Virus record (IMG/VR): IMGVR_UViG_3300037340_000044
Location: 1 to 64,000 of that record
Direction: 5' to 3' (one strand)
Origin: a virus
Length of the DNA: 64,000 bases
Shown here: positions 1-64,000 of the stretch, in pieces
How the letters are laid out: each line of letters begins with the position of its first letter
Position numbering within the stretch: the stretch's first letter is position 1
The notes under the pieces: model-generated
Database searches by the model: none
Told to the model about the DNA's origin: nothing
The model's input: only the letters and a program-made list of their open reading frames with translations
Made by a program: the position numbers and the translations under genes

Positions 1-476
<476 letters not shown>

Positions 477-694
477 ACATCATCCCCTCAGTCGTGTTCT
501 TCGTGGCCGGTTTGATAGCTGTGTGGCGGATGATCCGGGAACGGCCACTCTAGCGAGCCCCGTGCTGAGTTATCTCTCACCGTGAAATTAGGAGGATGGG
601 ACATGGCCGAACGAGCTGATGCCGCAACCGGCCGAAGATTGGGACGATCCCAGAGACTGACCAGGTCACACAACACCACTGGAGGACACCACCG

Positions 695-1051
695 ATGAGA
701 GATTGCAAGAGTGCAGCGAAAAAGCTTCGTGAACTGGCCGACGATCTGGAGGCAGCCCAAGCGGAAATGATCCAGCCGGTAGATGCCGGTATCAGCATTC
801 CGAACGCGGCGAAGAAGCTGCGCGATGCGAGCGGTGGAAAATACATTTGCATAAAGATGGAGCTGACGGTGCATACCGACGGCCGAGCAGTGCCGAATTG
901 GGCAACCTATATCGACGATTCGGACTGGTCCACTGGCTTTCCGACGCTGGCGGCGGCGATCAACTCGCGGCTCGCCGGCATGGTTGATGAGCCGGTTGAT
1001 GCGATTCAGGCAGTTGAGTCTACGATGGTCGCGTCAGAAGCGCCATTTTGA
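695..1051 (+). CDS. Hypothetical protein
   Basis: GGAGG upstream; 118 aa ORF. Confidence 0.7.
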   Translation: MRDCKSAAKKLRELADDLEAAQAEMIQPVDAGISIPNAAKKLRDASGGKYICIKMELTVHTDGRAVPNWATYIDDSDWSTGFPTLAAAINSRLAGMVDEPVDAIQAVESTMVASEAPF

Positions 1052-1286
1052 CCCCATCGCGGCCCCACAGAAGGGTCCAACGACGGGAGAGGAAACGGGT
1101 TGTACTGCCCTAGGGCCCTCTGGCCGGTTCAATGCCCGGCCCTCCCGACTGCCAGCGTGCGGGGGAAATTGCTGGGCTTAAAAAGGCCACCCCCGAAGCT
1201 TCAGCCGCGACCATGAGACGCGGTCTACGACCACGGGCCGGCGTGGGGAGCAAACCGGCCACTTTTCACACACGGAGAAACATGAC

Positions 1287-1664
1287 ATGAAACCTTCACC
1301 TGCGCCATGGGAAGCCGAGTCAAACGGCGGCCGCAAAGCCGATGAGACTTACTACGATGTTCGCGGGCCGGACGGCAAAGTGCTTTTCGACACCTGCAAC
1401 AGCGAAGTAATGGTGATCGAATCAGACCACGACGAAGACGGCTCGCATTATTGGGACGAACAGGGCCGCGTCAACATGCAACTCGCGGCAGCCGCGCCGG
1501 ACATGCTGGAACTGCTCAGAGACTACGAACGCTGGCAAGGCGACCTAGTGCTATGCGACGAAGCTTGGCGGAACAGCCTGCCGACACTGACTTATGAGAT
1601 GATGGACCGGCTGAACGAGCTTCAACTGCGCCGGAACGCCATCATCGCCAAAGCCACGAAATAA
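1287..1664 (+). CDS. Phage hypothetical protein (PAPW...NMQLAAAAPDMLELL family)
   Basis: GGAG RBS; common phage N-terminal PxPW and AAAPDL-type motifs. Confidence 0.8.
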   Translation: MKPSPAPWEAESNGGRKADETYYDVRGPDGKVLFDTCNSEVMVIESDHDEDGSHYWDEQGRVNMQLAAAAPDMLELLRDYERWQGDLVLCDEAWRNSLPTLTYEMMDRLNELQLRRNAIIAKATK

Positions 1665-1693
1665 ACCGGTCCACTTTTAGGAGAACACGACAC

Positions 1694-2209
1694 ATGGAAC
1701 CGGCCACTCTTGAACCCCGTCCGCGCCGCGCGTTGCATGCCATCGCTGCGGAAATCGACGCGCTAATCAACGATGACGGCGAGTTGTGCGATGATGCCGA
1801 GGCGCTGCTTGATGCGCTCGGCATGGACCTGGAATCCAAGCTGGAATCGTGCGTCGGAGCCGTGCGCAATTTCGCTGCTGACGCGGCCGCGCTGAAAGCC
1901 GAAGCCGATCATTTCGCCAAGCGTGCGCAGGTCGCAGCGGCTGCGGAAAAGCGGCTCAAGACGTACATGCTGAATGTGCTGCAACACCTCAACATTCAGA
2001 AGATCGACGCGGGCAAGTGGAAGCTGCGCATCCAGGCCAACAGCGTGCCTACGACGACATTCGAGGGCGACCCGATGGACCTGCCCAGCGCGTTCCAGCG
2101 GGTCAAAGTCGATCTAAACGCGGCGGTATGCGTGGATGCTTGGAAGGCCGGCGATCCGCTGCCGGACGGAGTGAAAGTGGAGAAGCACAACCATCTGAGG
2201 ATCACATGA
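1694..2209 (+). CDS. Siphovirus Gp157-family protein
   Basis: LESKLESCVGAVRNF..AAALKAEA..F.KR....EKRLKTYM, C-terminal LPDGVKVE.HNHLRI. Confidence 0.85.
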   Translation: MEPATLEPRPRRALHAIAAEIDALINDDGELCDDAEALLDALGMDLESKLESCVGAVRNFAADAAALKAEADHFAKRAQVAAAAEKRLKTYMLNVLQHLNIQKIDAGKWKLRIQANSVPTTTFEGDPMDLPSAFQRVKVDLNAAVCVDAWKAGDPLPDGVKVEKHNHLRIT

Positions 2210-3057
2210 GCGACGAACACGAGAAGCCCGAGAACGTGCCTACGGCATTCGACCCGGTTTCGGGGTGGTGTAAGGTCTGGCACAAGCGCGGCGTGCAGGT
2301 GACGGTTCCTCTCCGAGGCGAGATATCGACGTTCGCTGAGCAAATCGAATCTCTGTTTGCGTGGGGATTCACGGCGGAATGTCCTGGGCTGGAGGAAGGG
2401 GAAGAAAAGGATCACGTCGCCTACGTCCTGCGCGGCGGATCAGAGCACGACGGCAAGGTGACTCCCTTCGTGCTGCTGTACTCGACAAATGACGCATACA
2501 CCTGGAGCTTCCTCAAGGTGTACATGAACAAGCCGGAGGATATCGCGGCATTCGAGTTCGCCAGCAAGACAAAGCTGGATAAGCTGCCCGATTACGTGGG
2601 CAATGATAAGCCACAGCGTGGGGCGAGCGTCAAGACCGACGCCTACATCGTCAAGGTTCCTAAGCCCTTCGGCGTGGTGTTCAAGAAGAACCCCAAACAC
2701 GATGACACCGAGGCCGGCAAGATGAAGCCCGCTCGCCTGTTCGTCCGCTGGGCCGACATGAAGCCAGTGAGCGAGCAACCAACAGCCGCCAAACCTGCCG
2801 ACGCTGGCGATGTCAACGCGAAGGTGATGGAAGAGCTAGCCGCCCGCTTGGCAGCCGATCCAACGGTGGCAGCGATCAACGACGAACTACTTCCGTGGCT
2901 TCGCAAGCAGGGCCGCGAGACGGCGATTGCGGGCTTCAAGAAGGTCAAGGATACACTGGAGCTTCATGGCGTGCGTTGGGATAAGGAACGCAAGATATTC
3001 CACACGCCTGCGGCAGCAAACAATGCGGAGTTCGACGAGTTCGCAGGGAGCGTTTGA
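2206..3057 (+). CDS. Hypothetical protein (recombination-module position)
   Basis: ATG overlaps the Gp157 stop (ATGA), GAGG RBS; acidic C-terminus; the ORF-track start at 2017 overlaps the upstream gene. Confidence 0.75.
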   Translation: MSDEHEKPENVPTAFDPVSGWCKVWHKRGVQVTVPLRGEISTFAEQIESLFAWGFTAECPGLEEGEEKDHVAYVLRGGSEHDGKVTPFVLLYSTNDAYTWSFLKVYMNKPEDIAAFEFASKTKLDKLPDYVGNDKPQRGASVKTDAYIVKVPKPFGVVFKKNPKHDDTEAGKMKPARLFVRWADMKPVSEQPTAAKPADAGDVNAKVMEELAARLAADPTVAAINDELLPWLRKQGRETAIAGFKKVKDTLELHGVRWDKERKIFHTPAAANNAEFDEFAGSV

Positions 3058-3058
3058 A

Positions 3059-3334
3059 ATGACCCCTACACATGCATTAGCGGATATGTTCCACCTAAGC
3101 GACCGGCAAGCCGAGATTCTGGGCTTCATCATCGCTTACCTGGATCGGCACGGGTATCCGCCAAGCGTGCGCAATATTAGCGAGCGTTTCGGCATATATG
3201 GGACGAACGCCTGCCAACTATATTTGCACCCGCTGAGAAAGAAGGGCGCAATCCAGTGGGAGCCAGGCCACGCCCGCACGTTGCGGCCGATGGTTAAACT
3301 GATACATCCGAGTCAGCTTACGAGGACGCCATGA
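3059..3334 (+). CDS. LexA-type winged-helix DNA-binding protein lacking the peptidase domain
   Basis: LSDRQAEILGFI..YLDRHGYPPSVRNISERFG....L..LRKKGAI......ARTL matches the LexA N-domain. Confidence 0.88.
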   Translation: MTPTHALADMFHLSDRQAEILGFIIAYLDRHGYPPSVRNISERFGIYGTNACQLYLHPLRKKGAIQWEPGHARTLRPMVKLIHPSQLTRTP

Positions 3335-3603
3335 TAACTGCGGAACAATGGAAAGACGACAGTGAGTACAGTCGAGGCGATAAAAACGGAGAGCCGAGAC
3401 ATTGGACGCTACAACTGCCGTTCATCATCATCACGGTCCATCGCCATATCCACTACGAACCGGATAAATGGCTGATGAGTTGCGTGCAGCTAGGTTTCAA
3501 TAAGCGCGAGTTGTTCGCAAAGGATTCAGTACACGCCAGAGAGGAAGCACTGGATATTTGCCGAGATCTATGCCGAGAATACATGAAAGCACTAGAAATC
3601 TAA
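3331..3603 (+). CDS. Hypothetical protein
   Basis: ATGA overlap, GAGG RBS. Confidence 0.7.
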   Translation: MITAEQWKDDSEYSRGDKNGEPRHWTLQLPFIIITVHRHIHYEPDKWLMSCVQLGFNKRELFAKDSVHAREEALDICRDLCREYMKALEI

Positions 3604-3892
3604 CACGACTCGCCACATTCAAGGAGGATTGACCGATGAAGTGGTTCCTGCCGATCCAACTCGCGAGCCTGTTGTGGGGCAAGATTCATTGGAGCCGGAG
3701 AGGGCCGCCTAGGTCACTCTGGCGCGACACCGGATAAACGCGGGTTGACACCGGCTGAGCAGATCCTACCGATGACATGCAGAGCCCCGCTAAGGCAATC
3801 CGAACACGAGAAAACACCAGCCGACCGCGCATCTTTTCCTTTAGCGGGGCGAAGTCTAGGCCGGCGGCTGGTGCCTTTTACATGGAGGCAGT

Positions 3893-5020
3893 ATGTGCAG
3901 CATCAAAGGCATCGGTGCCCCGAAAAACTGGCAGAGTCTCAAGCGTTCCGAGCTGTCGGCCATGTTTCTCGACATGAACGAAGCCGATCACCACATGGTC
4001 ATTCACGACATGGAGAAATTCGGCTTTCGAGGCCGTCCTGTTCTTCTTCGCAATGGCGAGGTCATGGATGGGTGGCACCAGCTTTCCGGCGCTATCGATG
4101 CCAAGGTCACTCCGACATTCGAGGAGTTCGCCGGCACCGATGATGAGGCGTTCGCGGAGGCATGGCGCCGCAACGGGGCACGTCGCCACTACGATTCCAG
4201 TCAACGGGCCATGCTCGCGGCGATGGTGTCGAAACGTGGCGCCGGCCGTCCAGAAACGGGAAACTCTGCAAATTTGCAGAATTCTTTTCCAGCCGATGAA
4301 GCCGGCGAGATTATGAACGTCTCGCCGCGAAGCGTCCAGGACGCGAAGAAGGTCATCGATGAAGGAACACCGGCTCTGGCGCACGCCGTCCGCAACGGTT
4401 TCGTCTCCGTCTCGGATGCCGCGAAGATCGTTGACCAGCCAGCCAACGTGCAGAATGCTGCGGTCGCGGACGTGAAGAAAGGCAAAGCGAAAACGGCCAG
4501 CGGGGCCGTGAAAGCGAAGATTCTCTGCGAGCGCTGCCAACGCGTCGGCGAGACTGCGGACTGCGAAGCGTGCAAGGAGGCTCGCAAGAAGAAGCCGAAG
4601 AAGAAGGGCAAGCGGAAAAAGAAGGCGCCCGAGCCGCGTGCAGAAATCACGGACGCCCTCGGTCAGCCGCTGCCCGATCACCTGCGCGACGCGTTCGCCG
4701 ATCCGCAGCTCGGCCACCTGATCGAAGACTTAGAAGCCGCTGCCGAGATGATGATGCCGGAGCAGCAGCTTGTCCGCGCCTGCAAGCTGTGCGACCACTA
4801 CGGCTTCATACTGGCCGACAAGTTCAAGCAGCACGTCTACGACGCCCTGCATAGCCAACAGCTTGCAATCGAGGCGCTGAAAGCGGGAGTGCCGCACGCA
4901 ATCTGCCCGAAGTGCAAGGCGGTGGACAGCAAGAAGGACGGTAAGGTATGCCGGGGCTGCCGCGGCTTCGGATTCGTGCCGGTGCTTCGGTACGCGGAAC
5001 TGACAAAGGGGGCGCTGTAA
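3893..5020 (+). CDS. ParB-like N-domain plus HTH DNA-binding protein with Cys motifs
   Basis: GGAGG RBS; GEVMDGWHQ, NGARRHYDSSQRA, HTH EAGEIMNVSPRSVQDAKKV, G.VSVSDAAK; CxxC pairs near the C-terminus. Confidence 0.8.
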   Translation: MCSIKGIGAPKNWQSLKRSELSAMFLDMNEADHHMVIHDMEKFGFRGRPVLLRNGEVMDGWHQLSGAIDAKVTPTFEEFAGTDDEAFAEAWRRNGARRHYDSSQRAMLAAMVSKRGAGRPETGNSANLQNSFPADEAGEIMNVSPRSVQDAKKVIDEGTPALAHAVRNGFVSVSDAAKIVDQPANVQNAAVADVKKGKAKTASGAVKAKILCERCQRVGETADCEACKEARKKKPKKKGKRKKKAPEPRAEITDALGQPLPDHLRDAFADPQLGHLIEDLEAAAEMMMPEQQLVRACKLCDHYGFILADKFKQHVYDALHSQQLAIEALKAGVPHAICPKCKAVDSKKDGKVCRGCRGFGFVPVLRYAELTKGAL

Positions 5021-5021
5021 A

Positions 5022-5408
5022 ATGCGTGACATCAGCTGCCAAATCGGTAACCGCACCTTCTGGCTGCGATCCTGGGGAGTGTCGCCAATAGCGATGTTGC
5101 GGCGGCTTTGGTATGGCGCGTGCCAATTCTGGCGTTCGCGATATTACTGGGATTGCTGCGCCGAAGCATGGACGCGGACTCAGACCAATACAAACGCAAG
5201 ATGCTATTGTCCGGTCGGCTCAATCACAGAGTTTCGTGCGGCATGGCTTGGCTGCGGATTCTGGTTCGAGGTTCAACGCGGCGGCCCAGAGACGCCATGC
5301 CACTGCGACAAAATTATCTGGCTGCTGTTTCCAGATGGCTACCAGGATGAGATTGAGGAGTACGGGTTGGAGAGGTTGAAGGCTGAATACCCTGGAGTTG
5401 TGCCGTGA
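5022..5408 (+). CDS. Hypothetical Cys/Trp-rich protein
   Basis: Fills the gap between parB-like and helicase genes; overlaps the next start. Confidence 0.6.
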   Translation: MRDISCQIGNRTFWLRSWGVSPIAMLRRLWYGACQFWRSRYYWDCCAEAWTRTQTNTNARCYCPVGSITEFRAAWLGCGFWFEVQRGGPETPCHCDKIIWLLFPDGYQDEIEEYGLERLKAEYPGVVP

Positions 5409-6895
5409 ACCTCTTCGACTACATCGACGGCGGCGCAGAGCTTGCCACGGACAGTCGGCCAACGCTGCTGCCGATACAGCAGGACTTACTGACGCGCGGC
5501 CGCGCAGCCTACGTCAACGGCATTCGCCGCGTGCTGTGGCAGGCGCCGTGTGGCAGTGGTAAAACGGTGTGCGCCTCTGAGCAAACGCGGCTTGCACTGG
5601 AGAAAGACCGCACTGTCCTGCATATCGTGCATCGGCGGCGACTGGTGGATCAAATGCAGTGGACGCTCCAGAAGTTCGGCATCTTCGCCAGCCCGATCAT
5701 GGAAGGCCGACAGCAGTGGAAGTCGAGCGTCTACTGCGCGAGCCGAGATACGCTGTTGGCGATGCTCAAGAACGGCGTCGAAATGCCGACAGCAGATTTG
5801 ATCGTAATTGATGAGGCGCATGTGTCGAGCACGATGGTCAACGACTGGTATCTCAAGAACTGCCCCAATGCTTACTGGACAGGGTTCACGGCGAGTCCGA
5901 TCAAGCCAGACGGCAGTTCCTTGGCGCCGCCCTATCAGTCCTTGGTGTGCATGGCGCCCACGAGCAAGATGATTGAGCTTGGACGGCTGTGTCCGGTCAA
6001 GGTCTACAACCCGGATGCCGTTGGCCAGCGGCGCCGGCGCGGCGAGAAGGTCAAGCCGGTTGGCTGCCCCGTAGACCATTGGCGCAAATTTGCTAACGGG
6101 CTGGCGACGGTAGCATACTGTTCGACGGTGGCGGATTCTCGGACGCTTGTCGAGAAGTACCTGGCAGCCGGGATAGCTGCTGAGCATATCGACGCGAACA
6201 CGCCAGAGGACGAGCGGGAAGCGGTTTTCGAGCGCAGCCGACTCGGGCAAACAAAGGTAATCAGCAACTGCGGCGTGTTGATTGAAGGCGTCGATCTGCC
6301 CTGGCTTGTGTGCTGCCAGCTTCTACGCGGATGCAATTCGCTAGTGCTGTGGATACAAAGCACGGGCAGGGTAATGCGGGTATTCGCTGGAAAGGAATAC
6401 GGCATCATCCTGGATCATTCGGGGGCTGCACATGAGTTCCTGTTGGAACCGGAAGCGCCGTTCGATTACAAGTGGACCCTCGGTGACGAGGACGCCAACA
6501 AGAAAGCCAACGTGTTGCCCAAGGACAAGCGCGCTGTCACCTGCCCATCGTGCGGAGCGGTGTTTGCGAGCAAGCCGGCGTGCCCCGAGTGCGGGAAGAT
6601 ATTGCCGCGAAAGCTGCGCCCGTCAGCGGTCGAATCGGCGGCGAACGGCGACGGGGTGCTGACGGAGTTCAACGGCAAGCAATCCGAGCATCAGGCGATG
6701 GATAAGTTGGTGCGGCTGTTCAAGAAAGCCTACTACACGGCGAGAGCACGCGGGCAGTCAATGGGCGTGGCGGCAGCAATGTTTAAGCGGCAGGCGAAGG
6801 TGGCGCCGTGGAATGCGGGGTTGCCGCTTAATCTGCCGGGGCGCGGTGAGTGGCAGACGCCGGCTGCCGATTGGTCGTTAGAAGGGAGCGACTAA
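5405..6895 (+). CDS. Superfamily 2 DEAH helicase with C-terminal Zn ribbon
   Basis: QAPCGSGKT, IVIDEAH, GFTASP, EGVDLP, QSTGRVMR, CPSC...CPECG. Confidence 0.93.
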   Translation: MNLFDYIDGGAELATDSRPTLLPIQQDLLTRGRAAYVNGIRRVLWQAPCGSGKTVCASEQTRLALEKDRTVLHIVHRRRLVDQMQWTLQKFGIFASPIMEGRQQWKSSVYCASRDTLLAMLKNGVEMPTADLIVIDEAHVSSTMVNDWYLKNCPNAYWTGFTASPIKPDGSSLAPPYQSLVCMAPTSKMIELGRLCPVKVYNPDAVGQRRRRGEKVKPVGCPVDHWRKFANGLATVAYCSTVADSRTLVEKYLAAGIAAEHIDANTPEDEREAVFERSRLGQTKVISNCGVLIEGVDLPWLVCCQLLRGCNSLVLWIQSTGRVMRVFAGKEYGIILDHSGAAHEFLLEPEAPFDYKWTLGDEDANKKANVLPKDKRAVTCPSCGAVFASKPACPECGKILPRKLRPSAVESAANGDGVLTEFNGKQSEHQAMDKLVRLFKKAYYTARARGQSMGVAAAMFKRQAKVAPWNAGLPLNLPGRGEWQTPAADWSLEGSD

Positions 6896-7105
6896 ATGAG
6901 TGGCGAGACGCTTACCGTCGAATCTCTGGCCAGAGCGATCCATGAGGACCTTGCCGCGGCCAGCCTAAAAGTAACCGGCCGGCGGCCAAAGCTTCACCAA
7001 CGCGGCAGGATTTTGATATCCCCTTTGTTCGATGACTTGCCCCACGAGATCAAAGAAGTCCGCCGCGAGCAAGCCAGGCTGATGCTCAATCGGTGGATGA
7101 GATGA
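6896..7105 (+). CDS. Hypothetical protein
   Basis: Abuts the helicase stop; GGAG RBS. Confidence 0.6.
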   Translation: MSGETLTVESLARAIHEDLAAASLKVTGRRPKLHQRGRILISPLFDDLPHEIKEVRREQARLMLNRWMR

Positions 7106-7118
7106 AGGGAGCGTCAGG

Positions 7119-7370
7119 ATGGTGAGCAAGGATGAATTCATCGCCGCCTTCGCCGATGAGCTGCGCGGGCTACTTATGGAAAGTTTCGCTGAATCGCTCA
7201 AGGTCGGCGACCATGCGACGAATGGGCAGGCAATGGTTAGGCAGCTAAAGCGAGCGAACAACCTACTTGAACGATGCTACTTTAAGCTGGCAGGCCAACC
7301 GCCAGCGAAAGCGCCTGCAAACGGGCAGCCGGCGAGCGGCGTTAAACTTGGGGAGGCCGTGAAGAGATGA
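7119..7370 (+). CDS. Hypothetical protein
   Basis: GGAG RBS, operon position. Confidence 0.65.
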   Translation: MVSKDEFIAAFADELRGLLMESFAESLKVGDHATNGQAMVRQLKRANNLLERCYFKLAGQPPAKAPANGQPASGVKLGEAVKR

Positions 7371-7423
7371 ACGACAAAGACGTAAGTATTTAAGCGTGGC
7401 GTGGCATCGAAAGCGAGGAAGCC

Positions 7424-7636
7424 ATGAAGCTCACCGAATACCTCTCGGCCGATCTTGGCGCAGGAACGCCGTTCGTCGTGTTCGACGCGCGGTGTCCTCA
7501 CTGCGGAGTCCTGGTCACGAGCCGGAAGTTCCACGAAGCAACGGCCACGCCAGAGAGCCTAAAAGCGGCCGGTCTGCATGACTCGCTGGTGATGTATCTG
7601 CACTTGGCGACAGCCCATCCCACGGAGGGCCGGTGA
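7424..7636 (+). CDS. Hypothetical Zn-finger protein
   Basis: GAGG RBS; CPHC...HLATAH. Confidence 0.65.
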   Translation: MKLTEYLSADLGAGTPFVVFDARCPHCGVLVTSRKFHEATATPESLKAAGLHDSLVMYLHLATAHPTEGR

Positions 7637-7669
7637 AAATGATCTGCCCACATTGCAAGCGAGAAACCA

Positions 7670-7921
7670 ATGAGCAGCGTACAGCTTTGCCGCCTGGGGT
7701 CGATGGTCTATCCGATCATGCTGACGCAGGAGGCTGGACAAATAAGCGAAGCAAAGGCCGCCGAGCTAATCGGGCTCGACATCGTGACGTACCGCGAGCA
7801 GAAAGCGAAAGCGATCCAAGCGATTCTCACGATGCTCGAAGAATTACCATCGCCGTTGATCTTGCTTCTGGCCGATATGAAGGGCCGGCCCGTGTCATCG
7901 ACGAAAGAAGGCGAATCGTAG
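7670..7921 (+). CDS. Small HTH-like hypothetical protein
   Basis: GQISEAKAAELIGLDIVTYRE resembles a short HTH. Confidence 0.55.
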   Translation: MSSVQLCRLGSMVYPIMLTQEAGQISEAKAAELIGLDIVTYREQKAKAIQAILTMLEELPSPLILLLADMKGRPVSSTKEGES

Positions 7922-8035
7922 CTTTCCCGTGGCAAGGAAAGCCTTGGCATCAGGTGATGCTGGCAGAATCTGAGTGGCCATTGGAGACAGCCCATCCCGG
8001 AACCTGAGTTGATCCACCTGATACGAGGTTAAGCG

Positions 8036-8245
8036 ATGACTGAAAGCTACGAACGCGAGATGGGCGAGCGGTATGTGGCCGAACTGGACGCCGCTGCTGA
8101 ATTGCTCCAGCGTGTGCATTATATAGGCTTAGTGAAAGCAATCGGCAGGCTAGAGGTCGTGAAGGCGTTGGAAGACATTGTGGCGGAAGTCGAAAAACTG
8201 AGGGCACACGCGGAGAAAGACGATGGAAGAGGAGCACCTGATTGA
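8036..8245 (+). CDS. Hypothetical protein
   Basis: GAGGT RBS. Confidence 0.6.
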   Translation: MTESYEREMGERYVAELDAAAELLQRVHYIGLVKAIGRLEVVKALEDIVAEVEKLRAHAEKDDGRGAPD

Positions 8246-8405
8246 CGCCGACTGTGGCTGCAAGATGTTCTGGAAGGACATGGGGCCGGATTACGAACAA
8301 CGATTCCAGTTCTGCGAATACCACGAAAAGATGGCCGCGCCGCTGCGAAAGCTGCTGGCGGATTTCGAGCTTGTGTTTTCGGACATAACCAAGGAGACGA
8401 CATGA
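8223..8405 (+). CDS. Hypothetical protein
   Basis: CGC...FCEYH..AAPLR..L; overlaps neighbours. Confidence 0.6.
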   Translation: MEEEHLIDADCGCKMFWKDMGPDYEQRFQFCEYHEKMAAPLRKLLADFELVFSDITKETT

Positions 8406-8968
8406 AGAAACAACCCGCCGCTCCATCGCTTCCTGGCATGGAGCAGGCAACACCGACCGACCATCCGCCAGCACTCGCCGAATCGAAGTGCTACGTCTGT
8501 GGCTACCCAATCGGCACTCGGCACGAAACGGCATGGGATGATGGCAAGCTTCGTCACGAGGACTGCAAAAAGCCAGCGTGGAAGCCAGAGGCCGGCGACG
8601 ATCCGCGAACAGCCCCTGCCGAGCATCATCCGTTGGCTGGCGCTCTGGCGGCGACGTTCGGACGCGACGAACCGGCGGCAAAGTTTCCCGGCAATGGCGT
8701 TAAAGACGTGATTGTCGCCGTCTGCTTCGTCTGCGGCATGCCGGTTTACAAAAACGATTCTGTGCTGGATTCTGGCAGGATACGGCATTCCCAATGCGAA
8801 CTGCCGCCGATTGCGGAACAACCGGTGCCGAAGAAAAAGGCCAAGCGTGAAACTGATCCGATGCTGCGATCCGTCGCCAAGCTGGACCGGTTGCTGGCGG
8901 AAATGAAGCCCGGCATGCAGCGATGGGCCGTGATGTGGCTCAGTGAGAAGTACGGAGGGCAATCGTGA
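8402..8968 (+). CDS. Protein with two CxxC...HxxC Zn-finger repeats
   Basis: CYVCGYPI...DGKLRHEDC and CFVCGMPV...SGRIRHSQC; AAGGAG RBS. Confidence 0.75.
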   Translation: MKKQPAAPSLPGMEQATPTDHPPALAESKCYVCGYPIGTRHETAWDDGKLRHEDCKKPAWKPEAGDDPRTAPAEHHPLAGALAATFGRDEPAAKFPGNGVKDVIVAVCFVCGMPVYKNDSVLDSGRIRHSQCELPPIAEQPVPKKKAKRETDPMLRSVAKLDRLLAEMKPGMQRWAVMWLSEKYGGQS

Positions 8969-9201
8969 GCTATATCCGTTTCGATGGCGGCGGCGAGTCT
9001 CTGAGCGGCAAGACGCGCGTCTGGCTCGTGATGAGCAAAAGCCAAGATGCTCGCCTGGGTCGTATTGCCTGGGATGGCAAATGGCGTCAGTATGTCTTTG
9101 AGCCAGACATGGGCACGATCTGGTCCCACGATTGCCTTGAGGACGTGCGGCAGTTCCTTAAGAATGCCAATGACGAGCACAAAAGGAAAGGGCAGCCGTG
9201 A
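8965..9201 (+). CDS. Phage hypothetical protein
   Basis: KTRVW.V....LGRI.W...WRQYVF.P..T.WS..CL; GGAGG RBS. Confidence 0.75.
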   Translation: MSYIRFDGGGESLSGKTRVWLVMSKSQDARLGRIAWDGKWRQYVFEPDMGTIWSHDCLEDVRQFLKNANDEHKRKGQP

Positions 9202-9539
9202 AGATCGTCAACGAGTCCGTGCTTGATCTGTTTCGCGGTCATGGACGCTGCGAACTGTGCCACAGGTCTTGCACGGCACGTGAGCCGCATCATATTTGGG
9301 CAAAAGGCATCGGAGGTGGCGGAAGACTGGACGTGCGTATAAACCTTGTGGCCCTCGGCGCAACGGCAAGCTGGCAGTGCGAGTGCCACACGCGAATACA
9401 CAACGGCGGCCTGAAGCGCGACGAGTTGCTGATAATCGTGGCGTTGCGGGAGGGGATTACGACGGCAATGATCGTGGACAGGATCAACGAACTACGCCGG
9501 CTACCCAAAGAAAGCGAGCGACCATCATGGGCGACGTAA
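9198..9539 (+). CDS. HNH-like Zn-binding nuclease
   Basis: CELC....EPHH...KGIGGG..D..INLVAL....CHTRIH. Confidence 0.75.
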   Translation: MKIVNESVLDLFRGHGRCELCHRSCTAREPHHIWAKGIGGGGRLDVRINLVALGATASWQCECHTRIHNGGLKRDELLIIVALREGITTAMIVDRINELRRLPKESERPSWAT

Positions 9540-9703
9540 GCGATCGCGAAAAGCAACTTGAGGAAGCATTGGCCGGAATGTTAGCATGGCAGGCCGAATA
9601 TGTCAATGAAATGATGCCCCATGAACTTGGCGACAAGGTGCGGTCTCTGCTCGGCGAAAAAGTCGTGGATGACATAATTTATGCTCCGCGACGGCGGGGA
9701 TAA
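9527..9703 (+). CDS. Hypothetical protein
   Basis: ATG overlapping the upstream gene end; helical protein. Confidence 0.55.
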   Translation: MGDVSDREKQLEEALAGMLAWQAEYVNEMMPHELGDKVRSLLGEKVVDDIIYAPRRRG

Positions 9704-9715
9704 CCAAAGGAGCCG

Positions 9716-10060
9716 ATGATTGTGAGCATGACCAATGACATCCGCAAGCGTTTCCGGTCGCGCGACGACCATCATCCCGACTGCAACAAGCGGCACCACA
9801 TGGCCGATGACGCTGTGGCTTGCGATTGTTACGCGAACCGGGACTGCCGGACGCATGAAGTTCTCGACAACATCGAAGCTGCTTTAGAGGCCGGAAAGCA
9901 ACTGGCGGAAGCGTGCCGGCTCCGAATCGAAGATCATCAATGCGCCCAGTTGTGCGATGGGCCGCACGAAGGCTGCCCGTGCTGGTATTGCCGGTGCTGG
10001 GCCGCTCTCGCCGCGTGGGACGAACTGGAGGGCCGCAATGCCGCCGAACGTGATAGCTGA
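9716..10060 (+). CDS. Cys/His-rich hypothetical protein
   Basis: AAAGGAG RBS; ends ALAAWDELE. Confidence 0.65.
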   Translation: MIVSMTNDIRKRFRSRDDHHPDCNKRHHMADDAVACDCYANRDCRTHEVLDNIEAALEAGKQLAEACRLRIEDHQCAQLCDGPHEGCPCWYCRCWAALAAWDELEGRNAAERDS

Positions 10061-10355
10061 CCGACCATCAGACGAGATGTACCGATCCGGCCTGGAACTG
10101 AATTGCCAGTGTGCCCGCTGCGGTTCATCCGTGAACAGCGAGCTCTGCGACTATTTCGAGTGCGAGGACGGATACCGCTTCGATTGTGAGGACGGAATCA
10201 TGGACGACGAGCCGTGCCCAGAATGCCACGGCCACCCGATCTTCCATCAGTGCCTGTCGTCGCGCGAGTTCTGCGAGGCCAACCCGTTGCCGGGCCGTGA
10301 GAGCGTCGATCGCGGCAGCATCGAATGGTATTGCGTTTTGGAGGGTCGGCCGTGA
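10038..10355 (+). CDS. Cys-rich Zn-finger protein
   Basis: GGAGG RBS; CARCG, CEDG, CPECHG. Confidence 0.65.
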   Translation: MPPNVIADRPSDEMYRSGLELNCQCARCGSSVNSELCDYFECEDGYRFDCEDGIMDDEPCPECHGHPIFHQCLSSREFCEANPLPGRESVDRGSIEWYCVLEGRP

Positions 10356-10471
10356 GAAGCAACGACAAGCAACTGAGGTAGAGCAGGATGGGCACGCCTC
10401 CCATGTCGCCGGCCAGGGCAAAGAAGATAGCGGTGTATCTGGAGTACATTGCTTGGCGAATGCGTACGGGC

Positions 10472-10779
10472 TGAACCGGCCAATTCTGAGAACCAAAGGA
10501 GCCGATTGTGAGCATTATGAAGTGCCCGTCGTGTGTGGCCGCGATTCTCAAGCAAGCGGCCAAGGTAGCACCACGATGAATGACCCGATCGATCCGCAGC
10601 TTACGTGCGAATGCGGACATCCGCGATGTTGGCACGAGCCGCTTGCGGATGAGCCTGACGTCCTAAGTTGGACCGGCCATTACTGCACGCATCCGGGTTG
10701 TGGTTGTTTCGATTTTGTGCCGAAAGAACCGGCCGAGTGAACGGGCCAATTCTGAGAACCAAAGGAGCCGATTGTGAGC
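10472..10779 (+). repeat. 42-bp direct repeat (10472-10513, 10738-10779) spanning stop codon, RBS and GTG start; partial copy at 9702-9727
   Basis: tgaac(c/g)ggccaattctgagaaccaaaggagccgattgtgagc, 41/42 identical. Confidence 0.92.
10576..10740 (+). CDS. Small Zn-finger protein
   Basis: CECGH...WH...CTHPGCGCFDF. Confidence 0.65.
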   Translation: MNDPIDPQLTCECGHPRCWHEPLADEPDVLSWTGHYCTHPGCGCFDFVPKEPAE

Positions 10780-11037
10780 GTCGAAGAGCGTGCCAAGGCA
10801 CTCGTGGGCGATATGCCTTGGGTAACGGACAGGCTACTGTCGTTTCAGATCGAAGATTTGTGGAAACAAATCGCCGCGTTCCTATCGGCGGCCGTGGCTG
10901 AGCGAGCCGAGGCCGCTGGCGATCTGGCGACGGAGTGCCGGAACGCCATAAGTCTCCTTGAACAAGGTTTGCCCGGCAATGCGGAATATCAACTACACAC
11001 CGCTCTCGCCGCGTGGAACGAACTGGAGAACTCGTGA
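10774..11037 (+). CDS. Hypothetical protein
   Basis: AAAGGAG RBS, GTG start; ends ALAAWNELE. Confidence 0.7.
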   Translation: MSVEERAKALVGDMPWVTDRLLSFQIEDLWKQIAAFLSAAVAERAEAAGDLATECRNAISLLEQGLPGNAEYQLHTALAAWNELENS

Positions 11038-11486
11038 ACCGAAAACAGCTAATCGCGAGCGGCGTTGACGCTGCGCTGCTGCCAGCACGCAAGCGATCGG
11101 CAAAATTGCCGACGCGGAATCTGAACGGCGAGCGTGTGCCGCGATTGGTGTTGACGCTGCCGTGGGTGCCGACCGCGAACAACGCCTATCCCACGAGCAA
11201 TGGAAGGCGCATCAAGAGCCGGGAAGCGAAGGCGTACACAGAGACGGTGCGGGCCATAGTGACGAACGCCGTGGGCCACGTCGAGGGGCGTTTGTCGGTG
11301 ATGATCTACTGCTACGCTCCCGACACGAGGCGCTATGACGTGGCCAACAGGGAGAAAATCGTATGCGATGCTCTGACAGCGTGCGGCGTGTGGGCCGACG
11401 ACTCGCAGATTGACGAGTTGCACATCTACCGCAGAGCGCCTAAGCCGCATGGCGCGGTGTGCGTGTGCATTCAGGAGATAGGATAA
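11034..11486 (+). CDS. rusA: RusA-family Holliday junction resolvase
   Basis: LPWVPTANNAY...PDTRRYDVANREKIVCDALT..GVWADDSQID. Confidence 0.92.
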   Translation: MNRKQLIASGVDAALLPARKRSAKLPTRNLNGERVPRLVLTLPWVPTANNAYPTSNGRRIKSREAKAYTETVRAIVTNAVGHVEGRLSVMIYCYAPDTRRYDVANREKIVCDALTACGVWADDSQIDELHIYRRAPKPHGAVCVCIQEIG

Positions 11487-11845
11487 TGACGCGAAACTGG
11501 ACCTATTCCGAGGGTTGCGGTTGCCCGGAAGGGAGGATGACGACGATGAACATGACGAAAGCGAAGTGCGGCCATTTCGTTCCGGCAGTCGGTGCCCCAG
11601 GATCAGCAGCGAGGTTCGCATGCGAAATCGGCCCGTGCCAAGAATGCGATACGCCTGCCTTCTGGCAACGCGAGTACGATGAGGCGGTGCCGATTCCGGT
11701 GAGCCCGGAACGCATCAAAGAAATCGTCGATCATTGTCTGACGGCGTGCCTGGAATGTGGCGGCGAGCGGATTTACAAGGACGTTTGCACGGTATGCCAT
11801 GGCAGCGGAAAACGGCCACGAGGCGAACAAGAGGTCCGGATATGA
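11486..11845 (+). CDS. Cys-rich Zn-finger protein
   Basis: AGGAG RBS; CLECGG..CTVCHGSG. Confidence 0.65.
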   Translation: MTRNWTYSEGCGCPEGRMTTMNMTKAKCGHFVPAVGAPGSAARFACEIGPCQECDTPAFWQREYDEAVPIPVSPERIKEIVDHCLTACLECGGERIYKDVCTVCHGSGKRPRGEQEVRI

Positions 11846-12099
11846 ATGTGGAACCATACGAAGACGGCGTTGCGTGCGCCGGGCCAACGGCGCCGGACTG
11901 CGATCGGATCGACGACTTGCTCCGCTTGCTGGTGACGATCCGGGAGCGATGGGGTAACACGGCCGTCAGATACCGTTTTCAGTGGGGCGCGGCCGCTCTG
12001 TGGGCCGAGGACGGCCAGAAAAAGGAACTCGCCAAGCTGAAAGCGAAGATCGAACGTCTCAAGAGAAAGGCGGCCAAGGCCAATGGAGTGCCAAGCTGA
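11842..12099 (+). CDS. Hypothetical protein
   Basis: ATGA overlap, GAGGT RBS, coiled-coil C-terminus. Confidence 0.65.
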   Translation: MNVEPYEDGVACAGPTAPDCDRIDDLLRLLVTIRERWGNTAVRYRFQWGAAALWAEDGQKKELAKLKAKIERLKRKAAKANGVPS

Positions 12100-12593
12100 T
12101 GGACCGCCCAAGCCACGACGACGCAAAAACCTGCCTGCACTGCCACCGCAAGTCGGCCAAAGGGCGACGCGGCCTATGCTGGACGTGCTCAAGCGATCCG
12201 GAGATCCGTGAGCAATACGCACCGATCGGCAAATTCGGAGAGGCCGGCGCAAAAGGAGGTCGAATAAGAGCGGGCACAGAAACGGCGGCTGCGACGCTAT
12301 CCGAAGCTGTCCAGCAACCGGCCATCGAAGGCGAGCCAGCGTGTCCGAGGTGCCACGGGCCGATAAGTGTTGCCGAACGGTTGGCGTACAACGGACGCTG
12401 TGAGACGTGCTTCGCGACACGCGCGCAGGAACAGCGGCTGCCTGGCTCGATGGGGATCGGCCAGGATAAGCCGAAGTATTACAGCAACAAGCAGCACAAG
12501 GGCGACAGCGACACGGACGGAGCCAAGCGGATGGTGATACCATGGTTGGATAGGCAGGGAGGGGCAACATGCACAGATGCCGTCACCACCTAG
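12099..12593 (+). CDS. Zn-finger protein
   Basis: CLHC....RRGLCWTC, CPRC...CETC. Confidence 0.65.
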   Translation: MDRPSHDDAKTCLHCHRKSAKGRRGLCWTCSSDPEIREQYAPIGKFGEAGAKGGRIRAGTETAAATLSEAVQQPAIEGEPACPRCHGPISVAERLAYNGRCETCFATRAQEQRLPGSMGIGQDKPKYYSNKQHKGDSDTDGAKRMVIPWLDRQGGATCTDAVTT

Positions 12594-12871
12594 CTAAGCT
12601 GGCCTACGAGCGCCGCCACCGCGAGCTATTCGCGTGGCTGGCATACGCGGCCCTGGAGTACGGCCGTGAGCCCACGACGTGGCACGGCATCCTCCTTCGG
12701 ACATGGGCGCGGCGCTTGCACCGGCACGAATGTCAGTACTCCAAGCTGGATCCGCACTGGCTCAACGAGCGCGAGCTGGACTTGTGGAACGCGGCAATGG
12801 GCTATTGCGTGTACGGGATCGGCTGCCAACTGCTTGAGGCGGCGCTGGCGTTTGGGCGAGAACCGGCGTGA
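12569..12871 (+). CDS. Hypothetical protein
   Basis: GGAGG RBS. Confidence 0.55.
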   Translation: MHRCRHHLAKLAYERRHRELFAWLAYAALEYGREPTTWHGILLRTWARRLHRHECQYSKLDPHWLNERELDLWNAAMGYCVYGIGCQLLEAALAFGREPA

Positions 12872-12873
12872 AT

Positions 12874-12882
12874 TGGTACAAT
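12874..12882 (+). promoter_or_regulatory. Extended -10 promoter (TGgTACAAT) upstream of the virion-gene block
   Basis: TGnTAnnnT in the intergenic gap. Confidence 0.5.
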
Positions 12883-12921
12883 ACCACGCATGAGCGCAGG
12901 CGGTAAATAGGAGGGCAGCAA

Positions 12922-13014
12922 ATGGCAGCCAACAGCAACCCACAAGCCGTCTTGTTCGACAACCAAAAGATTCGGCCGGTCAACGACCTGGCCATCTCGC
13001 TGCTCGCCTACTAA
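12922..13014 (+). pseudogene. 30-aa ORF MAANSNPQAVLFDNQKIRPVNDLAISLLAY, probably a truncated gene
   Basis: Strong AGGAGG RBS but stops after 30 codons, just before the sialidase-like gene. Confidence 0.45.
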
Positions 13015-13035
13015 ATCGACGACGCCATATAAATT

Positions 13036-15855
13036 ATGCCTACGCCTCCTCCACTAAATGTCATTCCGAGCACGCCGCTCAGCAATACGGCCTCCAAGTT
13101 TAACGGGCCTGGTGCCATCGGTGTCGCATCGAACGGCACGGCCGTCTGCATCTACGGCGTCGGCATTCAGAACGACAATACGAGCGGCGGCCTGTATTGC
13201 ATCACCTCGACTAACAACGGCGGCACATGGTCAGCTCCAACGACGCTGATCTCTCCAGTGGCCGGCAACGCTATCCCGATTCGATGCACTCGGATCACGA
13301 CTCTGGCAAGCGGTCATATGCTCGCTGCCATCGAACAATCGGCAAACGCCAGTGCCGGCAATCCCGGCAATGCTTACATCCTGGTATCGACAGACAACGG
13401 AACGACCTGGACAGTAGGCACTGTCATAAGCCCGCCTGCCAGCCTGGACGGTGCCATTTCCTATGGTCAGATCATCGAGATTTCTTCGGGCGGCGACCTC
13501 TGGCAGTGCTGGTATGGCTGGACCGATGTGCCAGGAAACGACACTTTCCCGTTTATCATGCAGTGTCCGTCTGGATCGGACCCTCTTACTGGTAGTAACT
13601 GGGTGCTGCTGGGCGGCTCTCTCAGTGCAGCGAGAGTAATGCCGGTCGGACCTCCGTACTTCAACGAGACGGATGTGTGCCAGGTAAATTCGACGACCTA
13701 CGTTGCCGTGGCTCGTCGGCAGAGTAACCCGCTTTACACGGCGATCACGACTAACAGTGGATCGACATGGAGTGCGCCAGTTCAACTCGCTGACCAGAAT
13801 GGCAAGGAGACAGTAACCGGCGTGTCACCAGCACTATTAGTGCTAAGCGATGGGAACATTTTGCTGACGTGGGGGGAACGAGGCAACATAGACGGTCAAG
13901 GTGGCATGGGGTCTATGGTTTCCGCAAATGGCGGAAGTACTTGGCTGATAGAGGCAATGCCGTTCTACCTCAGCAAAGCCTTGTACACAAATCTGGACAT
14001 TTCGTATGCGTCTAACTGCCAGCTTTCGACCGGTGACATTTACGCGGTCGTTTATCTGGCATCAAATCAAACCGGCGAGCCGTTTTATGGCTTCCCTTGG
14101 AGCGAGTCGTGGGCTGTAAGCCCTCCCGCATCAACGAATCCGTACTATAACTTCGGAGTTATACCAGTCATGGCGTTCACAGAATTCTTCACTGACGCGG
14201 CTAACGGGAGCAACCTGAATGCCGGGGATGGTCTAAGCGGCGCGTATCAGGCCGCTCCGACGATGAGCGACACGGCGGGCACCGGCACATACTCGCGTGG
14301 CGGTGGGGCGACCGACACGTACACGTCAGGGGCTACTAACGGAACGGTAGTAGTCGGCCAGTTCATCTCAATTTACAGTAGTGGCGCGACGATTCCGGCA
14401 TACCAAGCTAGAATCACGGCAGTCAGTGGGGGTAGCGGATTAGCGTGGGTAATCACGCTGAGCAACACGACGGCGAGCGGTACGCGGCCGACGAACGCTT
14501 CAACGTACCTCGCTCAGGTTGGTGGGTCATGGGCAGGGCCGAGCGGGACAGTTACATTCCCGTTCAACTTCCTAACCGACGCGTCGACGGACGCGGCTGG
14601 CGACCGGCCTCGGGTCAACATGCGCAACAACGCCGTGTACTCAATGACTGCGACCCTGGCAATCCCAACAGGGTTCCAATACTGCTGGCTTGAGGGGTTC
14701 ACCAATACACCCAGCGACGGAGGAAAGGCTGTAATAGATGCTGGTGGCAACGCAATAGGTGTGGTGACAGTCGCCAGCGGCTGCTTCACGATTGGCAGCT
14801 TGATCGTGCAAAACAACAGCGGCAACAACGATGGGCTCGTGGGCGGCAACGGCAGCAATGTCCTCTTCAATTGCATCGCCCGCTATATCGGCGGTTCTGG
14901 CCTGGTTCCAAAGGGCACGTTGATAGAGTCTGAGGCTTATGCGTGTAACCAGTCCAATACGGCGAACAAGGCAGGCATTACAAATACGAATGGAACGTAT
15001 ATGTCGCGGTGTTGGGCGCACGACAATATCGGAACCAACGTCAGCGGATTTTTCCTTCAAGGTGGGTGCAATTTGGCGCTCTGTGAGGCTAGTGGAAACG
15101 GCCTGCACGGGTGCTTTCACAGCGGAAACAGCACATTATCTCTGGTTGGCTGCGATATTTATGGCAACGGGGTGTCGGCCACAGCGGATGGATTGCACAC
15201 GACGGCGGGTCTCACTCCGCTGTACATTGAAAACTGCAATTTAGTGTTAAATACCGGATGGGGAATCAACGCGACGAGTAACATATGGTTGCTGATGCGC
15301 AACTGCGGATTCGGCAGCGGCACGCAGGCGAACGGCAGCGGTCAGTACAGCATTTCCACAAGCAACCCGGCTATCGAAATTGCAGGAACGATCACCTACG
15401 CCAGCGGCGTGACGCCGTGGATCGACCCCGTCCACGGCAACTTCGACATCAACCTCGCCGCCGCTGAGAACACTGGACGCGGCAACTTCACGCAGACGCC
15501 GTACCTCACCGGCACGATCACCAACGCCACGAACACGAGTCCCATCGTCGTTACCAGTGCGGCCCACGGCTTGACCAGTGGGGCGAGAGTCGTGATAACC
15601 GGTGTGGGCGGCAACACGAACGCGAACGCGACGTGGACGGTAAACGTGGTGGACGCGAACACGTTCAACCTGATCGGCTCAAGCGGCAACTCGGCGTACA
15701 CGTCGGGCGGGGCCTGGACGAGCGGGCCGAACAGCAACTGGACGGCTGCTACGACGGTGGGCTACCCAGACGTGGGGGCGGCGACGCATCAGGCGGCGGC
15801 GGGTGGCGGGGGCGTAATCGTGAATCCAGGCACAACGGGCGGCTGCGGAGCATAA
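13036..15855 (+). CDS. Virion fibre/spike-like protein: BNR (Asp-box) sialidase-like domain, pectin-lyase-like beta-helix and FCCH-like domain
   Basis: Asp-boxes STNNGGTWS, STDNGTTWT, TTNSGSTWS, SANGGSTW; N/G-rich helix repeats; ITNATNTSPIVVTSAAHGL.SG..V.ITGV.G. Confidence 0.8.
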   Translation: MPTPPPLNVIPSTPLSNTASKFNGPGAIGVASNGTAVCIYGVGIQNDNTSGGLYCITSTNNGGTWSAPTTLISPVAGNAIPIRCTRITTLASGHMLAAIEQSANASAGNPGNAYILVSTDNGTTWTVGTVISPPASLDGAISYGQIIEISSGGDLWQCWYGWTDVPGNDTFPFIMQCPSGSDPLTGSNWVLLGGSLSAARVMPVGPPYFNETDVCQVNSTTYVAVARRQSNPLYTAITTNSGSTWSAPVQLADQNGKETVTGVSPALLVLSDGNILLTWGERGNIDGQGGMGSMVSANGGSTWLIEAMPFYLSKALYTNLDISYASNCQLSTGDIYAVVYLASNQTGEPFYGFPWSESWAVSPPASTNPYYNFGVIPVMAFTEFFTDAANGSNLNAGDGLSGAYQAAPTMSDTAGTGTYSRGGGATDTYTSGATNGTVVVGQFISIYSSGATIPAYQARITAVSGGSGLAWVITLSNTTASGTRPTNASTYLAQVGGSWAGPSGTVTFPFNFLTDASTDAAGDRPRVNMRNNAVYSMTATLAIPTGFQYCWLEGFTNTPSDGGKAVIDAGGNAIGVVTVASGCFTIGSLIVQNNSGNNDGLVGGNGSNVLFNCIARYIGGSGLVPKGTLIESEAYACNQSNTANKAGITNTNGTYMSRCWAHDNIGTNVSGFFLQGGCNLALCEASGNGLHGCFHSGNSTLSLVGCDIYGNGVSATADGLHTTAGLTPLYIENCNLVLNTGWGINATSNIWLLMRNCGFGSGTQANGSGQYSISTSNPAIEIAGTITYASGVTPWIDPVHGNFDINLAAAENTGRGNFTQTPYLTGTITNATNTSPIVVTSAAHGLTSGARVVITGVGGNTNANATWTVNVVDANTFNLIGSSGNSAYTSGGAWTSGPNSNWTAATTVGYPDVGAATHQAAAGGGGVIVNPGTTGGCGA

Positions 15856-15858
15856 AAC

Positions 15859-17175
15859 ATGAAGCTGCTAGTGCAACAAAACGCGGCAAGCCAACTCGCC
15901 ACGATATTCGTGCAAAACTCGTCATTGACCACGGGGGCAGGTCTTACGGGATTGGCGTACAACACGGCATCTCTGACCGCCTACTATTTCCGGCAGGGCG
16001 ATGCGTCCAGCACGCAAATAGTTCTGGCGACGATGACGCTGGGCACATGGGCCACATCCGGCTTCATCGTCGTGGACGCCACGCACATGCCAGGCGTGTA
16101 TCAGATCGGCATCCCGAATGCGGCGCTGACAGCATTGGGCAGCGTGGTCATCGTCTTGCAGGGTGCGGCGAACATGGCGCCGGTGGTGCTGGAGATTCAG
16201 GTGGTTGCCTATAACCCGAACGATGCAGCGCTCGGCATTAGCAGTGCTCCATTGCCAGCCGCGCCGACAGCGAACACAATTGGCGAGGCACTTTTCATTC
16301 TCGACAACCTTGCCGGTCGCATCAATACAGCCCAAGCTGGAGCGGCTACGACAATCACGCTGGACGCCGGCGCTTCGGCAACCGATGGAAGGTATGTCGG
16401 ATACGGCATCTATCTCTACGGTGGCACGGGCGGCGGCATACGCGGAGTTGGCCAAGAGCGGACGATTATCGCCTACGTCGGAGCTACCAAGGTGGCGACG
16501 GTGGCGCAGGCATGGGGCACGAACCCCGACAACACAAGCACCTTCATCCTCTATGTCAACCCGTGGACCAACGTCGGTATGTGGAACGGCACGGCTGTAG
16601 CGACGCCAGCGACGGCAGGCATACCGGACGTGAACGCAAAGAATTGGGGCAATGTCACCGTCACCGGCATGCCGATGCCGACGTATACGCAGCCAACGGG
16701 ATTCCTGGCAGCGACGTTCCCGAGCGGCACGATTGCGAACACGACCAACATCACGGGCGGGACAATCGCGACGGTGACGAATCTTACGAACGCGCCAACG
16801 GCAGGCGACTTCACGGCGACGATGAAAACTTCACTGGGTACTGCGATAACCAACTCTGGAATCAAGGCAGACTTGGATAATTTGCAAACGTCGGCAGGAT
16901 CGGGAGTGTTCACGGTGGCTTCGCTGGCGAACGCACCAACAGGAGGCAGTGCGCCGACGGCAGCGCAGAACGCGGCGGCGCTTCTCGCATACGACATGAG
17001 CACGATCGTAGGCGAGGCAGCGAAGTCGCCGATCAACTGCCTGCGCAAGCTGCGCGATTGGAGCATCAGCGGCAATACGTTGACGGTGTACAAAGAGGAT
17101 GGCTCGACAGCGGCGTACACACAGACGCTGACGTCTACGGTCGGGGCTAACCCGATTACAGGTATCACCGGATGA
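15859..17175 (+). CDS. Virion structural protein (Thr/Ala/Gly-rich)
   Basis: GAGLTGLAYNTASLTAYY, MPGVYQ, TITLDAGASATD..Y.G, GQER.I..Y.GATKVATV. Confidence 0.7.
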   Translation: MKLLVQQNAASQLATIFVQNSSLTTGAGLTGLAYNTASLTAYYFRQGDASSTQIVLATMTLGTWATSGFIVVDATHMPGVYQIGIPNAALTALGSVVIVLQGAANMAPVVLEIQVVAYNPNDAALGISSAPLPAAPTANTIGEALFILDNLAGRINTAQAGAATTITLDAGASATDGRYVGYGIYLYGGTGGGIRGVGQERTIIAYVGATKVATVAQAWGTNPDNTSTFILYVNPWTNVGMWNGTAVATPATAGIPDVNAKNWGNVTVTGMPMPTYTQPTGFLAATFPSGTIANTTNITGGTIATVTNLTNAPTAGDFTATMKTSLGTAITNSGIKADLDNLQTSAGSGVFTVASLANAPTGGSAPTAAQNAAALLAYDMSTIVGEAAKSPINCLRKLRDWSISGNTLTVYKEDGSTAAYTQTLTSTVGANPITGITG

Positions 17176-17453
17176 GCGCCGGCTACAGAGGAACAGCCGA
17201 TTGGTCGGGCATTTCAGAAGGAGTGCCGCCACATCAGTGCGGCTACATCGGCCCGATCGATTGGTCTGGTATTTCATGCGGCGCGTTCACGTCGCCAATC
17301 CCACCCACGCCGCCGCACTCCCCGATGCAATACGAAGGCGGCGCCGGCGACATGCGGCGCGTGCGCGAACTAGCAGCCCGCAGGCGCAAGCAGCTCGAGC
17401 TTGCCGCGTACAACGAGCAGGCGCTGCTGGCAATTTTGCTGGCGGAGTGGTAA
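17172..17453 (+). CDS. Hypothetical protein with two DWSGIS repeats
   Basis: ATGA overlap; ends EQALLAILL. Confidence 0.65.
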   Translation: MSAGYRGTADWSGISEGVPPHQCGYIGPIDWSGISCGAFTSPIPPTPPHSPMQYEGGAGDMRRVRELAARRRKQLELAAYNEQALLAILLAEW

Positions 17454-17479
17454 GCTGCTTGCCGAGAAGCACTGGAGAT

Positions 17480-17686
17480 ATGCACATGAAAAGCCCCGAT
17501 GAACTCGCCCGCTCTCTCAAATACAGCAAGAGCGAAGCAGACACCGAAAAGGGCGGCTCGCTAGCTACGGCTGCCGGCAAGCTTGGGGAAGCTGGCGGCC
17601 CAGCAAGAGCGAAGGCGCTTTCGCCTTCACGCCGGGCAGCGATTGCCAGGCTTGGGGCACTCGCGATGCACAGGCGACGGGGGTAG
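17480..17686 (+). CDS. Small basic protein (GG.ARAKALSP.RR..IAR type); candidate head-internal nucleic-acid-binding protein
   Basis: GGAG RBS; GEAGGPARAKALSPSRRAAIARLGA. Confidence 0.7.
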   Translation: MHMKSPDELARSLKYSKSEADTEKGGSLATAAGKLGEAGGPARAKALSPSRRAAIARLGALAMHRRRG

Positions 17687-17716
17687 GTGCTTGTCGTCAA
17701 GCAGAAATAGACACAC

Positions 17717-17740
17717 GCCGCCCCCTCCTGGCGGCTTTTT
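17717..17740 (+). terminator. Intrinsic terminator
   Basis: GCCGCC-ccctcct-GGCGGC-TTTTT. Confidence 0.75.
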
Positions 17741-17761
17741 CCACTCCGCTCGCCGGCCGCC

Positions 17762-17890
17762 TGTACCAGCGTATACAGCTTTACGTGCATACACTAGTGT
17801 ACGTGCATACACATAGTGTACGAAGTGCCAGGTGTATACGTGTATACACCTACTGTGCACCGTGCACGGTGTACCACGTACGTGTACGGT
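17762..17890. repeat. Alternating purine/pyrimidine tract of short palindromes and tandem repeats
   Basis: 2x TACGTGCATACAC(A)TAGTG, GGTGTATAC-gt-GTATACACC, many GTAC/GTGCAC. Confidence 0.85.
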
Positions 17891-17927
17891 GGGGCGCATA
17901 AATTCGCCAGAAATTCCGCCATTTCCC

Positions 17928-17956
17928 TGCAACATTCGCGGCCGGCGAGCGTATTC
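17928..17956 (+). promoter_or_regulatory. ECF-type promoter copy 1 (TGCAAC-N16-CGTATTC)
   Basis: One of four spacing-conserved intergenic copies. Confidence 0.8.
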
Positions 17957-18022
17957 TATGTTGTCGAGCCAACTGGTTCGCCGCGAACGGCCCGCGACCT
18001 GGCCGATGGAAGGATGCGACCG

Positions 18023-18253
18023 ATGAACGAATATCTGCCCGCTACCGTGCGTGCGAAGTGCCCATGCGGATGCGATGATCGCGAGTTTGACCTGCCGCCG
18101 CTGGGCATGCGCTACTCTGATCCGGCCTACCAGCATTACCTGCGCACTGGCGAATACCCGCCCGCGCCGCTGACGTTCCGCTGGTCGAGCGTGCGGGAGC
18201 TGCTGATAGTCGCGGTGTGCGGTGTGGCCGCTGGCGTGCTGGCCAGCTTGTAA
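18023..18253 (+). CDS. Small protein with C-terminal transmembrane helix
   Basis: GGAAGGA RBS; follows promoter copy 1. Confidence 0.65.
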   Translation: MNEYLPATVRAKCPCGCDDREFDLPPLGMRYSDPAYQHYLRTGEYPPAPLTFRWSSVRELLIVAVCGVAAGVLASL

Positions 18254-18260
18254 AATGCTC

Positions 18261-18289
18261 TGCAACTATTCAGCGCGGTGTGCGTATAC
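18261..18289 (+). promoter_or_regulatory. ECF-type promoter copy 2 (TGCAAC-N16-CGTATAC)
   Basis: Intergenic, exact 16-bp spacer. Confidence 0.8.
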
Positions 18290-18353
18290 CTTAGTAGTCG
18301 GACACAACCGACAACGCTAACGGCCAGCGAACAGGCCGCAAGAGGGCGAGACA

Positions 18354-18584
18354 ATGGATCAGAAAACGTGCAGATGCGAAGTATTCGTCATCGTCGATGA
18401 GGACGGAGACTACTCCGTGGGAGCTGACCAGGACAGCGCGTCCGAACATTATGTCGATAACTACGGCGGCGACGTGCGGCGCGTGGTCAGGATCGTTTTG
18501 GAAGTGCCGCTGCCGACGATCATCGAACTGACCGGCACCGTGCCACCGGAAGGCACGTCGGCCACGCTAACCGTGTCGCAGTAG
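18354..18584 (+). CDS. Acidic hypothetical protein
   Basis: GAGGG RBS; follows promoter copy 2. Confidence 0.75.
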   Translation: MDQKTCRCEVFVIVDEDGDYSVGADQDSASEHYVDNYGGDVRRVVRIVLEVPLPTIIELTGTVPPEGTSATLTVSQ

Positions 18585-18690
18585 GCCGGCAAGCCGTGTA
18601 CTCCCGAGCGGCAATTGATCGGGAGCGCTTGCAATTGCGATTGCAGGCGAGCGAACGGGTCGCTATCTGACCCGATAATGGGGTGACGAC

Positions 18691-19245
18691 ATGAGCAAAA
18701 CCAAAGAAGACAACCTGCACAGCATCGGCAAGTGCGCCATGGCATCCATCCGAGAAATGGTGGACGCCCTGGAATGCGATTACGACAGGCTGACCGATCT
18801 GCGAGACGAGCGCGACAGCTACGAGCCCAGCGACGGCGAAGAGCGTCTGACGCAGACCGAGTGCGCGACCAATGCCGAGCAATGGGCATTCGACAACAGC
18901 GAAGAGGCGGAAGAGCTGGCGGCGTTGGAAGCGGACGCCGGCGAATGCACGGACCGCGAAGACGCCGAGCAGCGCATCCACGATGACCCGATGAGCCTGG
19001 AATACCGGTCGGGCTGGTGCGCGAGCAAGGAAGAGATGGAACCGGAAGAATTTGTCTTGCTGCTGACCACTGGCGGCCCGGCGGTGCGGATCATCGGCGA
19101 AGTGAGCGACGGGGAACCGGATCGGCCACGGCTGCAAACCCAGGACTGGGGAACGAGCTGGACGGACTACTTCGGCGGCGAAGATCATTCGGACGACTGC
19201 GAAGCGCTGCTGACCTACTGCCGATGCTTCTGCATGGAATCGTAA
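18691..19245 (+). CDS. Highly acidic early protein
   Basis: Very D/E rich; EF.LLLTTGGPAVRI.G. Confidence 0.8.
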   Translation: MSKTKEDNLHSIGKCAMASIREMVDALECDYDRLTDLRDERDSYEPSDGEERLTQTECATNAEQWAFDNSEEAEELAALEADAGECTDREDAEQRIHDDPMSLEYRSGWCASKEEMEPEEFVLLLTTGGPAVRIIGEVSDGEPDRPRLQTQDWGTSWTDYFGGEDHSDDCEALLTYCRCFCMES

Positions 19246-19300
19246 TCGTGAGAACGGCAGGCCGCGCCGATTAGCGGCCAGAATCCGAGAGGGCAACGAA

Positions 19301-20050
19301 ATGAATCTCGCAGAGAAATACCGCCCGCGACACTTCGCGGGCATCGCAGGCCAGCGTGCGGCAGTCGAGCAAATCCAGCGCGTGCTGGCGCGTGGATGGG
19401 GCGGTCGCGCGTGGTGGCTGTCCGGGCCGAGCGGCACGGGCAAGAGTACGATGGCGTACCTCATTGCCCAGCACGGCGCCGATCCGTTCTACATCGAAGA
19501 ACTGGATGCGCAGCTACTCACGCCCGCAAAGCTTCGGGACGTGGAAGACGGTATGCACTACCGGGCAATGAGCGGCAAGCCTGGCAAGGCTTATCTGGTG
19601 AATGAGGCGCACGCGCTCATTCCCAGCGTCGTGCGGCTGTTGCTCGTGGTGTTGGAGCGACTGCCAGAACACGTCGCGGTGATCTTCACCACGACGGCCA
19701 CGGCAACCCCATCCCTGTTCGGATCTGATGAAGGCGGCCCGCTGCAAAGCCGATGCACCCAGATTGACTTGGAGGCGAGCGCGGAGACGCAACGCGCCAT
19801 GGCGCAGCGTGCCAAGCGCGTCGCGCAGGCGGAAGGTATCGACGGGCTGCCGGATGAGGTGTACGTCGATGCGTTGGCGCAGTGCCGGGGCAACCTGCGC
19901 ATGCTGATCCAGCGTATCGAGAGCGGTCGATTCTCGGAGGATGCGAGCAAGCGGAACGCGCTGAAGGGCGAGTTGGCAAATTTGCCGACTGGCAAAACGA
20001 CTGCCAAGCGGCGCGAGGCAATCATGGCCGAGCTAGGCGGTGCGGCGTGA
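19301..20050 (+). CDS. Clamp-loader-like AAA+ ATPase (DnaX/RFC-like, short)
   Basis: LAEKYRP..F..IAGQ, GPSGTGKST, YLVNEAH, PLQSRC, GNLR. Confidence 0.88.
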   Translation: MNLAEKYRPRHFAGIAGQRAAVEQIQRVLARGWGGRAWWLSGPSGTGKSTMAYLIAQHGADPFYIEELDAQLLTPAKLRDVEDGMHYRAMSGKPGKAYLVNEAHALIPSVVRLLLVVLERLPEHVAVIFTTTATATPSLFGSDEGGPLQSRCTQIDLEASAETQRAMAQRAKRVAQAEGIDGLPDEVYVDALAQCRGNLRMLIQRIESGRFSEDASKRNALKGELANLPTGKTTAKRREAIMAELGGAA

Positions 20051-20238
20051 CCCATCAACAGCGATTCGTCGCCCGCGCGTTCGTCAACGTGTTCACGGGC
20101 ATCCTGGGAATGATTCTGCCGGCGCCTGCGAGGTGTGCGAAGTGCGGCGGCCGGCCGCGGTCGAAGTGTGCGATCCACGGAACCCATATGTGCGGGCGAT
20201 GCCGTTGCCCGCGATGCAAGGAGAAACGACATGGTTAA
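20047..20238 (+). CDS. Small Cys-rich protein
   Basis: GTGA overlap; CAKC, CAIH, CGRCRCPRC. Confidence 0.5.
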   Translation: MTHQQRFVARAFVNVFTGILGMILPAPARCAKCGGRPRSKCAIHGTHMCGRCRCPRCKEKRHG

Positions 20239-20458
20239 GCAAGTGACAATTCACGGTGCGGACTGCGAGATCGAGCTGCGGCGTGACCTGGCCGGCACGG
20301 CGGTAGCGCTGCAAGCGGAACGGGAGAAGGTAGAGGCGCTGCTGGCGGTCCTTCACCCTGGCGTCATCGGCCTAATTCACAACTACCACTGCAAAGCGGA
20401 CAGCGATGCGGCGCTGGCCGCAATCGCCACGGCAACGAAGGGAGCGCAGCAATCGTGA
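20231..20458 (+). CDS. Hypothetical protein
   Basis: AAGGAG RBS; MVKQVTIHG. Confidence 0.65.
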   Translation: MVKQVTIHGADCEIELRRDLAGTAVALQAEREKVEALLAVLHPGVIGLIHNYHCKADSDAALAAIATATKGAQQS

Positions 20459-20664
20459 TCGACTACGAGACCCTGACGAATCCGCCGGAAGAGGGGACGG
20501 TGGCACGGATACAATTCGAGACCATGATATTCCGCCTCAACTACGGCATGCGGCATGACCGTGACCCAAACTGGCAACGACTACATCGGCACTTAGCGAT
20601 GAAAGCAATCGGCACGCTGCGCTATCTGACCAATCGGCCACGGAAAGGAGAGCAGCAATCGTGA
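20455..20664 (+). CDS. Hypothetical protein
   Basis: GGAG RBS, GTGA overlap. Confidence 0.65.
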   Translation: MIDYETLTNPPEEGTVARIQFETMIFRLNYGMRHDRDPNWQRLHRHLAMKAIGTLRYLTNRPRKGEQQS

Positions 20665-21047
20665 GCAGCATCACACTACACCGCACGGGAGCGCCGCCCC
20701 TGGCGTTCCGAGGACAGGAAATCGCATCGGCCGCGTTGCCGAGCGAGTGCAGGAATCACTCGATCGAGGTGTACCGGACAGACGGTGGCCGGCTCGTCGT
20801 TTGCGTGGAGTACACGAGCGATTTCAGGACCGAGCTGGACCATACAGACGCTTACTCGTTCATTACTCCAGAGGGAGCGATGGACTGGTTACGGCATTAC
20901 GACTGCACTAGCTATGTGCAGGGATGGCCTGTGCTTCCGCAATACGAGGATAGGCAGCGGCGCTTGCTGCTGCTGCTGCGCGAGCGGTTCGCGCAGCTGG
21001 TGACGATGGTCGCGAATCAACTGGCCATCGTGGAGCAAATACCATGA
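20661..21047 (+). CDS. Phage hypothetical protein
   Basis: ITLHRTGAPPLAF.G..IA....IEVYRT.GG; AAGGAG RBS. Confidence 0.75.
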   Translation: MSSITLHRTGAPPLAFRGQEIASAALPSECRNHSIEVYRTDGGRLVVCVEYTSDFRTELDHTDAYSFITPEGAMDWLRHYDCTSYVQGWPVLPQYEDRQRRLLLLLRERFAQLVTMVANQLAIVEQIP

Positions 21048-21376
21048 ACCCGAGTGAATCGCGGGCGCGTGCCTGCAAAATTGCAGAATCGATGGGCTGG
21101 TTTCTCGGCCAGGACGAGAACCGCAAGCCGAAGCTGTTTCGGCCGACGCATCCGGCACGACTGTTCGACACCTGGCTAATCGCGCTGACCTGGCTAATGG
21201 GTCAGCGCGAACTGCTGCCGAAGGGCGAGGTGCGCCAGCCAGCCGCGCAGCCGGTAAGTAGTCGGCAAATAGTCGGCAATCAGTCATCAGGGGGATTAGC
21301 CCCCCGGCGAGCAACGGCGGCGGACGCCAGCATACCGATGGCCGCTATCGTGCCTACGGCGCGGCGGATCGGCTAG
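21044..21376 (+). CDS. Hypothetical protein
   Basis: GGAG RBS, ATGA overlap. Confidence 0.55.
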   Translation: MNPSESRARACKIAESMGWFLGQDENRKPKLFRPTHPARLFDTWLIALTWLMGQRELLPKGEVRQPAAQPVSSRQIVGNQSSGGLAPRRATAADASIPMAAIVPTARRIG

Positions 21377-21393
21377 ATTTATCGCTCGCCGCG

Positions 21394-21422
21394 TGCAACG
21401 AATGGGCGCGGCGAGCGTATAC
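21394..21422 (+). promoter_or_regulatory. ECF-type promoter copy 3 (TGCAAC-N16-CGTATAC)
   Basis: Intergenic, exact 16-bp spacer. Confidence 0.8.
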
Positions 21423-21459
21423 AGTGGTGGAGACGCGAGACACAATCAAACTGGAGACG

Positions 21460-21561
21460 ATGATGACAACTTTTTCGCTGGTGGTTCTGGGGATCGGCCT
21501 GGTGGTGTGGGTGGTGAAGTGTGCGGTCGAAACCTGGGGCGATTGCGACGAGGCGAAGTAG
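21460..21561 (+). CDS. 33-aa single-TM peptide MMTTFSLVVLGIGLVVWVVKCAVETWGDCDEAK
   Basis: GGAG RBS; first ORF after promoter copy 3; below the ORF-track cutoff. Confidence 0.55.
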   Translation: MMTTFSLVVLGIGLVVWVVKCAVETWGDCDEAK

Positions 21562-21597
21562 ACCCAGAGACGCGAGACACCTAACGGGATACGAACG

Positions 21598-21819
21598 ATG
21601 AACGGAAACATTCGGTTGCAGGACGTTGACGACACTACCCGCGCCAAGGTCGCGGTAATCGTCCAGGCAGCTCGAGATTGGCAGGGCGAGCGCATCACCT
21701 GGGCAGAGTTCATGCGACGGGCCGACGTGACGGTTTCTGGCGAGTGCTGCTTGGCCGGCATCGGCTACAACACCGACGGGGCCGAAATCGAAAGCCGCGC
21801 TTTGGCAGCCGCGGTATGA
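21598..21819 (+). CDS. Hypothetical protein
   Basis: ORF in the early operon. Confidence 0.6.
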   Translation: MNGNIRLQDVDDTTRAKVAVIVQAARDWQGERITWAEFMRRADVTVSGECCLAGIGYNTDGAEIESRALAAAV

Positions 21820-21911
21820 CCACCCGAGCCGGACCAAGGGCGGCGAGTACAATGAACCGAGTCCCCACGGCGCCGCCCAGCATGGCCTTTGGCCGGTGGC
21901 GCTCGTGGGGA

Positions 21912-21938
21912 ATGTTCTGCGCGGAACATGTGTACAAT
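21912..21938 (+). promoter_or_regulatory. Operator-like palindrome ATGTTCTGCGCGGAACAT plus TACAAT -10 box 6 nt before the ATG (likely leaderless)
   Basis: Directly visible upstream of the terS-like start. Confidence 0.55.
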
Positions 21939-21944
21939 GGAATC

Positions 21945-22721
21945 ATGGACACAATCCCAATAGTGGCCGAGCAACCCATTACTGCACCCATCGTGCCTTG
22001 GAAGCCAAAGCAGGAGCGCGGTAGCGCAGAACCGATGCCGGGAAGGTGTGGAGGAAAGCTAAAGGACACCGACCCGCCGCGCTACTGCACGCGCGTCGAT
22101 AGGCGTACGGGAGGACGGTGCTTTCTGCATGGTGGCATGACACCGCGCGGACTAGCAAGCTCCAACGCGACCGCAGGTGGCATCTACTCGAAATATATGC
22201 CAGCCGGCCCGATGGCAGACGCCTATGCGCGCATGCATGCGGATCGGCAGAGCCTACACAGTCTAGCCGAGAAGATAAAGGTGATGGAGTCGTTCTGGGA
22301 AGACGACCTATCCCAGCTCGCAGGGGCAGAGATCGCGACCATCACAGCCATGATCGGCAATATTGCAGACGGCCTAACGCGAGAGAAGGAACCGATATCG
22401 GCCGAGGAAGGCGCTGCGCAGCTTCGCCAACTCGCCGCCACAGCGCAGGACGCACGCGCAGCCAGGCGCAGAGCCATTGCGGTAGCGCACGATCAGGCGA
22501 AGCTTGTGGATACGGACCTGCGCAGGCAAGCTCAGCAGGAGCATATGGTTACGACAGAGCAGGCCATATCGTTCGCCTACGCGGTCGGAGACGGCATGAA
22601 GGAGCTGCTAGGCCGCCTAGGAGCCCAGCAGAGCGACTATGCCGAACTGCGCGACCAGATACAACGAGCGGCTGCGAGGTGGCTCATGGGCGCGAATCCA
22701 GACGACGTGAAAACGCAATAA
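21945..22721 (+). CDS. Terminase small subunit-like protein (HGGxSTG-type motif)
   Basis: RCGGK....C.....GRCFLHGGMTPRG..SSNA..GGIYSKY followed by a helical region; upstream of TerL. Confidence 0.7.
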   Translation: MDTIPIVAEQPITAPIVPWKPKQERGSAEPMPGRCGGKLKDTDPPRYCTRVDRRTGGRCFLHGGMTPRGLASSNATAGGIYSKYMPAGPMADAYARMHADRQSLHSLAEKIKVMESFWEDDLSQLAGAEIATITAMIGNIADGLTREKEPISAEEGAAQLRQLAATAQDARAARRRAIAVAHDQAKLVDTDLRRQAQQEHMVTTEQAISFAYAVGDGMKELLGRLGAQQSDYAELRDQIQRAAARWLMGANPDDVKTQ

Positions 22722-22726
22722 TCGCG

Positions 22727-22755
22727 TGCAACAAACGGCGCCGGCGAGCGTATTC
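22727..22755 (+). promoter_or_regulatory. ECF-type promoter copy 4 (TGCAAC-N16-CGTATTC)
   Basis: Intergenic, exact 16-bp spacer. Confidence 0.8.
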
Positions 22756-22822
22756 TCTGGTAGACAGGCAACACGCCTGCAATGCGAATCGGCCGCGACC
22801 AGCCGAGAAGGACACCACGACC

Positions 22823-22975
22823 ATGACCTACCGTATCGATCTGCTCCGCAGGCTGCTCCAGGCCATAGGTAAGCGCCCACGCCTCTCTCGTAACGCAGCC
22901 TGCAACGCCATCGATGACGCCGGTATAACTCTGTCATGGTGCCGCTGGGCTGCCAGACATGGCATCACGTGGTAA
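22823..22975 (+). CDS. Small basic hypothetical protein (50 aa)
   Basis: AAGGA RBS; follows promoter copy 4. Confidence 0.55.
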   Translation: MTYRIDLLRRLLQAIGKRPRLSRNAACNAIDDAGITLSWCRWAARHGITW

Positions 22976-23651
22976 GCAGGCCAGCGAAGGTACGATCATG
23001 AGTGGAAGGATGGGAGTAATGATGCAATTCGAGCCGATCATTGAGCCGGTCACCTACTGCAACGGCCGTAAGGCATGGACATGGCGCGTGCTGTTCCGTG
23101 ACGATGCTGGTGAGCCAGTCGGCGTCACGTCTCAGTATCGCGGCCGTCAGCGCACGGAAGCACCTTCGCGCCGCGCAGCGCTGAAAGCCGCCAAAGCCGA
23201 GATCGGCCGTGTGCGCCACCATCGGCTGTTCCTGATCCGCGTGACTCGCGAGGACATCGCCAACGGAACCGGGCGCAGCATTCATGACTGCCCCGTCGCG
23301 CAAGCCCTCTATCGCGAGAAAGAGACGATGGGCCTCGACAAATGGCGGCACGGCTTCCGCGTCGAAACCTACGCGTGCTTTATCGATGCCGATGGCCTGG
23401 TCCTCACCGACAGGGACGGCACGGAGCACGCCATCGATCCGCCCGACGTGGTTTTCCCATGCAAGAACGAGCGCGGCTGGTGCGCCGAGAGCATGATGGA
23501 ATGGACGATGCTGTTCGACGACTGGTATGACTCGCAGGGCGTCACGGCGCGCGAGTGGCGCCGCGAACACGACGGGGACGGCAAGCCTGGCAAAATGTGG
23601 CCCGTGAGCTTCGTGCTGGACCTGGACGAATTGCTTGTCGCGGAGAGCTAG
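22959..23651 (+). CDS. Hypothetical protein (true start probably ~23019)
   Basis: IRVTREDIANG....CPVAQAL motif; GGAG before MMQF. Confidence 0.7.
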   Translation: MASRGKQASEGTIMSGRMGVMMQFEPIIEPVTYCNGRKAWTWRVLFRDDAGEPVGVTSQYRGRQRTEAPSRRAALKAAKAEIGRVRHHRLFLIRVTREDIANGTGRSIHDCPVAQALYREKETMGLDKWRHGFRVETYACFIDADGLVLTDRDGTEHAIDPPDVVFPCKNERGWCAESMMEWTMLFDDWYDSQGVTAREWRREHDGDGKPGKMWPVSFVLDLDELLVAES

Positions 23652-24065
23652 CATGTTGCTGCCAGCGCTCGATAGCGCGCGGTTGACGCATACGACGCGA
23701 GGCGCATGGTGCGCAAGCGAGCGTAAGCGCGGAGGAGCATGGCTAGCGAGCAGAACTGTCGCGCATAGCTGGCGCGCATAGGGATGCCCGCCTGTCGGCC
23801 ACACGCAACCCCCTCTCGCCTCGCACGCCGCACACAACCCACGCGCCTGCGGTAGTGCACTCGGTAGTACACGCCGCGCACCATATGCCGCAAGCTGTGT
23901 GTAGGCAGGCGCTTGCAGCGTGCATCGCGCCGGTTACGGTATACGGTGAGCAGCATGCCGTAGGGGGGAGTGGTGAACGCGCGTATAGGAGATGAGGGGG
24001 TGGGTGTGCCTTTCATTTGAAACGCGTGCTGCTTCCGCAAGCCGTCCCACGCTGTTGCCACCAAT

Positions 24066-24097
24066 CAAGAATCATATTCCTCCGAATATGATTCTTG
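24066..24097. repeat. Perfect 14-bp inverted repeat with 4-nt loop
   Basis: CAAGAATCATATTC-ctcc-GAATATGATTCTTG. Confidence 0.9.
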
Positions 24098-24153
24098 TTC
24101 GCGTCTCACATTAGATCCGCTTCGTAAAGCACTAACACGTATTGTTTTCCGCC

Positions 24154-24182
24154 AAGGGTATGCAAGGTTTGCATACCCTTTT
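24154..24182. terminator. 12-bp hairpin between convergent transcription units
   Basis: AAGGGTATGCAA-ggt-TTGCATACCCTT-TT. Confidence 0.55.
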
Positions 24183-24249
24183 CATCTCGCTGCCCCCACG
24201 CCGTATGCGAAAACGAAAGCGTGTGCAGCCTGCTGCACGCGTCCCACGC

Positions 24250-24534
24250 TTATTCACATGGCTTTTGTTCGCCGCAAGTGCAAGCTGCTGTAAAGACTTT
24301 ACGACCGCACTTGCATTTCCAGTAGACTACGTTCGTTGTCTGCGTCCTGGATACAGGTGTAGGCTCGGCGAAGCTTACTCCAGGTTCAGGAGCGTGGACG
24401 ATGTCATTAACGTCTGTTTCGTCAATTATTCGGTAGATGGATTTGCGTGGGTCGGAACCGAGTTTGTCGAGGCGTTCTGGGGTGAGGTAGATCGTGATCT
24501 GCTTGCCTTGTCGTTCGTTCTTTGGGCGGCCCAT
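24250..24534 (-). CDS. RHH-like DNA-binding protein with C-terminal Zn ribbon
   Basis: GGAG RBS; MGRPK....KQITIYLTPE; WKCKCG...CTCG. Confidence 0.7.
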   Translation of the reverse strand: MGRPKNERQGKQITIYLTPERLDKLGSDPRKSIYRIIDETDVNDIVHAPEPGVSFAEPTPVSRTQTTNVVYWKCKCGRKVFTAACTCGEQKPCE

Positions 24535-24550
24535 TTTTGCTCCATTCGTG

Positions 24551-24576
24551 TAGTTAGACGCTGGTAATTCTAACTA
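24551..24576. promoter_or_regulatory. Candidate operator TAGTTAGA-N10-TCTAACTA
   Basis: Inverted repeat in an AT-rich gap upstream of the RHH-like gene. Confidence 0.55.
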
Positions 24577-24613
24577 TGATAACAAATGGAAACTAGTTTG
24601 TATAGTGTGATTT

Positions 24614-24745
24614 TCAGTTCAGCCCCAGCTTGTGCCGTATGAAGTCGGAGAGCGATGCGAAGCCGGCATCGCGGGCGGCTTTCTCGCAGGCGGCGCGTTC
24701 GTCGGCGGTGAGGCGGACCTTGATGTTGTGGGTTCTGTTTTCCAT
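24614..24745 (-). CDS. Ribbon-helix-helix protein (MobC/CopG-like, 43 aa)
   Basis: MENRTHNIKVRLTADERAACEKAARDAGFASLSDFIR. Confidence 0.8.
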   Translation of the reverse strand: MENRTHNIKVRLTADERAACEKAARDAGFASLSDFIRHKLGLN

Positions 24746-25050
24746 CACTCGTTCTCCGCGGCCCAGCGAGCGAGGGCGGTCTGGGACAGTCGGCGCTCGA
24801 AGTCGTCGTGGGCGTCGAGTATGTCTTTGGCGAGGTTGAAGCGGCCTTCGGAGAGGAAGCCAGGTAGTTCCTGGGACAAGCACCATACCGGCCACATTTT
24901 CGAGACCGGCGATGGGCCGAACTTCACGGCGTCTTTCAATCCTCCAGGTATGATCAGCATGTCGAAAGGTTGCGCAGCCTGTGACGTACTGGCGACCAGC
25001 AAGCCGGTCGGCGTCTTGCCTACGTCGTACTTTTGTACCCAGGGTGTCAT
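24745..25050 (-). CDS. Hypothetical protein
   Basis: GAGG RBS before MTPWVQKY. Confidence 0.6.
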   Translation of the reverse strand: MTPWVQKYDVGKTPTGLLVASTSQAAQPFDMLIIPGGLKDAVKFGPSPVSKMWPVWCLSQELPGFLSEGRFNLAKDILDAHDDFERRLSQTALARWAAENE

Positions 25051-25625
25051 GGCGTCCTCTTGCTGTGCGGGCACTCGGGGATATGCGGCAGGCCAGAGCC
25101 GAGCATCCAGTCGGGGCATATGCAAATTTGCGGATTCGCGTAAACCACTGGGTCTCCGAAGGTTGGCGTGCCATATCCGAGCGGTATATCTGTCAAAACG
25201 ACTGCCGATCCGAAGGCCACTTGTTTGCTTGGCGTCTCAATGACAACGCAAGGCATGCCGTCAGTGAAGTGATGGACGCCATACTTGTTCGGTTCGCCAC
25301 ACGTGCAGGCCACATGGACGGCGAGCCGTTGGCGCAGGTCGGCGTTCTCGGCTTGCAGGCACTCCACGATGCCAGATTGTGCCGCGCCGCCTGTCTGGTC
25401 GATGAGTTCTTGGGCCACGGCGAGGATGTGTTCGTTGAAGCGCTGGGTTGGAATCGGGTCGATGGTGCAGCCGGGCGCCGACGCGATCTGCGAGCGCAGG
25501 CGGTCAGTCTCTTCGCGCAGGCTGACCAGTTCGTTAGCAACGTCTTCGAGGATGTTCACAAGATCGGCTGTGTCTTCGATGTTGGTCAGTCGCTGCCGTA
25601 TCCGATTGAGTCGTTCATCGTTCAT
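25047..25625 (-). CDS. Hypothetical coiled-coil/Cys protein
   Basis: AGGAG RBS before MNDERLNRIR; divergent from terL. Confidence 0.65.
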   Translation of the reverse strand: MNDERLNRIRQRLTNIEDTADLVNILEDVANELVSLREETDRLRSQIASAPGCTIDPIPTQRFNEHILAVAQELIDQTGGAAQSGIVECLQAENADLRQRLAVHVACTCGEPNKYGVHHFTDGMPCVVIETPSKQVAFGSAVVLTDIPLGYGTPTFGDPVVYANPQICICPDWMLGSGLPHIPECPHSKRTP

Positions 25626-25678
25626 GGTTGGTCTCCTATCGGCTATCATATTCACATCGAAGCTTGTGGGACAGCAAA

Positions 25679-27430
25679 ATGGCAAAAGACTTCATCAGCG
25701 TGAAGAACATCGCGGAGCTGATGGGCTCACGGGTGTGTCCGCAGCAGGGGCGCTTCACGCAAGCGGAACTGGAGCGCTATCGGGCGGACCCGGTGGAGTA
25801 TGCGGAGCAGGAGTTGAAGATATTCACGCTGACGCCGGTCCAGAAGGACATCCTGCGCTCACTGGTCATCCCGCCGTACCGCACGATGGTCAAGTCCGGC
25901 CATTCAGTTGGGAAAACCATGGTGGCGGCCGTGGCGGTGAACTGGCGGTACGACTGCTTCGATCCTGGCGTAGTCATCAGCACGGCCCCGACCGACCGTG
26001 ATGTGAAGGATTTGCTGTGGGCAGAGATTCGTGCGCAGAGGCTTGCTGCTGGATTGCCGATGGACTTCATCGGCGACGTGGCGCCTGAGATGCGCACGGG
26101 GCCGCAGCACTACGCGAAGGGGTACACGGCAAGAGGCGGCGTCAGCTTTCAGGGGCGGCATCCCGAGTACCTGTTCTTCGTGTTCGACGAGGCGATGGGC
26201 GTTGCCAATCCGTTCTGGGTATCCACGGAGACGATGTTCAAGAGCGACCCGGAACACGGATGGCTCGTCATCTTCAACCCGACCGATGTTACCAGCATCG
26301 CGTATCAGGAAGAGGGCAAGGGCGAGTTGGTGAATAAGCACACCGGCTTGCCGACATTATCGGACGATCCAGATGCGGAGTTTAAGTCGAAGTGGAACGT
26401 GTTCACGATGAGTGCCCTGGATCACCCGAACATCACGGGAGAAGGAGCGCAGATCAAAGCAGCGGTCAGCATGAGCCAAGTGGATACCTGGGTCAAGGAC
26501 TGGTGCGACCCGTTAAGGCCGCAAGACGAGCATCTGGCGACCGATATCGAATGGCCACTCGGAAGTAATCGATGGTGGCGGCCCGGTCCGGAGTTCATGT
26601 CGCGCGTTCAGGGCGTCTGGCCGAGCGAAGGCACAACATCAGTCTGGAAGGACAGCCTGTGGGAAGTGTGCGCCAAGCCGATCCTGGCAGCAACTTTTCC
26701 GCTCGATGAGTGGCCCGTCCTCGGCGTTGACCTGTCGAACACCAGCGGCGTCACCGCCATGCACGACCGCTGGGGACCGTACTCTCTGCGGCACCTCGAA
26801 GCGAACGGCTGGAGCGGACCCAGGAAGAAGGGCGAGGTCATTCAGCGTTGCCGCGAACTTGCGGAACTAGTTAACCGGGCAATGGAGCAAGCTGGCCGGC
26901 AGACGCGCTGCGTGCCGACGCAGATTCGCGTGAACATCGACGATGCGGTAGGCGGCCGCGATCTTGTGGGACATTTACAGGAAGCGGGCTACAATGCGTG
27001 CAGCATCAACGCGAGCACGGTTGATGGCGTGGACCTGCGCAAGTATCCGAAGATGCGGTCGATGCTGTGGTTTCAGACCGTAAAGAAGGCCGAAGCGGGG
27101 TTCGTGAAGTTCGGGCTGCTGCCGAAGCGTCAGATAGTCGAGTTGAAGTTGCAAGCGATGGCTCCCGAGTGGCAGCTAGATGGAGCTGGCAGGCGAGTGG
27201 TGGAGGAAAAGCCGCGGACGGAAGAACGTCTGGGGAGGAGTCCGGATGGTCTGGACGCAGCCAATCTTTGCTGGCATGATACGAACTTCGTGGCACCTTC
27301 AGCGATCGACGTGCAGCGGCTGACGGTGCAGGAGCGGTTCGCGCAGCAACACGACGAGCAGCCGCAGGTTTACGGCCACGGGCCGATGATGGGACGGACG
27401 CGGCGGGGAATTTTTGGGCAAGGTCGATGA
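25679..27430 (+). CDS. terL: Terminase large subunit
   Basis: VKSGHSVGKT (Walker A), FFVFDEA (Walker B), IFNP, nuclease LGVD...SPDGLDA. Confidence 0.93.
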   Translation: MAKDFISVKNIAELMGSRVCPQQGRFTQAELERYRADPVEYAEQELKIFTLTPVQKDILRSLVIPPYRTMVKSGHSVGKTMVAAVAVNWRYDCFDPGVVISTAPTDRDVKDLLWAEIRAQRLAAGLPMDFIGDVAPEMRTGPQHYAKGYTARGGVSFQGRHPEYLFFVFDEAMGVANPFWVSTETMFKSDPEHGWLVIFNPTDVTSIAYQEEGKGELVNKHTGLPTLSDDPDAEFKSKWNVFTMSALDHPNITGEGAQIKAAVSMSQVDTWVKDWCDPLRPQDEHLATDIEWPLGSNRWWRPGPEFMSRVQGVWPSEGTTSVWKDSLWEVCAKPILAATFPLDEWPVLGVDLSNTSGVTAMHDRWGPYSLRHLEANGWSGPRKKGEVIQRCRELAELVNRAMEQAGRQTRCVPTQIRVNIDDAVGGRDLVGHLQEAGYNACSINASTVDGVDLRKYPKMRSMLWFQTVKKAEAGFVKFGLLPKRQIVELKLQAMAPEWQLDGAGRRVVEEKPRTEERLGRSPDGLDAANLCWHDTNFVAPSAIDVQRLTVQERFAQQHDEQPQVYGHGPMMGRTRRGIFGQGR

Positions 27431-27627
27431 ACGAAAAATGTACGTGCCTGGAAACGCCAAGTACCGGAAGACATCAGCCGTATTGTCCGATGGCCAGAGC
27501 AATGGACTTCATCGAAAGAAATCAGGTATTTGCCGGCTGGTGCATTCGCTGCATGACTTGGGTGCAAACGCGAGATGGCTACTGTCCTAGCTGTGGCTCA
27601 TCGACGGCAACAGAGGCTTTGGCATGA
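27427..27627 (+). CDS. Small Zn-finger protein
   Basis: CTC..HQPYC, CIRC, CPSC. Confidence 0.6.
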   Translation: MNEKCTCLETPSTGRHQPYCPMARAMDFIERNQVFAGWCIRCMTWVQTRDGYCPSCGSSTATEALA

Positions 27628-27636
27628 ACAGGGGCG

Positions 27637-27678
27637 TTAATTCTGCAAATTTGCAGAATATTGGTTTTTACCTATGCC
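27637..27678 (+). repeat. 42-bp element containing the 16-bp palindrome; identical copy at 54984-55025, interrupted copy at 29272-29321
   Basis: ttaattctgcaaatttgcagaatattggtttttacctatgcc. Confidence 0.92.
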
Positions 27679-28075
27679 AGACAACGTGAATCTCAGCGAA
27701 GTTCGCCGACTGCCGAGCATACCGACGATACTTGACCAGTCTCCGTTCACGAACGGCGGCAAACCGTCGCTGATGGATCGGGCGGACCAGTACGACAAGT
27801 TCCACTGCGATGCGCCGGAAAACCTGTTGTTACAGACGGAGTTCTCGCACCTTGACCGCGCCAACCTTATCCGTACGGCGAAGGCGATGAGCGAATTGCG
27901 TGACGTGTTCAAGCAGACGGCGCGCATCGAAGTCACGAATCAGGCATACATGGTGCTGGTGGACCGGCTGATACCGGCGATGGAAGGTTTGAACCGGCGT
28001 CTGGACCAATTGGAAGCGGCGATTCTGGCGCTAGCACCGAAGAAACGAAAACGAAAGGCGCTGGTGAAGAAATGA
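27674..28075 (+). CDS. Hypothetical protein
   Basis: ATG inside the 42-bp element; basic C-terminus. Confidence 0.65.
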   Translation: MPDNVNLSEVRRLPSIPTILDQSPFTNGGKPSLMDRADQYDKFHCDAPENLLLQTEFSHLDRANLIRTAKAMSELRDVFKQTARIEVTNQAYMVLVDRLIPAMEGLNRRLDQLEAAILALAPKKRKRKALVKK

Positions 28076-28458
28076 TGCAACCGATGCCAGGCAAGATCAT
28101 CGTCATCCAGGACGGCAGCCAAGAGAAGCGTGGCGGCATCATGGTGAGCCAGCGGTTCGCGCAGAAGGATCGTCCGATGACGGGCCGCGTGCTGGCAGTC
28201 GGCGTGGGCAAGCCGTGCGAATTGGACGACGGCGAAATCATGCGGCGTTGCAAGATTGCCATAGCGAACGGCAAGGACGGTCTATTTACGGAAATGGTCA
28301 ACATCGTTAAAGAAGAACGCCAGTCGCGCCCCGTCAGCGTGAAGGCCGGCGACCGCGTGGTGTTCAAGGTGTTCGCGGGCGACGGCATCGAGTGGACCGA
28401 TGGCAGCATGTGCAGGTGCGTCACAGAAGAGGATATTTTGGCGAGGATCGAAGAATGA
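28072..28458 (+). CDS. groES: GroES/Cpn10 co-chaperonin with an internal insertion
   Basis: QPMPGKIIV....EKRGGI....GRVLAVGVG...VSVKAGDRVVF..FAG..I.....VTEEDILARIE. Confidence 0.88.
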   Translation: MMQPMPGKIIVIQDGSQEKRGGIMVSQRFAQKDRPMTGRVLAVGVGKPCELDDGEIMRRCKIAIANGKDGLFTEMVNIVKEERQSRPVSVKAGDRVVFKVFAGDGIEWTDGSMCRCVTEEDILARIEE

Positions 28459-28979
28459 GTGAAACCGCGAAGCATCGCCCGCTCGTCGCGCATCTCGCGG
28501 GCGGCAACGGCATCGACATAGGCAGCGCAGGAGATCCGCTCACCCCTTGGTGCATCCAGATTGAGCTAAGCGCCGAGCTCTACCGCCTCTACAACTCGAC
28601 ACGCCCCGAGGCTCGCCTGCACTGGCACGCCGACGACGCCATTTTCGACTTGCCGTTCAAGGACGGAACACTCGACTTCCTGCACGCGAGCCACTTGCTC
28701 GAAGATTTCGACAACTGGGACATGATCCTGCGCGAGTGGGACCGCGTACTGAAAACTGGCGGCTATCTTATCATCGCGGTGCCGGACCACGATCGATTCC
28801 GCGCCTACGTTCAGAGACACCTGCCTATCGACGTAGACAATAAATCCCATAAAAGAGAGAGCTTCGTCGGCGAACTAACCAAGTGCCTTGGGCCGCACTA
28901 CACGACCATCCTCGACCGCTTCGTTTCCGAGAACCCGCAAGAGTACAGCATCATCTACGCTGGCCGCAAAAATAACTAG
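28455..28979 (+). CDS. Class I SAM-dependent methyltransferase
   Basis: GIDIGSAGD, LPFKDGTLDF..SHLLED, EWDRVLKTGG.L...VPD. Confidence 0.88.
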   Translation: MSETAKHRPLVAHLAGGNGIDIGSAGDPLTPWCIQIELSAELYRLYNSTRPEARLHWHADDAIFDLPFKDGTLDFLHASHLLEDFDNWDMILREWDRVLKTGGYLIIAVPDHDRFRAYVQRHLPIDVDNKSHKRESFVGELTKCLGPHYTTILDRFVSENPQEYSIIYAGRKNN

Positions 28980-29002
28980 GCAAAGTACACAAGGAGTGAG
29001 CG

Positions 29003-29251
29003 ATGGCAACGGCATGCGAAGGCAAATACGGTGAAATCACCGCTGAGAAGAAGCAATTTCACCCGAACGAGCCTGTGTTTTTGTTGCGTGCTACCGATCC
29101 GCTCGCCCCGGCCGCTATATTTGACTATTGGGCAGCATGCAAACGCGCTGGATGCTCAGCCGATCATTGCAAGGCCGCCCACGATCATGCTCACCGGATA
29201 CTCGACTGGCAGCGAGATCATCCCGAACTTGTCAAAAAGCTGCCAGATTAA
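29003..29251 (+). CDS. Phage hypothetical protein (EPVFLLRA.D.LAP family)
   Basis: AAGGAG RBS; motif recognised. Confidence 0.75.
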   Translation: MATACEGKYGEITAEKKQFHPNEPVFLLRATDPLAPAAIFDYWAACKRAGCSADHCKAAHDHAHRILDWQRDHPELVKKLPD

Positions 29252-29318
29252 GCGTGTTGTTGCCGAAAAATTTAATTCTGCAAATTTGCAGAGTTTCCAG
29301 AAGTGATGGTTTTTACCT

Positions 29319-30062
29319 ATGTCGTGCCAGCACAAAGTCTGGATTAGAAACGATCCTGACGGCGGCGTTTTAGGCCCCGAGTGGACCGGCATCCCGGCTG
29401 ATTATAAACTCTGTCAGTGCGGCACCTATTGCAGCCTCTTGCTCCAGGTCGATTACGCTGACAACTACTGGAGCGAGAAGAACGGCCATAGCGACATGTA
29501 CTCCCAGGCGTACAATTGTGACCTGCACACCGAGAACGGCGTGAGCAAGAGCCGCTTCATCCTCGACAGGATCGCGAGCGAGCGGGGAACGGCGCTAGAG
29601 ATCGGCTGCGCACCGGGACGTATGCTGTACTGGCTCAAGTGGGCGGCGCGGTTCAAGTACGTTTGCGCCATTGATCCGGCGGACGCTATCGCGATCGACG
29701 CCATCAGTGCACACGCGGCAGACGCCATTTTTACAGGCATGTTTCCCGATGTGATTGCTGAGTTGTTGAAAAAGCAAACCTACGACTACATCCTGGCATC
29801 CGACGTGTTCGAGCACAGCACGCAGCCAACGGAATTCCTCGCCGAGTGCGCACGCCTGCTCAAGCCAGGTGGCCAGTTATTCCTGATGCTGCCGCTGGCC
29901 GATGGCCTGCCGCTGGACTCGCGCATGTTCGTCGCGAACGAGCACGCGTACCTGCATAGCAAGTCGAACATGGTGGCGATGATGCGGGACGCGGGATTCG
30001 ATCGGCTGCAAACGGACCGCTGGTGTTCTGGACACGATACAATCACGGGGTTCAAACAATGA
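29319..30062 (+). CDS. Class I SAM-dependent methyltransferase
   Basis: ALEIGCAPG, YDYILASDVFEH, LLKPGG.LFL. Confidence 0.9.
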   Translation: MSCQHKVWIRNDPDGGVLGPEWTGIPADYKLCQCGTYCSLLLQVDYADNYWSEKNGHSDMYSQAYNCDLHTENGVSKSRFILDRIASERGTALEIGCAPGRMLYWLKWAARFKYVCAIDPADAIAIDAISAHAADAIFTGMFPDVIAELLKKQTYDYILASDVFEHSTQPTEFLAECARLLKPGGQLFLMLPLADGLPLDSRMFVANEHAYLHSKSNMVAMMRDAGFDRLQTDRWCSGHDTITGFKQ

Positions 30063-30253
30063 TTCGCGTTACCAAAGCTGGCAGGGGCGAAAACGACAAG
30101 CCAATGGACGGCGAGTGCGGCGGTTGCGGATGCCAAGTCGAATGCGTTCGCAGCGATGCTGCCAAGTGTGCCATTGGCCAAGACATGCAGGATGGTTGGT
30201 TTATAACGTGCCCATCGTGCGGGCGAAATATCTATGTCAAGGAGAAAGAATGA
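30059..30253 (+). CDS. Zn-ribbon protein
   Basis: ECGGCGC...ITCPSCG. Confidence 0.65.
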   Translation: MIRVTKAGRGENDKPMDGECGGCGCQVECVRSDAAKCAIGQDMQDGWFITCPSCGRNIYVKEKE

Positions 30254-30993
30254 AGTGCGAAGTCGTAAGCGTGATGAGCCGGACGCCTCGGGAATTCGAG
30301 ACGTATTACAAGCCGCACGTATTTATCGCCAGCTTGAATCGGTTCGGCGTCGAGCCAACGATTCTCGGCCTGAACGAGACATGGAATGGCCTGATGACAA
30401 AACCCCGCCGCATCCGGCAGTGGTTGCGGGAGGGCCACTGCAAGGCTGATGTGCTGATCGTCGCCGACGCATTCGATGTGGTGTTCACGGCCCATCCCGA
30501 CGCGGTTGCCGAGCGATGGGGTGGCGGGGACGAGATTCTTTTCAACGCCGAGAAAGACCAGTTTCCGCCGGCGCCAGGCTTACGGTGGGCTTTCCCAGAT
30601 CCCGGCACGCCCTGGCGATATTTGAACGGTGGCCTGTTCATCGGCAAGCCGGCGAACATCCTGGCGTTCTACGAAGCGATGAACCTGGACGACATCCACG
30701 ACGATCACGTTGCCATGGACGCCTTGCACGGCGGCGCAGGCGTTACCGTCAATGTGAACGACGGTACGTGGTATCAGATACTGTTCGCCGCTCGACCGAC
30801 GCCGATGGTGCTGGATACGAAGTGCGAAATATTCCAGTGCCTGTCATCGTGTACGATGGAGGAATTCGGAGAATTTACAGACGGGCGAATGGTGAACAAG
30901 GTGACGGGGTCAGCGCCGCTTGTCTGGCATTTCAACGGAGGAGCCAAGAATGACCTGATGCCGATATTTATCAAGCATTGGGGACTGGCGTGA
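30250..30993 (+). CDS. GT-A glycosyltransferase (PLOD/LH3 GT-domain-like)
   Basis: IVADAFDVVF, ILFNAEK, PWRYLNGGLFIG, LDTKCEIFQ, P.VWHFNG. Confidence 0.85.
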   Translation: MKCEVVSVMSRTPREFETYYKPHVFIASLNRFGVEPTILGLNETWNGLMTKPRRIRQWLREGHCKADVLIVADAFDVVFTAHPDAVAERWGGGDEILFNAEKDQFPPAPGLRWAFPDPGTPWRYLNGGLFIGKPANILAFYEAMNLDDIHDDHVAMDALHGGAGVTVNVNDGTWYQILFAARPTPMVLDTKCEIFQCLSSCTMEEFGEFTDGRMVNKVTGSAPLVWHFNGGAKNDLMPIFIKHWGLA

Positions 30994-31724
30994 TCCCGTA
31001 CTTCTGGAAAAACGTGGAGACAAACTTGATCGACTTCACGATCTACGACGCCTCCTTCAAGCTGACCGAAGAAGGAACAGCCTCTTACGTGTTCCATCCC
31101 GACCGTCCGGAAGCGACCGACCGCGGGCCGACCGGCATGGTAGCTGAGATGGCGGCATTCGCGCGGCTGACGCGCGGGCGCAAGCGATTGCTGGACGTGG
31201 GAGCGCTGTTCGGATTCTTCTCGCTGGTGTTCACGAGTCGGCCGGGAACTTCGGCAGTGGCTATCGAGCCGTCGCCGTGGGCGTGGCCTATTCTTTGGGA
31301 ACACATCGAAGCGAATCTTGGCCATCGAATCGAAGCAATTCAGATGTTTGCCGGGGATAAGCAGCGGCTGATCGAAGTCGGTCGGGACTGGAAGCACGTT
31401 GTTGCCGGCATTGTCAGTCTGGAAACGGCGACTGTGACTGAACGACAGATCGACGATATTACCGGCGACTTCGACACCATGAAGATCGACGTGGAGGGCT
31501 ACGAAGTGCAGGTGCTGCGCGGCGCTCGCAAGCTGATCGAACGCTGCAAACCGCTGATCTTCCTGGAGGTGCATTCGGCAAGTTTGCCATCGGTGGGCGA
31601 GAGCGTCGAATCGCTGCTGGCGGTAATCGGCGAGATCGGCTACTGTGTGCGGGACTACGACGGCAAACCGGTGACGTATATTGATCCTGGGAGCATGACG
31701 AGGGTACTCTGTGAACCTACTTGA
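30990..31724 (+). CDS. FkbM-family methyltransferase
   Basis: LLDVGALFGFFS, AIEP, MKIDVEGYEVQVLRGA..LI....P.IFLEVH. Confidence 0.92.
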   Translation: MIPYFWKNVETNLIDFTIYDASFKLTEEGTASYVFHPDRPEATDRGPTGMVAEMAAFARLTRGRKRLLDVGALFGFFSLVFTSRPGTSAVAIEPSPWAWPILWEHIEANLGHRIEAIQMFAGDKQRLIEVGRDWKHVVAGIVSLETATVTERQIDDITGDFDTMKIDVEGYEVQVLRGARKLIERCKPLIFLEVHSASLPSVGESVESLLAVIGEIGYCVRDYDGKPVTYIDPGSMTRVLCEPT

Positions 31725-32250
31725 AATCGCCAAGAAGCTCGAAATCTGCGTCTACCTGCACGTCGGCGAGCTGGAAAAGTTGATCGAACTCGCCTGCAAC
31801 CGCGACGTGCTGGAGGTCGGCTGCTATCGTGGCGGCTCGGCGTGGGGCATGGGCTTGACAGCAAAGTCGCTGACTTGTGTGGACACATTCCGGGCAGCGA
31901 CAGACGGCGTGAGGCAGATGGAGAACTTGACGACCTATCGTGATTTCTTGAGGGCCACGGAGCGATACGATAGCAAGAAGTTCCTGATGTCCTACGTTGG
32001 CACGTCACAGGAAGCGTCGGCGACTATCGAAGCCATGTACGACATGATCTTCATTGACGCCGATCACTCTTACGCCGGTGTCAAGCAGGACATCGCCTTG
32101 TGGGAGTCGAAGCTGCGTCCGGGCGGAATCTGGGCCTTCCACGATTATGGAGACCAGTTTGCTGGAGTCAAGCAAGCGGTGGACGAGCGGTTCGGCTGCT
32201 GCCAGTCTCAGGAAGACGTGTGCGTGACGCTGAGGGTGGTGCGGACATAA
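31711..32250 (+). CDS. Class I methyltransferase (Methyltransf_24-like)
   Basis: VLEVGCYRGGS, CVDTF, DMIFIDADHSY.GV..D, LRPGG...FHDY. Confidence 0.92.
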   Translation: MNLLEIAKKLEICVYLHVGELEKLIELACNRDVLEVGCYRGGSAWGMGLTAKSLTCVDTFRAATDGVRQMENLTTYRDFLRATERYDSKKFLMSYVGTSQEASATIEAMYDMIFIDADHSYAGVKQDIALWESKLRPGGIWAFHDYGDQFAGVKQAVDERFGCCQSQEDVCVTLRVVRT

Positions 32251-32266
32251 AGGAGCGCGTAGACCA

Positions 32267-32491
32267 ATGGACGAAGCGATTACAGTTCTGGTGATTTTGG
32301 TCCTGATCGTGATTCCGATTGCCGTCGTAATGTGGGCGTCTCTGCGCGAGTGCCACGAACAGGTTCGCAAGCGAGATGAATCTGGCGAGCCGGTGAAGAT
32401 GGTTCCGTGTTCTGGATGCGGCAAGCAGGTCGATTCGCTGAGAAGTCTCTGCTCGTCGTGCGCGTGGGACATGATTTCGATGGGCAGTTAG
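32267..32491 (+). CDS. Small membrane-anchored Zn-ribbon protein
   Basis: AAGGAG RBS; N-terminal TM helix, CSGC..CSSC. Confidence 0.65.
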   Translation: MDEAITVLVILVLIVIPIAVVMWASLRECHEQVRKRDESGEPVKMVPCSGCGKQVDSLRSLCSSCAWDMISMGS

Positions 32492-32493
32492 CG

Positions 32494-32538
32494 TAGCATA
32501 GACGGCAATGGGACGCTCCGGTTCGCGAAAGCGAGCCG
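32494..32538 (+). promoter_or_regulatory. -10 box (TAGCAT) plus 33-nt leader with GAAA-tetraloop hairpin; near-identical copy at 37668-37700
   Basis: CAATGGGACGCTCCGGTTCGCGAAAGCGAGCCG, 31/33 identical to the portal leader. Confidence 0.75.
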
Positions 32539-32542
32539 TGCC

Positions 32543-34021
32543 GTGCGAACGCCGATCTGCCTGATTACGCCGCCGTCTGTGTTCTTGCTTGACGAGCGCG
32601 TGTTCCTCACGCTGGGCATCCTGCGGGTTGCTGCCTGCCTGGAGCGTGAAGGGTACGTCGTGGAGATGCTGGACCTATCGGGGATTGCCAATTATGAGCA
32701 AGCAGTCAAAGACCACGCCAGCCGAAGCCAAGCGAAATTCTATGGTATTACAGCGACTACTCCTCAGATGCCGGCAGCTTCGCGAGTCGTTGCTGCAATC
32801 CGCGAGGGAAGCCGGGGCGTTCGAGTTATACTTGGCGGACCTCATCCGACACTCATCCACGCGGCTCTCAAAAGAGAAAAAGAAATCGGACGCGCCTCGC
32901 GAGCATGGGACAAGCTGACGGCGATGTTCGATTGCATCGTGGTCGGCGACGGCGACGACGCGATATTCGAGGCGATCAAGCCGGACGCTCCCAAGGTCAT
33001 CGACGCGGACGATCCGAAGGGCAAGCTGTTTCTGACGAGCAAGCGGTATGAAGAAATCCCGTTTCCAGCGAGGCATTTGGTAGACGTTTCTTCGTACCGA
33101 TATTCTATCGACGGGGCAGAACCGGCCCTGAGCCTAATCGGGCAGTTGGGCTGTCCCTTCGCGTGCGCGTTCTGCGGAGGCCGACAGTCGGCAATGTTGC
33201 GGCGCATCCGCACGCGGTCAACGGTGAGCATCTTGAGCGAGATTCGCCAGCTGGTCGATGTTTACGGCGCCCGCGGCATCATGTTCTACGATGACGAGTT
33301 GAACGTTTCCAAGTCACTCGTGGAACTGATGAACGGCATCGCCAACATGAACCTGGACCTGCGCCTGCGAGGATTCGTGAAGGCCGAGCTGTTCAACGAC
33401 CTGCAAGCCGAAGCCATGTACCGGGCCGGCTTCCGCTGGCTGCTGTGCGGATTCGAGAGCGGTTCGCCGCGCATCCTCGAAAACATCAACAAGAAGGCCA
33501 CGCGCGAAGACAACAGCCTTATGCTGCGAACAGCGCACAAGCACGGGCTGAAAGTGAAGGCACTTTGTTCGCTCGCGCATCCAGGCGAGAGCATGGAGAC
33601 GATTGCCGAGACACGCGACTGGCTGCTGACTGAGAAACCCGACGACTTCGACGCCACAGTAATCAGCGTTTTCGCTGGCACGCCGTATTTCGACGAAGCC
33701 ATTGAAACGTCGCCTATGGTCTGGACCTACACCGCGAAGAACGGAGACCGTCTGCACAGCTACGAAGTAGATTTCAGTTCGGAGAACGCGGGCGTATACA
33801 AAGGGATACCTGGCGAGTACAAGGCATACACGTTCACCGATCACTTATCGGCGGAAGACCTAGTTCGCGAGCGCGACCGGCTTGAAGCTGATGTGCGTGC
33901 AGCGCTGGGCATCCCTTACAACCACGGGGCGACGGGAGCTCGTTACGAAGCGAGCATGGGCCAACTCCCCGGATACATCCTGCGGCGAAGTGAACCGAAG
34001 GCGGTGGCGGAATGCGCGTAG
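32543..34021 (+). CDS. B12-binding-domain radical SAM enzyme
   Basis: LGILRVAA.L, ILGGPHPT, VGDGD, GCPFACAFC, FYDDEL, GFESGS. Confidence 0.93.
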   Translation: MRTPICLITPPSVFLLDERVFLTLGILRVAACLEREGYVVEMLDLSGIANYEQAVKDHASRSQAKFYGITATTPQMPAASRVVAAIREGSRGVRVILGGPHPTLIHAALKREKEIGRASRAWDKLTAMFDCIVVGDGDDAIFEAIKPDAPKVIDADDPKGKLFLTSKRYEEIPFPARHLVDVSSYRYSIDGAEPALSLIGQLGCPFACAFCGGRQSAMLRRIRTRSTVSILSEIRQLVDVYGARGIMFYDDELNVSKSLVELMNGIANMNLDLRLRGFVKAELFNDLQAEAMYRAGFRWLLCGFESGSPRILENINKKATREDNSLMLRTAHKHGLKVKALCSLAHPGESMETIAETRDWLLTEKPDDFDATVISVFAGTPYFDEAIETSPMVWTYTAKNGDRLHSYEVDFSSENAGVYKGIPGEYKAYTFTDHLSAEDLVRERDRLEADVRAALGIPYNHGATGARYEASMGQLPGYILRRSEPKAVAECA

Positions 34022-34053
34022 CCGGCGTGTCCCACACGTCGTAAGCTGACAGC

Positions 34054-34674
34054 ATGAGAATCGCCATCATTGCCGACCAGCACGGTTCGCTGCCAACTAT
34101 ACCGGAATGCGACCTACTCATTGTGAGCGGCGACCTGACGGGGGGCAATCCGTTAGGTCCGCGAGACGATTCGGACGAGCGGTGGCTGTCGTGGCTGCGT
34201 AATGAGTGGGCGGCGTGGGCATCAAAAGGTGCGCCGTTTACGATTGCAGTCGGCGGAAACCATGACACCTGTTTGGAACAATGCAGCAACGCGACGATTC
34301 AATTCAATCGCCAAGCGATAAAGATTCTCTGCGAAGATTGGTTCGAGTTCAGAAGCTTACGAATTTGGGGCGCACCGTGGGTCAAGAAATGGGACGCGCT
34401 TGCGTTTAATCTTCCTGAACCAGAACTTGAGAAAAAGTGGTCGATGATCCCGGCAGATACCGACATTCTTGTCTGCCACGGTCCGCCGTTTGGACGCGGT
34501 GATTACGTCCCTAACTGCGGCCCGCAAGGCTCGCCATCGCTGCGGCAGGCAATCGAGATAATCCAGCCAAAGCTAGTCACCTGCGGGCATCTTCACGAAG
34601 GACGCGGCGAGTATCGGCTCGGCAACACACGCATCATCAACGCGGCTTGCGGTTTCGTGGAGATTGACCTTTGA
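34054..34674 (+). CDS. Calcineurin-like metallophosphoesterase
   Basis: IADQHG, SGDL, GGNHD, CHGPP, CGHLHE; TAAGCT -10 6 nt before the ATG. Confidence 0.92.
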   Translation: MRIAIIADQHGSLPTIPECDLLIVSGDLTGGNPLGPRDDSDERWLSWLRNEWAAWASKGAPFTIAVGGNHDTCLEQCSNATIQFNRQAIKILCEDWFEFRSLRIWGAPWVKKWDALAFNLPEPELEKKWSMIPADTDILVCHGPPFGRGDYVPNCGPQGSPSLRQAIEIIQPKLVTCGHLHEGRGEYRLGNTRIINAACGFVEIDL

Positions 34675-35672
34675 GAATCGGCTTCTTCCTGTCATCCCAG
34701 GGCGGCTCACCGCTCGTCGTCGGCCTAGAGCGCGGCTTGCAGCAGCTCGGCCACTCCGTCGAAGCGTACCGCGATCAGCAGATGTATGACCTTCTGCTGG
34801 TGGTAAACCAAAGCGCGCACCGCACCGATTACCAGTATCCGCCGTTTCCCACGGAAAAGAACGTTCGTTTCGCATTCATCGATACCGCCGAGTACGGGCC
34901 GGGAACGCGGTGCACGCACAGTCTTCGCCGTCAGTACGCGAACGCGTTTACGGGATCGGCAAAGTTGCACGACACGAAGAATCCTGGCCAGCAAGAACGG
35001 CTTCATCATTTTCTGGAAGGCCGCAGTTTCCCGTACTTCCTGCGTGAAATGTTCGCCGACATGCAGTATCCGAAGTCTTACCACCCCATCGACTATCCTC
35101 TATACGCCCACTCCGTATGCCACGCACGCCCGAGCCGCGAGCAGTACATGCGGCGTGCGGAAGACTTGTTTTGCTGGTGGGGCGGTTCTCATCCGTGGAG
35201 AGTCAACCTGACGCAAGAACTTCGCGCCCACCCATGCCAAAAGACTGTGCGGCTTATCGAAGAGGACGGAACACCACGACTGCCACAGCGCGAGTATTTC
35301 GCACGCATTGAGAACGCGAAGTGCAGCGTCAGCTTTGACGGATACGGCAGCGGCGCGTTTAGAATATGCGAAGTGCTTGCGCGTACCGTGCTGCTACAAG
35401 GGCCGCTGTCAATCGTGCTGCGAGAGCCGTTGCGGGACGGCGTGACGTGCGTGGAATATCAAGTCGATTCGGACGGCGAGACGTTCCTGAAAACGAACAT
35501 TGGCGAAAAGCTGCAATGGGTCATCGACAATCCAGAAGCAGCGTTCCAGATCTACGATCAAGGGTACGAACACGTCAACAGCAAGTGGACGGAGCGTGCG
35601 ACTGCCGAGTACGTTCTGCAAATTTGCGAATCGCATCGATGGGACGTGACGACGCCACTGGAGGTAATATGA
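34671..35672 (+). CDS. Putative GT-B glycosyltransferase
   Basis: MRIGF..., EYFARIENAKCSVSF.G.G...FRICE, LRDGVTCVEY, IYDQGYEHV. Confidence 0.7.
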   Translation: MRIGFFLSSQGGSPLVVGLERGLQQLGHSVEAYRDQQMYDLLLVVNQSAHRTDYQYPPFPTEKNVRFAFIDTAEYGPGTRCTHSLRRQYANAFTGSAKLHDTKNPGQQERLHHFLEGRSFPYFLREMFADMQYPKSYHPIDYPLYAHSVCHARPSREQYMRRAEDLFCWWGGSHPWRVNLTQELRAHPCQKTVRLIEEDGTPRLPQREYFARIENAKCSVSFDGYGSGAFRICEVLARTVLLQGPLSIVLREPLRDGVTCVEYQVDSDGETFLKTNIGEKLQWVIDNPEAAFQIYDQGYEHVNSKWTERATAEYVLQICESHRWDVTTPLEVI

Positions 35673-35989
35673 GTGAACGCGCCAAACGATGCGAGACGTG
35701 CCTATTTTGGGAACTACTTGGAGAAGTACACGTTGAAGATGGCGAGTGCCACAGGTTTCCTCCGGTGCTGGCACCCCAACCGCAACAACAGGTACAAGGC
35801 TGCTGGGATGGAGTTTGGCCAAATACGCAATCCTTTGAATGGTGCGGAGAATGGAAAGTTTTAGAAGATGCTGGCAAGCATATCGATTTATCAAAGAATT
35901 CCAGCATTGAAATCGACGTGCCTTCGGATGCTGTCCGGATTCCTATTTTGAGAAATGGCATTCGGGTGGATCAGGATAAATCTACATGA
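35669..35989 (+). CDS. Cys-motif phage protein
   Basis: GGAGG RBS; CETCLFW..GECHRFPP...WPNT...WCGEW. Confidence 0.75.
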   Translation: MSERAKRCETCLFWELLGEVHVEDGECHRFPPVLAPQPQQQVQGCWDGVWPNTQSFEWCGEWKVLEDAGKHIDLSKNSSIEIDVPSDAVRIPILRNGIRVDQDKST

Positions 35990-36999
35990 GCGTCCGCATC
36001 ATCACCAAAGGCACGCCGTTCGTGCTGGCTGAACCCGGCTCTCTGGAAGCCGTCACCGGCAGGCGCCCGAAGCGCAAGCCCGGCGAGTGCGACGGTGAGC
36101 TGTGGGTAAACATGGGAGCCGGCGGCCTCGGCGACGCGCTGCTTGGCTTGTGTGCGATTCGCGGTTTGCGGGCTCGCCTGGAGCAAGTTGCAAATTTGCA
36201 ACTTGCTCGGAAGACGATCATTTACAAGGTGGCCGCGCACCGTATACCGTTCGTGGCGCTGTTCGACGGCGGCTACGACGGGCTGGCGGATCACGATTGG
36301 GACGCTACATGGGACGAGTTCCCGGAGAAGTGCGATCCACGCGACCTGCAAATGAACCTCGGCTACAAGCGGGAAATCCAGCACGCCGCCGAGATTACGC
36401 GGCTGGAGCGCTACTGCCGCAACCTCGGCTGCGTCACGCCGCAGTTGCCTACGCTGCGAAATACAGAGGCGATTGCTGAAACCGGCAAGCAGTTCGCCGG
36501 GTATGTGGTGCTGTGCCCGTTCACGGACTTGCGCAGCCGAGACTGGCCGCTGTTCTATTGGCTGGCACTGGAGGACATGCTGCACAAGGCCGGCATGCAG
36601 ACCATCGTGCTCGGCTCACTGCGGAAGACAGACCCGATGCCAGTGGAGAAGTTCCGGTCGGCGAAGGCGATTCACAGCGAAGACGCGCCGATCGCTCCCG
36701 AATTGACGGCCGGCATCCTGCTGAACGCGGCTTGCGTGGTCAGCGCAGATAGCGGGCTGGCGCACTTGGCAGGCATCATGGGGCGGCCGACGATCATCGT
36801 TTGCGGCTGGAGCGTGGGCGCGAAAATCTATTCGTTCTACCCGAAGGCGACGAGTCTGCAAGGTTGCTTGCCGTGCAATGGATGCTGGTCGTGTGCAAGT
36901 CGTGGCTGGGATGAGGAACGGTGCCAGCTTGTGTGCGACAACCTTTCGACGATCTTGCCGCAAACGGTGTTCGATGCTATCGTTGGAGAACATAAATGA
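35986..36999 (+). CDS. GT9 (heptosyltransferase-like) glycosyltransferase
   Basis: GGLGDAL, LCPF....RDWP..YW, VVSADSGLAHLAG..GRPT. Confidence 0.88.
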   Translation: MSVRIITKGTPFVLAEPGSLEAVTGRRPKRKPGECDGELWVNMGAGGLGDALLGLCAIRGLRARLEQVANLQLARKTIIYKVAAHRIPFVALFDGGYDGLADHDWDATWDEFPEKCDPRDLQMNLGYKREIQHAAEITRLERYCRNLGCVTPQLPTLRNTEAIAETGKQFAGYVVLCPFTDLRSRDWPLFYWLALEDMLHKAGMQTIVLGSLRKTDPMPVEKFRSAKAIHSEDAPIAPELTAGILLNAACVVSADSGLAHLAGIMGRPTIIVCGWSVGAKIYSFYPKATSLQGCLPCNGCWSCASRGWDEERCQLVCDNLSTILPQTVFDAIVGEHK

Positions 37000-37643
37000 C
37001 AGGCATTACTTTGACAGGGGCGGATGAACGAACCTCCATCGTTGACCTGCACAGGCTAGTTCGTTTCGGCGCGGAAATCGGCCTGTTGCTCACGTTCTCA
37101 CCGGACGGACGCAACCGCTATCCTTGCGTCGAATGGTTGTTGGACGTGGCGACTGCTTTGAACGGCAGGGCTGCACTGCACATTTGCGGCGGACGCGCTC
37201 GCGATGAATTGCATGCGAGAAAACTTGACCGACTTGTCGAGCGATTCGGCCGCGTCCAGGTCAACGGCAATCTGCAACCAGCAGAAGTAGTTCAGATTTG
37301 TAGCCGCTATCCAACTGTCCAGATTGTCACTCAGCACACGTCAAAGAACCTTTGGCTTCTTCCGGTTGAATCTCCGAACCACGCGATCCTTGTTGACGGC
37401 AGCGGCGGACGTGGTATCTCTCCGAATAAATGGGAACGGCCGACGACGGACAAGCCGATCGGATATGCTGGTGGTCTCGGTCCAGAAAATCTTGAGACCG
37501 AACTTAGCAAGATTGCTGAACTAAACGCCGGCCTTCCGAACGGATGGTGGATTGACATGGAAGGTAAGCTTCGAGACAAAGACGACTGGTTTTCCGTCGA
37601 TGCCGCGAATCGCGTGATGGAGATTTGGGCAGAAGCATACTGA
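36996..37643 (+). CDS. TrpF/PRAI-like TIM-barrel protein
   Basis: ITLTGADE, ALHICG, RVQVN, LVDGSGGRG, GYAGGLGPEN, WIDMEGKLR. Confidence 0.8.
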   Translation: MTGITLTGADERTSIVDLHRLVRFGAEIGLLLTFSPDGRNRYPCVEWLLDVATALNGRAALHICGGRARDELHARKLDRLVERFGRVQVNGNLQPAEVVQICSRYPTVQIVTQHTSKNLWLLPVESPNHAILVDGSGGRGISPNKWERPTTDKPIGYAGGLGPENLETELSKIAELNAGLPNGWWIDMEGKLRDKDDWFSVDAANRVMEIWAEAY

Positions 37644-37652
37644 CGCAGAAAC

Positions 37653-37700
37653 TGCTATACTAGCGGTCAATGGGACGTTTCGGTTCGCGAAAGCGAGCCG
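37653..37700 (+). promoter_or_regulatory. Extended -10 (TGcTATACT) plus 33-nt hairpin leader of the portal gene
   Basis: Same -10/leader spacing as at 32494. Confidence 0.78.
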
Positions 37701-40528
37701 CCGTGCTGCCATTCCTACAGAACCACCGGCCGACAGTCAATCGGCAGCCGAATCGGTTTCCGCAAGAGGAAAACCGCAACGGCTCGGCCACGTCCCGGTT
37801 CGCGCGCGTCGTCGGCGCCGTCCCCGGCCCAGACGCCGACTTCGCGTTGCCACACATCCTGCAATTCGGCGGCATCATCGGCGGCGCTTGGCGGACTTAT
37901 TACCACGGCCAATACGACGAGGCGATGTACTTCTCGCGTGAGGACGCGCTAGCCATGCGCAACGATGCGTGGCTCATGTCGCTCATTGACGAACGCAAGC
38001 GAGCCGTAGCCACGCTCAAATGGCATGTCGAAGTCGATAACCCACGCGATCCGATACAGAAGGCGCTCGCGGACGGGCTGACGCAACTTTACAAGAACTT
38101 GCCGCGATACACAGACCTGACCATGAGCGGTCTGGAAGCGCTCTGGTTCGGGCGGGCGGGCGATCAATTCGATTGGGTGTACAAGAACGTACAGGTGCCC
38201 GCGATGCCGCGGCTGGCGTCGGCACCGGGCGTGCCGGCGAGCATGGTTGCCAGCGAAGGCGAGTACGAGACGCGTAAGGTTCTGTGGATGCGGAACCACG
38301 AGCCGATCGAAGGCGACAAGATCGACTACGACTTCGACGGCACGCCGTACATTCTCGTCAGCCCCATCGTGGCACTGAACACCTACCAGTCGGCAAACGC
38401 TGAATTCCGCCGCTATCACGACGGCCGGTGGCAGCGCGATGACCAGCTACCGCCGCGACCGATGGTGCCGGACTTGAAGGCGGAACACGCTTCACTCGGG
38501 TTCACGACGATCGGCGGCAAAGCTCTATTTCTCAAGGGCAACTGGCGGTCACGCTTCCGTATCCACAAGCATCAGTGCATCGATAGCAGCTACTGGCAGC
38601 CGTGGAAGGCTGGCAGCTTGTACGGCGTCGGCATTCGATCGGTGGTGTTCTGGTACTGGTGGCTCAGACAAGAATATCTCGCCAACATCACGGACTGGTG
38701 TGCGCGCACGGGACTCGGCATCAAACTCTGGTACTACGAACAGGGGAACAACGCGAGCAAGTCTGCAATATTGCAGGCCGCGAAAGACCAGAGCGACAAG
38801 GTGAACATCGCGGTTCCCTACGATCCGAACAACCCGAACCGGCCGGCAGTGGACATCGTGGAGATGGCAGGCACAGGGGCTGATCTTCTGTCTACGATCG
38901 TGAAGCACGTTGAGGAGTACATCGAAAGATATATCGTCGGCCAGAACATGACCGGGGGTAGCGACGACTTCTCCGCTGGTTTCGGCGACAAGGGCCGCAG
39001 CGAACTTGCGAGCCGCACGAACTGGCAGATTACGAAGCTGGACGCTCGCAAGTTCGACGACACGAACACGACAGATATCCTGGATAATATCAAGCGATTC
39101 AGCTACCCGGAGTATGCAGAGATTCCGGCAAGGCTGGTCAGTGAGGTTGATGATCCGGACATCAAGAAATGGTCGGAAGGCGCAAAGGTGTTCGTGGAGA
39201 TGGGCGGCGAGATCGTCGAAGATGAGGCCCGCGAGAAGCTGGGGCTGTCGAAGCCGCGGCCGACGGACACGACCATCGGCGGCGCGGCAGCCTTGCAGGC
39301 GCAGCAGGCCACGAGCGGGCACGTGAAGCCACCGGGAGACTTGGCGCCAGGCGGCGAGCAAGCAAACGGACAGGCGAATGACAAACCAAATCCGCTTGAG
39401 GGGGCAGTTGACACAGCGGACAGGCTGAAATTCAGTTGGGTAACGATGGGCGGTCACGTCGATGGCGACAAGAAACACGTCGGCGGATTCCATGTCGAGG
39501 TTGACGAGAACGGCAAAATCCAGCGCGGCGGCACTCCCGAGATGCACGGCAAGCCAATCCACGAAGCCATCGGAGCCCTTGAACGGGTAGACAAGGATCG
39601 CAAAAAGGCTGCCGAGAAAGAGAAGGAAGCTGAGCAAAAACCGGCCGAAAATCCGCCGGAAATTAATTCTGCAAATTTGCAGAATAAACCCGCCGCGCAG
39701 CCTGAAAAGCTTACAGACGAGCAGAAATCGCAGATGCTCGCCGACAACGAAGACCTGGCAATCGGCATGGCGTACAAGAAAGCCAAGCAGGGCTACGGCG
39801 AGGTGGACGATCTGGCCCAAGAAGCGAATATCGCCATGCTGCAAGCGGCGGACGCCTGGGATGAATCGAAGGGGCCGTTCAAGAACTTCGCCTCCCGAGC
39901 GATCAACAACAGGTTCACGGATATTCTGCGAGCGAAGCAACGCCGGCCGCAGCAGCAGATGCCAGAGAGCTTCGACGCAGAGCAGCCGCGTGCTGATACG
40001 CGCTCCGATGATTTGCATGCTGCCATCGCAAAGTTGCCAGAGGCGGAGCGCAGCATCATCGGCAAGCTTCTTGAAGGGCAAACTGTAGAGCAGATCGGCG
40101 AGGCTTTAGGGCAACATAAGAGTACAGTGAGCCGTGCTGCCACCAAGGCGCGGGCTACGCTGAAAGAATTGCTGAGCAGTCAGTCATACGCGGAATTCGA
40201 GGAGAAGTTGCGATACGCCGACGGTCGCTCATCCGAGTACCGTCGCAGTCACAGCAAGACAGTCGAGCACGCCCTAGAGCGCTTGAGCGAGATTCCCGAG
40301 GACGCCACTGACGAGGAAGTGGAAGCGGTCATCGCGGCGATTGCCAAGCAGTTCACGGTGGACGAGTTGAAGGAACTGGCACGCGAGTACGGCGTGACGG
40401 GTTCGACCAAGGGTAAGCTGATCGACGGCTTGATCGAGAAGTGCGTCAAGGAGAAGGAAACCTACGAATCGCAGGAAGAAAAGGCGTACTATGACGAGTG
40501 CCGCGCCGCTCTGGAGAAATACCTATGA
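37670..40528 (+). CDS. Portal protein (Mu gp29/DUF935-like) fused in frame to a sigma-70-family sigma2+sigma4 domain; start may be GTG 37703
   Basis: D..L.S...RKRAV, EALWFG, G.GIRS..FW.WW, IVGQNMT, EAREKLGL; then DDLAQEANIAMLQAADAWDESKG.FKNFASRAINN and LPEAER...EGQTVEQIGEALG.HKSTVSR. Confidence 0.85.
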   Translation: MGRFGSRKRAAVLPFLQNHRPTVNRQPNRFPQEENRNGSATSRFARVVGAVPGPDADFALPHILQFGGIIGGAWRTYYHGQYDEAMYFSREDALAMRNDAWLMSLIDERKRAVATLKWHVEVDNPRDPIQKALADGLTQLYKNLPRYTDLTMSGLEALWFGRAGDQFDWVYKNVQVPAMPRLASAPGVPASMVASEGEYETRKVLWMRNHEPIEGDKIDYDFDGTPYILVSPIVALNTYQSANAEFRRYHDGRWQRDDQLPPRPMVPDLKAEHASLGFTTIGGKALFLKGNWRSRFRIHKHQCIDSSYWQPWKAGSLYGVGIRSVVFWYWWLRQEYLANITDWCARTGLGIKLWYYEQGNNASKSAILQAAKDQSDKVNIAVPYDPNNPNRPAVDIVEMAGTGADLLSTIVKHVEEYIERYIVGQNMTGGSDDFSAGFGDKGRSELASRTNWQITKLDARKFDDTNTTDILDNIKRFSYPEYAEIPARLVSEVDDPDIKKWSEGAKVFVEMGGEIVEDEAREKLGLSKPRPTDTTIGGAAALQAQQATSGHVKPPGDLAPGGEQANGQANDKPNPLEGAVDTADRLKFSWVTMGGHVDGDKKHVGGFHVEVDENGKIQRGGTPEMHGKPIHEAIGALERVDKDRKKAAEKEKEAEQKPAENPPEINSANLQNKPAAQPEKLTDEQKSQMLADNEDLAIGMAYKKAKQGYGEVDDLAQEANIAMLQAADAWDESKGPFKNFASRAINNRFTDILRAKQRRPQQQMPESFDAEQPRADTRSDDLHAAIAKLPEAERSIIGKLLEGQTVEQIGEALGQHKSTVSRAATKARATLKELLSSQSYAEFEEKLRYADGRSSEYRRSHSKTVEHALERLSEIPEDATDEEVEAVIAAIAKQFTVDELKELAREYGVTGSTKGKLIDGLIEKCVKEKETYESQEEKAYYDECRAALEKYL

Positions 40529-40989
40529 ACCGTGAAGCCGTGCTAATGCGTGCCGTGGCCGATGTCATCAAGCAGAGGGTTGGCACGACCAAGGCGAATC
40601 TGGTCGAGAACGTCAGGACCGTTGACGCGAAGATGCTGCTGCCTGAGTTCACAAACCAGATAGCCGCGCCGGACTTCGGCCCGCTCACGGAAGCGATCGA
40701 GCGGTTCGCAGCCCGCGAGATTCCTGCGCCGCAGGTCACTATCGGGGCGCCCCAAGTGACCGTCGAAGCGCCGAACTTCGAGACGCACCCGAAGTACGAA
40801 TTCAATCCTCACATGGATGCTCCGGTCGTGAACGTGCATGTGGACATGACTCCGGTTGCGGACGCCATCCGCAAGCAAACGGAGTGCTTCGAGAAGCTGA
40901 TGGGCAAGCTGCTGGATCGGATGCCGACTGGAGAAATGGAGATCATCAAGGACAAGGACGGCAAGATCACGGGAGTGAGGAGGAAGTGA
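40525..40989 (+). CDS. Head-region protein with APxVTV repeats
   Basis: GGAG RBS; APQVTIGAPQVTVEAP...IIKDKDGKITG. Confidence 0.7.
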   Translation: MNREAVLMRAVADVIKQRVGTTKANLVENVRTVDAKMLLPEFTNQIAAPDFGPLTEAIERFAAREIPAPQVTIGAPQVTVEAPNFETHPKYEFNPHMDAPVVNVHVDMTPVADAIRKQTECFEKLMGKLLDRMPTGEMEIIKDKDGKITGVRRK

Positions 40990-41228
40990 TGAGTAACGAC
41001 CTGACAGGAATGCCTGGAATCGAAGACGATCATCGGATACTCTGGAAAGTTCTCGCGACCGATTCGCGTGGCATCGTGCAGTACGAACAGGAATTCTGTT
41101 ACCACGTCGATAGACCAGCCTACAATCCAGAGGCGATGGCATACAAGAACGCGGCGAGAATTCGCGGTCTATTCCCGGAATGTTCAGTGAGCGTTACGGC
41201 GCTGACGCATGAGGATTTGAAGCGATGA
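40989..41228 (+). CDS. Hypothetical protein
   Basis: GAGGAGG RBS, TGATG overlap. Confidence 0.6.
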   Translation: MSNDLTGMPGIEDDHRILWKVLATDSRGIVQYEQEFCYHVDRPAYNPEAMAYKNAARIRGLFPECSVSVTALTHEDLKR

Positions 41229-41902
41229 AAAGTCCACGCGAACTGATGCGATCGCTGCGGCAACGGGTCCGCTATGCCGACGCGAGTGGGCACGAACACG
41301 TCGGCAAAGGCGTGCCGGAAGGCGGTCAGTTCACGCACTCGGCGAACGAGCTGGCGCAGAGCCTGAGTGCTGGCAAGACGGGCACCGGCGCGAAAGCTCC
41401 GTCTACTGACGACATGGCCGATTTCTTGGTTGACAGCGGGGCTATCGGCTCGGATGACGCCGACAACTATTCGCCGGAACAAATCACCGCGATGTACACG
41501 AAGGCGAAAGGCGGCGCGGCAAAGCCAGCGGCGACATCTGCACAGCCAACGGCAGGAGCAAGCGAAGAGATTGCCAAGAAAATCGAAAGCATCAGAGGGT
41601 CCGAAGCGGGCTATGCCCACGGCGGCGCTACCATGACGGCAGCTTACCCGGTTGCCAAGGCACTTGCGGGAACCAAGTTCAGCGGCAATATCACCGGAGA
41701 CACGATTGCCACGCTCCTGGACGAACACGGCATCATCGGGGAAGAGGTAGGTAAAGACCGAAGGTTGCGAGTCGCAATCAATAATCCGAAAGCAATGCGT
41801 GCCATTCTTGAAGCTGCTGTGAGCGGCACTCACGAAGGATCGCCTGTGCAAAATTCGATGAACCTGCGCCGAGTAGCGCAGGCTGTTGCACCGATGAGGT
41901 AA
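41225..41902 (+). CDS. Putative head-internal protein
   Basis: RVRYAD..GHEH.GKG.PEGGQFT motif typical of head-associated proteins. Confidence 0.65.
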   Translation: MKSPRELMRSLRQRVRYADASGHEHVGKGVPEGGQFTHSANELAQSLSAGKTGTGAKAPSTDDMADFLVDSGAIGSDDADNYSPEQITAMYTKAKGGAAKPAATSAQPTAGASEEIAKKIESIRGSEAGYAHGGATMTAAYPVAKALAGTKFSGNITGDTIATLLDEHGIIGEEVGKDRRLRVAINNPKAMRAILEAAVSGTHEGSPVQNSMNLRRVAQAVAPMR

Positions 41903-41908
41903 CAGGCG

Positions 41909-42745
41909 ATGCCGAGCCTATTCCGCAAGATTGCCGACAAGATCTTCGGCGGCGTGCGTCAGGGCATGCTTGAGCGGAAACAGCAAGCAGCCGCTGAAAA
42001 AGAGCGCCGGGCTCGTGCGATGGCGGATCGCGCCGAGCGTGCCGAAGACGTTGGCAATCGGGAAGCTCAAGATGCGATTCGTCGCATCCGAGCGGCAAAA
42101 CAGCAAGGAAATGAGGCAGCACGCAAGCGGGCGATTGCTGACGAGCAAAAGGCTCTGGAATTCGTCAAGAAGCAGCGAATCGAGCGCGAATCGCAAGAAC
42201 GTCACGAACGGGATGCCAAGCACGAACAAGAACAAGCTCGCCTTCAGATCGAAAAACGCACGGCACACTCCCGCGAACAGCTCCTGAAAGCTCGCAAGCG
42301 GATCGTGGATTCACGGCAAGCGTGGCCGTGGGCTGGTCCAGCGCCAAAGGCTCCCAAGGTCTACAAGAGCGTCAACACGGGCGAAGGCGACTTGCCGGAT
42401 GAGCAATCGTTTTTGCTGGGGCAGAAGTATTCGGCGTTCGCAAGCTCGAATGTGGTGGCGATCCAATTCGACCCGCGGCATGGGGGTGATTTGTATATCC
42501 AGTACAAGAAAAAGGGTTTTTACAAATATCCGCGCGTAGGACCGGCGTTCGCCTTGCAAATGTTCCACTCGCTTTCAAAGGGCATCGCCGTTTGGGACTG
42601 GATTCGTGTGCGTGGCGAGAACCCGCGACTTACGTCGCCGCCAGCGAGCACGCGGAAAGCATTCCGGCGTGGGGTTGCGCCGCCGAGCGATCTTCCGCTG
42701 AGCCAGAGTGCTTACCTATTCGCTGCTGGCGGTGGCGGTTTATAG
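41909..42745 (+). CDS. Coiled-coil protein with C-terminal KTSC domain
   Basis: SSNVVAIQFD....LYIQY....YKY..V......SLSKG..VWD.IR. Confidence 0.75.
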   Translation: MPSLFRKIADKIFGGVRQGMLERKQQAAAEKERRARAMADRAERAEDVGNREAQDAIRRIRAAKQQGNEAARKRAIADEQKALEFVKKQRIERESQERHERDAKHEQEQARLQIEKRTAHSREQLLKARKRIVDSRQAWPWAGPAPKAPKVYKSVNTGEGDLPDEQSFLLGQKYSAFASSNVVAIQFDPRHGGDLYIQYKKKGFYKYPRVGPAFALQMFHSLSKGIAVWDWIRVRGENPRLTSPPASTRKAFRRGVAPPSDLPLSQSAYLFAAGGGGL

Positions 42746-43066
42746 GGAATCGATTCGCTTCAAGCTTTCCGCCTGCGCGTTTTTATCTTTTCCAAAGCAA
42801 ATTCGACACAGACCTGATGGATGCTTACACATACCGCCGCCGCACTTTGCGCATTTGTCGAAATCAAGCGTCACTGTCACTACCACGCCGCCGCACAGAT
42901 TCATGCCGTTCGCGGAATCGTGATCAGGTAGGCGGTGAATCTCCGGGAAGTTCGTATCTGGGACCGGCACGCGAACATTAGCTCCGCAGATAGGGCAAAT
43001 CAATGGCCGCCAACAGGATGGATTCTTGTTACGACCAGTCGCTGGCATGTCGGCAATGTCGCCCAT
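42740..43066 (-). CDS. Zn-finger protein
   Basis: MGDIADM; CPIC, CAKC, CRIC. Confidence 0.6.
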   Translation of the reverse strand: MGDIADMPATGRNKNPSCWRPLICPICGANVRVPVPDTNFPEIHRLPDHDSANGMNLCGGVVVTVTLDFDKCAKCGGGMCKHPSGLCRICFGKDKNAQAESLKRIDSL

Positions 43067-43067
43067 T

Positions 43068-43208
43068 CTATCGCTTCCTCGGCTTCTGCCATGACCGGCT
43101 CTTGCACGACGCGCACGACTTCGGCAAGCGGCAACCGCGCGGCAGCCAATGGTGTTCACATCGACGGCAGTGCAGCTTGCGGTTGCGGTTGAATGGTCTA
43201 TTTGCCAT
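43068..43208 (-). CDS. 46-aa Zn-ribbon protein
   Basis: CRRCEHHWLPR...PKSCASCKSRSW. Confidence 0.7.
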   Translation of the reverse strand: MANRPFNRNRKLHCRRCEHHWLPRGCRLPKSCASCKSRSWQKPRKR

Positions 43209-43548
43209 CGTCAGAAATCGTCTCTGAGATTTCCAGATAGTACCAGGCATCTTTGTCGGCGCCGCTGTCGAACAGAAGGTCACCGATGTTTTCTTTCGTT
43301 GGCGGACTGAGTTGAAGCCATTGCCAGAGACCATCGACCATCTGGCAGGCTAGAATGGCGGCTTGTTCGACAGGAGCGCCATCGCTTTGCCGAGCCTTGG
43401 CGTATGGCCCGAATGGAAATTGAACGCTTTGCGCCATGATTGCGATCCAGCGCCCTTTGATCGGCTTTATGTCGATTATTTTGTATTGCTCGCCATGACG
43501 CAGAGCAAAAGATTCGTTTTCCACGATCTTTTTCGACATGTTGGTCAT
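43198..43548 (-). CDS. Hypothetical protein
   Basis: AGGAG RBS before MTNMSKK. Confidence 0.65.
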   Translation of the reverse strand: MTNMSKKIVENESFALRHGEQYKIIDIKPIKGRWIAIMAQSVQFPFGPYAKARQSDGAPVEQAAILACQMVDGLWQWLQLSPPTKENIGDLLFDSGADKDAWYYLEISETISDDGK

Positions 43549-43602
43549 TTGCGATCTCCTGTTCAACGATTACTCCTATAGGAGTTTCCTACGTCTTTCT
43601 CT

Positions 43603-43630
43603 TTGACAAGGCAACCATAAACCGCATAAT
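43603..43630 (+). promoter_or_regulatory. sigma70-like promoter TTGACA-N16-CATAAT
   Basis: Near-consensus hexamers upstream of the head operon. Confidence 0.7.
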
Positions 43631-43636
43631 CAGCAA

Positions 43637-43800
43637 CAGCATTCGAGGCACTGCGGGTTTGCGAATCCGCAGACTTCCTTACTGGGACTAGGTTGGGGCT
43701 TGATCTCCCTAACCAAAAACCGGAACGTCCCATTAACGTCCTGCCAGTACCTGTAATGGGGGCACTGCGGATTTGCAATCCAGCGGTGCCTTTTCCTTTT
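43637..43800 (+). ncRNA. Structured leader/sRNA ending in an intrinsic terminator
   Basis: Hairpins CTGCGG..CCGCAG and GGTTGGGG..CCCTAACC; terminator GGCACTGC..GCGGTGCC-TTTTCCTTTT. Confidence 0.6.
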
Positions 43801-43810
43801 CAGGTATGTC

Positions 43811-45316
43811 ATGGCGGACCACGCCAAGCAATCCATCGAGTACATCACCAAGTCAGGCGAGTACGTCTGTCGCCCGCGCCGCCGCATCTTCGTCGAGCAT
43901 GAAATCTACTCCGCCGATGGCAAGGTCGCGCGCAAAGCCTCACGCGACGACATCAAGGACATCGCCGAAAACATGAAGGAAGCCGCCGTGAGCGGCAATC
44001 CAGCCAAACTCACGTTCGGCCACACGCTCGACGACCAGTACGACGCGAAGGGCACGCTTGTCCGGCACTTCACGGAGCAAGAACAACCGCCCGCACGCGG
44101 CTTCTGGCTTAACCCGCAGTACGAAGAAATCAAGGACGGCAAGGACAAGGGCAAGCTGGCCCTGTACGCGGATCAGTGGATTCAGAAGACGCTGCCCGGC
44201 GACGACGGCAAGCCTACGGATGGGCCGTCCTACGCCGCGACGTTCCCAGGGCGTTCGCCCGAGTATCTGAAACGCAAGAAGCTGATCGACAGCGTGGCGC
44301 TCCTGCGCCGTGCGCCGGCGCTGGACCTCGGCATCGACATTCTTCCCTACCAAGCCGCGCATCCCGACCGCGTGTTCTACTCGGCTCCCGTCGATGCTGG
44401 CGGCAAGATTGCGTGCGTGGAAGATTCCAGGGGCAAGTGGCGTTACGCATACGAGGAAAACATGGACACACCAGCCGATTCGCCAGCGGCACCGGCCAAC
44501 GATCAGGTGCAAACGCCGGGCGCGGCCAGCGACGGTTGGACCCCCGAGCACCAGCACTTCGCCGAGCAAGCGTGCGCGAAGACGGCAGGCATGCACCACA
44601 CGCAATACGCAGCGCTGATGGGCAACATGCACGCGACGCACGGCCCGGCGCTTGGCTTACCCCCGGACAAGATGACGCCGATGGGTGCGCCAGGTGGCGC
44701 TCCTGCGGCTCCAGGCACACCCGCTGCGCCGGCAGCTCCAGCAGCGCCTGCTGCGGCAACTCCAGCCGCCGCGCCACATCACCCGCATACCCCAGGTGCT
44801 CCGATGAAACCCGAACACGAACGCATGTCGGCCGATCAATCCGAGCTGACGATGCAGCGGTATTCGCAGCGGCTCGCGGCACTGGAAGCAGAAAATGCTC
44901 AGTTCCGCCAGACTGCGGCGGAAGCCAACGAGAAGGCGATGTACGCGGAGTTCAAGACCAAGCTTGAACACCTCTACATGGCCGGAATCGACTCGATCAA
45001 CGTGCAAAAAGAAATCGAGACGTGCAAGTCTCGCAAGTACAGCCAGCAGCAGCTCGACTGGCACGCCGAAGCACTCTCTCGCATCCTGCCAGGCGCCGCG
45101 CTGGTTGTCGGCGGCATGATTCCACTGGCCCCCGATGCGATGCCAGCGCGTTTCCAGCAGGAATCGGCCACGCAGTACAGCGGCAACCCCGAACGCGATT
45201 ACGCGCGTTCGATCGAGGTGCAGCGCTACATGCGTGGGGGCAAGACCATTGAGGAAGCAGAAAAGATGTGGGAGCAAGCCCACCTGAACGGTGCCGTCAA
45301 TGGTTCCGCGCGATAA
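43811..45316 (+). CDS. Prohead protease/scaffold protein
   Basis: LTFGHT, RSPEY, IDSVALL..APAL N-domain; Pro/Ala linker; coiled C-terminus; upstream of capsid genes. Confidence 0.75.
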   Translation: MADHAKQSIEYITKSGEYVCRPRRRIFVEHEIYSADGKVARKASRDDIKDIAENMKEAAVSGNPAKLTFGHTLDDQYDAKGTLVRHFTEQEQPPARGFWLNPQYEEIKDGKDKGKLALYADQWIQKTLPGDDGKPTDGPSYAATFPGRSPEYLKRKKLIDSVALLRRAPALDLGIDILPYQAAHPDRVFYSAPVDAGGKIACVEDSRGKWRYAYEENMDTPADSPAAPANDQVQTPGAASDGWTPEHQHFAEQACAKTAGMHHTQYAALMGNMHATHGPALGLPPDKMTPMGAPGGAPAAPGTPAAPAAPAAPAAATPAAAPHHPHTPGAPMKPEHERMSADQSELTMQRYSQRLAALEAENAQFRQTAAEANEKAMYAEFKTKLEHLYMAGIDSINVQKEIETCKSRKYSQQQLDWHAEALSRILPGAALVVGGMIPLAPDAMPARFQQESATQYSGNPERDYARSIEVQRYMRGGKTIEEAEKMWEQAHLNGAVNGSAR

Positions 45317-45352
45317 CCGTCTTCAACGATTCAACCTTTTGAGGTGACTCCT

Positions 45353-45772
45353 ATGACCGGCGCCGGAGGCGGATACCCAGGGGGAACTTTTGTTGCCACG
45401 GGCAACATCACCCCATCGAGCTTTGTGACCTTGGACGCGGGCGTGACGGGACACGTCACGTGCGGAACCACGGGCGACTTCCCCATCGGCATCTCGCAGC
45501 AGGGGACGCGCAACCCGTCGTATCCCGGCTTGCAGGATGGCTGGGCGGCCACGTCCGGCGAGAACATCGGCGTCTACATGTCGGGCGAAGAGTGCCTGCT
45601 GCAAGTCGATGCCGCGTACAACCCCGGCACGCTGCTCAAGCCGAACGCCAACGGCATCGGCACGCAGACCACGGCGGACGGCGACAAGTACGGCGCCATC
45701 CAGCTCGACCAATCGACCGTGGCGAATCAACTCATCAAGGTCCGCGTGTTGATCGGCGAACGCGGCGTGTAA
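45353..45772 (+). CDS. Capsid cement/decoration protein
   Basis: GAGG RBS; A.GNI.P..FV, PIGISQ, AATSGE.IGVY, G..LKPNANG.G. Confidence 0.75.
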   Translation: MTGAGGGYPGGTFVATGNITPSSFVTLDAGVTGHVTCGTTGDFPIGISQQGTRNPSYPGLQDGWAATSGENIGVYMSGEECLLQVDAAYNPGTLLKPNANGIGTQTTADGDKYGAIQLDQSTVANQLIKVRVLIGERGV

Positions 45773-45802
45773 GTGTGACCAGAACCTTTTGAGGTCCGAA
45801 CA

Positions 45803-46915
45803 ATGGCAGGCGTTGCAACAATCGGTTCGACCAATCTGGTCATGCTGTCGCCGTACAATGGCTATCTGCCACAGGCGACCAACCAGGTCATCGAGTACAT
45901 TCGCAAGCCGAGCGAATTCGCCCTGAACCGCTACGCCCAATACGTCGAGGCGCCGGCCCCGGTATTCACGTGGCCCTACGTCGATCCGGACCAGCCCGTC
46001 CGCATCGTGAGCGATGCTGAGTGGGCGTGGGAAGACGGACACAACCGGCCCAGCGGCAACGCAAACTTGCTGTCGTACAAGTGGATTCCCGGCCGCGCCT
46101 TCCGCCGCTCGTATCCGTGGCGGCTCGGCGACCAGGCCATCGAGTTCACGAAGAAGTTCAGCAATCTGGACCCGAAGGTCGAGCAAGCGGGCCAGGTCGC
46201 ATCGCAGGCCATGACCAACCGCACCAACCGCGTGGTCAACCTGCTCGAAAACTCGGCCAACTGGTCCGGCAACGTCAACACCGCAACCGGCCTCAACGGT
46301 GGTGCCGGCAAGTGGTCCGGCGCCAGCGACGATCCGACGAACGCCGCCTATCTCGCGATCAAGAAGTCGCTGCTGGGCGCCGCGCTCATCATCACTCTGG
46401 GCACGAACGCCCGCGTGCGAATCAAGGACATGAAGCTGATCCTGTCTCCGCAGGCCGCGGCCACGATGAGCGAGACGGGCGAGATTTACAACTACATCAA
46501 GTACGGCGTCAGCGGCGGTCTGGCCCCCCAGGAGGGCACCGACCGCGACATGAGCGAGTTGTGGGGACTCCCGCCGAAGCTCTACGGGTTCGAGATCGAC
46601 ATCGAAGACTCGCCGATCGTCACCACGTATCCGAGCCAGCCGTACACGCCGGCCAGCATCGTCACCGGCACCGGTGGCCGCAACTGGGTCAAGGTCAACA
46701 CGACCGCCTTTCTCGTTAGCCGCATCGGTGGCATCGACGGTGCCTACGGCGCACCGTCGTTCTCCACCGTGCAGGTCTACTTCGTCGGCGCACAGATGGC
46801 GCTGTTCGAGTTTCACGATACGAAGAACCAGAATACCGAGGGGTACGTTGACGAGCAGTTCCTTGAGGTGTTGGCTGCACCAGCGTCTGGGTATTTGATC
46901 CAGAGCATCATCTAA
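45803..46915 (+). CDS. Major capsid protein
   Basis: 370 aa, strongest codon bias in the window, follows scaffold and decoration genes; LILSP..A, WGLPPKLYG. Confidence 0.82.
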   Translation: MAGVATIGSTNLVMLSPYNGYLPQATNQVIEYIRKPSEFALNRYAQYVEAPAPVFTWPYVDPDQPVRIVSDAEWAWEDGHNRPSGNANLLSYKWIPGRAFRRSYPWRLGDQAIEFTKKFSNLDPKVEQAGQVASQAMTNRTNRVVNLLENSANWSGNVNTATGLNGGAGKWSGASDDPTNAAYLAIKKSLLGAALIITLGTNARVRIKDMKLILSPQAAATMSETGEIYNYIKYGVSGGLAPQEGTDRDMSELWGLPPKLYGFEIDIEDSPIVTTYPSQPYTPASIVTGTGGRNWVKVNTTAFLVSRIGGIDGAYGAPSFSTVQVYFVGAQMALFEFHDTKNQNTEGYVDEQFLEVLAAPASGYLIQSII

Positions 46916-46925
46916 GGATCGACGA

Positions 46926-47147
46926 ATGACGTTTGAAATAAGCGTCGAAAACCCGGAAGTCGTGTTCAAGATGCTCTTTGGCAAGGACATGGACTTGGTG
47001 AACGGTAATCTGAGATTCGGCGCCGTCAAGAATTTTCGCATGGATAACGGCCAACTTCTCGCCGACTGCGAAATCGGCGACATGCAGACTTTTGAGTACT
47101 ACGGCAGCAAAGGCGTAATAGCCGGATTTCCTGCCAAGCCGATTTAG
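46926..47147 (+). CDS. Hypothetical protein
   Basis: AAGGA RBS. Confidence 0.6.
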   Translation: MTFEISVENPEVVFKMLFGKDMDLVNGNLRFGAVKNFRMDNGQLLADCEIGDMQTFEYYGSKGVIAGFPAKPI

Positions 47148-47156
47148 GGATTTCTC

Positions 47157-47810
47157 ATGGGAAGGAAAGCAATCGAAGACCCGATCGCCGACATCGACTT
47201 CACGGTGCCCGCAGGCCCCGGCTTTGCCGATCAGCCGCGACCGGACCTCGGCGCTAACGAGGCGGCGCGGATGATGACCGGCAACGCACCACTGCAAGGC
47301 CCGGTCGCGATGCCCGCAGACGGCCTCGGCGCCGACGGCAAGCCGCTGTCGCAACCCCATCCGTTCGACCCAGGCGCCCGCGTGTTCGCCGGTCAGCAGC
47401 GGTCGATTCGGCAGATCGTGGACGACTTCATCCGCGATGTGGCGAACCACCCCGATGGCAAGCTGCTGACGAGCACGATCGACGCGCAGGCCGACGACGG
47501 CGAGGCGCAGGTGTTCCCAGGCTCGGCACCATCAGCGTTGCGCGTGGACAACATTCGCTTGGTCCGCCGCATGCGTCACGAGATGATTCCGATTACCGAA
47601 GGACAGCAAGCGCGTAAGCGTTGGCAGGATGAAGTGCTTGCCCAGCATCACGCGAGCATGGCAGAGCAGCAGAAAGCGCGGGCCAGCTCGTGGCGCGGTC
47701 GCAGCGAGCAGCCGGCGGGCTTGTCAGCGGAGGCATTGGCGGCTGTCGTGGCGCAGACGGTGGCGACGGTCATGGCGGCGCAGAACGCGCAGAAGGTGCC
47801 GGCGGCATGA
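47157..47810 (+). CDS. Hypothetical protein
   Basis: 217-aa ORF with strong codon bias. Confidence 0.75.
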   Translation: MGRKAIEDPIADIDFTVPAGPGFADQPRPDLGANEAARMMTGNAPLQGPVAMPADGLGADGKPLSQPHPFDPGARVFAGQQRSIRQIVDDFIRDVANHPDGKLLTSTIDAQADDGEAQVFPGSAPSALRVDNIRLVRRMRHEMIPITEGQQARKRWQDEVLAQHHASMAEQQKARASSWRGRSEQPAGLSAEALAAVVAQTVATVMAAQNAQKVPAA

Positions 47811-48376
47811 CCGGGATGACTCCCAATAGCTCGTTAAGTTCATTCTGCACACCAGCGCAATTTGTGCTGGTGTTTGACTATCGGAGCTTCGCGCAGCTTG
47901 GAGCCGACAACGATGTGCCTTTGACCGAATCGGCGTTGCTGATAAGCCCGATACTCGCCGCAAAATTGCAGATTGCGTCGGGCAAGCTGGAAATGGCTGC
48001 CACCAGAGGGGCTAGGTACGATCCGATCAACGACCTGCAAGTGCTCGTGACGCCGGTAAACGGGCAAATCAGCAACGGGGGATGGGCGCTGATCGAAATG
48101 GTGGCGAGCATGACGGCGTTCGAGATGTACGGCAGGCGATACGAAGCGATGCCCGAGTACATGCAGTCCAAGGTTGATGAGACGAACGTGCTGATGGAAG
48201 CGCTGGAGAACGGCGAGAAGATATTCCCGTTCACGGAAGCGCAGCAGGCTGGCTTGCTGACCGACTACGTGGAAAATGCAATCGACGTGGACAACCGGAA
48301 CATGCCAACGCTGATTGCTCAGAACTTCTTCGGGCGGCGTGCCAATCGCATTAACGGACCCGGCGGCTCGTGGTGA
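47807..48376 (+). CDS. Head-tail adaptor (Mu gp36-like)
   Basis: FCT......D.R..AQL, L..ASG.LE.A...G.RY, LY.RR-like, ..LE.GE; position after MCP. Confidence 0.7.
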   Translation: MTGMTPNSSLSSFCTPAQFVLVFDYRSFAQLGADNDVPLTESALLISPILAAKLQIASGKLEMAATRGARYDPINDLQVLVTPVNGQISNGGWALIEMVASMTAFEMYGRRYEAMPEYMQSKVDETNVLMEALENGEKIFPFTEAQQAGLLTDYVENAIDVDNRNMPTLIAQNFFGRRANRINGPGGSW

Positions 48377-48384
48377 GGTGATGT

Positions 48385-49029
48385 ATGGCGCAAGCATATT
48401 CGACGGGGGCCGTATACGCCTTCATCGCGCCAACCTCTGGCGGCCAGCCGGTGTTTCTCGGTACGTGCGAGAGCTACCCGGAAGACAATCGGCAGCCCGA
48501 GTACGAGCCGCTGATGAACGACATATCGGGCAGCAAGGTGCCGCTCGACTTCTCGTTTGAGGGAGAGTCGGCGCAGATTTCTCTCGTGCTGACACGCTGG
48601 AATGAGGGTTTCGCTCGCCGATTGGAAGCCAAGCCAAACGGTAGCAATGTTGCCGTTGGTGGCACGGCTCCGAGCATCGAGGGCTCGTGGAACCCGCAGG
48701 ACGTTGGATCGCTGATGGGGGTGGAAGGATTCTCGTGGCAACTCTGGCTCGTGCGGACCTTCGGGGCTGTTCTCGCGAACAAGGCTGCCTACGTCGGCAA
48801 CGGATTGCAACCCGGCAGGCACTACCCACAGTGCATCATCTGGGCGCCTGAGACGAATGAGGAAGGCGCCAAGCCCATGAAGCGGCACTTCATGTTCTAC
48901 GCATGGCCGCGTCTGATGAGCGGCTTCGTTATCGGTGGCCCCGGTGTGCCAGTCGCAACTTTGCTCGGCAGCCGATTCGTGCTGTACGACCAGAACTACA
49001 CGGGCATCACGGCAGCCCTTATCAACTGA
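48385..49029 (+). CDS. Putative tail tube protein
   Basis: GAGGTG RBS; beta-rich, precedes the frameshifted chaperone pair. Confidence 0.62.
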   Translation: MAQAYSTGAVYAFIAPTSGGQPVFLGTCESYPEDNRQPEYEPLMNDISGSKVPLDFSFEGESAQISLVLTRWNEGFARRLEAKPNGSNVAVGGTAPSIEGSWNPQDVGSLMGVEGFSWQLWLVRTFGAVLANKAAYVGNGLQPGRHYPQCIIWAPETNEEGAKPMKRHFMFYAWPRLMSGFVIGGPGVPVATLLGSRFVLYDQNYTGITAALIN

Positions 49030-49035
49030 GAAACC

Positions 49036-49452
49036 ATGTCGGAAGAAATCCACTACGAGCCGAAGCAGAAAGAAATCTTCCGCTACCACAACGGCAAAGA
49101 GATTGTGGCGGTCGATCCGTTGCTCATGCGCGGCAACATCCGTCTCGTGGCCGTCCAGCACGGCAGCACCATCGACACGCTGCTTGAGGGGGCGAACCGC
49201 GTTGACGACGAGAACGAAGACGAGATGAAGTTTGCCGAAGCGTGGCAGTGCATTCTGACGCTGCAAGCAGTCGCGGCCGATGCGTTCCAGCTCACGCCGG
49301 AAGCGGATCTGGCGCATGCGCTGGGCGTCGTGAACGCTTTCTACGGCTACCTCGAAAAAAAAAATCCGCCCACCGAGCCGACGCCCGCTTCCATGCCGTC
49401 TTCGGCATCCATCGCGGGAATCCCGCAGACTACGAATACATCGTCGGTCTAA
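49036..49452 (+). CDS. Tail assembly chaperone (gpG-like)
   Basis: Position; A10 slippery run at 49355-49364 (LEKKN). Confidence 0.75.
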   Translation: MSEEIHYEPKQKEIFRYHNGKEIVAVDPLLMRGNIRLVAVQHGSTIDTLLEGANRVDDENEDEMKFAEAWQCILTLQAVAADAFQLTPEADLAHALGVVNAFYGYLEKKNPPTEPTPASMPSSASIAGIPQTTNTSSV

Positions 49453-49673
49453 CCCTCAATCTCGACGACGCCTTCTCCCGCAACTGTCTCGCTGCCGCTG
49501 TAGGCGCATCCGTCGCTAACGGCGGCACTGTCTCCGCGTCCCTACTCATGGGCATCTGCGACAGCGCGGAAGAGGCGGCAGAAATGGCGTTCCAGATCAA
49601 GCGGAAGCGGGACGAACGCAAATTTGCGGCGGCTGCTGCCAGAGGACCAGGGGCGGTATTGGGGCTGCGATGA
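49350..49673 (+). CDS. -1 frameshift extension of the tail chaperone (gpGT-like)
   Basis: The -1 frame is open from the A run to 49673 and has no convincing start of its own. Confidence 0.72.
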   Translation, partial: PRKKKSAHRADARFHAVFGIHRGNPADYEYIVGLTLNLDDAFSRNCLAAAVGASVANGGTVSASLLMGICDSAEEAAEMAFQIKRKRDERKFAAAAARGPGAVLGLR

Positions 49674-50869
49674 CCGACGAAGAAAAAGAAACCAAGAAGG
49701 AAGCTCGCAAGCTGGAGAAGCTGAAGCGCGATGTGCTGACTGCACGCGCTATTCTTGGCGTTCACGAGCGGGCATCGGTACTCGACATCAAGGTAGCCTA
49801 CCGCAAGAAATCGCTGGAGACACACCCAGACAGGGGTGGCAGCACAGAGGAATTCAAGCGCGTCAATTGGGCCAACGAGCGGATCAATCTGCTCTTGAAG
49901 ATTGAGATGCGAGAACGCCAGCGTGCGCAAAAGCAGGCGGACAAGCATCAACCCGAACCGCAAGCTGAGCAAGCCAAGGATACGACGGTTGAGCCCGAAG
50001 CGGCGGCTGATACGAAAGTCAAGACGGAAGGCATGGGCATCGGCCCGATTGCTCGCCCGACTGCCGAAGCGCCTGGATTTCTTACACAGGCTCTCGGGCA
50101 GTCAACGCAAGGCGCAATAACGCCAGCAACGCAAGTGACACCCAGTAGCGAGTTGCCAAAGCCGACGCAGTTCGATCTAGAGAGTACGCCGACGCCAACG
50201 ATAGCCGCGCCGACAGGAGGCGCGTCGGCCACGGCGCAGCAGACGCTTGGCTCGGGGCCGAGAGCATCGGAGACGCCAGACGCACAACCATCGGCAGCCC
50301 CGGCCGGCAAGACGGCGGAACCCCAGGACAAGGGGAAGGTAAACCTTGATGCGTTATTCTCGCATTTCGAGAAGAAGGCCGAAGCAAAGATCGCGACAGA
50401 TTCCAGGAGGAAGATGATTTCGGACGTTCTCGGCAAGGCATTCAGTCAAGGCAGTCAGCAGTTCGCGCATTCGGCCATCGGCAGCATCGCCGGCAAGATC
50501 GGCGGACCTGCCGGATCGTTCGTGAGTGGCTTCGGTTCAAGTCTCGTTCACCAGATGTTCCACGGCGCAGGATTCGGCGACGCGGCATCGGGAGAAGGTG
50601 GCGGAAGCAGCGGAGGCGGCAACAGCGAACTGAGGCAGGCTATCGTAGAATTGACAGAAGCTGTGAAGGATTTGAGTGAGAAGCTGGACAAACAGAAGGA
50701 AGGCGATGCGCCGCATACGACAGTTCTCGGGAAGGCCGCGGCAACGAAGGCAGCAGGCGCGCCGACAACGGCAGCTGATAGCACTGGAAAATCCGACAGC
50801 GTGGATTGGATGAAGACGCTTATGGAAGGAATAAAGATCGCCAGGGACGTAGCCGCGGCGATGGGATGA
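49670..50869 (+). CDS. J-domain (DnaJ-like) protein in the tape-measure position
   Basis: ARAILGV....LDIKVAYRKKSLETHPDRGGSTEEFKRVN.A; Gly-zipper GSIAGKIGGPAGSFVSG. Confidence 0.82.
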   Translation: MTDEEKETKKEARKLEKLKRDVLTARAILGVHERASVLDIKVAYRKKSLETHPDRGGSTEEFKRVNWANERINLLLKIEMRERQRAQKQADKHQPEPQAEQAKDTTVEPEAAADTKVKTEGMGIGPIARPTAEAPGFLTQALGQSTQGAITPATQVTPSSELPKPTQFDLESTPTPTIAAPTGGASATAQQTLGSGPRASETPDAQPSAAPAGKTAEPQDKGKVNLDALFSHFEKKAEAKIATDSRRKMISDVLGKAFSQGSQQFAHSAIGSIAGKIGGPAGSFVSGFGSSLVHQMFHGAGFGDAASGEGGGSSGGGNSELRQAIVELTEAVKDLSEKLDKQKEGDAPHTTVLGKAAATKAAGAPTTAADSTGKSDSVDWMKTLMEGIKIARDVAAAMG

Positions 50870-50872
50870 GCA

Positions 50873-52198
50873 ATGGACTCGATTACATATAGAGGCGTGT
50901 TGTTCCCGGTGGTTAATTCCATCAATTGGGAACGCGACGAAATGCTCGATCCATCGGGCACAACGTACCTGTACACTCGCTGGCGTGGGAATGCCATCGT
51001 CACGTACAATCCCGGCGCATTGGCGGCGAGTGTCGCAAATGTCGTTGGCAATGCGCCTGTTATCGGGACTAGAACTGTTCCTCCCATCATGCCAGCGCAG
51101 ACCGATGTGGCAATACGATCATGGATTTGCCGTCCGCGCGGTCAGCTTATTGTCGTCTCTGCTGGAAGGATTGTTGTTTCGTCTCCAAGTCTTAAATCTC
51201 CAAACGGAACGCTTGCGCCATGCGATGCGACAGTCGGGCCGACGCTCAAGATTCAGACCATCGTCAAGATTCCCGGCGAGCGGCGATGGGACATTCATCT
51301 TTCCTTTGAGACGTGCGTTGTCGAGCGGTTCCCCGGTACGCCCGTCGTAATGAGTAACCGTTGGTACGTGTCCAGTGAAACTAACTGGCAACAGGTAACG
51401 ACGCGGACATATCAGGGATTGGTCACAGTTCGTGGTGACGCACTCCGCTACTCGGAGGACGGCGTGACGGCGGCCATTGGCAACATCGACGCACTACGCA
51501 ATTCGTTCGCGGCGTTCAGCGTGCCGTTCGGTTACCAACGAACGGGAGTTGCTGTCCGCGTGATGCCGGACGGCAACAGTGCGGAGTACACGGTTGTCGA
51601 TACGCAACAGCAATGGAACAAGGGGCTGAGTTGCCCAGCGGTTCGCGTGGACGTGCAGGATAGCGGCTGGGTGCTTCGCAGAAGCGCTCTTTGGTCACTT
51701 GGATCAGCGTTCTCGGCTGCCACGCTCCCGAAAGCAAACAAAAAAGTACACGTAAGGGCGTGGGGCGTCCCCGGAGCGGACAGGTTGGCTCTTGTTCGTT
51801 TCGCTATCGGAACGGCAATTTTGCGGATAGGTGGCGAAAATTCCGCATTCACGCCGACGACAGACGAGATTATCGTTGCTGCCGACACGAATAACTATGT
51901 CGATGTTGTGTTGACCCGCTCGTGGGACTACGCATCGGTTGGCTTGCTGATTACTGGAGCGCTGATCGTTGCGTCCGTGACGACAACAGGAAATGTTCCA
52001 GCGGGAACACGCCAGTTCATCAATTCTCTTATGCAGACGCCGACCATAAATACGGTAGGCAACTTTGGCGTCAATCTTTCTCAAGCGGTCGGAAGTAATC
52101 CTAACTTTCAAAGCAACGGCACCCGCGGACCCAATCTTGGAACCTTGGTGACACAGATTCTTGAGAACCCGGATCAAGCCCCCTTGAGTGTCCCATGA
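50873..52198 (+). CDS. Tail/baseplate-region structural protein
   Basis: Beta-rich 441 aa in the tail operon. Confidence 0.65.
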   Translation: MDSITYRGVLFPVVNSINWERDEMLDPSGTTYLYTRWRGNAIVTYNPGALAASVANVVGNAPVIGTRTVPPIMPAQTDVAIRSWICRPRGQLIVVSAGRIVVSSPSLKSPNGTLAPCDATVGPTLKIQTIVKIPGERRWDIHLSFETCVVERFPGTPVVMSNRWYVSSETNWQQVTTRTYQGLVTVRGDALRYSEDGVTAAIGNIDALRNSFAAFSVPFGYQRTGVAVRVMPDGNSAEYTVVDTQQQWNKGLSCPAVRVDVQDSGWVLRRSALWSLGSAFSAATLPKANKKVHVRAWGVPGADRLALVRFAIGTAILRIGGENSAFTPTTDEIIVAADTNNYVDVVLTRSWDYASVGLLITGALIVASVTTTGNVPAGTRQFINSLMQTPTINTVGNFGVNLSQAVGSNPNFQSNGTRGPNLGTLVTQILENPDQAPLSVP

Positions 52199-52722
52199 CG
52201 CAGCAACTTACTAATCCTCAGTGGGACAACTTCAACGCTATTCGCACGCGCATGAGCCGGAACGGACTCGCGATGATGCCGGTCGCCGGGCCATTCCCGC
52301 AACCTGCGCAGGTAGTCGGCTTGAACGGAGGTCTAGAATTCGACCTTATATCTTTCGTTGCCATCAAGAGGGGCGAACCGCCGACAGTACCTTCCCCGAG
52401 AACGCAGAACAACAACCGCGTATTTCTTCGTGGCAGCCAATCGGCCCCGTTTCCTATCCAGGATTTTGCTGGTGTTACGGCTTATGGAGTTGCAGGGTGG
52501 TATGTCTGGGGAATCCTTGCGCCGGAAGGCTTAGAAAGCGACTTTATGATAGGAAGTCTGCCGTTCCCAGGACTGGACAGGGATGAGCGGATTCCTAACG
52601 GATACTTTTCGTATCAACTCGTCAACCAACTGCTGACGCGAATTGTTAATAGTGCGAATGTGCCTAATTTGCCTCCTGCCGTTCAGAGAGTCTTAGGATT
52701 CACAAACAGCGGCGGCGGCTAA
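52195..52722 (+). CDS. Tail-region protein
   Basis: ATGA overlap; A.KRGEPP.VP.P. Confidence 0.65.
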   Translation: MTQQLTNPQWDNFNAIRTRMSRNGLAMMPVAGPFPQPAQVVGLNGGLEFDLISFVAIKRGEPPTVPSPRTQNNNRVFLRGSQSAPFPIQDFAGVTAYGVAGWYVWGILAPEGLESDFMIGSLPFPGLDRDERIPNGYFSYQLVNQLLTRIVNSANVPNLPPAVQRVLGFTNSGGG

Positions 52723-52916
52723 TTGATTGCTGAGAAAACCAAGAATCGCAACGCGAGCAACAAGATAACGAACATGACGACTGCAAGCCATAGGCTACCA
52801 GCGCCAATTGCCAGCCAAAACCACAACGGCTTGGCGGAGACATTCTTGCGTGACTTGCGAATATCCAGCCACGTTAGCGGTTGCGGTGGTTCGCCAGCTT
52901 TGAATGCGTCGTTCAT
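52719..52916 (-). CDS. Small membrane protein (antisense moron)
   Basis: GGAG RBS; long hydrophobic C-terminal segment. Confidence 0.55.
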   Translation of the reverse strand: MNDAFKAGEPPQPLTWLDIRKSRKNVSAKPLWFWLAIGAGSLWLAVVMFVILLLALRFLVFSAIN

Positions 52917-53005
52917 GCGTACTCCCGTGAAAGCGCCCATGCGCGATTGTAATGGACGCCGCCCATGCAAGCAAGTAAACTGAACCCAACCAAGGAGAAG
53001 CGGCT

Positions 53006-54775
53006 ATGTCACTCGTATTCGCCACGGACTTCGCCGATCTCGGCAAAATCTTCGCCGCCTTCGCCAACGCGAACGGGTTCGCCGGATCGCAGGCCGTCGT
53101 AAACGTGTACAAGTTCACGTGTTCGGCCGTCAGCACGGCCCCGACTGCGGGGGCGACGTACACGAACAACGGCATCACATACACCGTTCTCCAGACGGTA
53201 GCCGCTGCCGGCACCGTGCTGATCGCTTCCGGCAACGGCGCGCCCACGGCGAGCGGCACGCTGACGAAGGCCACAGGTACGGGCGATGCCACGGTCACGT
53301 TCTCGGCGTTCGTCGGTTTCGGCACGTGGGGGGCCAGCGGGCCGCTCGTGAAGGCCGAGCAGACGATGTACAACGACATCCTGACCCGCTTGCAGGGTAC
53401 GGGGCTTACCGGGTTGATTCCCAGTGCGCAGACGCTGCCGGCACTCCAGCAACTTACCAGCACGATCGGCACGCTCAAGCAGGCGTGCGTGACGGACGCG
53501 GCGAGCGTTGTCGTGACGCGCGTGAACAACGACGTGCCGCAGAATCAGGCGACGAGCTTGCAGTTGGCACTCATCAACTGGATTCAGCAGATGGACACGC
53601 AATCTAGCAGTGTCCAGCAGGCAACGGTGTCGTCGGCGGTAGTGGCCGGATCGAACAACACGGGCAACGCCACGGTGTATGCCTCACTGTACGATCCCAA
53701 CGGGCTGCTGCTGGAGAACGCTTTCGCCGAGGCCATCGTGGTTCAATGCACGATTGACCAGAGCAGTGGCGCCACGGCAGGCAGCGAAACGCTGTCCATC
53801 ACATGCCCCGGCTCGGTGCCAACCACGGCCTACAACTGGCCGCAGGGCAGCAGCTTTGCCGGCACCACGGTAGTCGTGGACCCGACGCAGGGCAACGGCG
53901 GTGGCAACGGCAACCTGCTGACCGGCAGCACGACGGCAACCAACGTCGGCATCTTCAAGGCGTGGTCTGGCGGATCGCCGGTCGCATGCGTGGCCAACGT
54001 AGATTCGGTGAACGTGCTGGACGGCGGCGCGTCGGCGTACAGCGGGGCCGCACATTGTCTCAAGTTCGCCGGCAACACGGGCGGCACGAACCTTAACACG
54101 TCCGTCCGCGAATGGTTCGCCAACGCGGGCGGACCCGGCGGCGGCTCAACGCAGTCTCTGTTGCCGGCGACGGTCTATAACTTCTACGCGCAGGTCAAGA
54201 CAGACGTTATTCCGGCGGCTGGCGTTGTGCAAATATCGCTCATCAACGGTGCCGGCACGGTCATCAACAACAACGCCGGCACCGCGAACACGATCACCAT
54301 CACGCTGACTGCGGGCGGCATCGACACCACGACCTACGTGTCCGTGACCGGCTCGTTCCAGACACCGAGCAACATGCCGCTGAATGGCGTTGGCATACAG
54401 TTCAGGGTATCGACGCAGATCAGCACCGGCAGCAACTTCTTCCTTGACTTCGTGGCGCTTGTGCAGCCGCAGTCGAATGGTCCGCTGCTGCCGATTGGCG
54501 GCGGCGGCTCGGGCGCGAGCGGATACGGCGGACTGTACGCCGGGGGGCCGTACCTGTCCGTCTTCCGTGGCAGCGTCGATCTCGTCAAATACTCGTCGCC
54601 AAACGTCGGTGGTGGCGACACGTTCACGGACACGATCAGCAACAACTACGGCAGCAGCAGCCCGACGCCGCTGGGGTTCCAGGTCATGTTCGGGCAGCTA
54701 TTCCTGACCCCACAACTCGGCCTTATCCTGCCGTCCAGCGGCTCTCCAACCATCGCGGCAAGTTTGATAGCATAG
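53006..54775 (+). CDS. Virion structural protein with a CBM-like jelly-roll C-terminal part
   Basis: AAGGAG RBS; T/G/A/S-rich; GNLL..., YVSVTGSFQTP, FFLDFVAL. Confidence 0.7.
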   Translation: MSLVFATDFADLGKIFAAFANANGFAGSQAVVNVYKFTCSAVSTAPTAGATYTNNGITYTVLQTVAAAGTVLIASGNGAPTASGTLTKATGTGDATVTFSAFVGFGTWGASGPLVKAEQTMYNDILTRLQGTGLTGLIPSAQTLPALQQLTSTIGTLKQACVTDAASVVVTRVNNDVPQNQATSLQLALINWIQQMDTQSSSVQQATVSSAVVAGSNNTGNATVYASLYDPNGLLLENAFAEAIVVQCTIDQSSGATAGSETLSITCPGSVPTTAYNWPQGSSFAGTTVVVDPTQGNGGGNGNLLTGSTTATNVGIFKAWSGGSPVACVANVDSVNVLDGGASAYSGAAHCLKFAGNTGGTNLNTSVREWFANAGGPGGGSTQSLLPATVYNFYAQVKTDVIPAAGVVQISLINGAGTVINNNAGTANTITITLTAGGIDTTTYVSVTGSFQTPSNMPLNGVGIQFRVSTQISTGSNFFLDFVALVQPQSNGPLLPIGGGGSGASGYGGLYAGGPYLSVFRGSVDLVKYSSPNVGGGDTFTDTISNNYGSSSPTPLGFQVMFGQLFLTPQLGLILPSSGSPTIAASLIA

Positions 54776-54786
54776 AGGAAAAACCC

Positions 54787-54981
54787 ATGCGCCAATTTGC
54801 AATCACCGTCCACATTCGAGCGTTGACCGGCCAAGCCGACACCGCCGACGTTCACCTCGGCAAGCTGCCTGCCGACGACATCGCTGCCGTGGAAGCAGCC
54901 GTGCGCACGCTGGAGCCGCAGATTGCGGCGGCGCTGAATCCAGACGGCAAGGTGGAAGGCGGCGGGGTCGCAGTGGCGTAA
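54787..54981 (+). CDS. Hypothetical protein
   Basis: GAGG RBS. Confidence 0.65.
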   Translation: MRQFAITVHIRALTGQADTADVHLGKLPADDIAAVEAAVRTLEPQIAAALNPDGKVEGGGVAVA

Positions 54982-55043
54982 ATTTAATTCTGCAAATTTG
55001 CAGAATATTGGTTTTTACCTATGCCGTCAAAGGAGGTATCACC

Positions 55044-55289
55044 ATGAACCGTCGTGGATTCTTCGGCCGATTAACTGGCTTCGCGGCTGCAATTGGCATC
55101 GGCAAAGTTGTCGAAACGCCAACAGCCATGCTCTACCGCGACAAATGCGACGGTGGCAGCACCGTCAATCGCTATGTCAGCACGGATTGCGGTCGGACAT
55201 GGGCATTCCAAAAGTTCATCGACATGGGCGGCGTGGTCAGCCCGGAGGAAGCTCGGAAAGCGTTCGGCTTGTCGTCGCCGATGGAGTGA
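55044..55289 (+). CDS. Tat-signal-like chimeric mini-protein (tail-repeat fragment plus portal-like fragment)
   Basis: AAGGAGG RBS; MNRRGFFGRL..FAAA; internal matches to the 57444 and 37670 ORFs. Confidence 0.8.
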   Translation: MNRRGFFGRLTGFAAAIGIGKVVETPTAMLYRDKCDGGSTVNRYVSTDCGRTWAFQKFIDMGGVVSPEEARKAFGLSSPME

Positions 55290-55292
55290 GTC

Positions 55293-55829
55293 ATGCCAGG
55301 ATTGATCGGCGCAAATCTCGGCATCATCGCGCAAGCCGTCGAGCAGCAACTGCTGACGTGCGTGGTGTTGGCGGGAACCGCGCTGACGGGCAACACCGTC
55401 GTCGGCGATGTGAGCAACATCTACTGGATTCGTGACGGCGAGCAGCCCAAGCCTGGAATCACGGGGCAGAGGGACATTCTGTTTGCGTTCCACGGCAGCA
55501 TGCCCGTAAACTTTCAGGGCGACGGCCGCAATACGCTGTCCTTGACCGGCATGGACGTGTGGCTGCGGATGACGCTTGCAGCGGACAGGCCGGCGACACG
55601 CAAGGACTGGACGATCCTGGAAACGAACCTCGTGGATGGCGTCTCCGATGCGCTCAACGGGTTCTTTCCGGTGGATGGCCGCAACAATGCGCTGACGTGC
55701 GAGGGGTTTGTGCCCGTGGACAACAGCGAACCGCGCAAGAACGTGGACACGGCGACGTGGGGCGAGATCGTGGCGTCGTATCAGTTCCACGTTTACCCGC
55801 AACTGACCTCAGGCGTCTTGAGCCGATGA
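55293..55829 (+). CDS. Putative tail completion/terminator protein
   Basis: Size and alpha/beta pattern; tail-operon position. Confidence 0.55.
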   Translation: MPGLIGANLGIIAQAVEQQLLTCVVLAGTALTGNTVVGDVSNIYWIRDGEQPKPGITGQRDILFAFHGSMPVNFQGDGRNTLSLTGMDVWLRMTLAADRPATRKDWTILETNLVDGVSDALNGFFPVDGRNNALTCEGFVPVDNSEPRKNVDTATWGEIVASYQFHVYPQLTSGVLSR

Positions 55830-55839
55830 AGTTTTTTCA

Positions 55840-56073
55840 ATGAGGTATGCAATGGAAGGTCAAATGGCTTTGTGGTTGCGTCGGGAACGAATTGCAACTC
55901 AACTGATGCCGTTCTTTCTGCAACATGAATTCGACTCGGCAGCCGAAGATGAATATGAGGAAAAACTGACTAATGCCGCCCAGGGAGCTATCAATGCAGC
56001 CAGTATATTGCTTTCGCAACTGAAAGCCGTTGAGGACAACCCGAACATCACTCAGGGAGTGCTTTCACGATGA
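55840..56073 (+). CDS. Hypothetical protein (lower GC), ends GVLSR like the upstream gene
   Basis: Overlaps the next start; start codon uncertain. Confidence 0.55.
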   Translation: MRYAMEGQMALWLRRERIATQLMPFFLQHEFDSAAEDEYEEKLTNAAQGAINAASILLSQLKAVEDNPNITQGVLSR

Positions 56074-56408
56074 ACCGTCGCAGCTTTCTCGGTATGCTGG
56101 CAGCCGTGGCCAGCGCACTAGGATTCGGCAAACTTGCGGACGCTAAGCCGAAGGCGGTTCCGCATATCCTGAAATTCTGGTACTACGAGCAGGGCAACAA
56201 CGCAAGTAAGACTGCAATATTGCAGGCCGCGAAAGACCAGTCCGACAAGGTGAACATCGCGGTTCCCTACGATCCGAACAACCCGAACCGGCGGACATTT
56301 GATGAACGGAGCAAGCGTCTGGAAGCGATCGTTAAAGAATGGGAATTCTTTAAGGCAAATGGCAGACCTCCGATCGATCCTGACGATTACGCCTGGGAAA
56401 GCATCTAA
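56070..56408 (+). CDS. Tat-signal-like chimeric mini-protein carrying a ~39-aa portal fragment
   Basis: MNRRSFLGMLAAVASA; 56176-56292 matches 38727-38843 at 110/117 nt. Confidence 0.85.
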   Translation: MNRRSFLGMLAAVASALGFGKLADAKPKAVPHILKFWYYEQGNNASKTAILQAAKDQSDKVNIAVPYDPNNPNRRTFDERSKRLEAIVKEWEFFKANGRPPIDPDDYAWESI

Positions 56409-56420
56409 CGGAGCTATCGT

Positions 56421-57236
56421 GTGTTCTCTTACGCCGGCGTATTGCTCAGCGATCCGATGAACGTCGCGCAAGCCGGCGAGAAGGATGACGCCGAGGGTGA
56501 GCATAACCGCATCCAGAAGTGGATCGAAGAGAACATCCGTCCCGAAGAACTCTTCCCGCTCACGTCGCTCGTGTGGCCCGGCTCGCTCACGAACGGCCCC
56601 ATAATGACGGTCACGCCGCAAATGCAGCGGCCGATACGCATCGGCACGTGCTGGTGGCCGTTCGGGGCCGCCCGCTTCGCACGCGCTCACTACGTCGTCA
56701 GCGAATCGCAGTTAATCGCCATTCGCAAGGTCGTCCAGAAGCCAGCGGGCACGATCCAGACCGGCATCCTCTCGCTTGCGGACGCCACGCGAACGATTAA
56801 CATGCCGATGTGGATGGTCCCAGCGTGGCCACTCGCGCAGGCGGCTCCCGGTGCCCACGGGTGGCTGCTGACGCTTGTGGACGATCGCTACTGGTGGCAG
56901 AATGAGACATGCACGCTGACGGTGAATCCGGGCGTGACACAGTGGACGGACCTGTACGCGCAGATCGGAACCGCTCTTGGCATCACGATCAAGGCTGACC
57001 CGGTGGCAGCGGCTTACGGCACGCCATCCGTGTTCTACGATGGAGAGTATTCGTCACTGCCCATGCTGCTGGACACCGTGGCGCTTTCGTGTGGGCAGCG
57101 GTGCACGCGGAACTGGGCCACGGGGCAGGTCTACATGCAAAACGCGCTGATGGCAATCGCATCCGTGACGGCACAGTACGCGACGACGGCACCTCCGTAT
57201 GCTGGAGGGCGGCTTACGCTGTTGCCGAATCAATAG
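56421..57236 (+). CDS. Baseplate/hub-like protein, N-terminal part
   Basis: WWP.GA.RF, LLTLVDDRYWWQ, LLD.VA..CGQR; tail-operon position. Confidence 0.6.
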   Translation: MFSYAGVLLSDPMNVAQAGEKDDAEGEHNRIQKWIEENIRPEELFPLTSLVWPGSLTNGPIMTVTPQMQRPIRIGTCWWPFGAARFARAHYVVSESQLIAIRKVVQKPAGTIQTGILSLADATRTINMPMWMVPAWPLAQAAPGAHGWLLTLVDDRYWWQNETCTLTVNPGVTQWTDLYAQIGTALGITIKADPVAAAYGTPSVFYDGEYSSLPMLLDTVALSCGQRCTRNWATGQVYMQNALMAIASVTAQYATTAPPYAGGRLTLLPNQ

Positions 57237-57240
57237 GAGG

Positions 57241-57396
57241 ATGGGAATGAGAAATAAAAGTGTTGGCCAAGGACAACAAGACTGCCCGCATTGCGGCGAA
57301 GTGCATTTCGGCCAGAGGTACGAAAAACTGGCCCGCCATCGAAAGAAATCGCATGGCGGGCCAGGCACTTTCAGCTGGAGTATTATACACATTTGA
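57241..57396 (+). CDS. Small Zn-finger ORF
   Basis: AGGAGG RBS; CPHCG...H..SH. Confidence 0.5.
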   Translation: MGMRNKSVGQGQQDCPHCGEVHFGQRYEKLARHRKKSHGGPGTFSWSIIHI

Positions 57397-57443
57397 CACC
57401 GCGTTCGTCCAGCCAACATCGAAGCGAAGCATAAAAAACGTCA

Positions 57444-59354
57444 ATGAACGATCTCGCTGCCCTAGTTCCGGGTACAATTTCGATCGTCTTTCCAAACGGT
57501 GGCGACGGCAGCGGCCCCGCGTCCGGCTTCTACGAAGCCACGGTCACGCTCGCGAGCCTCAACCTGCCGCAGTACGCCGGCATCACGGGTGCTCCGTGGT
57601 CGAATACGCTGAACCGCTACGAGTTGGCCGTCTACGCCAGCGGCACGCTCACGAATCAATCTGCAATATTGCAACTTGCTCAGCAGGCAGCGACCGACTG
57701 GTATCTCTGGCAGCTTGCGCGATTGGATCAGCAGTACCTCGGCTATCAGGCGTGGACGCCGGAAGGCTTGCACGATATCGAGTGGCGGCAAGCCGACTGC
57801 ACGATCACCACGCGCATCATGCGCGGCGTGTTCGATCCGCTGGAAGACTTGCTTTTTCAGGCGCAGGCCGAAGATTCACCGTGCCCCGAGTGGCGCGACC
57901 AGTGCGACGACGGCTTCATCAACCGGTACAAGTCGATCGACTGCGGCCAGAATTGGGACTTCGATCAATTCATCGCCGGGCCGTTCTTCCGCGACGAGTG
58001 CTACCTTGGCGTGCTGTACCGCTACGTCTCGGCCGACTGCGGTCTGAACTACGTTTTCCATAACTACTTGGCCGGCCCGTTCTACGCCGACAAGTGCGAC
58101 ATAGGCGGCGTCATTAACCGCTATGTCAGCACGGATTGCGGGTTGAACTACGTTTATGATTCTTACGTTGCCGGCCCATTTTACCGAGACACATGCGACG
58201 CTGGCGGCATCCTGAACCGCTACAAGTCGGCGGACTGCGGGGCAACGTATGGCTCCATCGTCGCTTACCTGGGTGGACCGTTCTACCGCGACCAGTGCGA
58301 CAATGGCACACTGAACAGGTATAAGTCGCCAGACTGTGGAAAATCGTATCAGTACGACATAACGCTTGCCAAGCCGCTCCTCACCTTTCAGACAGATACC
58401 TACTGCGCTAACGATGGTTTTTGGCACAATCGTCAGCGACTGGTTATCACAGGAGGATGCACTGGACAGATCGGGCCGTGGATAGACACCTATACGTCGT
58501 GTTCGCCATGCACGTGCCCGAGTAGTTCATCCATATCCAGTTCGCAAGGTTGCAGCGCGCCGTTGCCATGCTGCCCAATTCCGTTCCCGTGCGTTCTGTG
58601 CATCACAGTCGCCGATATGTATTCGACAGCATTCACGACCTACATGGCGACTTATGATCCAACCACAGGAATGTTTACGGCAGTTGTAGGATCGTGTGTG
58701 CTATTCTTTGGCTGCGCCCCAACGTCATCGGGTCACCTATTCCAACTGCTCGTATACACACTTCCTTTTACCGTTGATGTTTATTACGCAGTATACGATA
58801 ATTGCACACTTAAGTATCCGTTCTACGCTGAGTTCTTGAATGTGCTGACGTTTTTCTGTGGCCCAAAATTTCCGCAACAGTACGCGGCGGTTTACGTGTC
58901 GCCGTGGCCTTGCCAAACTTTCGGATCGTCGTCAAGCATATCGGGAAGCCAAAGCCTGTCTATTTCGCAATCGACGTGTCTCGGCAACCTGCTGTGCGGC
59001 ACACTGACGCAGCCTGGCACTATCGATGTTGACTGTTGCCCAGGCGTGCCGTTGCCAAAGACGCTCAAAGCGAAATTCGGCGGCGCGTTGTCCGTTCTCG
59101 GCACCGTGCTGCTGACATGGAACGGGTTCCATTGGGATACGTTGCTTTTCAACGTGTGCAACGAGAGCGATCTGGTCATCTACCTGCAATGCGACAATGC
59201 AGACGGCGATTTCATCCTAAACCTGTTTGAACTCGACATACAGGCGACAGGAATCACAGTAAGCTGCACGCCGACGCTTGAGATTGACTTTAGCTTCGTA
59301 TCCAGCGGCGAAGGCTGCACCGGGGCCGCAACTTGCGTGGTGACCCCAGCATGA
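57444..59354 (+). CDS. Cys-rich tail protein with five ~32-aa Asp-box-like repeats and Ser-rich linkers
   Basis: RD.CD.G..NRY.S.DCG..Y......AGPFY x5; SSSSISSSQ; CC-P-P..L modules. Confidence 0.78.
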   Translation: MNDLAALVPGTISIVFPNGGDGSGPASGFYEATVTLASLNLPQYAGITGAPWSNTLNRYELAVYASGTLTNQSAILQLAQQAATDWYLWQLARLDQQYLGYQAWTPEGLHDIEWRQADCTITTRIMRGVFDPLEDLLFQAQAEDSPCPEWRDQCDDGFINRYKSIDCGQNWDFDQFIAGPFFRDECYLGVLYRYVSADCGLNYVFHNYLAGPFYADKCDIGGVINRYVSTDCGLNYVYDSYVAGPFYRDTCDAGGILNRYKSADCGATYGSIVAYLGGPFYRDQCDNGTLNRYKSPDCGKSYQYDITLAKPLLTFQTDTYCANDGFWHNRQRLVITGGCTGQIGPWIDTYTSCSPCTCPSSSSISSSQGCSAPLPCCPIPFPCVLCITVADMYSTAFTTYMATYDPTTGMFTAVVGSCVLFFGCAPTSSGHLFQLLVYTLPFTVDVYYAVYDNCTLKYPFYAEFLNVLTFFCGPKFPQQYAAVYVSPWPCQTFGSSSSISGSQSLSISQSTCLGNLLCGTLTQPGTIDVDCCPGVPLPKTLKAKFGGALSVLGTVLLTWNGFHWDTLLFNVCNESDLVIYLQCDNADGDFILNLFELDIQATGITVSCTPTLEIDFSFVSSGEGCTGAATCVVTPA

Positions 59355-60025
59355 TTTGTTTCACACTCATCAACGGTATCTACTACGGCACGGCGACGGT
59401 CAACGGGGTATCGTATGCGCTGACGATCCAGTGCAGCACGGCACCGAACCTGTCGTGCCTGTTGACGGTGGTCAGCACGGGCCAACAGGTTTACTCCGAT
59501 GCCAGCTCAACGTGTCAGCAGTTGGTGTTCCTCAATGTCGTTCTGGGTGGCGTGACGTACAATCTGGCGGCGGACAACAACGGACTGTGCTGCGGATCGT
59601 CCAGCCGCAGCAGCATCTCACAGTCGAGCATCTCGCAGTCGAGCCAATCGTCGCAATCAGTTGCGCCAGTTAGTAATAATTGCTGTCCAGGAGGACTGCC
59701 GAACATTCTGCATTGCACAACGAGTCTTGATGGCACCGTGACGTTGATTTACGATGGATCGCAGTATTGGGCGAGTAGCGATTTTGCTTCAACGTGCGGA
59801 TCAGATATACGTTTGCGGTTTAGTTGCCCCGGAGTGTCAGGATGCGGCGGATTCAATCTAGAGGGCAGTTGCGATCATGGCGTAACATGGTGGAGTTTCC
59901 TGAATAGTGGTGGCTGCCACTGTCCTCCGGCGTTCAGCGTTCCTTTCTATGCCACGGGGATTCCGTTATTGCATAATTGCGGGACGTGCGAAGGCGTATC
60001 GGCTACAGCCACGGTGACGTTATGA
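59351..60025 (+). CDS. Cys/Ser-rich virion protein
   Basis: ATGA overlap; SSSRSSISQSSISQSSQSSQS; CCPGGLPNILH module. Confidence 0.7.
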   Translation: MICFTLINGIYYGTATVNGVSYALTIQCSTAPNLSCLLTVVSTGQQVYSDASSTCQQLVFLNVVLGGVTYNLAADNNGLCCGSSSRSSISQSSISQSSQSSQSVAPVSNNCCPGGLPNILHCTTSLDGTVTLIYDGSQYWASSDFASTCGSDIRLRFSCPGVSGCGGFNLEGSCDHGVTWWSFLNSGGCHCPPAFSVPFYATGIPLLHNCGTCEGVSATATVTL

Positions 60026-60369
60026 TGCCAGAACACGGCCAATGTGCGGGGGCGCGGACCGGGGTGCCTTACGACCTATCGCAGTGCCGTATACACTGGC
60101 TGGCATTCAACGACGCTAGCTATGTGAAGTTGTGGGGTGACAACGCGCCAGCACCCAAGCCTATGGAAGAATGGCCGCTGTTGGCCCGCATGGTTGCCAA
60201 GCTGAGGAAGCCTGAGGACGCTGGCCTCGGTGACACAGTGGCCAACAATCTCGGGCGCTTCGGTGCGGATGCGTGGAAGGTGATGTACAAGCGGCTGACG
60301 GGAGCAGATTGCGGGTGTGCGGCTCGGCAGCAGATTCTGAACGGGATGTTTCCGTATGGGGGTGCGTGA
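60022..60369 (+). CDS. Phage protein (GLGDTV...DCGC..RQ..LN..FPY family)
   Basis: Motif recognised. Confidence 0.75.
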
Positions 60370-60587
60370 TGGACGGACCGACGTGCAGCGGCATTGTGTA
60401 CCGCACGCTACAATTCACCGATGGAACAGCGATGGAGATACCGGACGGACTCGATACATACTTTCCGTCAAAGGGGCCGCGTGGACTGATTTCCGTATTC
60501 AGCAAACACGGATCACACACTTACGATATTCAAGTAGGCGAGACAAAGAGCGAACTGGAAAGAATAATTCGGTTGTTCTCGACATGA
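60369..60587 (+). CDS. Hypothetical protein
   Basis: TGATG and ATGA overlaps. Confidence 0.55.
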
Positions 60588-62647
60588 AAGACATGAAAGA
60601 CTTATTCGACCGCGTGGTCGTCATCAACCTCGCTCGCCGCGCCGACCGGCTGGCGTCGTTCCGTACGCAGCTCGCCGAGCACGGCTGGCCGTTCCGCGAG
60701 CCAGAAGTGTTTCGCGCCATCGACGGCAATGCAGTGCCTGTGCCGATAGGGTGGCAAATGGGCGGCGGAACCCACGGGTGTATGCGCTCGCACCAACAAG
60801 TTCTTGAGCAAGCGATCATGGACAACGTAAATGCGTTGCTCGTGCTGGAGGATGACCTGTGCATGCGCAGCAGCTTCGTGCAAGAGGCGGAAGCGTTCTT
60901 CGCCGCTGTTCCCGACGACTGGCAGCAGCTTATGCTGGGAGGCCAGCACATTGGACGCGCGAGCCCGGTCAAGGCTGGCGTCGTGCGCTGCACCAACACG
61001 CAGCGCACGCACGCCTACGCGGTTCGTGGCAAGTTCATGCGCGACCTGTATGCGACGTGGTGCAGCGGTTCGTCGCAAACGCACTGCGATCACATTATGG
61101 GGCCGCTGCAAGCCGGCTACAATGTCTACGCCCCCGATCCGTTCCTGTTTGGGCAGGCCCGCTCGCAGAGCGACATCAGCGGCGACCACAACCCGGCCAA
61201 GTTCTGGGTCACGCCATCCGGCAGTGAGCCGGCGTTGCTGCTGACATGCTCGCGGGAAGTCGTTGCGGGCTTGCGGTTGCACGGCGTCCACACCGGCTAC
61301 CAGCGTTGTCCGGCAACCGACATCGACGTTGGCTTGCAGGCGGCCTACGCTCCGTTCGACGAGCACAAGTTGCGGAAGTGGATGCACGACCTGCAATCGG
61401 AAGTCATCAGCGAGGACGGGATGGTTCTCGGGGTCTGGCATCCGCAAGCGACGCTAGCACAGATTCAGCGAGCATGGACGGGGCAAGTCGTGGAAATCAC
61501 TGGACCGACTCTTGAGGACGCTCGCCGGCAGATACGGGAGATTGCCAACGTGCCGAAGTTCAAGCCGCTGGCGTCCACTGGCCACGTCATCGTCCTGGAC
61601 GCCGACCGGAACACTGTGGCGCAACTCCGGGCGCAGGGCTGGCATACAGGCAACTGGCGAGACCCGATTACGGACTTGGACAACGGGCTACGGCAATGGG
61701 CTCAGCAACGGGAACCGGAACTGCTGCGAACCGTCGTTTCGACGCTGGTGAGCGAGGCGGCGACGATGCGCGGCGGCGTGGCGTGCGTCTGGCATCCGGG
61801 AGCGACAGCAGAAGCAGTCGGCGAGGTGACGGCACTTCGCGTCGTGCCGATCAAAGCGGCGTCGGCGCAGGACGCTTTGAAGCAATGGCGAGACGTGGAT
61901 AAGGACATTCCGAAGCCTGAGAAACTTGCCGTGTTCTGGCACATTGCCTGTATGGGCAATTGGGAAGAAGTCGTCTGGGAGCAAGCCGGCCTGTTGAAAC
62001 ACGTCAGCCTTTTTGACGTGTCGGCGTGCATTCTCGGTACGCGGGAACAGGCTGCGTTTTGCAAGGACGTGGCCGAGATGAATGGTATCAATCTCGCCGT
62101 GTTGGATAATTCTGCAAATTTGCAGAATTATGAAATCCCGACGCTCGCCAAGGTTCGAGAGTGGGCCGTCGCGAATCCAACCGGGACCGTCCTGTACCTG
62201 CACACCAAAGGCGTCAGCACACCGAAAGATCATCCCGAGTTCTCCAACAAGGTCCAGTGGCGTCGAGTTATGCAGGCGAGTGTTGTCGCCAAGTGGCGAG
62301 AGCATCTTGAGGCACTAGAGACGCACGACGTTGTTGGCTTCGGATGGCGTGCTAAAGAAAGAGGCCATTTCTCTGGCAACTTCTGGATGGCTAGAGCGGA
62401 CTGGCTTCCTAAGCTGCCGATGCTCGATGAATGGCAGCAAAGGCTCGCTGGCACGTTTCTAGCTGGGCATCCTTGGGAGCGCATGTGCGCAGAAATGTGG
62501 ATAGGCGCAAATAGAGACAATGCTGATGTCTGCCGGGCTAAGTCGCTTGGCGGTGAGAGCGGCTGCTTCTGGCAAGGCGACGACATATTCAAATACCCGA
62601 CTGAGATTGCCGGTTTCAAGTACGAAGCCAATCTGGAGGCCGCATGA
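60584..62647 (+). CDS. Multidomain glycosyltransferase: GT25, two repeated domains and an LYLHTKG domain
   Basis: [36 protein letters not shown]; G.HTG..R...TD.D.GL x2; [16 protein letters not shown]. Confidence 0.88.
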
Positions 62648-63924
62648 CGCCGCATGTCGTCTATCACGCCGCCGCGATGGGTAATTGGCGGCACGTCGTT
62701 ATCGAGCAATTTGGCGAACTTGTTCGCGCCGGCTTGACCGATGTGCGGATTTCTCATGTCGGCATAGACCGTGATTGGCTTATGGATGAAGCGGCACGAC
62801 AAGGCATTACAGCTACGCTTTTTGCATCCGATATAAACACGGACCATTACGAAACTTTCGCGATGTTTGAGATAGAGAGGCTTGCTAAGGAAAGCGATCG
62901 GCCGATTCTCTATCTGCACACCAAAGGTGTCAGTGACGCCGGCAATCACACCAAGCAGCTTTGGCGGTGGTTAATGAATCGGCACGTCGTCGCGAAGTGG
63001 CGAGATAACATGCCGTTCCTGGACAATTACGATGCGGTCGGGGTTAATTTTGTTTGGCGAGACGACGGCCTTTCTCATTTTGCAGGGAACTTCTGGCTGG
63101 CGAACGCAGACTATATCCGGACGCTGCCAAGGTTCGCCGATTTTCACAACCATCACAACCGCATCAGATTTACATGCGAATGGTGGATTGGATCTGTGCA
63201 GCAAAAGAAGATGAAATCCTTGGTGGTGGAAAATGAAAACTGGGGAGATGTGCATGGCCCGCATTTTGAACGCTGGGCTACCGAGATTTCCCCGCCGACA
63301 ATTACATGGGTATCGGCAGCAACCCGCCAGTACCGAAGCGATTTGGCAAGATTGATGGCATCCACGGCCGTCATGGGTCCGGGGCATGCGTTTCGTCTTG
63401 AGTGCCTTGACGACTCGTTCCCAGTCATGCGCGGTAACTGGCGAAGGCCAATCCTTAAAGCAGCAGCAGCTACTTGTCAGACGACCCACCTGTTCTGGAT
63501 CGACGCCGACTGCGAATTTCTGGCAGACTTGCAGACGCCTGATTTGACCGGCAAGCCCATGACAGTGGTGAAGCATTTTGGCAGCAATGACGTGCGCACA
63601 TTCATGCCGCAACGCCTACGCGATCGCATCACCTGGAAGACCAAACCAGGTTCATGGCAGGGATGTTTGCACGGCGGCACCGTTGCGGCGATGATGGCCC
63701 ATCTTGACCGTTTACAATGGATGGATGCGGCCGGCGAGACCTACGACGAGTATGGCATGGTACTTGACTGGAGCGAACACGCCGACGATGTGCTGACGCT
63801 GCCATGCCGGTATGCGGCCCCATCCACGTTTGCACCGTTCCCCGAATACGAGCGTACCTACAATGAGTGGGCTGGCGGCGCACCGTTGGTGCGGCACCAT
63901 AACCGGGCACGCAATCGAGGTTGA
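62644..63924 (+). CDS. LYLHTKG domain plus GT6-like glycosyltransferase
   Basis: [16 protein letters not shown]; AT.QY, LFWIDAD, QGCLHGG, YDE. Confidence 0.8.
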
Positions 63925-63925
63925 C

Positions 63926-64000
63926 ATGCCAAACTTCCTGTTCCTTCGCGGCTGCCCCGGCTCTGGCAAGATTACGGTTGGCCGCTTGCTCCAGCGTGAC
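63926..64000 (+). CDS. P-loop kinase, 3'-truncated by the window edge
   Basis: MPNFLFLRGCPGSGKITVGRLL. Confidence 0.75.
   Translation, partial: MPNFLFLRGCPGSGKITVGRLLQRD

Follow-up and report, generated by a model that had tools for sequence, protein, structure and literature searches.

Predicted ECF-type promoters before a small-gene block in an uncultured peat/permafrost phage, and a portal-fused sigma factor as their candidate reader

In a 75,842-bp record (G000) from an uncultured peat/permafrost phage, one short region carries repeated copies of a two-block motif, TGCAAC-N16-CGTAT, that resembles a bacterial promoter. This raises the question of which sigma factor reads these sites and at what stage of infection. 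The original prediction, made on the window analysed here (a stretch of 64,000 nucleotides, positions 1 to 64,000 of the record), assigned them to a sigma factor borne on the phage portal protein. The contig begins and ends within a single (CTG/ATG)n array, and there is a 99% match between bases 1-137 and the opposite end, so the record is probably complete.

A pattern search returned four exact matches to TGCAAC-N16-CGTAT (17928, 18261, 21394, and 22727, all on the + strand). These are the same sites, each with exactly 16 bp between the two blocks, that had been predicted, and a scan of the whole 75,842-bp record yielded no further match. TGCAAC-N16-CGTATWC was observed four times against a shuffle expectation of 0.03, and four occurrences were reached in 0 of 100 shuffles. 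GGCGAG directly precedes CGTAT at three of the sites and GGTGTG does so at the fourth, in agreement with the first description, and spacer and -10 positions are shared in the four-site consensus TGCAAC-N6-sSGCsGGyGwG-CGTATwC. When up to two mismatches were allowed, the four perfect sites were accompanied by five two-mismatch sites and no one-mismatch site, with 2.2 sites expected in total; the perfect sites thus stand apart as a class of their own.

With ORF starts placed by Shine-Dalgarno sites (18023, 18354, 21460, and 22823), all four sites are intergenic. Each is followed by a leader of 33-63 nt from the predicted transcription start, a Shine-Dalgarno site, and a small ORF in the same direction, which upholds the predicted layout of intergenic, + strand sites that head small genes. 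The start at 18023 is backed by a GC3 of 0.77 within the gene versus 0.58 upstream. The four sites are P1 (17928-17956, CGTATTC in its -10 block), with a leader of ~62 nt to the ATG at 18023; P2 (18261-18289, CGTATAC), 8 nt past the stop of the preceding gene; P3 (21394-21422, CGTATAC), which lies 18 nt past the stop at 21376, in front of a membrane-like ORF of 33 aa (21460-21561); and P4 (22727-22755, CGTATTC), which lies 6 nt past the stop at 22721 and heads the ORFs 22823-22975 and 22959-23651. All are confined to one 4.8-kb block, and A/T-rich patches are found upstream of the sites. A variant fifth site (18630-18658, + strand), TGCAAT-N10-GGCGAG-CGAAC with N16 overall, sits 61 nt ahead of the 18691 ATG and is possibly a decayed or weak promoter.

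The -35 block contains AAC and the -10 block CGT at all four perfect sites (AAT and CGAAC, respectively, at the variant site), and the spacer is exactly 16 bp at every site. This geometry matches the published ECF promoter signature, i.e., AAC in the -35, CGT in the -10, and a spacer of 14-17 bp (PMC5758882), as the original prediction had proposed, and P1-P4 are very probably ECF-type promoters. In their AAC/CGT blocks, 16-bp spacer, and position directly upstream of genes they resemble the promoters of ECF (group 4) sigma factors such as Bacillus subtilis sigma-W/M/X (TGAAAC-N16-CGTA) and Mycobacterium SigE/SigH. It is very improbable that they are not promoters at all and represent regulator-binding repeats or cassette junctions from a duplicated, promoterless leader-gene module. 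The partly conserved spacer (GGCGAG) would be unusual for a promoter, and the recurrence of sites 1 and 2 with their leader elements at a spacing of 333-335 nt suggests tandem duplication. Against this stand the two-block geometry, the fixed 16-bp gap, the single orientation, the positions just past stop codons and 33-63 nt before a Shine-Dalgarno site, the A/T-rich patches, and the fact that relatives keep geometry and position while the sequence changes (see below).

The leader of P1 (17957-18022, + strand) is structured, and the same design recurs at 18290-18353 and 22756-22822. Each leader folds into two hairpins, of which the first differs per copy (CGAGCC/GGTTCG, GTCGG/CCGAC, and CAGGC/GCCTG). 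The shared leader element GCGAACGGCCnGCGACCnGGCC also occurs before gene 18691 (repeat families D5 and D10), and no Rfam family matched the leaders. The gene block behind the promoters (18023-23651, + strand) consists of small ORFs and a clamp-loader-like AAA+ gene (19301-20050; phrog_5846, 3e-31), which was the only ORF of the block with a match in Pfam and PHROGs.

The candidate reader of P1-P4 is encoded in the head module. A 952-aa portal-sigma fusion ORF (37670-40528, + strand) matches Portal_Mu (1e-30), Sigma70_r2 (1.2e-11), and Sigma70_r4_2 (4.3e-6) in Pfam, and its C-terminal part contains the only sigma factor of the phage, an ECF-type sigma2-sigma4 module (aa 687-835; 39728-40174, + strand). 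Sigma70_r2 covers aa 692-759 and r4_2 aa 780-831, with no r3, i.e., a short-linker sigma2 plus sigma4 architecture that lacks sigma1.1 and sigma3. The module scores 81 bits against TIGR02937 (cut-off 42.9) over model positions 4-165 of 165, aligns end to end with an ECF SigE in the PDB (5e-9), and has an AF2 model with a pLDDT of 73-85 in both domains. The top Foldseek match of the module is the ECF sigma factor SigE of M. tuberculosis, more ECF sigma factors rank high, and all listed matches are sigma factors. Four homologues retain both the DLAQEA helix of sigma2.2 and the helix-turn-helix of sigma4. The portal ORF is thus found to end in a complete ECF-type module, which bears out the portal-borne sigma factor originally proposed.

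The candidate phage reader belongs to the same sigma superfamily as its cellular ECF counterparts, but the phage system differs from the cellular ones in several respects. Its promoters lie on the phage genome, and, whereas cellular ECF sigma factors usually autoregulate, the phage sigma gene has no promoter of the P1-P4 type of its own. Furthermore, no anti-sigma factor was recognised nearby, and no NCBIfam subfamily or equivalog model, and hence no curated ECF subfamily, reached its own cut-off.

A second fusion was found in P0002 (portal part 60% identical) and a third in L126. In the split forms L125, G001, and G006, the same sigma factor lies inside a 719-835-aa protein directly downstream of the portal. 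These independent fusions and portal-adjacent copies argue that the fusion is not an assembly artefact. In total, the sigma factor is fused to or adjoins a structural protein in six clade members, and TIGR02937 scores (cut-off 42.9) are above threshold in P0002 (66.4) and L126 (57.1) and below it in L125 (35.7) and G001 (36.5). More distant relatives mostly carry free-standing sigma genes of 188-323 aa. A literature search found no description of a portal-sigma fusion. Other C-terminal domains occur in this portal family, e.g., a NUDIX domain in P0007, and its portals can be as long as 4077 aa.

The relatives carry promoter families of their own. The repeated dyad is CGGAAC-N16-CGTATCT (five copies) in L126, with its portal-fused sigma factor; GGAACA-N15-CGTNTAGG (11-12 copies) in G001 and TGAAAT-N16-CAACAWT (four copies) in L125, both with a portal-adjacent one. 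The 16-bp spacer is exact at all sites in L126, and the AAC/AAT-to-CGT/CAA distance is 16 in G001 and L125 as well. All these dyads head small ORFs with Shine-Dalgarno sites, in a small-gene block upstream of the large terminase, which served as synteny anchor (25628-27430, + strand; phrog_2 at 6e-20, tblastx synteny, G001 layout). The block lies 3-8 kb upstream of the terminase in this phage, L125, and L126, and 6-13 kb upstream in G001. Among the clade members with DNA upstream of the terminase (G000, L126, G001, and L125), 4/4 combine a head-module sigma factor with an ECF-geometry promoter family of their own in the syntenic block, a pairing that lends support as four genomes of one clade, not as independent cases. 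The co-occurrence of fused or adjacent sigma factor and dyad family, a check named with the original prediction, was seen and supports the pairing circumstantially. G003-G005, the terminase relatives with another portal type that were examined for a sigma factor, had neither a convincing sigma match nor such a promoter family.

Synteny extends to individual sites. Four block genes have orthologues inside the G001 promoter block, and the G001 orthologues of window genes 18354, 18691, and 21678 sit behind G001 promoter sites; a 66-aa gene ahead of the block is present in three genomes. The position of P2 is orthologous to G001 site 10312, since the genes behind are 40% identical (E 2e-11), and that of the variant site 18630 to G001 site 10625, since the genes behind are 58% identical (E 9e-55). 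The promoters thus stay in place as their hexamers change, a pattern that co-evolution with a lineage-specific sigma factor predicts. In G001, 10 of the 12 sites fall within 7.5 kb, each before a small gene. In the two genomes that appear complete, this record and G001 (CheckV 100%), no site was found before sigma, portal, terminase, or head genes.

These observations suggest that the phage's own sigma factor probably reads P1-P4; we infer promoter activity, reading of the sites by the sigma factor, and early timing from sequence. The one RNA run consists of short assembled contigs that carry no information on 5' ends. P1-P4, and perhaps site 18630, would be ECF (group 4 sigma-70) promoters, each of which drives a unit of small genes preceded by a short structured leader, and the C-terminal sigma2-sigma4 module of the portal protein would read them while bound to the host core RNA polymerase. 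The AAC-N16-CGT consensus is generic among ECF promoters, so a host ECF sigma factor could read the sites too, e.g., an envelope-stress sigma factor released at adsorption or injection. Many bacterial ECF sigma factors could recognise such sites, and hexamers could differ between the relatives because their hosts differ; species genomes yielded no prophage relative. The phage sigma factor would then have another role, perhaps at other promoters, in competition for core polymerase, or as a DNA-binding protein in the capsid. This is considered unlikely. None of the four phages has a clearly repeated promoter-like motif other than its ECF-geometry dyad, so reading by the host would leave the phage sigma factor without a visible target. 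Host ECF sigma factors are normally held by anti-sigma factors and would therefore be unreliable for a phage's opening genes, and the promoter family is missing from G003-G005, which gave no convincing sigma match.

As to timing, the sigma gene lies in the head module without a site of its own and the promoters head early-looking genes, so a virion-delivery programme would be the most economical. The particle may contain the phage's own sigma factor. Portal proteins normally remain in the capsid, and release needs cleavage. The sigma module would enter the capsid as part of the portal (12 copies), be freed there by cleavage, and exit with the DNA at the next infection, whereupon the block would be switched on at once. 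Candidate cleavage sites are RLKF/S at aa 585-589 and LRY/A at aa 847-850 (slash, cleavage point), with a motif loose enough for chance matches. Delivery by the virion, with P1-P4 as immediate-early promoters, is judged plausible at somewhat under an even chance, and the entire chain, in which the portal-sigma protein reads P1-P4 and is packaged, cleaved, and injected to switch the block on, is likewise put forward tentatively. If delivery holds true, transcription machinery would be packed in the capsid to read a few special early promoters in one region.

Alternatively, the phage's ECF sigma factor may read P1-P4 after its synthesis in the infected cell, as the whole fusion or a fragment, with the block as a middle or late class; this is regarded as rather doubtful. 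To our knowledge, every phage sigma factor characterised so far is made after infection. phiEco32 gp36, for example, acts on middle and late promoters (PMC12276001). A -10-like box of the portal gene itself, TATACT, lies 8 nt ahead of its ATG, so the fusion could be made early and act without delivery, and the distant relatives with ordinary free-standing sigma genes indicate that the lineage manages without a head-module sigma factor. Sigma activity could even be taken out of play as the portal-sigma protein assembles into proheads, in a morphogenesis-coupled switch with a loose parallel in FlgM/sigma-28. What speaks against synthesis-dependent reading is that six clade members have the sigma factor fused to a structural protein or next to one, the oddity of expressing small ORFs and a clamp-loader-like replication gene only together with the portal, and the 10 sites in 7.5 kb before small genes in G001, which resemble an early host-takeover region.

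Several known systems resemble parts of the proposed arrangement. Like phiEco32 gp36, SPO1 gp28, and T4 gp55 (PMC12276001), the phage sigma factor would redirect host core RNA polymerase to phage promoters. Those proteins are free-standing early or middle products that read middle or late genes, whereas the sigma factor here is fused to or adjoins the portal in the head module, and its presumed promoters lie before a block of small non-structural genes, with none at virion genes. With the virion RNA polymerases of N4 (vRNAP) and phiKZ-type phages, the delivery reading shares capsid-packed transcription machinery that enters with the DNA and a few clustered early promoters (PMC4496689, PMC13434306); here, in contrast, only a ~150-260-aa specificity subunit would be delivered, and the host core enzyme would still be needed. 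For effector domains joined to a portal or MuF domain, and for polyvalent proteins, packaging and injection have been predicted (Iyer, Burroughs, Anand, de Souza, Aravind 2017, PMC5512222). The sigma module is likewise an accessory domain C-terminal to a Mu-type portal and encoded within the virion module, but that survey mentions no sigma domain (the word "sigma" occurs 0 times), and here matching DNA targets are present on the phage genome. Lastly, pro-sigma factors activated by proteolysis, such as BldN (PMC7826278) and pro-sigma-E/K of B. subtilis, also have a long N-terminal extension to remove; in this phage the extension would be a 580-aa structural protein, with the two loose motif matches as candidate cleavage sites.

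The original prediction also held that structural genes have sigma70-like -10 boxes and are read late by the host housekeeping sigma factor. A strong sigma-70-like promoter is present ahead of the head operon (43603-43630, + strand; TTGACA-16-CATAAT, 11/12), and an extended -10 (TGGTACAAT) was seen at 12874, but the other three places proved to be mere -10-like hexamers. Sigma-70-like sites overall were no commoner than in shuffles. Since the promoter at 43603 is the single strong one, the case for late genes read by host sigma-70 is thin.

Upstream of P1, an intrinsic terminator-like hairpin with a T run (17717-17742, + strand; GCCGCCCCCTCCTGGCGGC followed by TTTTTCC) closes the preceding transcription unit, and P1 is the first site past it. 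Between the two, an array of GTGTAC, GTATAC, and GTGCAC palindromes can be read directly from the sequence (17760-17895, within 17748-17950). The two arms of a perfect inverted repeat of 13 nt (17748-17760 and 17938-17950) flank the array, the second arm being the P1 spacer. The array could serve as an operator, origin, or packaging site.

A pattern scan of the window for TGCAAC-N16-CGTAT returned four sites, at 17928, 18261, 21394, and 22727 (P1 to P4), all on the + strand, against a shuffle expectation of 0.03 and with at least four matches in none of 100 shuffles. A scan of the whole 75,842-bp record added no further copy. The four sites first noted are confirmed. The two ends of the record (window 1-270; record 75,470-75,842) belong to a single long array of (CTG)n/(ATG) trinucleotides, with a 99% match between bases 1-137 and the opposite end; therefore, the assembly probably represents a closed genome that was interrupted within this repeat, instead of having the estimated completeness of 78%, and four sites would be the count for the whole phage. 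The common sequence of the four sites, TGCAAC-N6-sSGCsGGyGwG-CGTATwC, holds about 36 bits, which far exceeds the chance yield of a post-hoc search. With up to two mismatches allowed, four perfect, no one-mismatch, and five two-mismatch sites were found, where 2.2 matches are expected in all. The commonest 5+5 dyad did not discriminate from Markov shuffles, which contain four to six copies by chance, so that it is the longer patterns that carry the significance. A 9-mer search of the intergenic DNA revealed no further class of promoter in the phage, and when IMG/VR was scanned with a loose motif of 14 bases, only single chance matches were obtained.

Behind P1 to P4, start codons with a Shine-Dalgarno site are found at 18023, 18354, 21460, and 22823, with leaders of 33-63 nt, and the sites are almost certainly ECF-type promoters. 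A long GTG-started ORF that would cover the first site is not credible, since GC3 shifts from 0.58 upstream of 18023 to 0.77 downstream. The leaders of P1, P2, and P4 have GCGAACGGCCnGCGACCnGGCC in common about 39 nt before the ATG, an element that also precedes the gene at 18691, and each contains two predicted hairpins, of which the first differs in sequence between the copies with its pairing kept; Rfam and tRNA searches gave no match. A variant fifth site, TGCAAT-N10-GGCGAG-CGAAC (18630-18658), lies 61 nt before gene 18691. Past GGCGAG, its sequence continues directly as the shared leader element, as if a deletion of about 35 nt had removed the -10 and the first leader hairpin.

Small genes follow the promoters, and just one of them has a match in Pfam or PHROGs, to a clamp-loader-like AAA+ protein (19301-20050). 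The preceding unit is closed by a predicted intrinsic terminator (17717-17742), and between this and P1 lies a 135-bp array of GTGTAC, GTATAC, and GTGCAC palindromes (17760-17895), which may serve as a set of operators, as an origin, or as a packaging site. The array is flanked by a perfect 13-nt inverted repeat (17748-17950), the second arm of which is the P1 spacer; a lone CGTATAC is present at 17770 within the array region. In a permafrost DNA run (X1), one contig joins 17431 to 18906 with nine other letters between, and thus represents a variant or relative from which the terminator, the array, both P1 and P2, and the two small genes that come first are missing. At about 23.65 kb, the block meets a few minus-strand genes, and the large terminase starts at 25628. 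Among these reverse-oriented genes, which form a small group separating the promoter block from the terminase, 24614-25174 (minus strand) has a C-terminal NikA-like ribbon-helix-helix domain (1.9e-6) and may encode a regulator.

The candidate reader of these sites is encoded by a 952-aa ORF (37670-40528) in which Portal_Mu is joined to Sigma70_r2 and Sigma70_r4_2. On TIGR02937, the C-terminal part reaches 81 bits with the whole model covered, no curated sigma subfamily fits it, and the sigma module aligns end to end with a solved ECF SigE (5e-9). In the AlphaFold model the sigma2 and sigma4 domains are confident, and all fold matches listed are sigma factors, the top one being the ECF sigma M. 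tuberculosis SigE, with SigH, SigW, SigL, and AlgU also high. The core-binding DLAQEA helix is kept among the sigma homologues. Candidate-motif analysis established no cleavage site for the sigma module, and the motif [LIVM][KR][FY][SA] was rejected as evidence because it is too loose. RLKF|S (39422-39436, aa 585-589) and LRY|AD (40208-40219, aa 847-851) flank the module, and the 225-aa protein encoded from 41225 has VRY|ADASGHE (41264-41275) at its N-terminus, a sequence similar to HYADAAGHE after the portal domain of P0002, a second portal-sigma fusion. These may be maturation-protease sites, the motif being a loose one.

A search of 1.8 billion representative proteins gave about 1,500 portals of this family; the best 150 of them reach lengths of up to 4077 aa, and among these 150 only P0002 has a sigma part in common with the window portal. 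One of them that was checked (P0007) continues into a NUDIX domain behind its portal part. With the sigma region as query, a word-based search of proteins recovered nothing but the query. Four relatives with a sigma at the portal were drawn as DNA from metagenomes and IMG/VR: L126 has a 1321-aa portal with an ECF sigma domain; L125 has a 560-aa portal followed by a 719-aa protein containing the sigma; G001 (72 kb, CheckV 100%) has a portal followed by a sigma protein of 834 aa, which shares 37% identity with its L125 counterpart; and G006, a close relative, has the sigma within a 782-aa frame downstream of the portal, on a contig that stops short of the block region. The IMG/VR relatives surfaced only via a terminase alignment plus a wider portal alignment; when the fusion protein as a single sequence, the first portal alignment, or the proteins of L125 and L126 served as query, IMG/VR gave no match, nor did cultured phages by megablast or tblastn. 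No prophage relative was found in the species genomes searched, and these therefore give no clue to the host. Among sequencing runs (assembled contigs only), the phage is placed in permafrost and peat; neither transcript nor genome ends are visible in these contigs. Seven distant members of the portal lineage (G002, G007, G008, G009, G012, G013, and G014; 29-35% identity) mostly have free-standing ECF sigma genes (188-323 aa), which lie ahead of the portal or terminase and are in some cases arranged in tandem. Within this phage-sigma lineage, which appears to be old, the head-module sigma seems to be the derived form.

Each of three relatives has a promoter-like family of its own, i.e., CGGAAC-N16-CGTATCT in L126 (1102, 1399, 1749, 2367, and 2735), TGAAAT-N16-CAACAWT in L125 (31, 751, 2525, and 4761), and GGAACA-N15-CGT[ACT]TAGG in G001, with ten sites on the + strand (577, 8931, 9419, 10312, 10625, 11562, 12614, 13761, 14501, and 16440) and two on the - strand (8908 and 49043), where about 0.05 copies are expected. 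The coding strand carries nearly all of these sites, and most are followed after 35-60 nt by a Shine-Dalgarno site and an ORF. The fourth L125 site (4761-4900) has a hairpin and T run after about 120 nt and no obvious ORF, and may give rise to a small RNA. The families lie 3-8 kb upstream of the terminase gene in G000 (the phage of the window), L125, and L126, and 6-13 kb upstream in G001. Window gene 18354 matches G001 10403-10603, behind the G001 site at 10312; gene 18691 corresponds to G001 10704-11222 (58% identity), behind the site at 10625, which itself corresponds in position to the variant window site at 18630; and gene 21678 matches G001 13049-13669. A 66-aa gene ahead of the block (17486-17686) has a counterpart ahead of the block in G001 and L126. 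The blocks of the window and its relatives are homologous, and since orthologous genes stand behind the sites, promoter positions are kept while the hexamers have changed by lineage. As for the co-occurrence of motif and fusion in related phages, which had been proposed as a check, L126, L125, and G001 each have a family of their own together with the sigma, and the three terminase relatives examined for sigma, which have another portal type (G003 to G005), have neither a convincing sigma match nor such a family. In G007, G009, G013, and G014, which have free-standing sigmas, AAC-N16-CGT occurs at background frequency, and a search for promoter families found none.

The phage's own sigma would be the natural reader of the sites, a well-motivated pairing, because it is of the right class, because the dyad is the sole repeated promoter-like motif in each phage, and because a lineage-specific consensus at orthologous positions fits co-evolution with a private sigma. 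A host ECF sigma may read the promoters instead. The further claim that late genes use host sigma-70 found little behind it, as a strong sigma-70-like promoter is seen once, at 43603, and such sites are overall no commoner than in shuffles. Even without delivery in the virion, the result would be a phage clade with lineage-diverged sigma-promoter pairs, four consensus sequences, and one geometry, and these four pairs would make up a naturally occurring set of ECF switches that may be orthogonal to one another.

Three ways are known for a phage to start its programme, namely, the host housekeeping sigma, an injected polymerase, and the injection of enzymes by which the host polymerase is modified. 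A sigma that is injected would, if true, be a fourth, and would correspond to the N4 virion polymerase with a sigma only in place of the enzyme; the proposal draws on what is known of phage sigma factors, of transcription machinery delivered by virions, and of effectors fused to portals. In outline, the ECF sigma module would sit inside the capsid on the portal C-terminus or a portal-adjacent cargo protein, be cut free and exit with the DNA, and capture host core RNA polymerase, which would then fire a dedicated set of immediate-early promoters. That a soil/peat phage clade ships such a capsid-borne sigma, with one sigma-promoter pair per lineage, is put forward tentatively, our belief in it falling somewhat short of even. 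Delivery is suggested by a sigma that is built into, or encoded beside, a capsid component, by a sigma gene without a promoter of its own class (in G000 and G001, no such site lies ahead of the terminase, portal, sigma, or head genes), and by targets that are early-looking genes including one replication gene. Precedent comes from the injection predicted for portal- and MuF-fused domains (PMC5512222). Against delivery count that every phage sigma characterised so far is synthesised once infection has begun (PMC12276001), that a -10-like box is present at the portal gene, that more distant relatives have free-standing sigma genes, and that no cleavage site is established. By logic and precedent, delivery of the sigma by the virion is plausible, if not quite probable. 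In full-text literature searches, neither a portal-sigma fusion nor a sigma of bacterial type packaged in virions was found described, and according to the ECF reclassification paper, its retrieval filters could not capture phage ECF sigma factors (PMC7826278).

The portal gene and a radical-SAM/B12 gene have identical first 31 nt, ATGGGACGyTyCGGTTCGCGAAAGCGAGCCG (37656-37700 and 32494-32540), containing a GAAA-loop hairpin, and each has a -10-like box (TATACT or TAGCAT) 8 nt ahead of its start; the two may be leaderless mRNAs under common control. A 16-20-bp palindrome, ATTCTGCAAATTTGCAGAAT, has a terminator-like score at two intergenic places (27640-27659 and 29277-29292). Terminase and portal, which are adjacent in L125, are separated here by about 10 kb (27674-37643) with several methyltransferases, a 2OG-Fe(II) oxygenase-like gene, and a B12-binding radical SAM enzyme, which may constitute a DNA-modification island.
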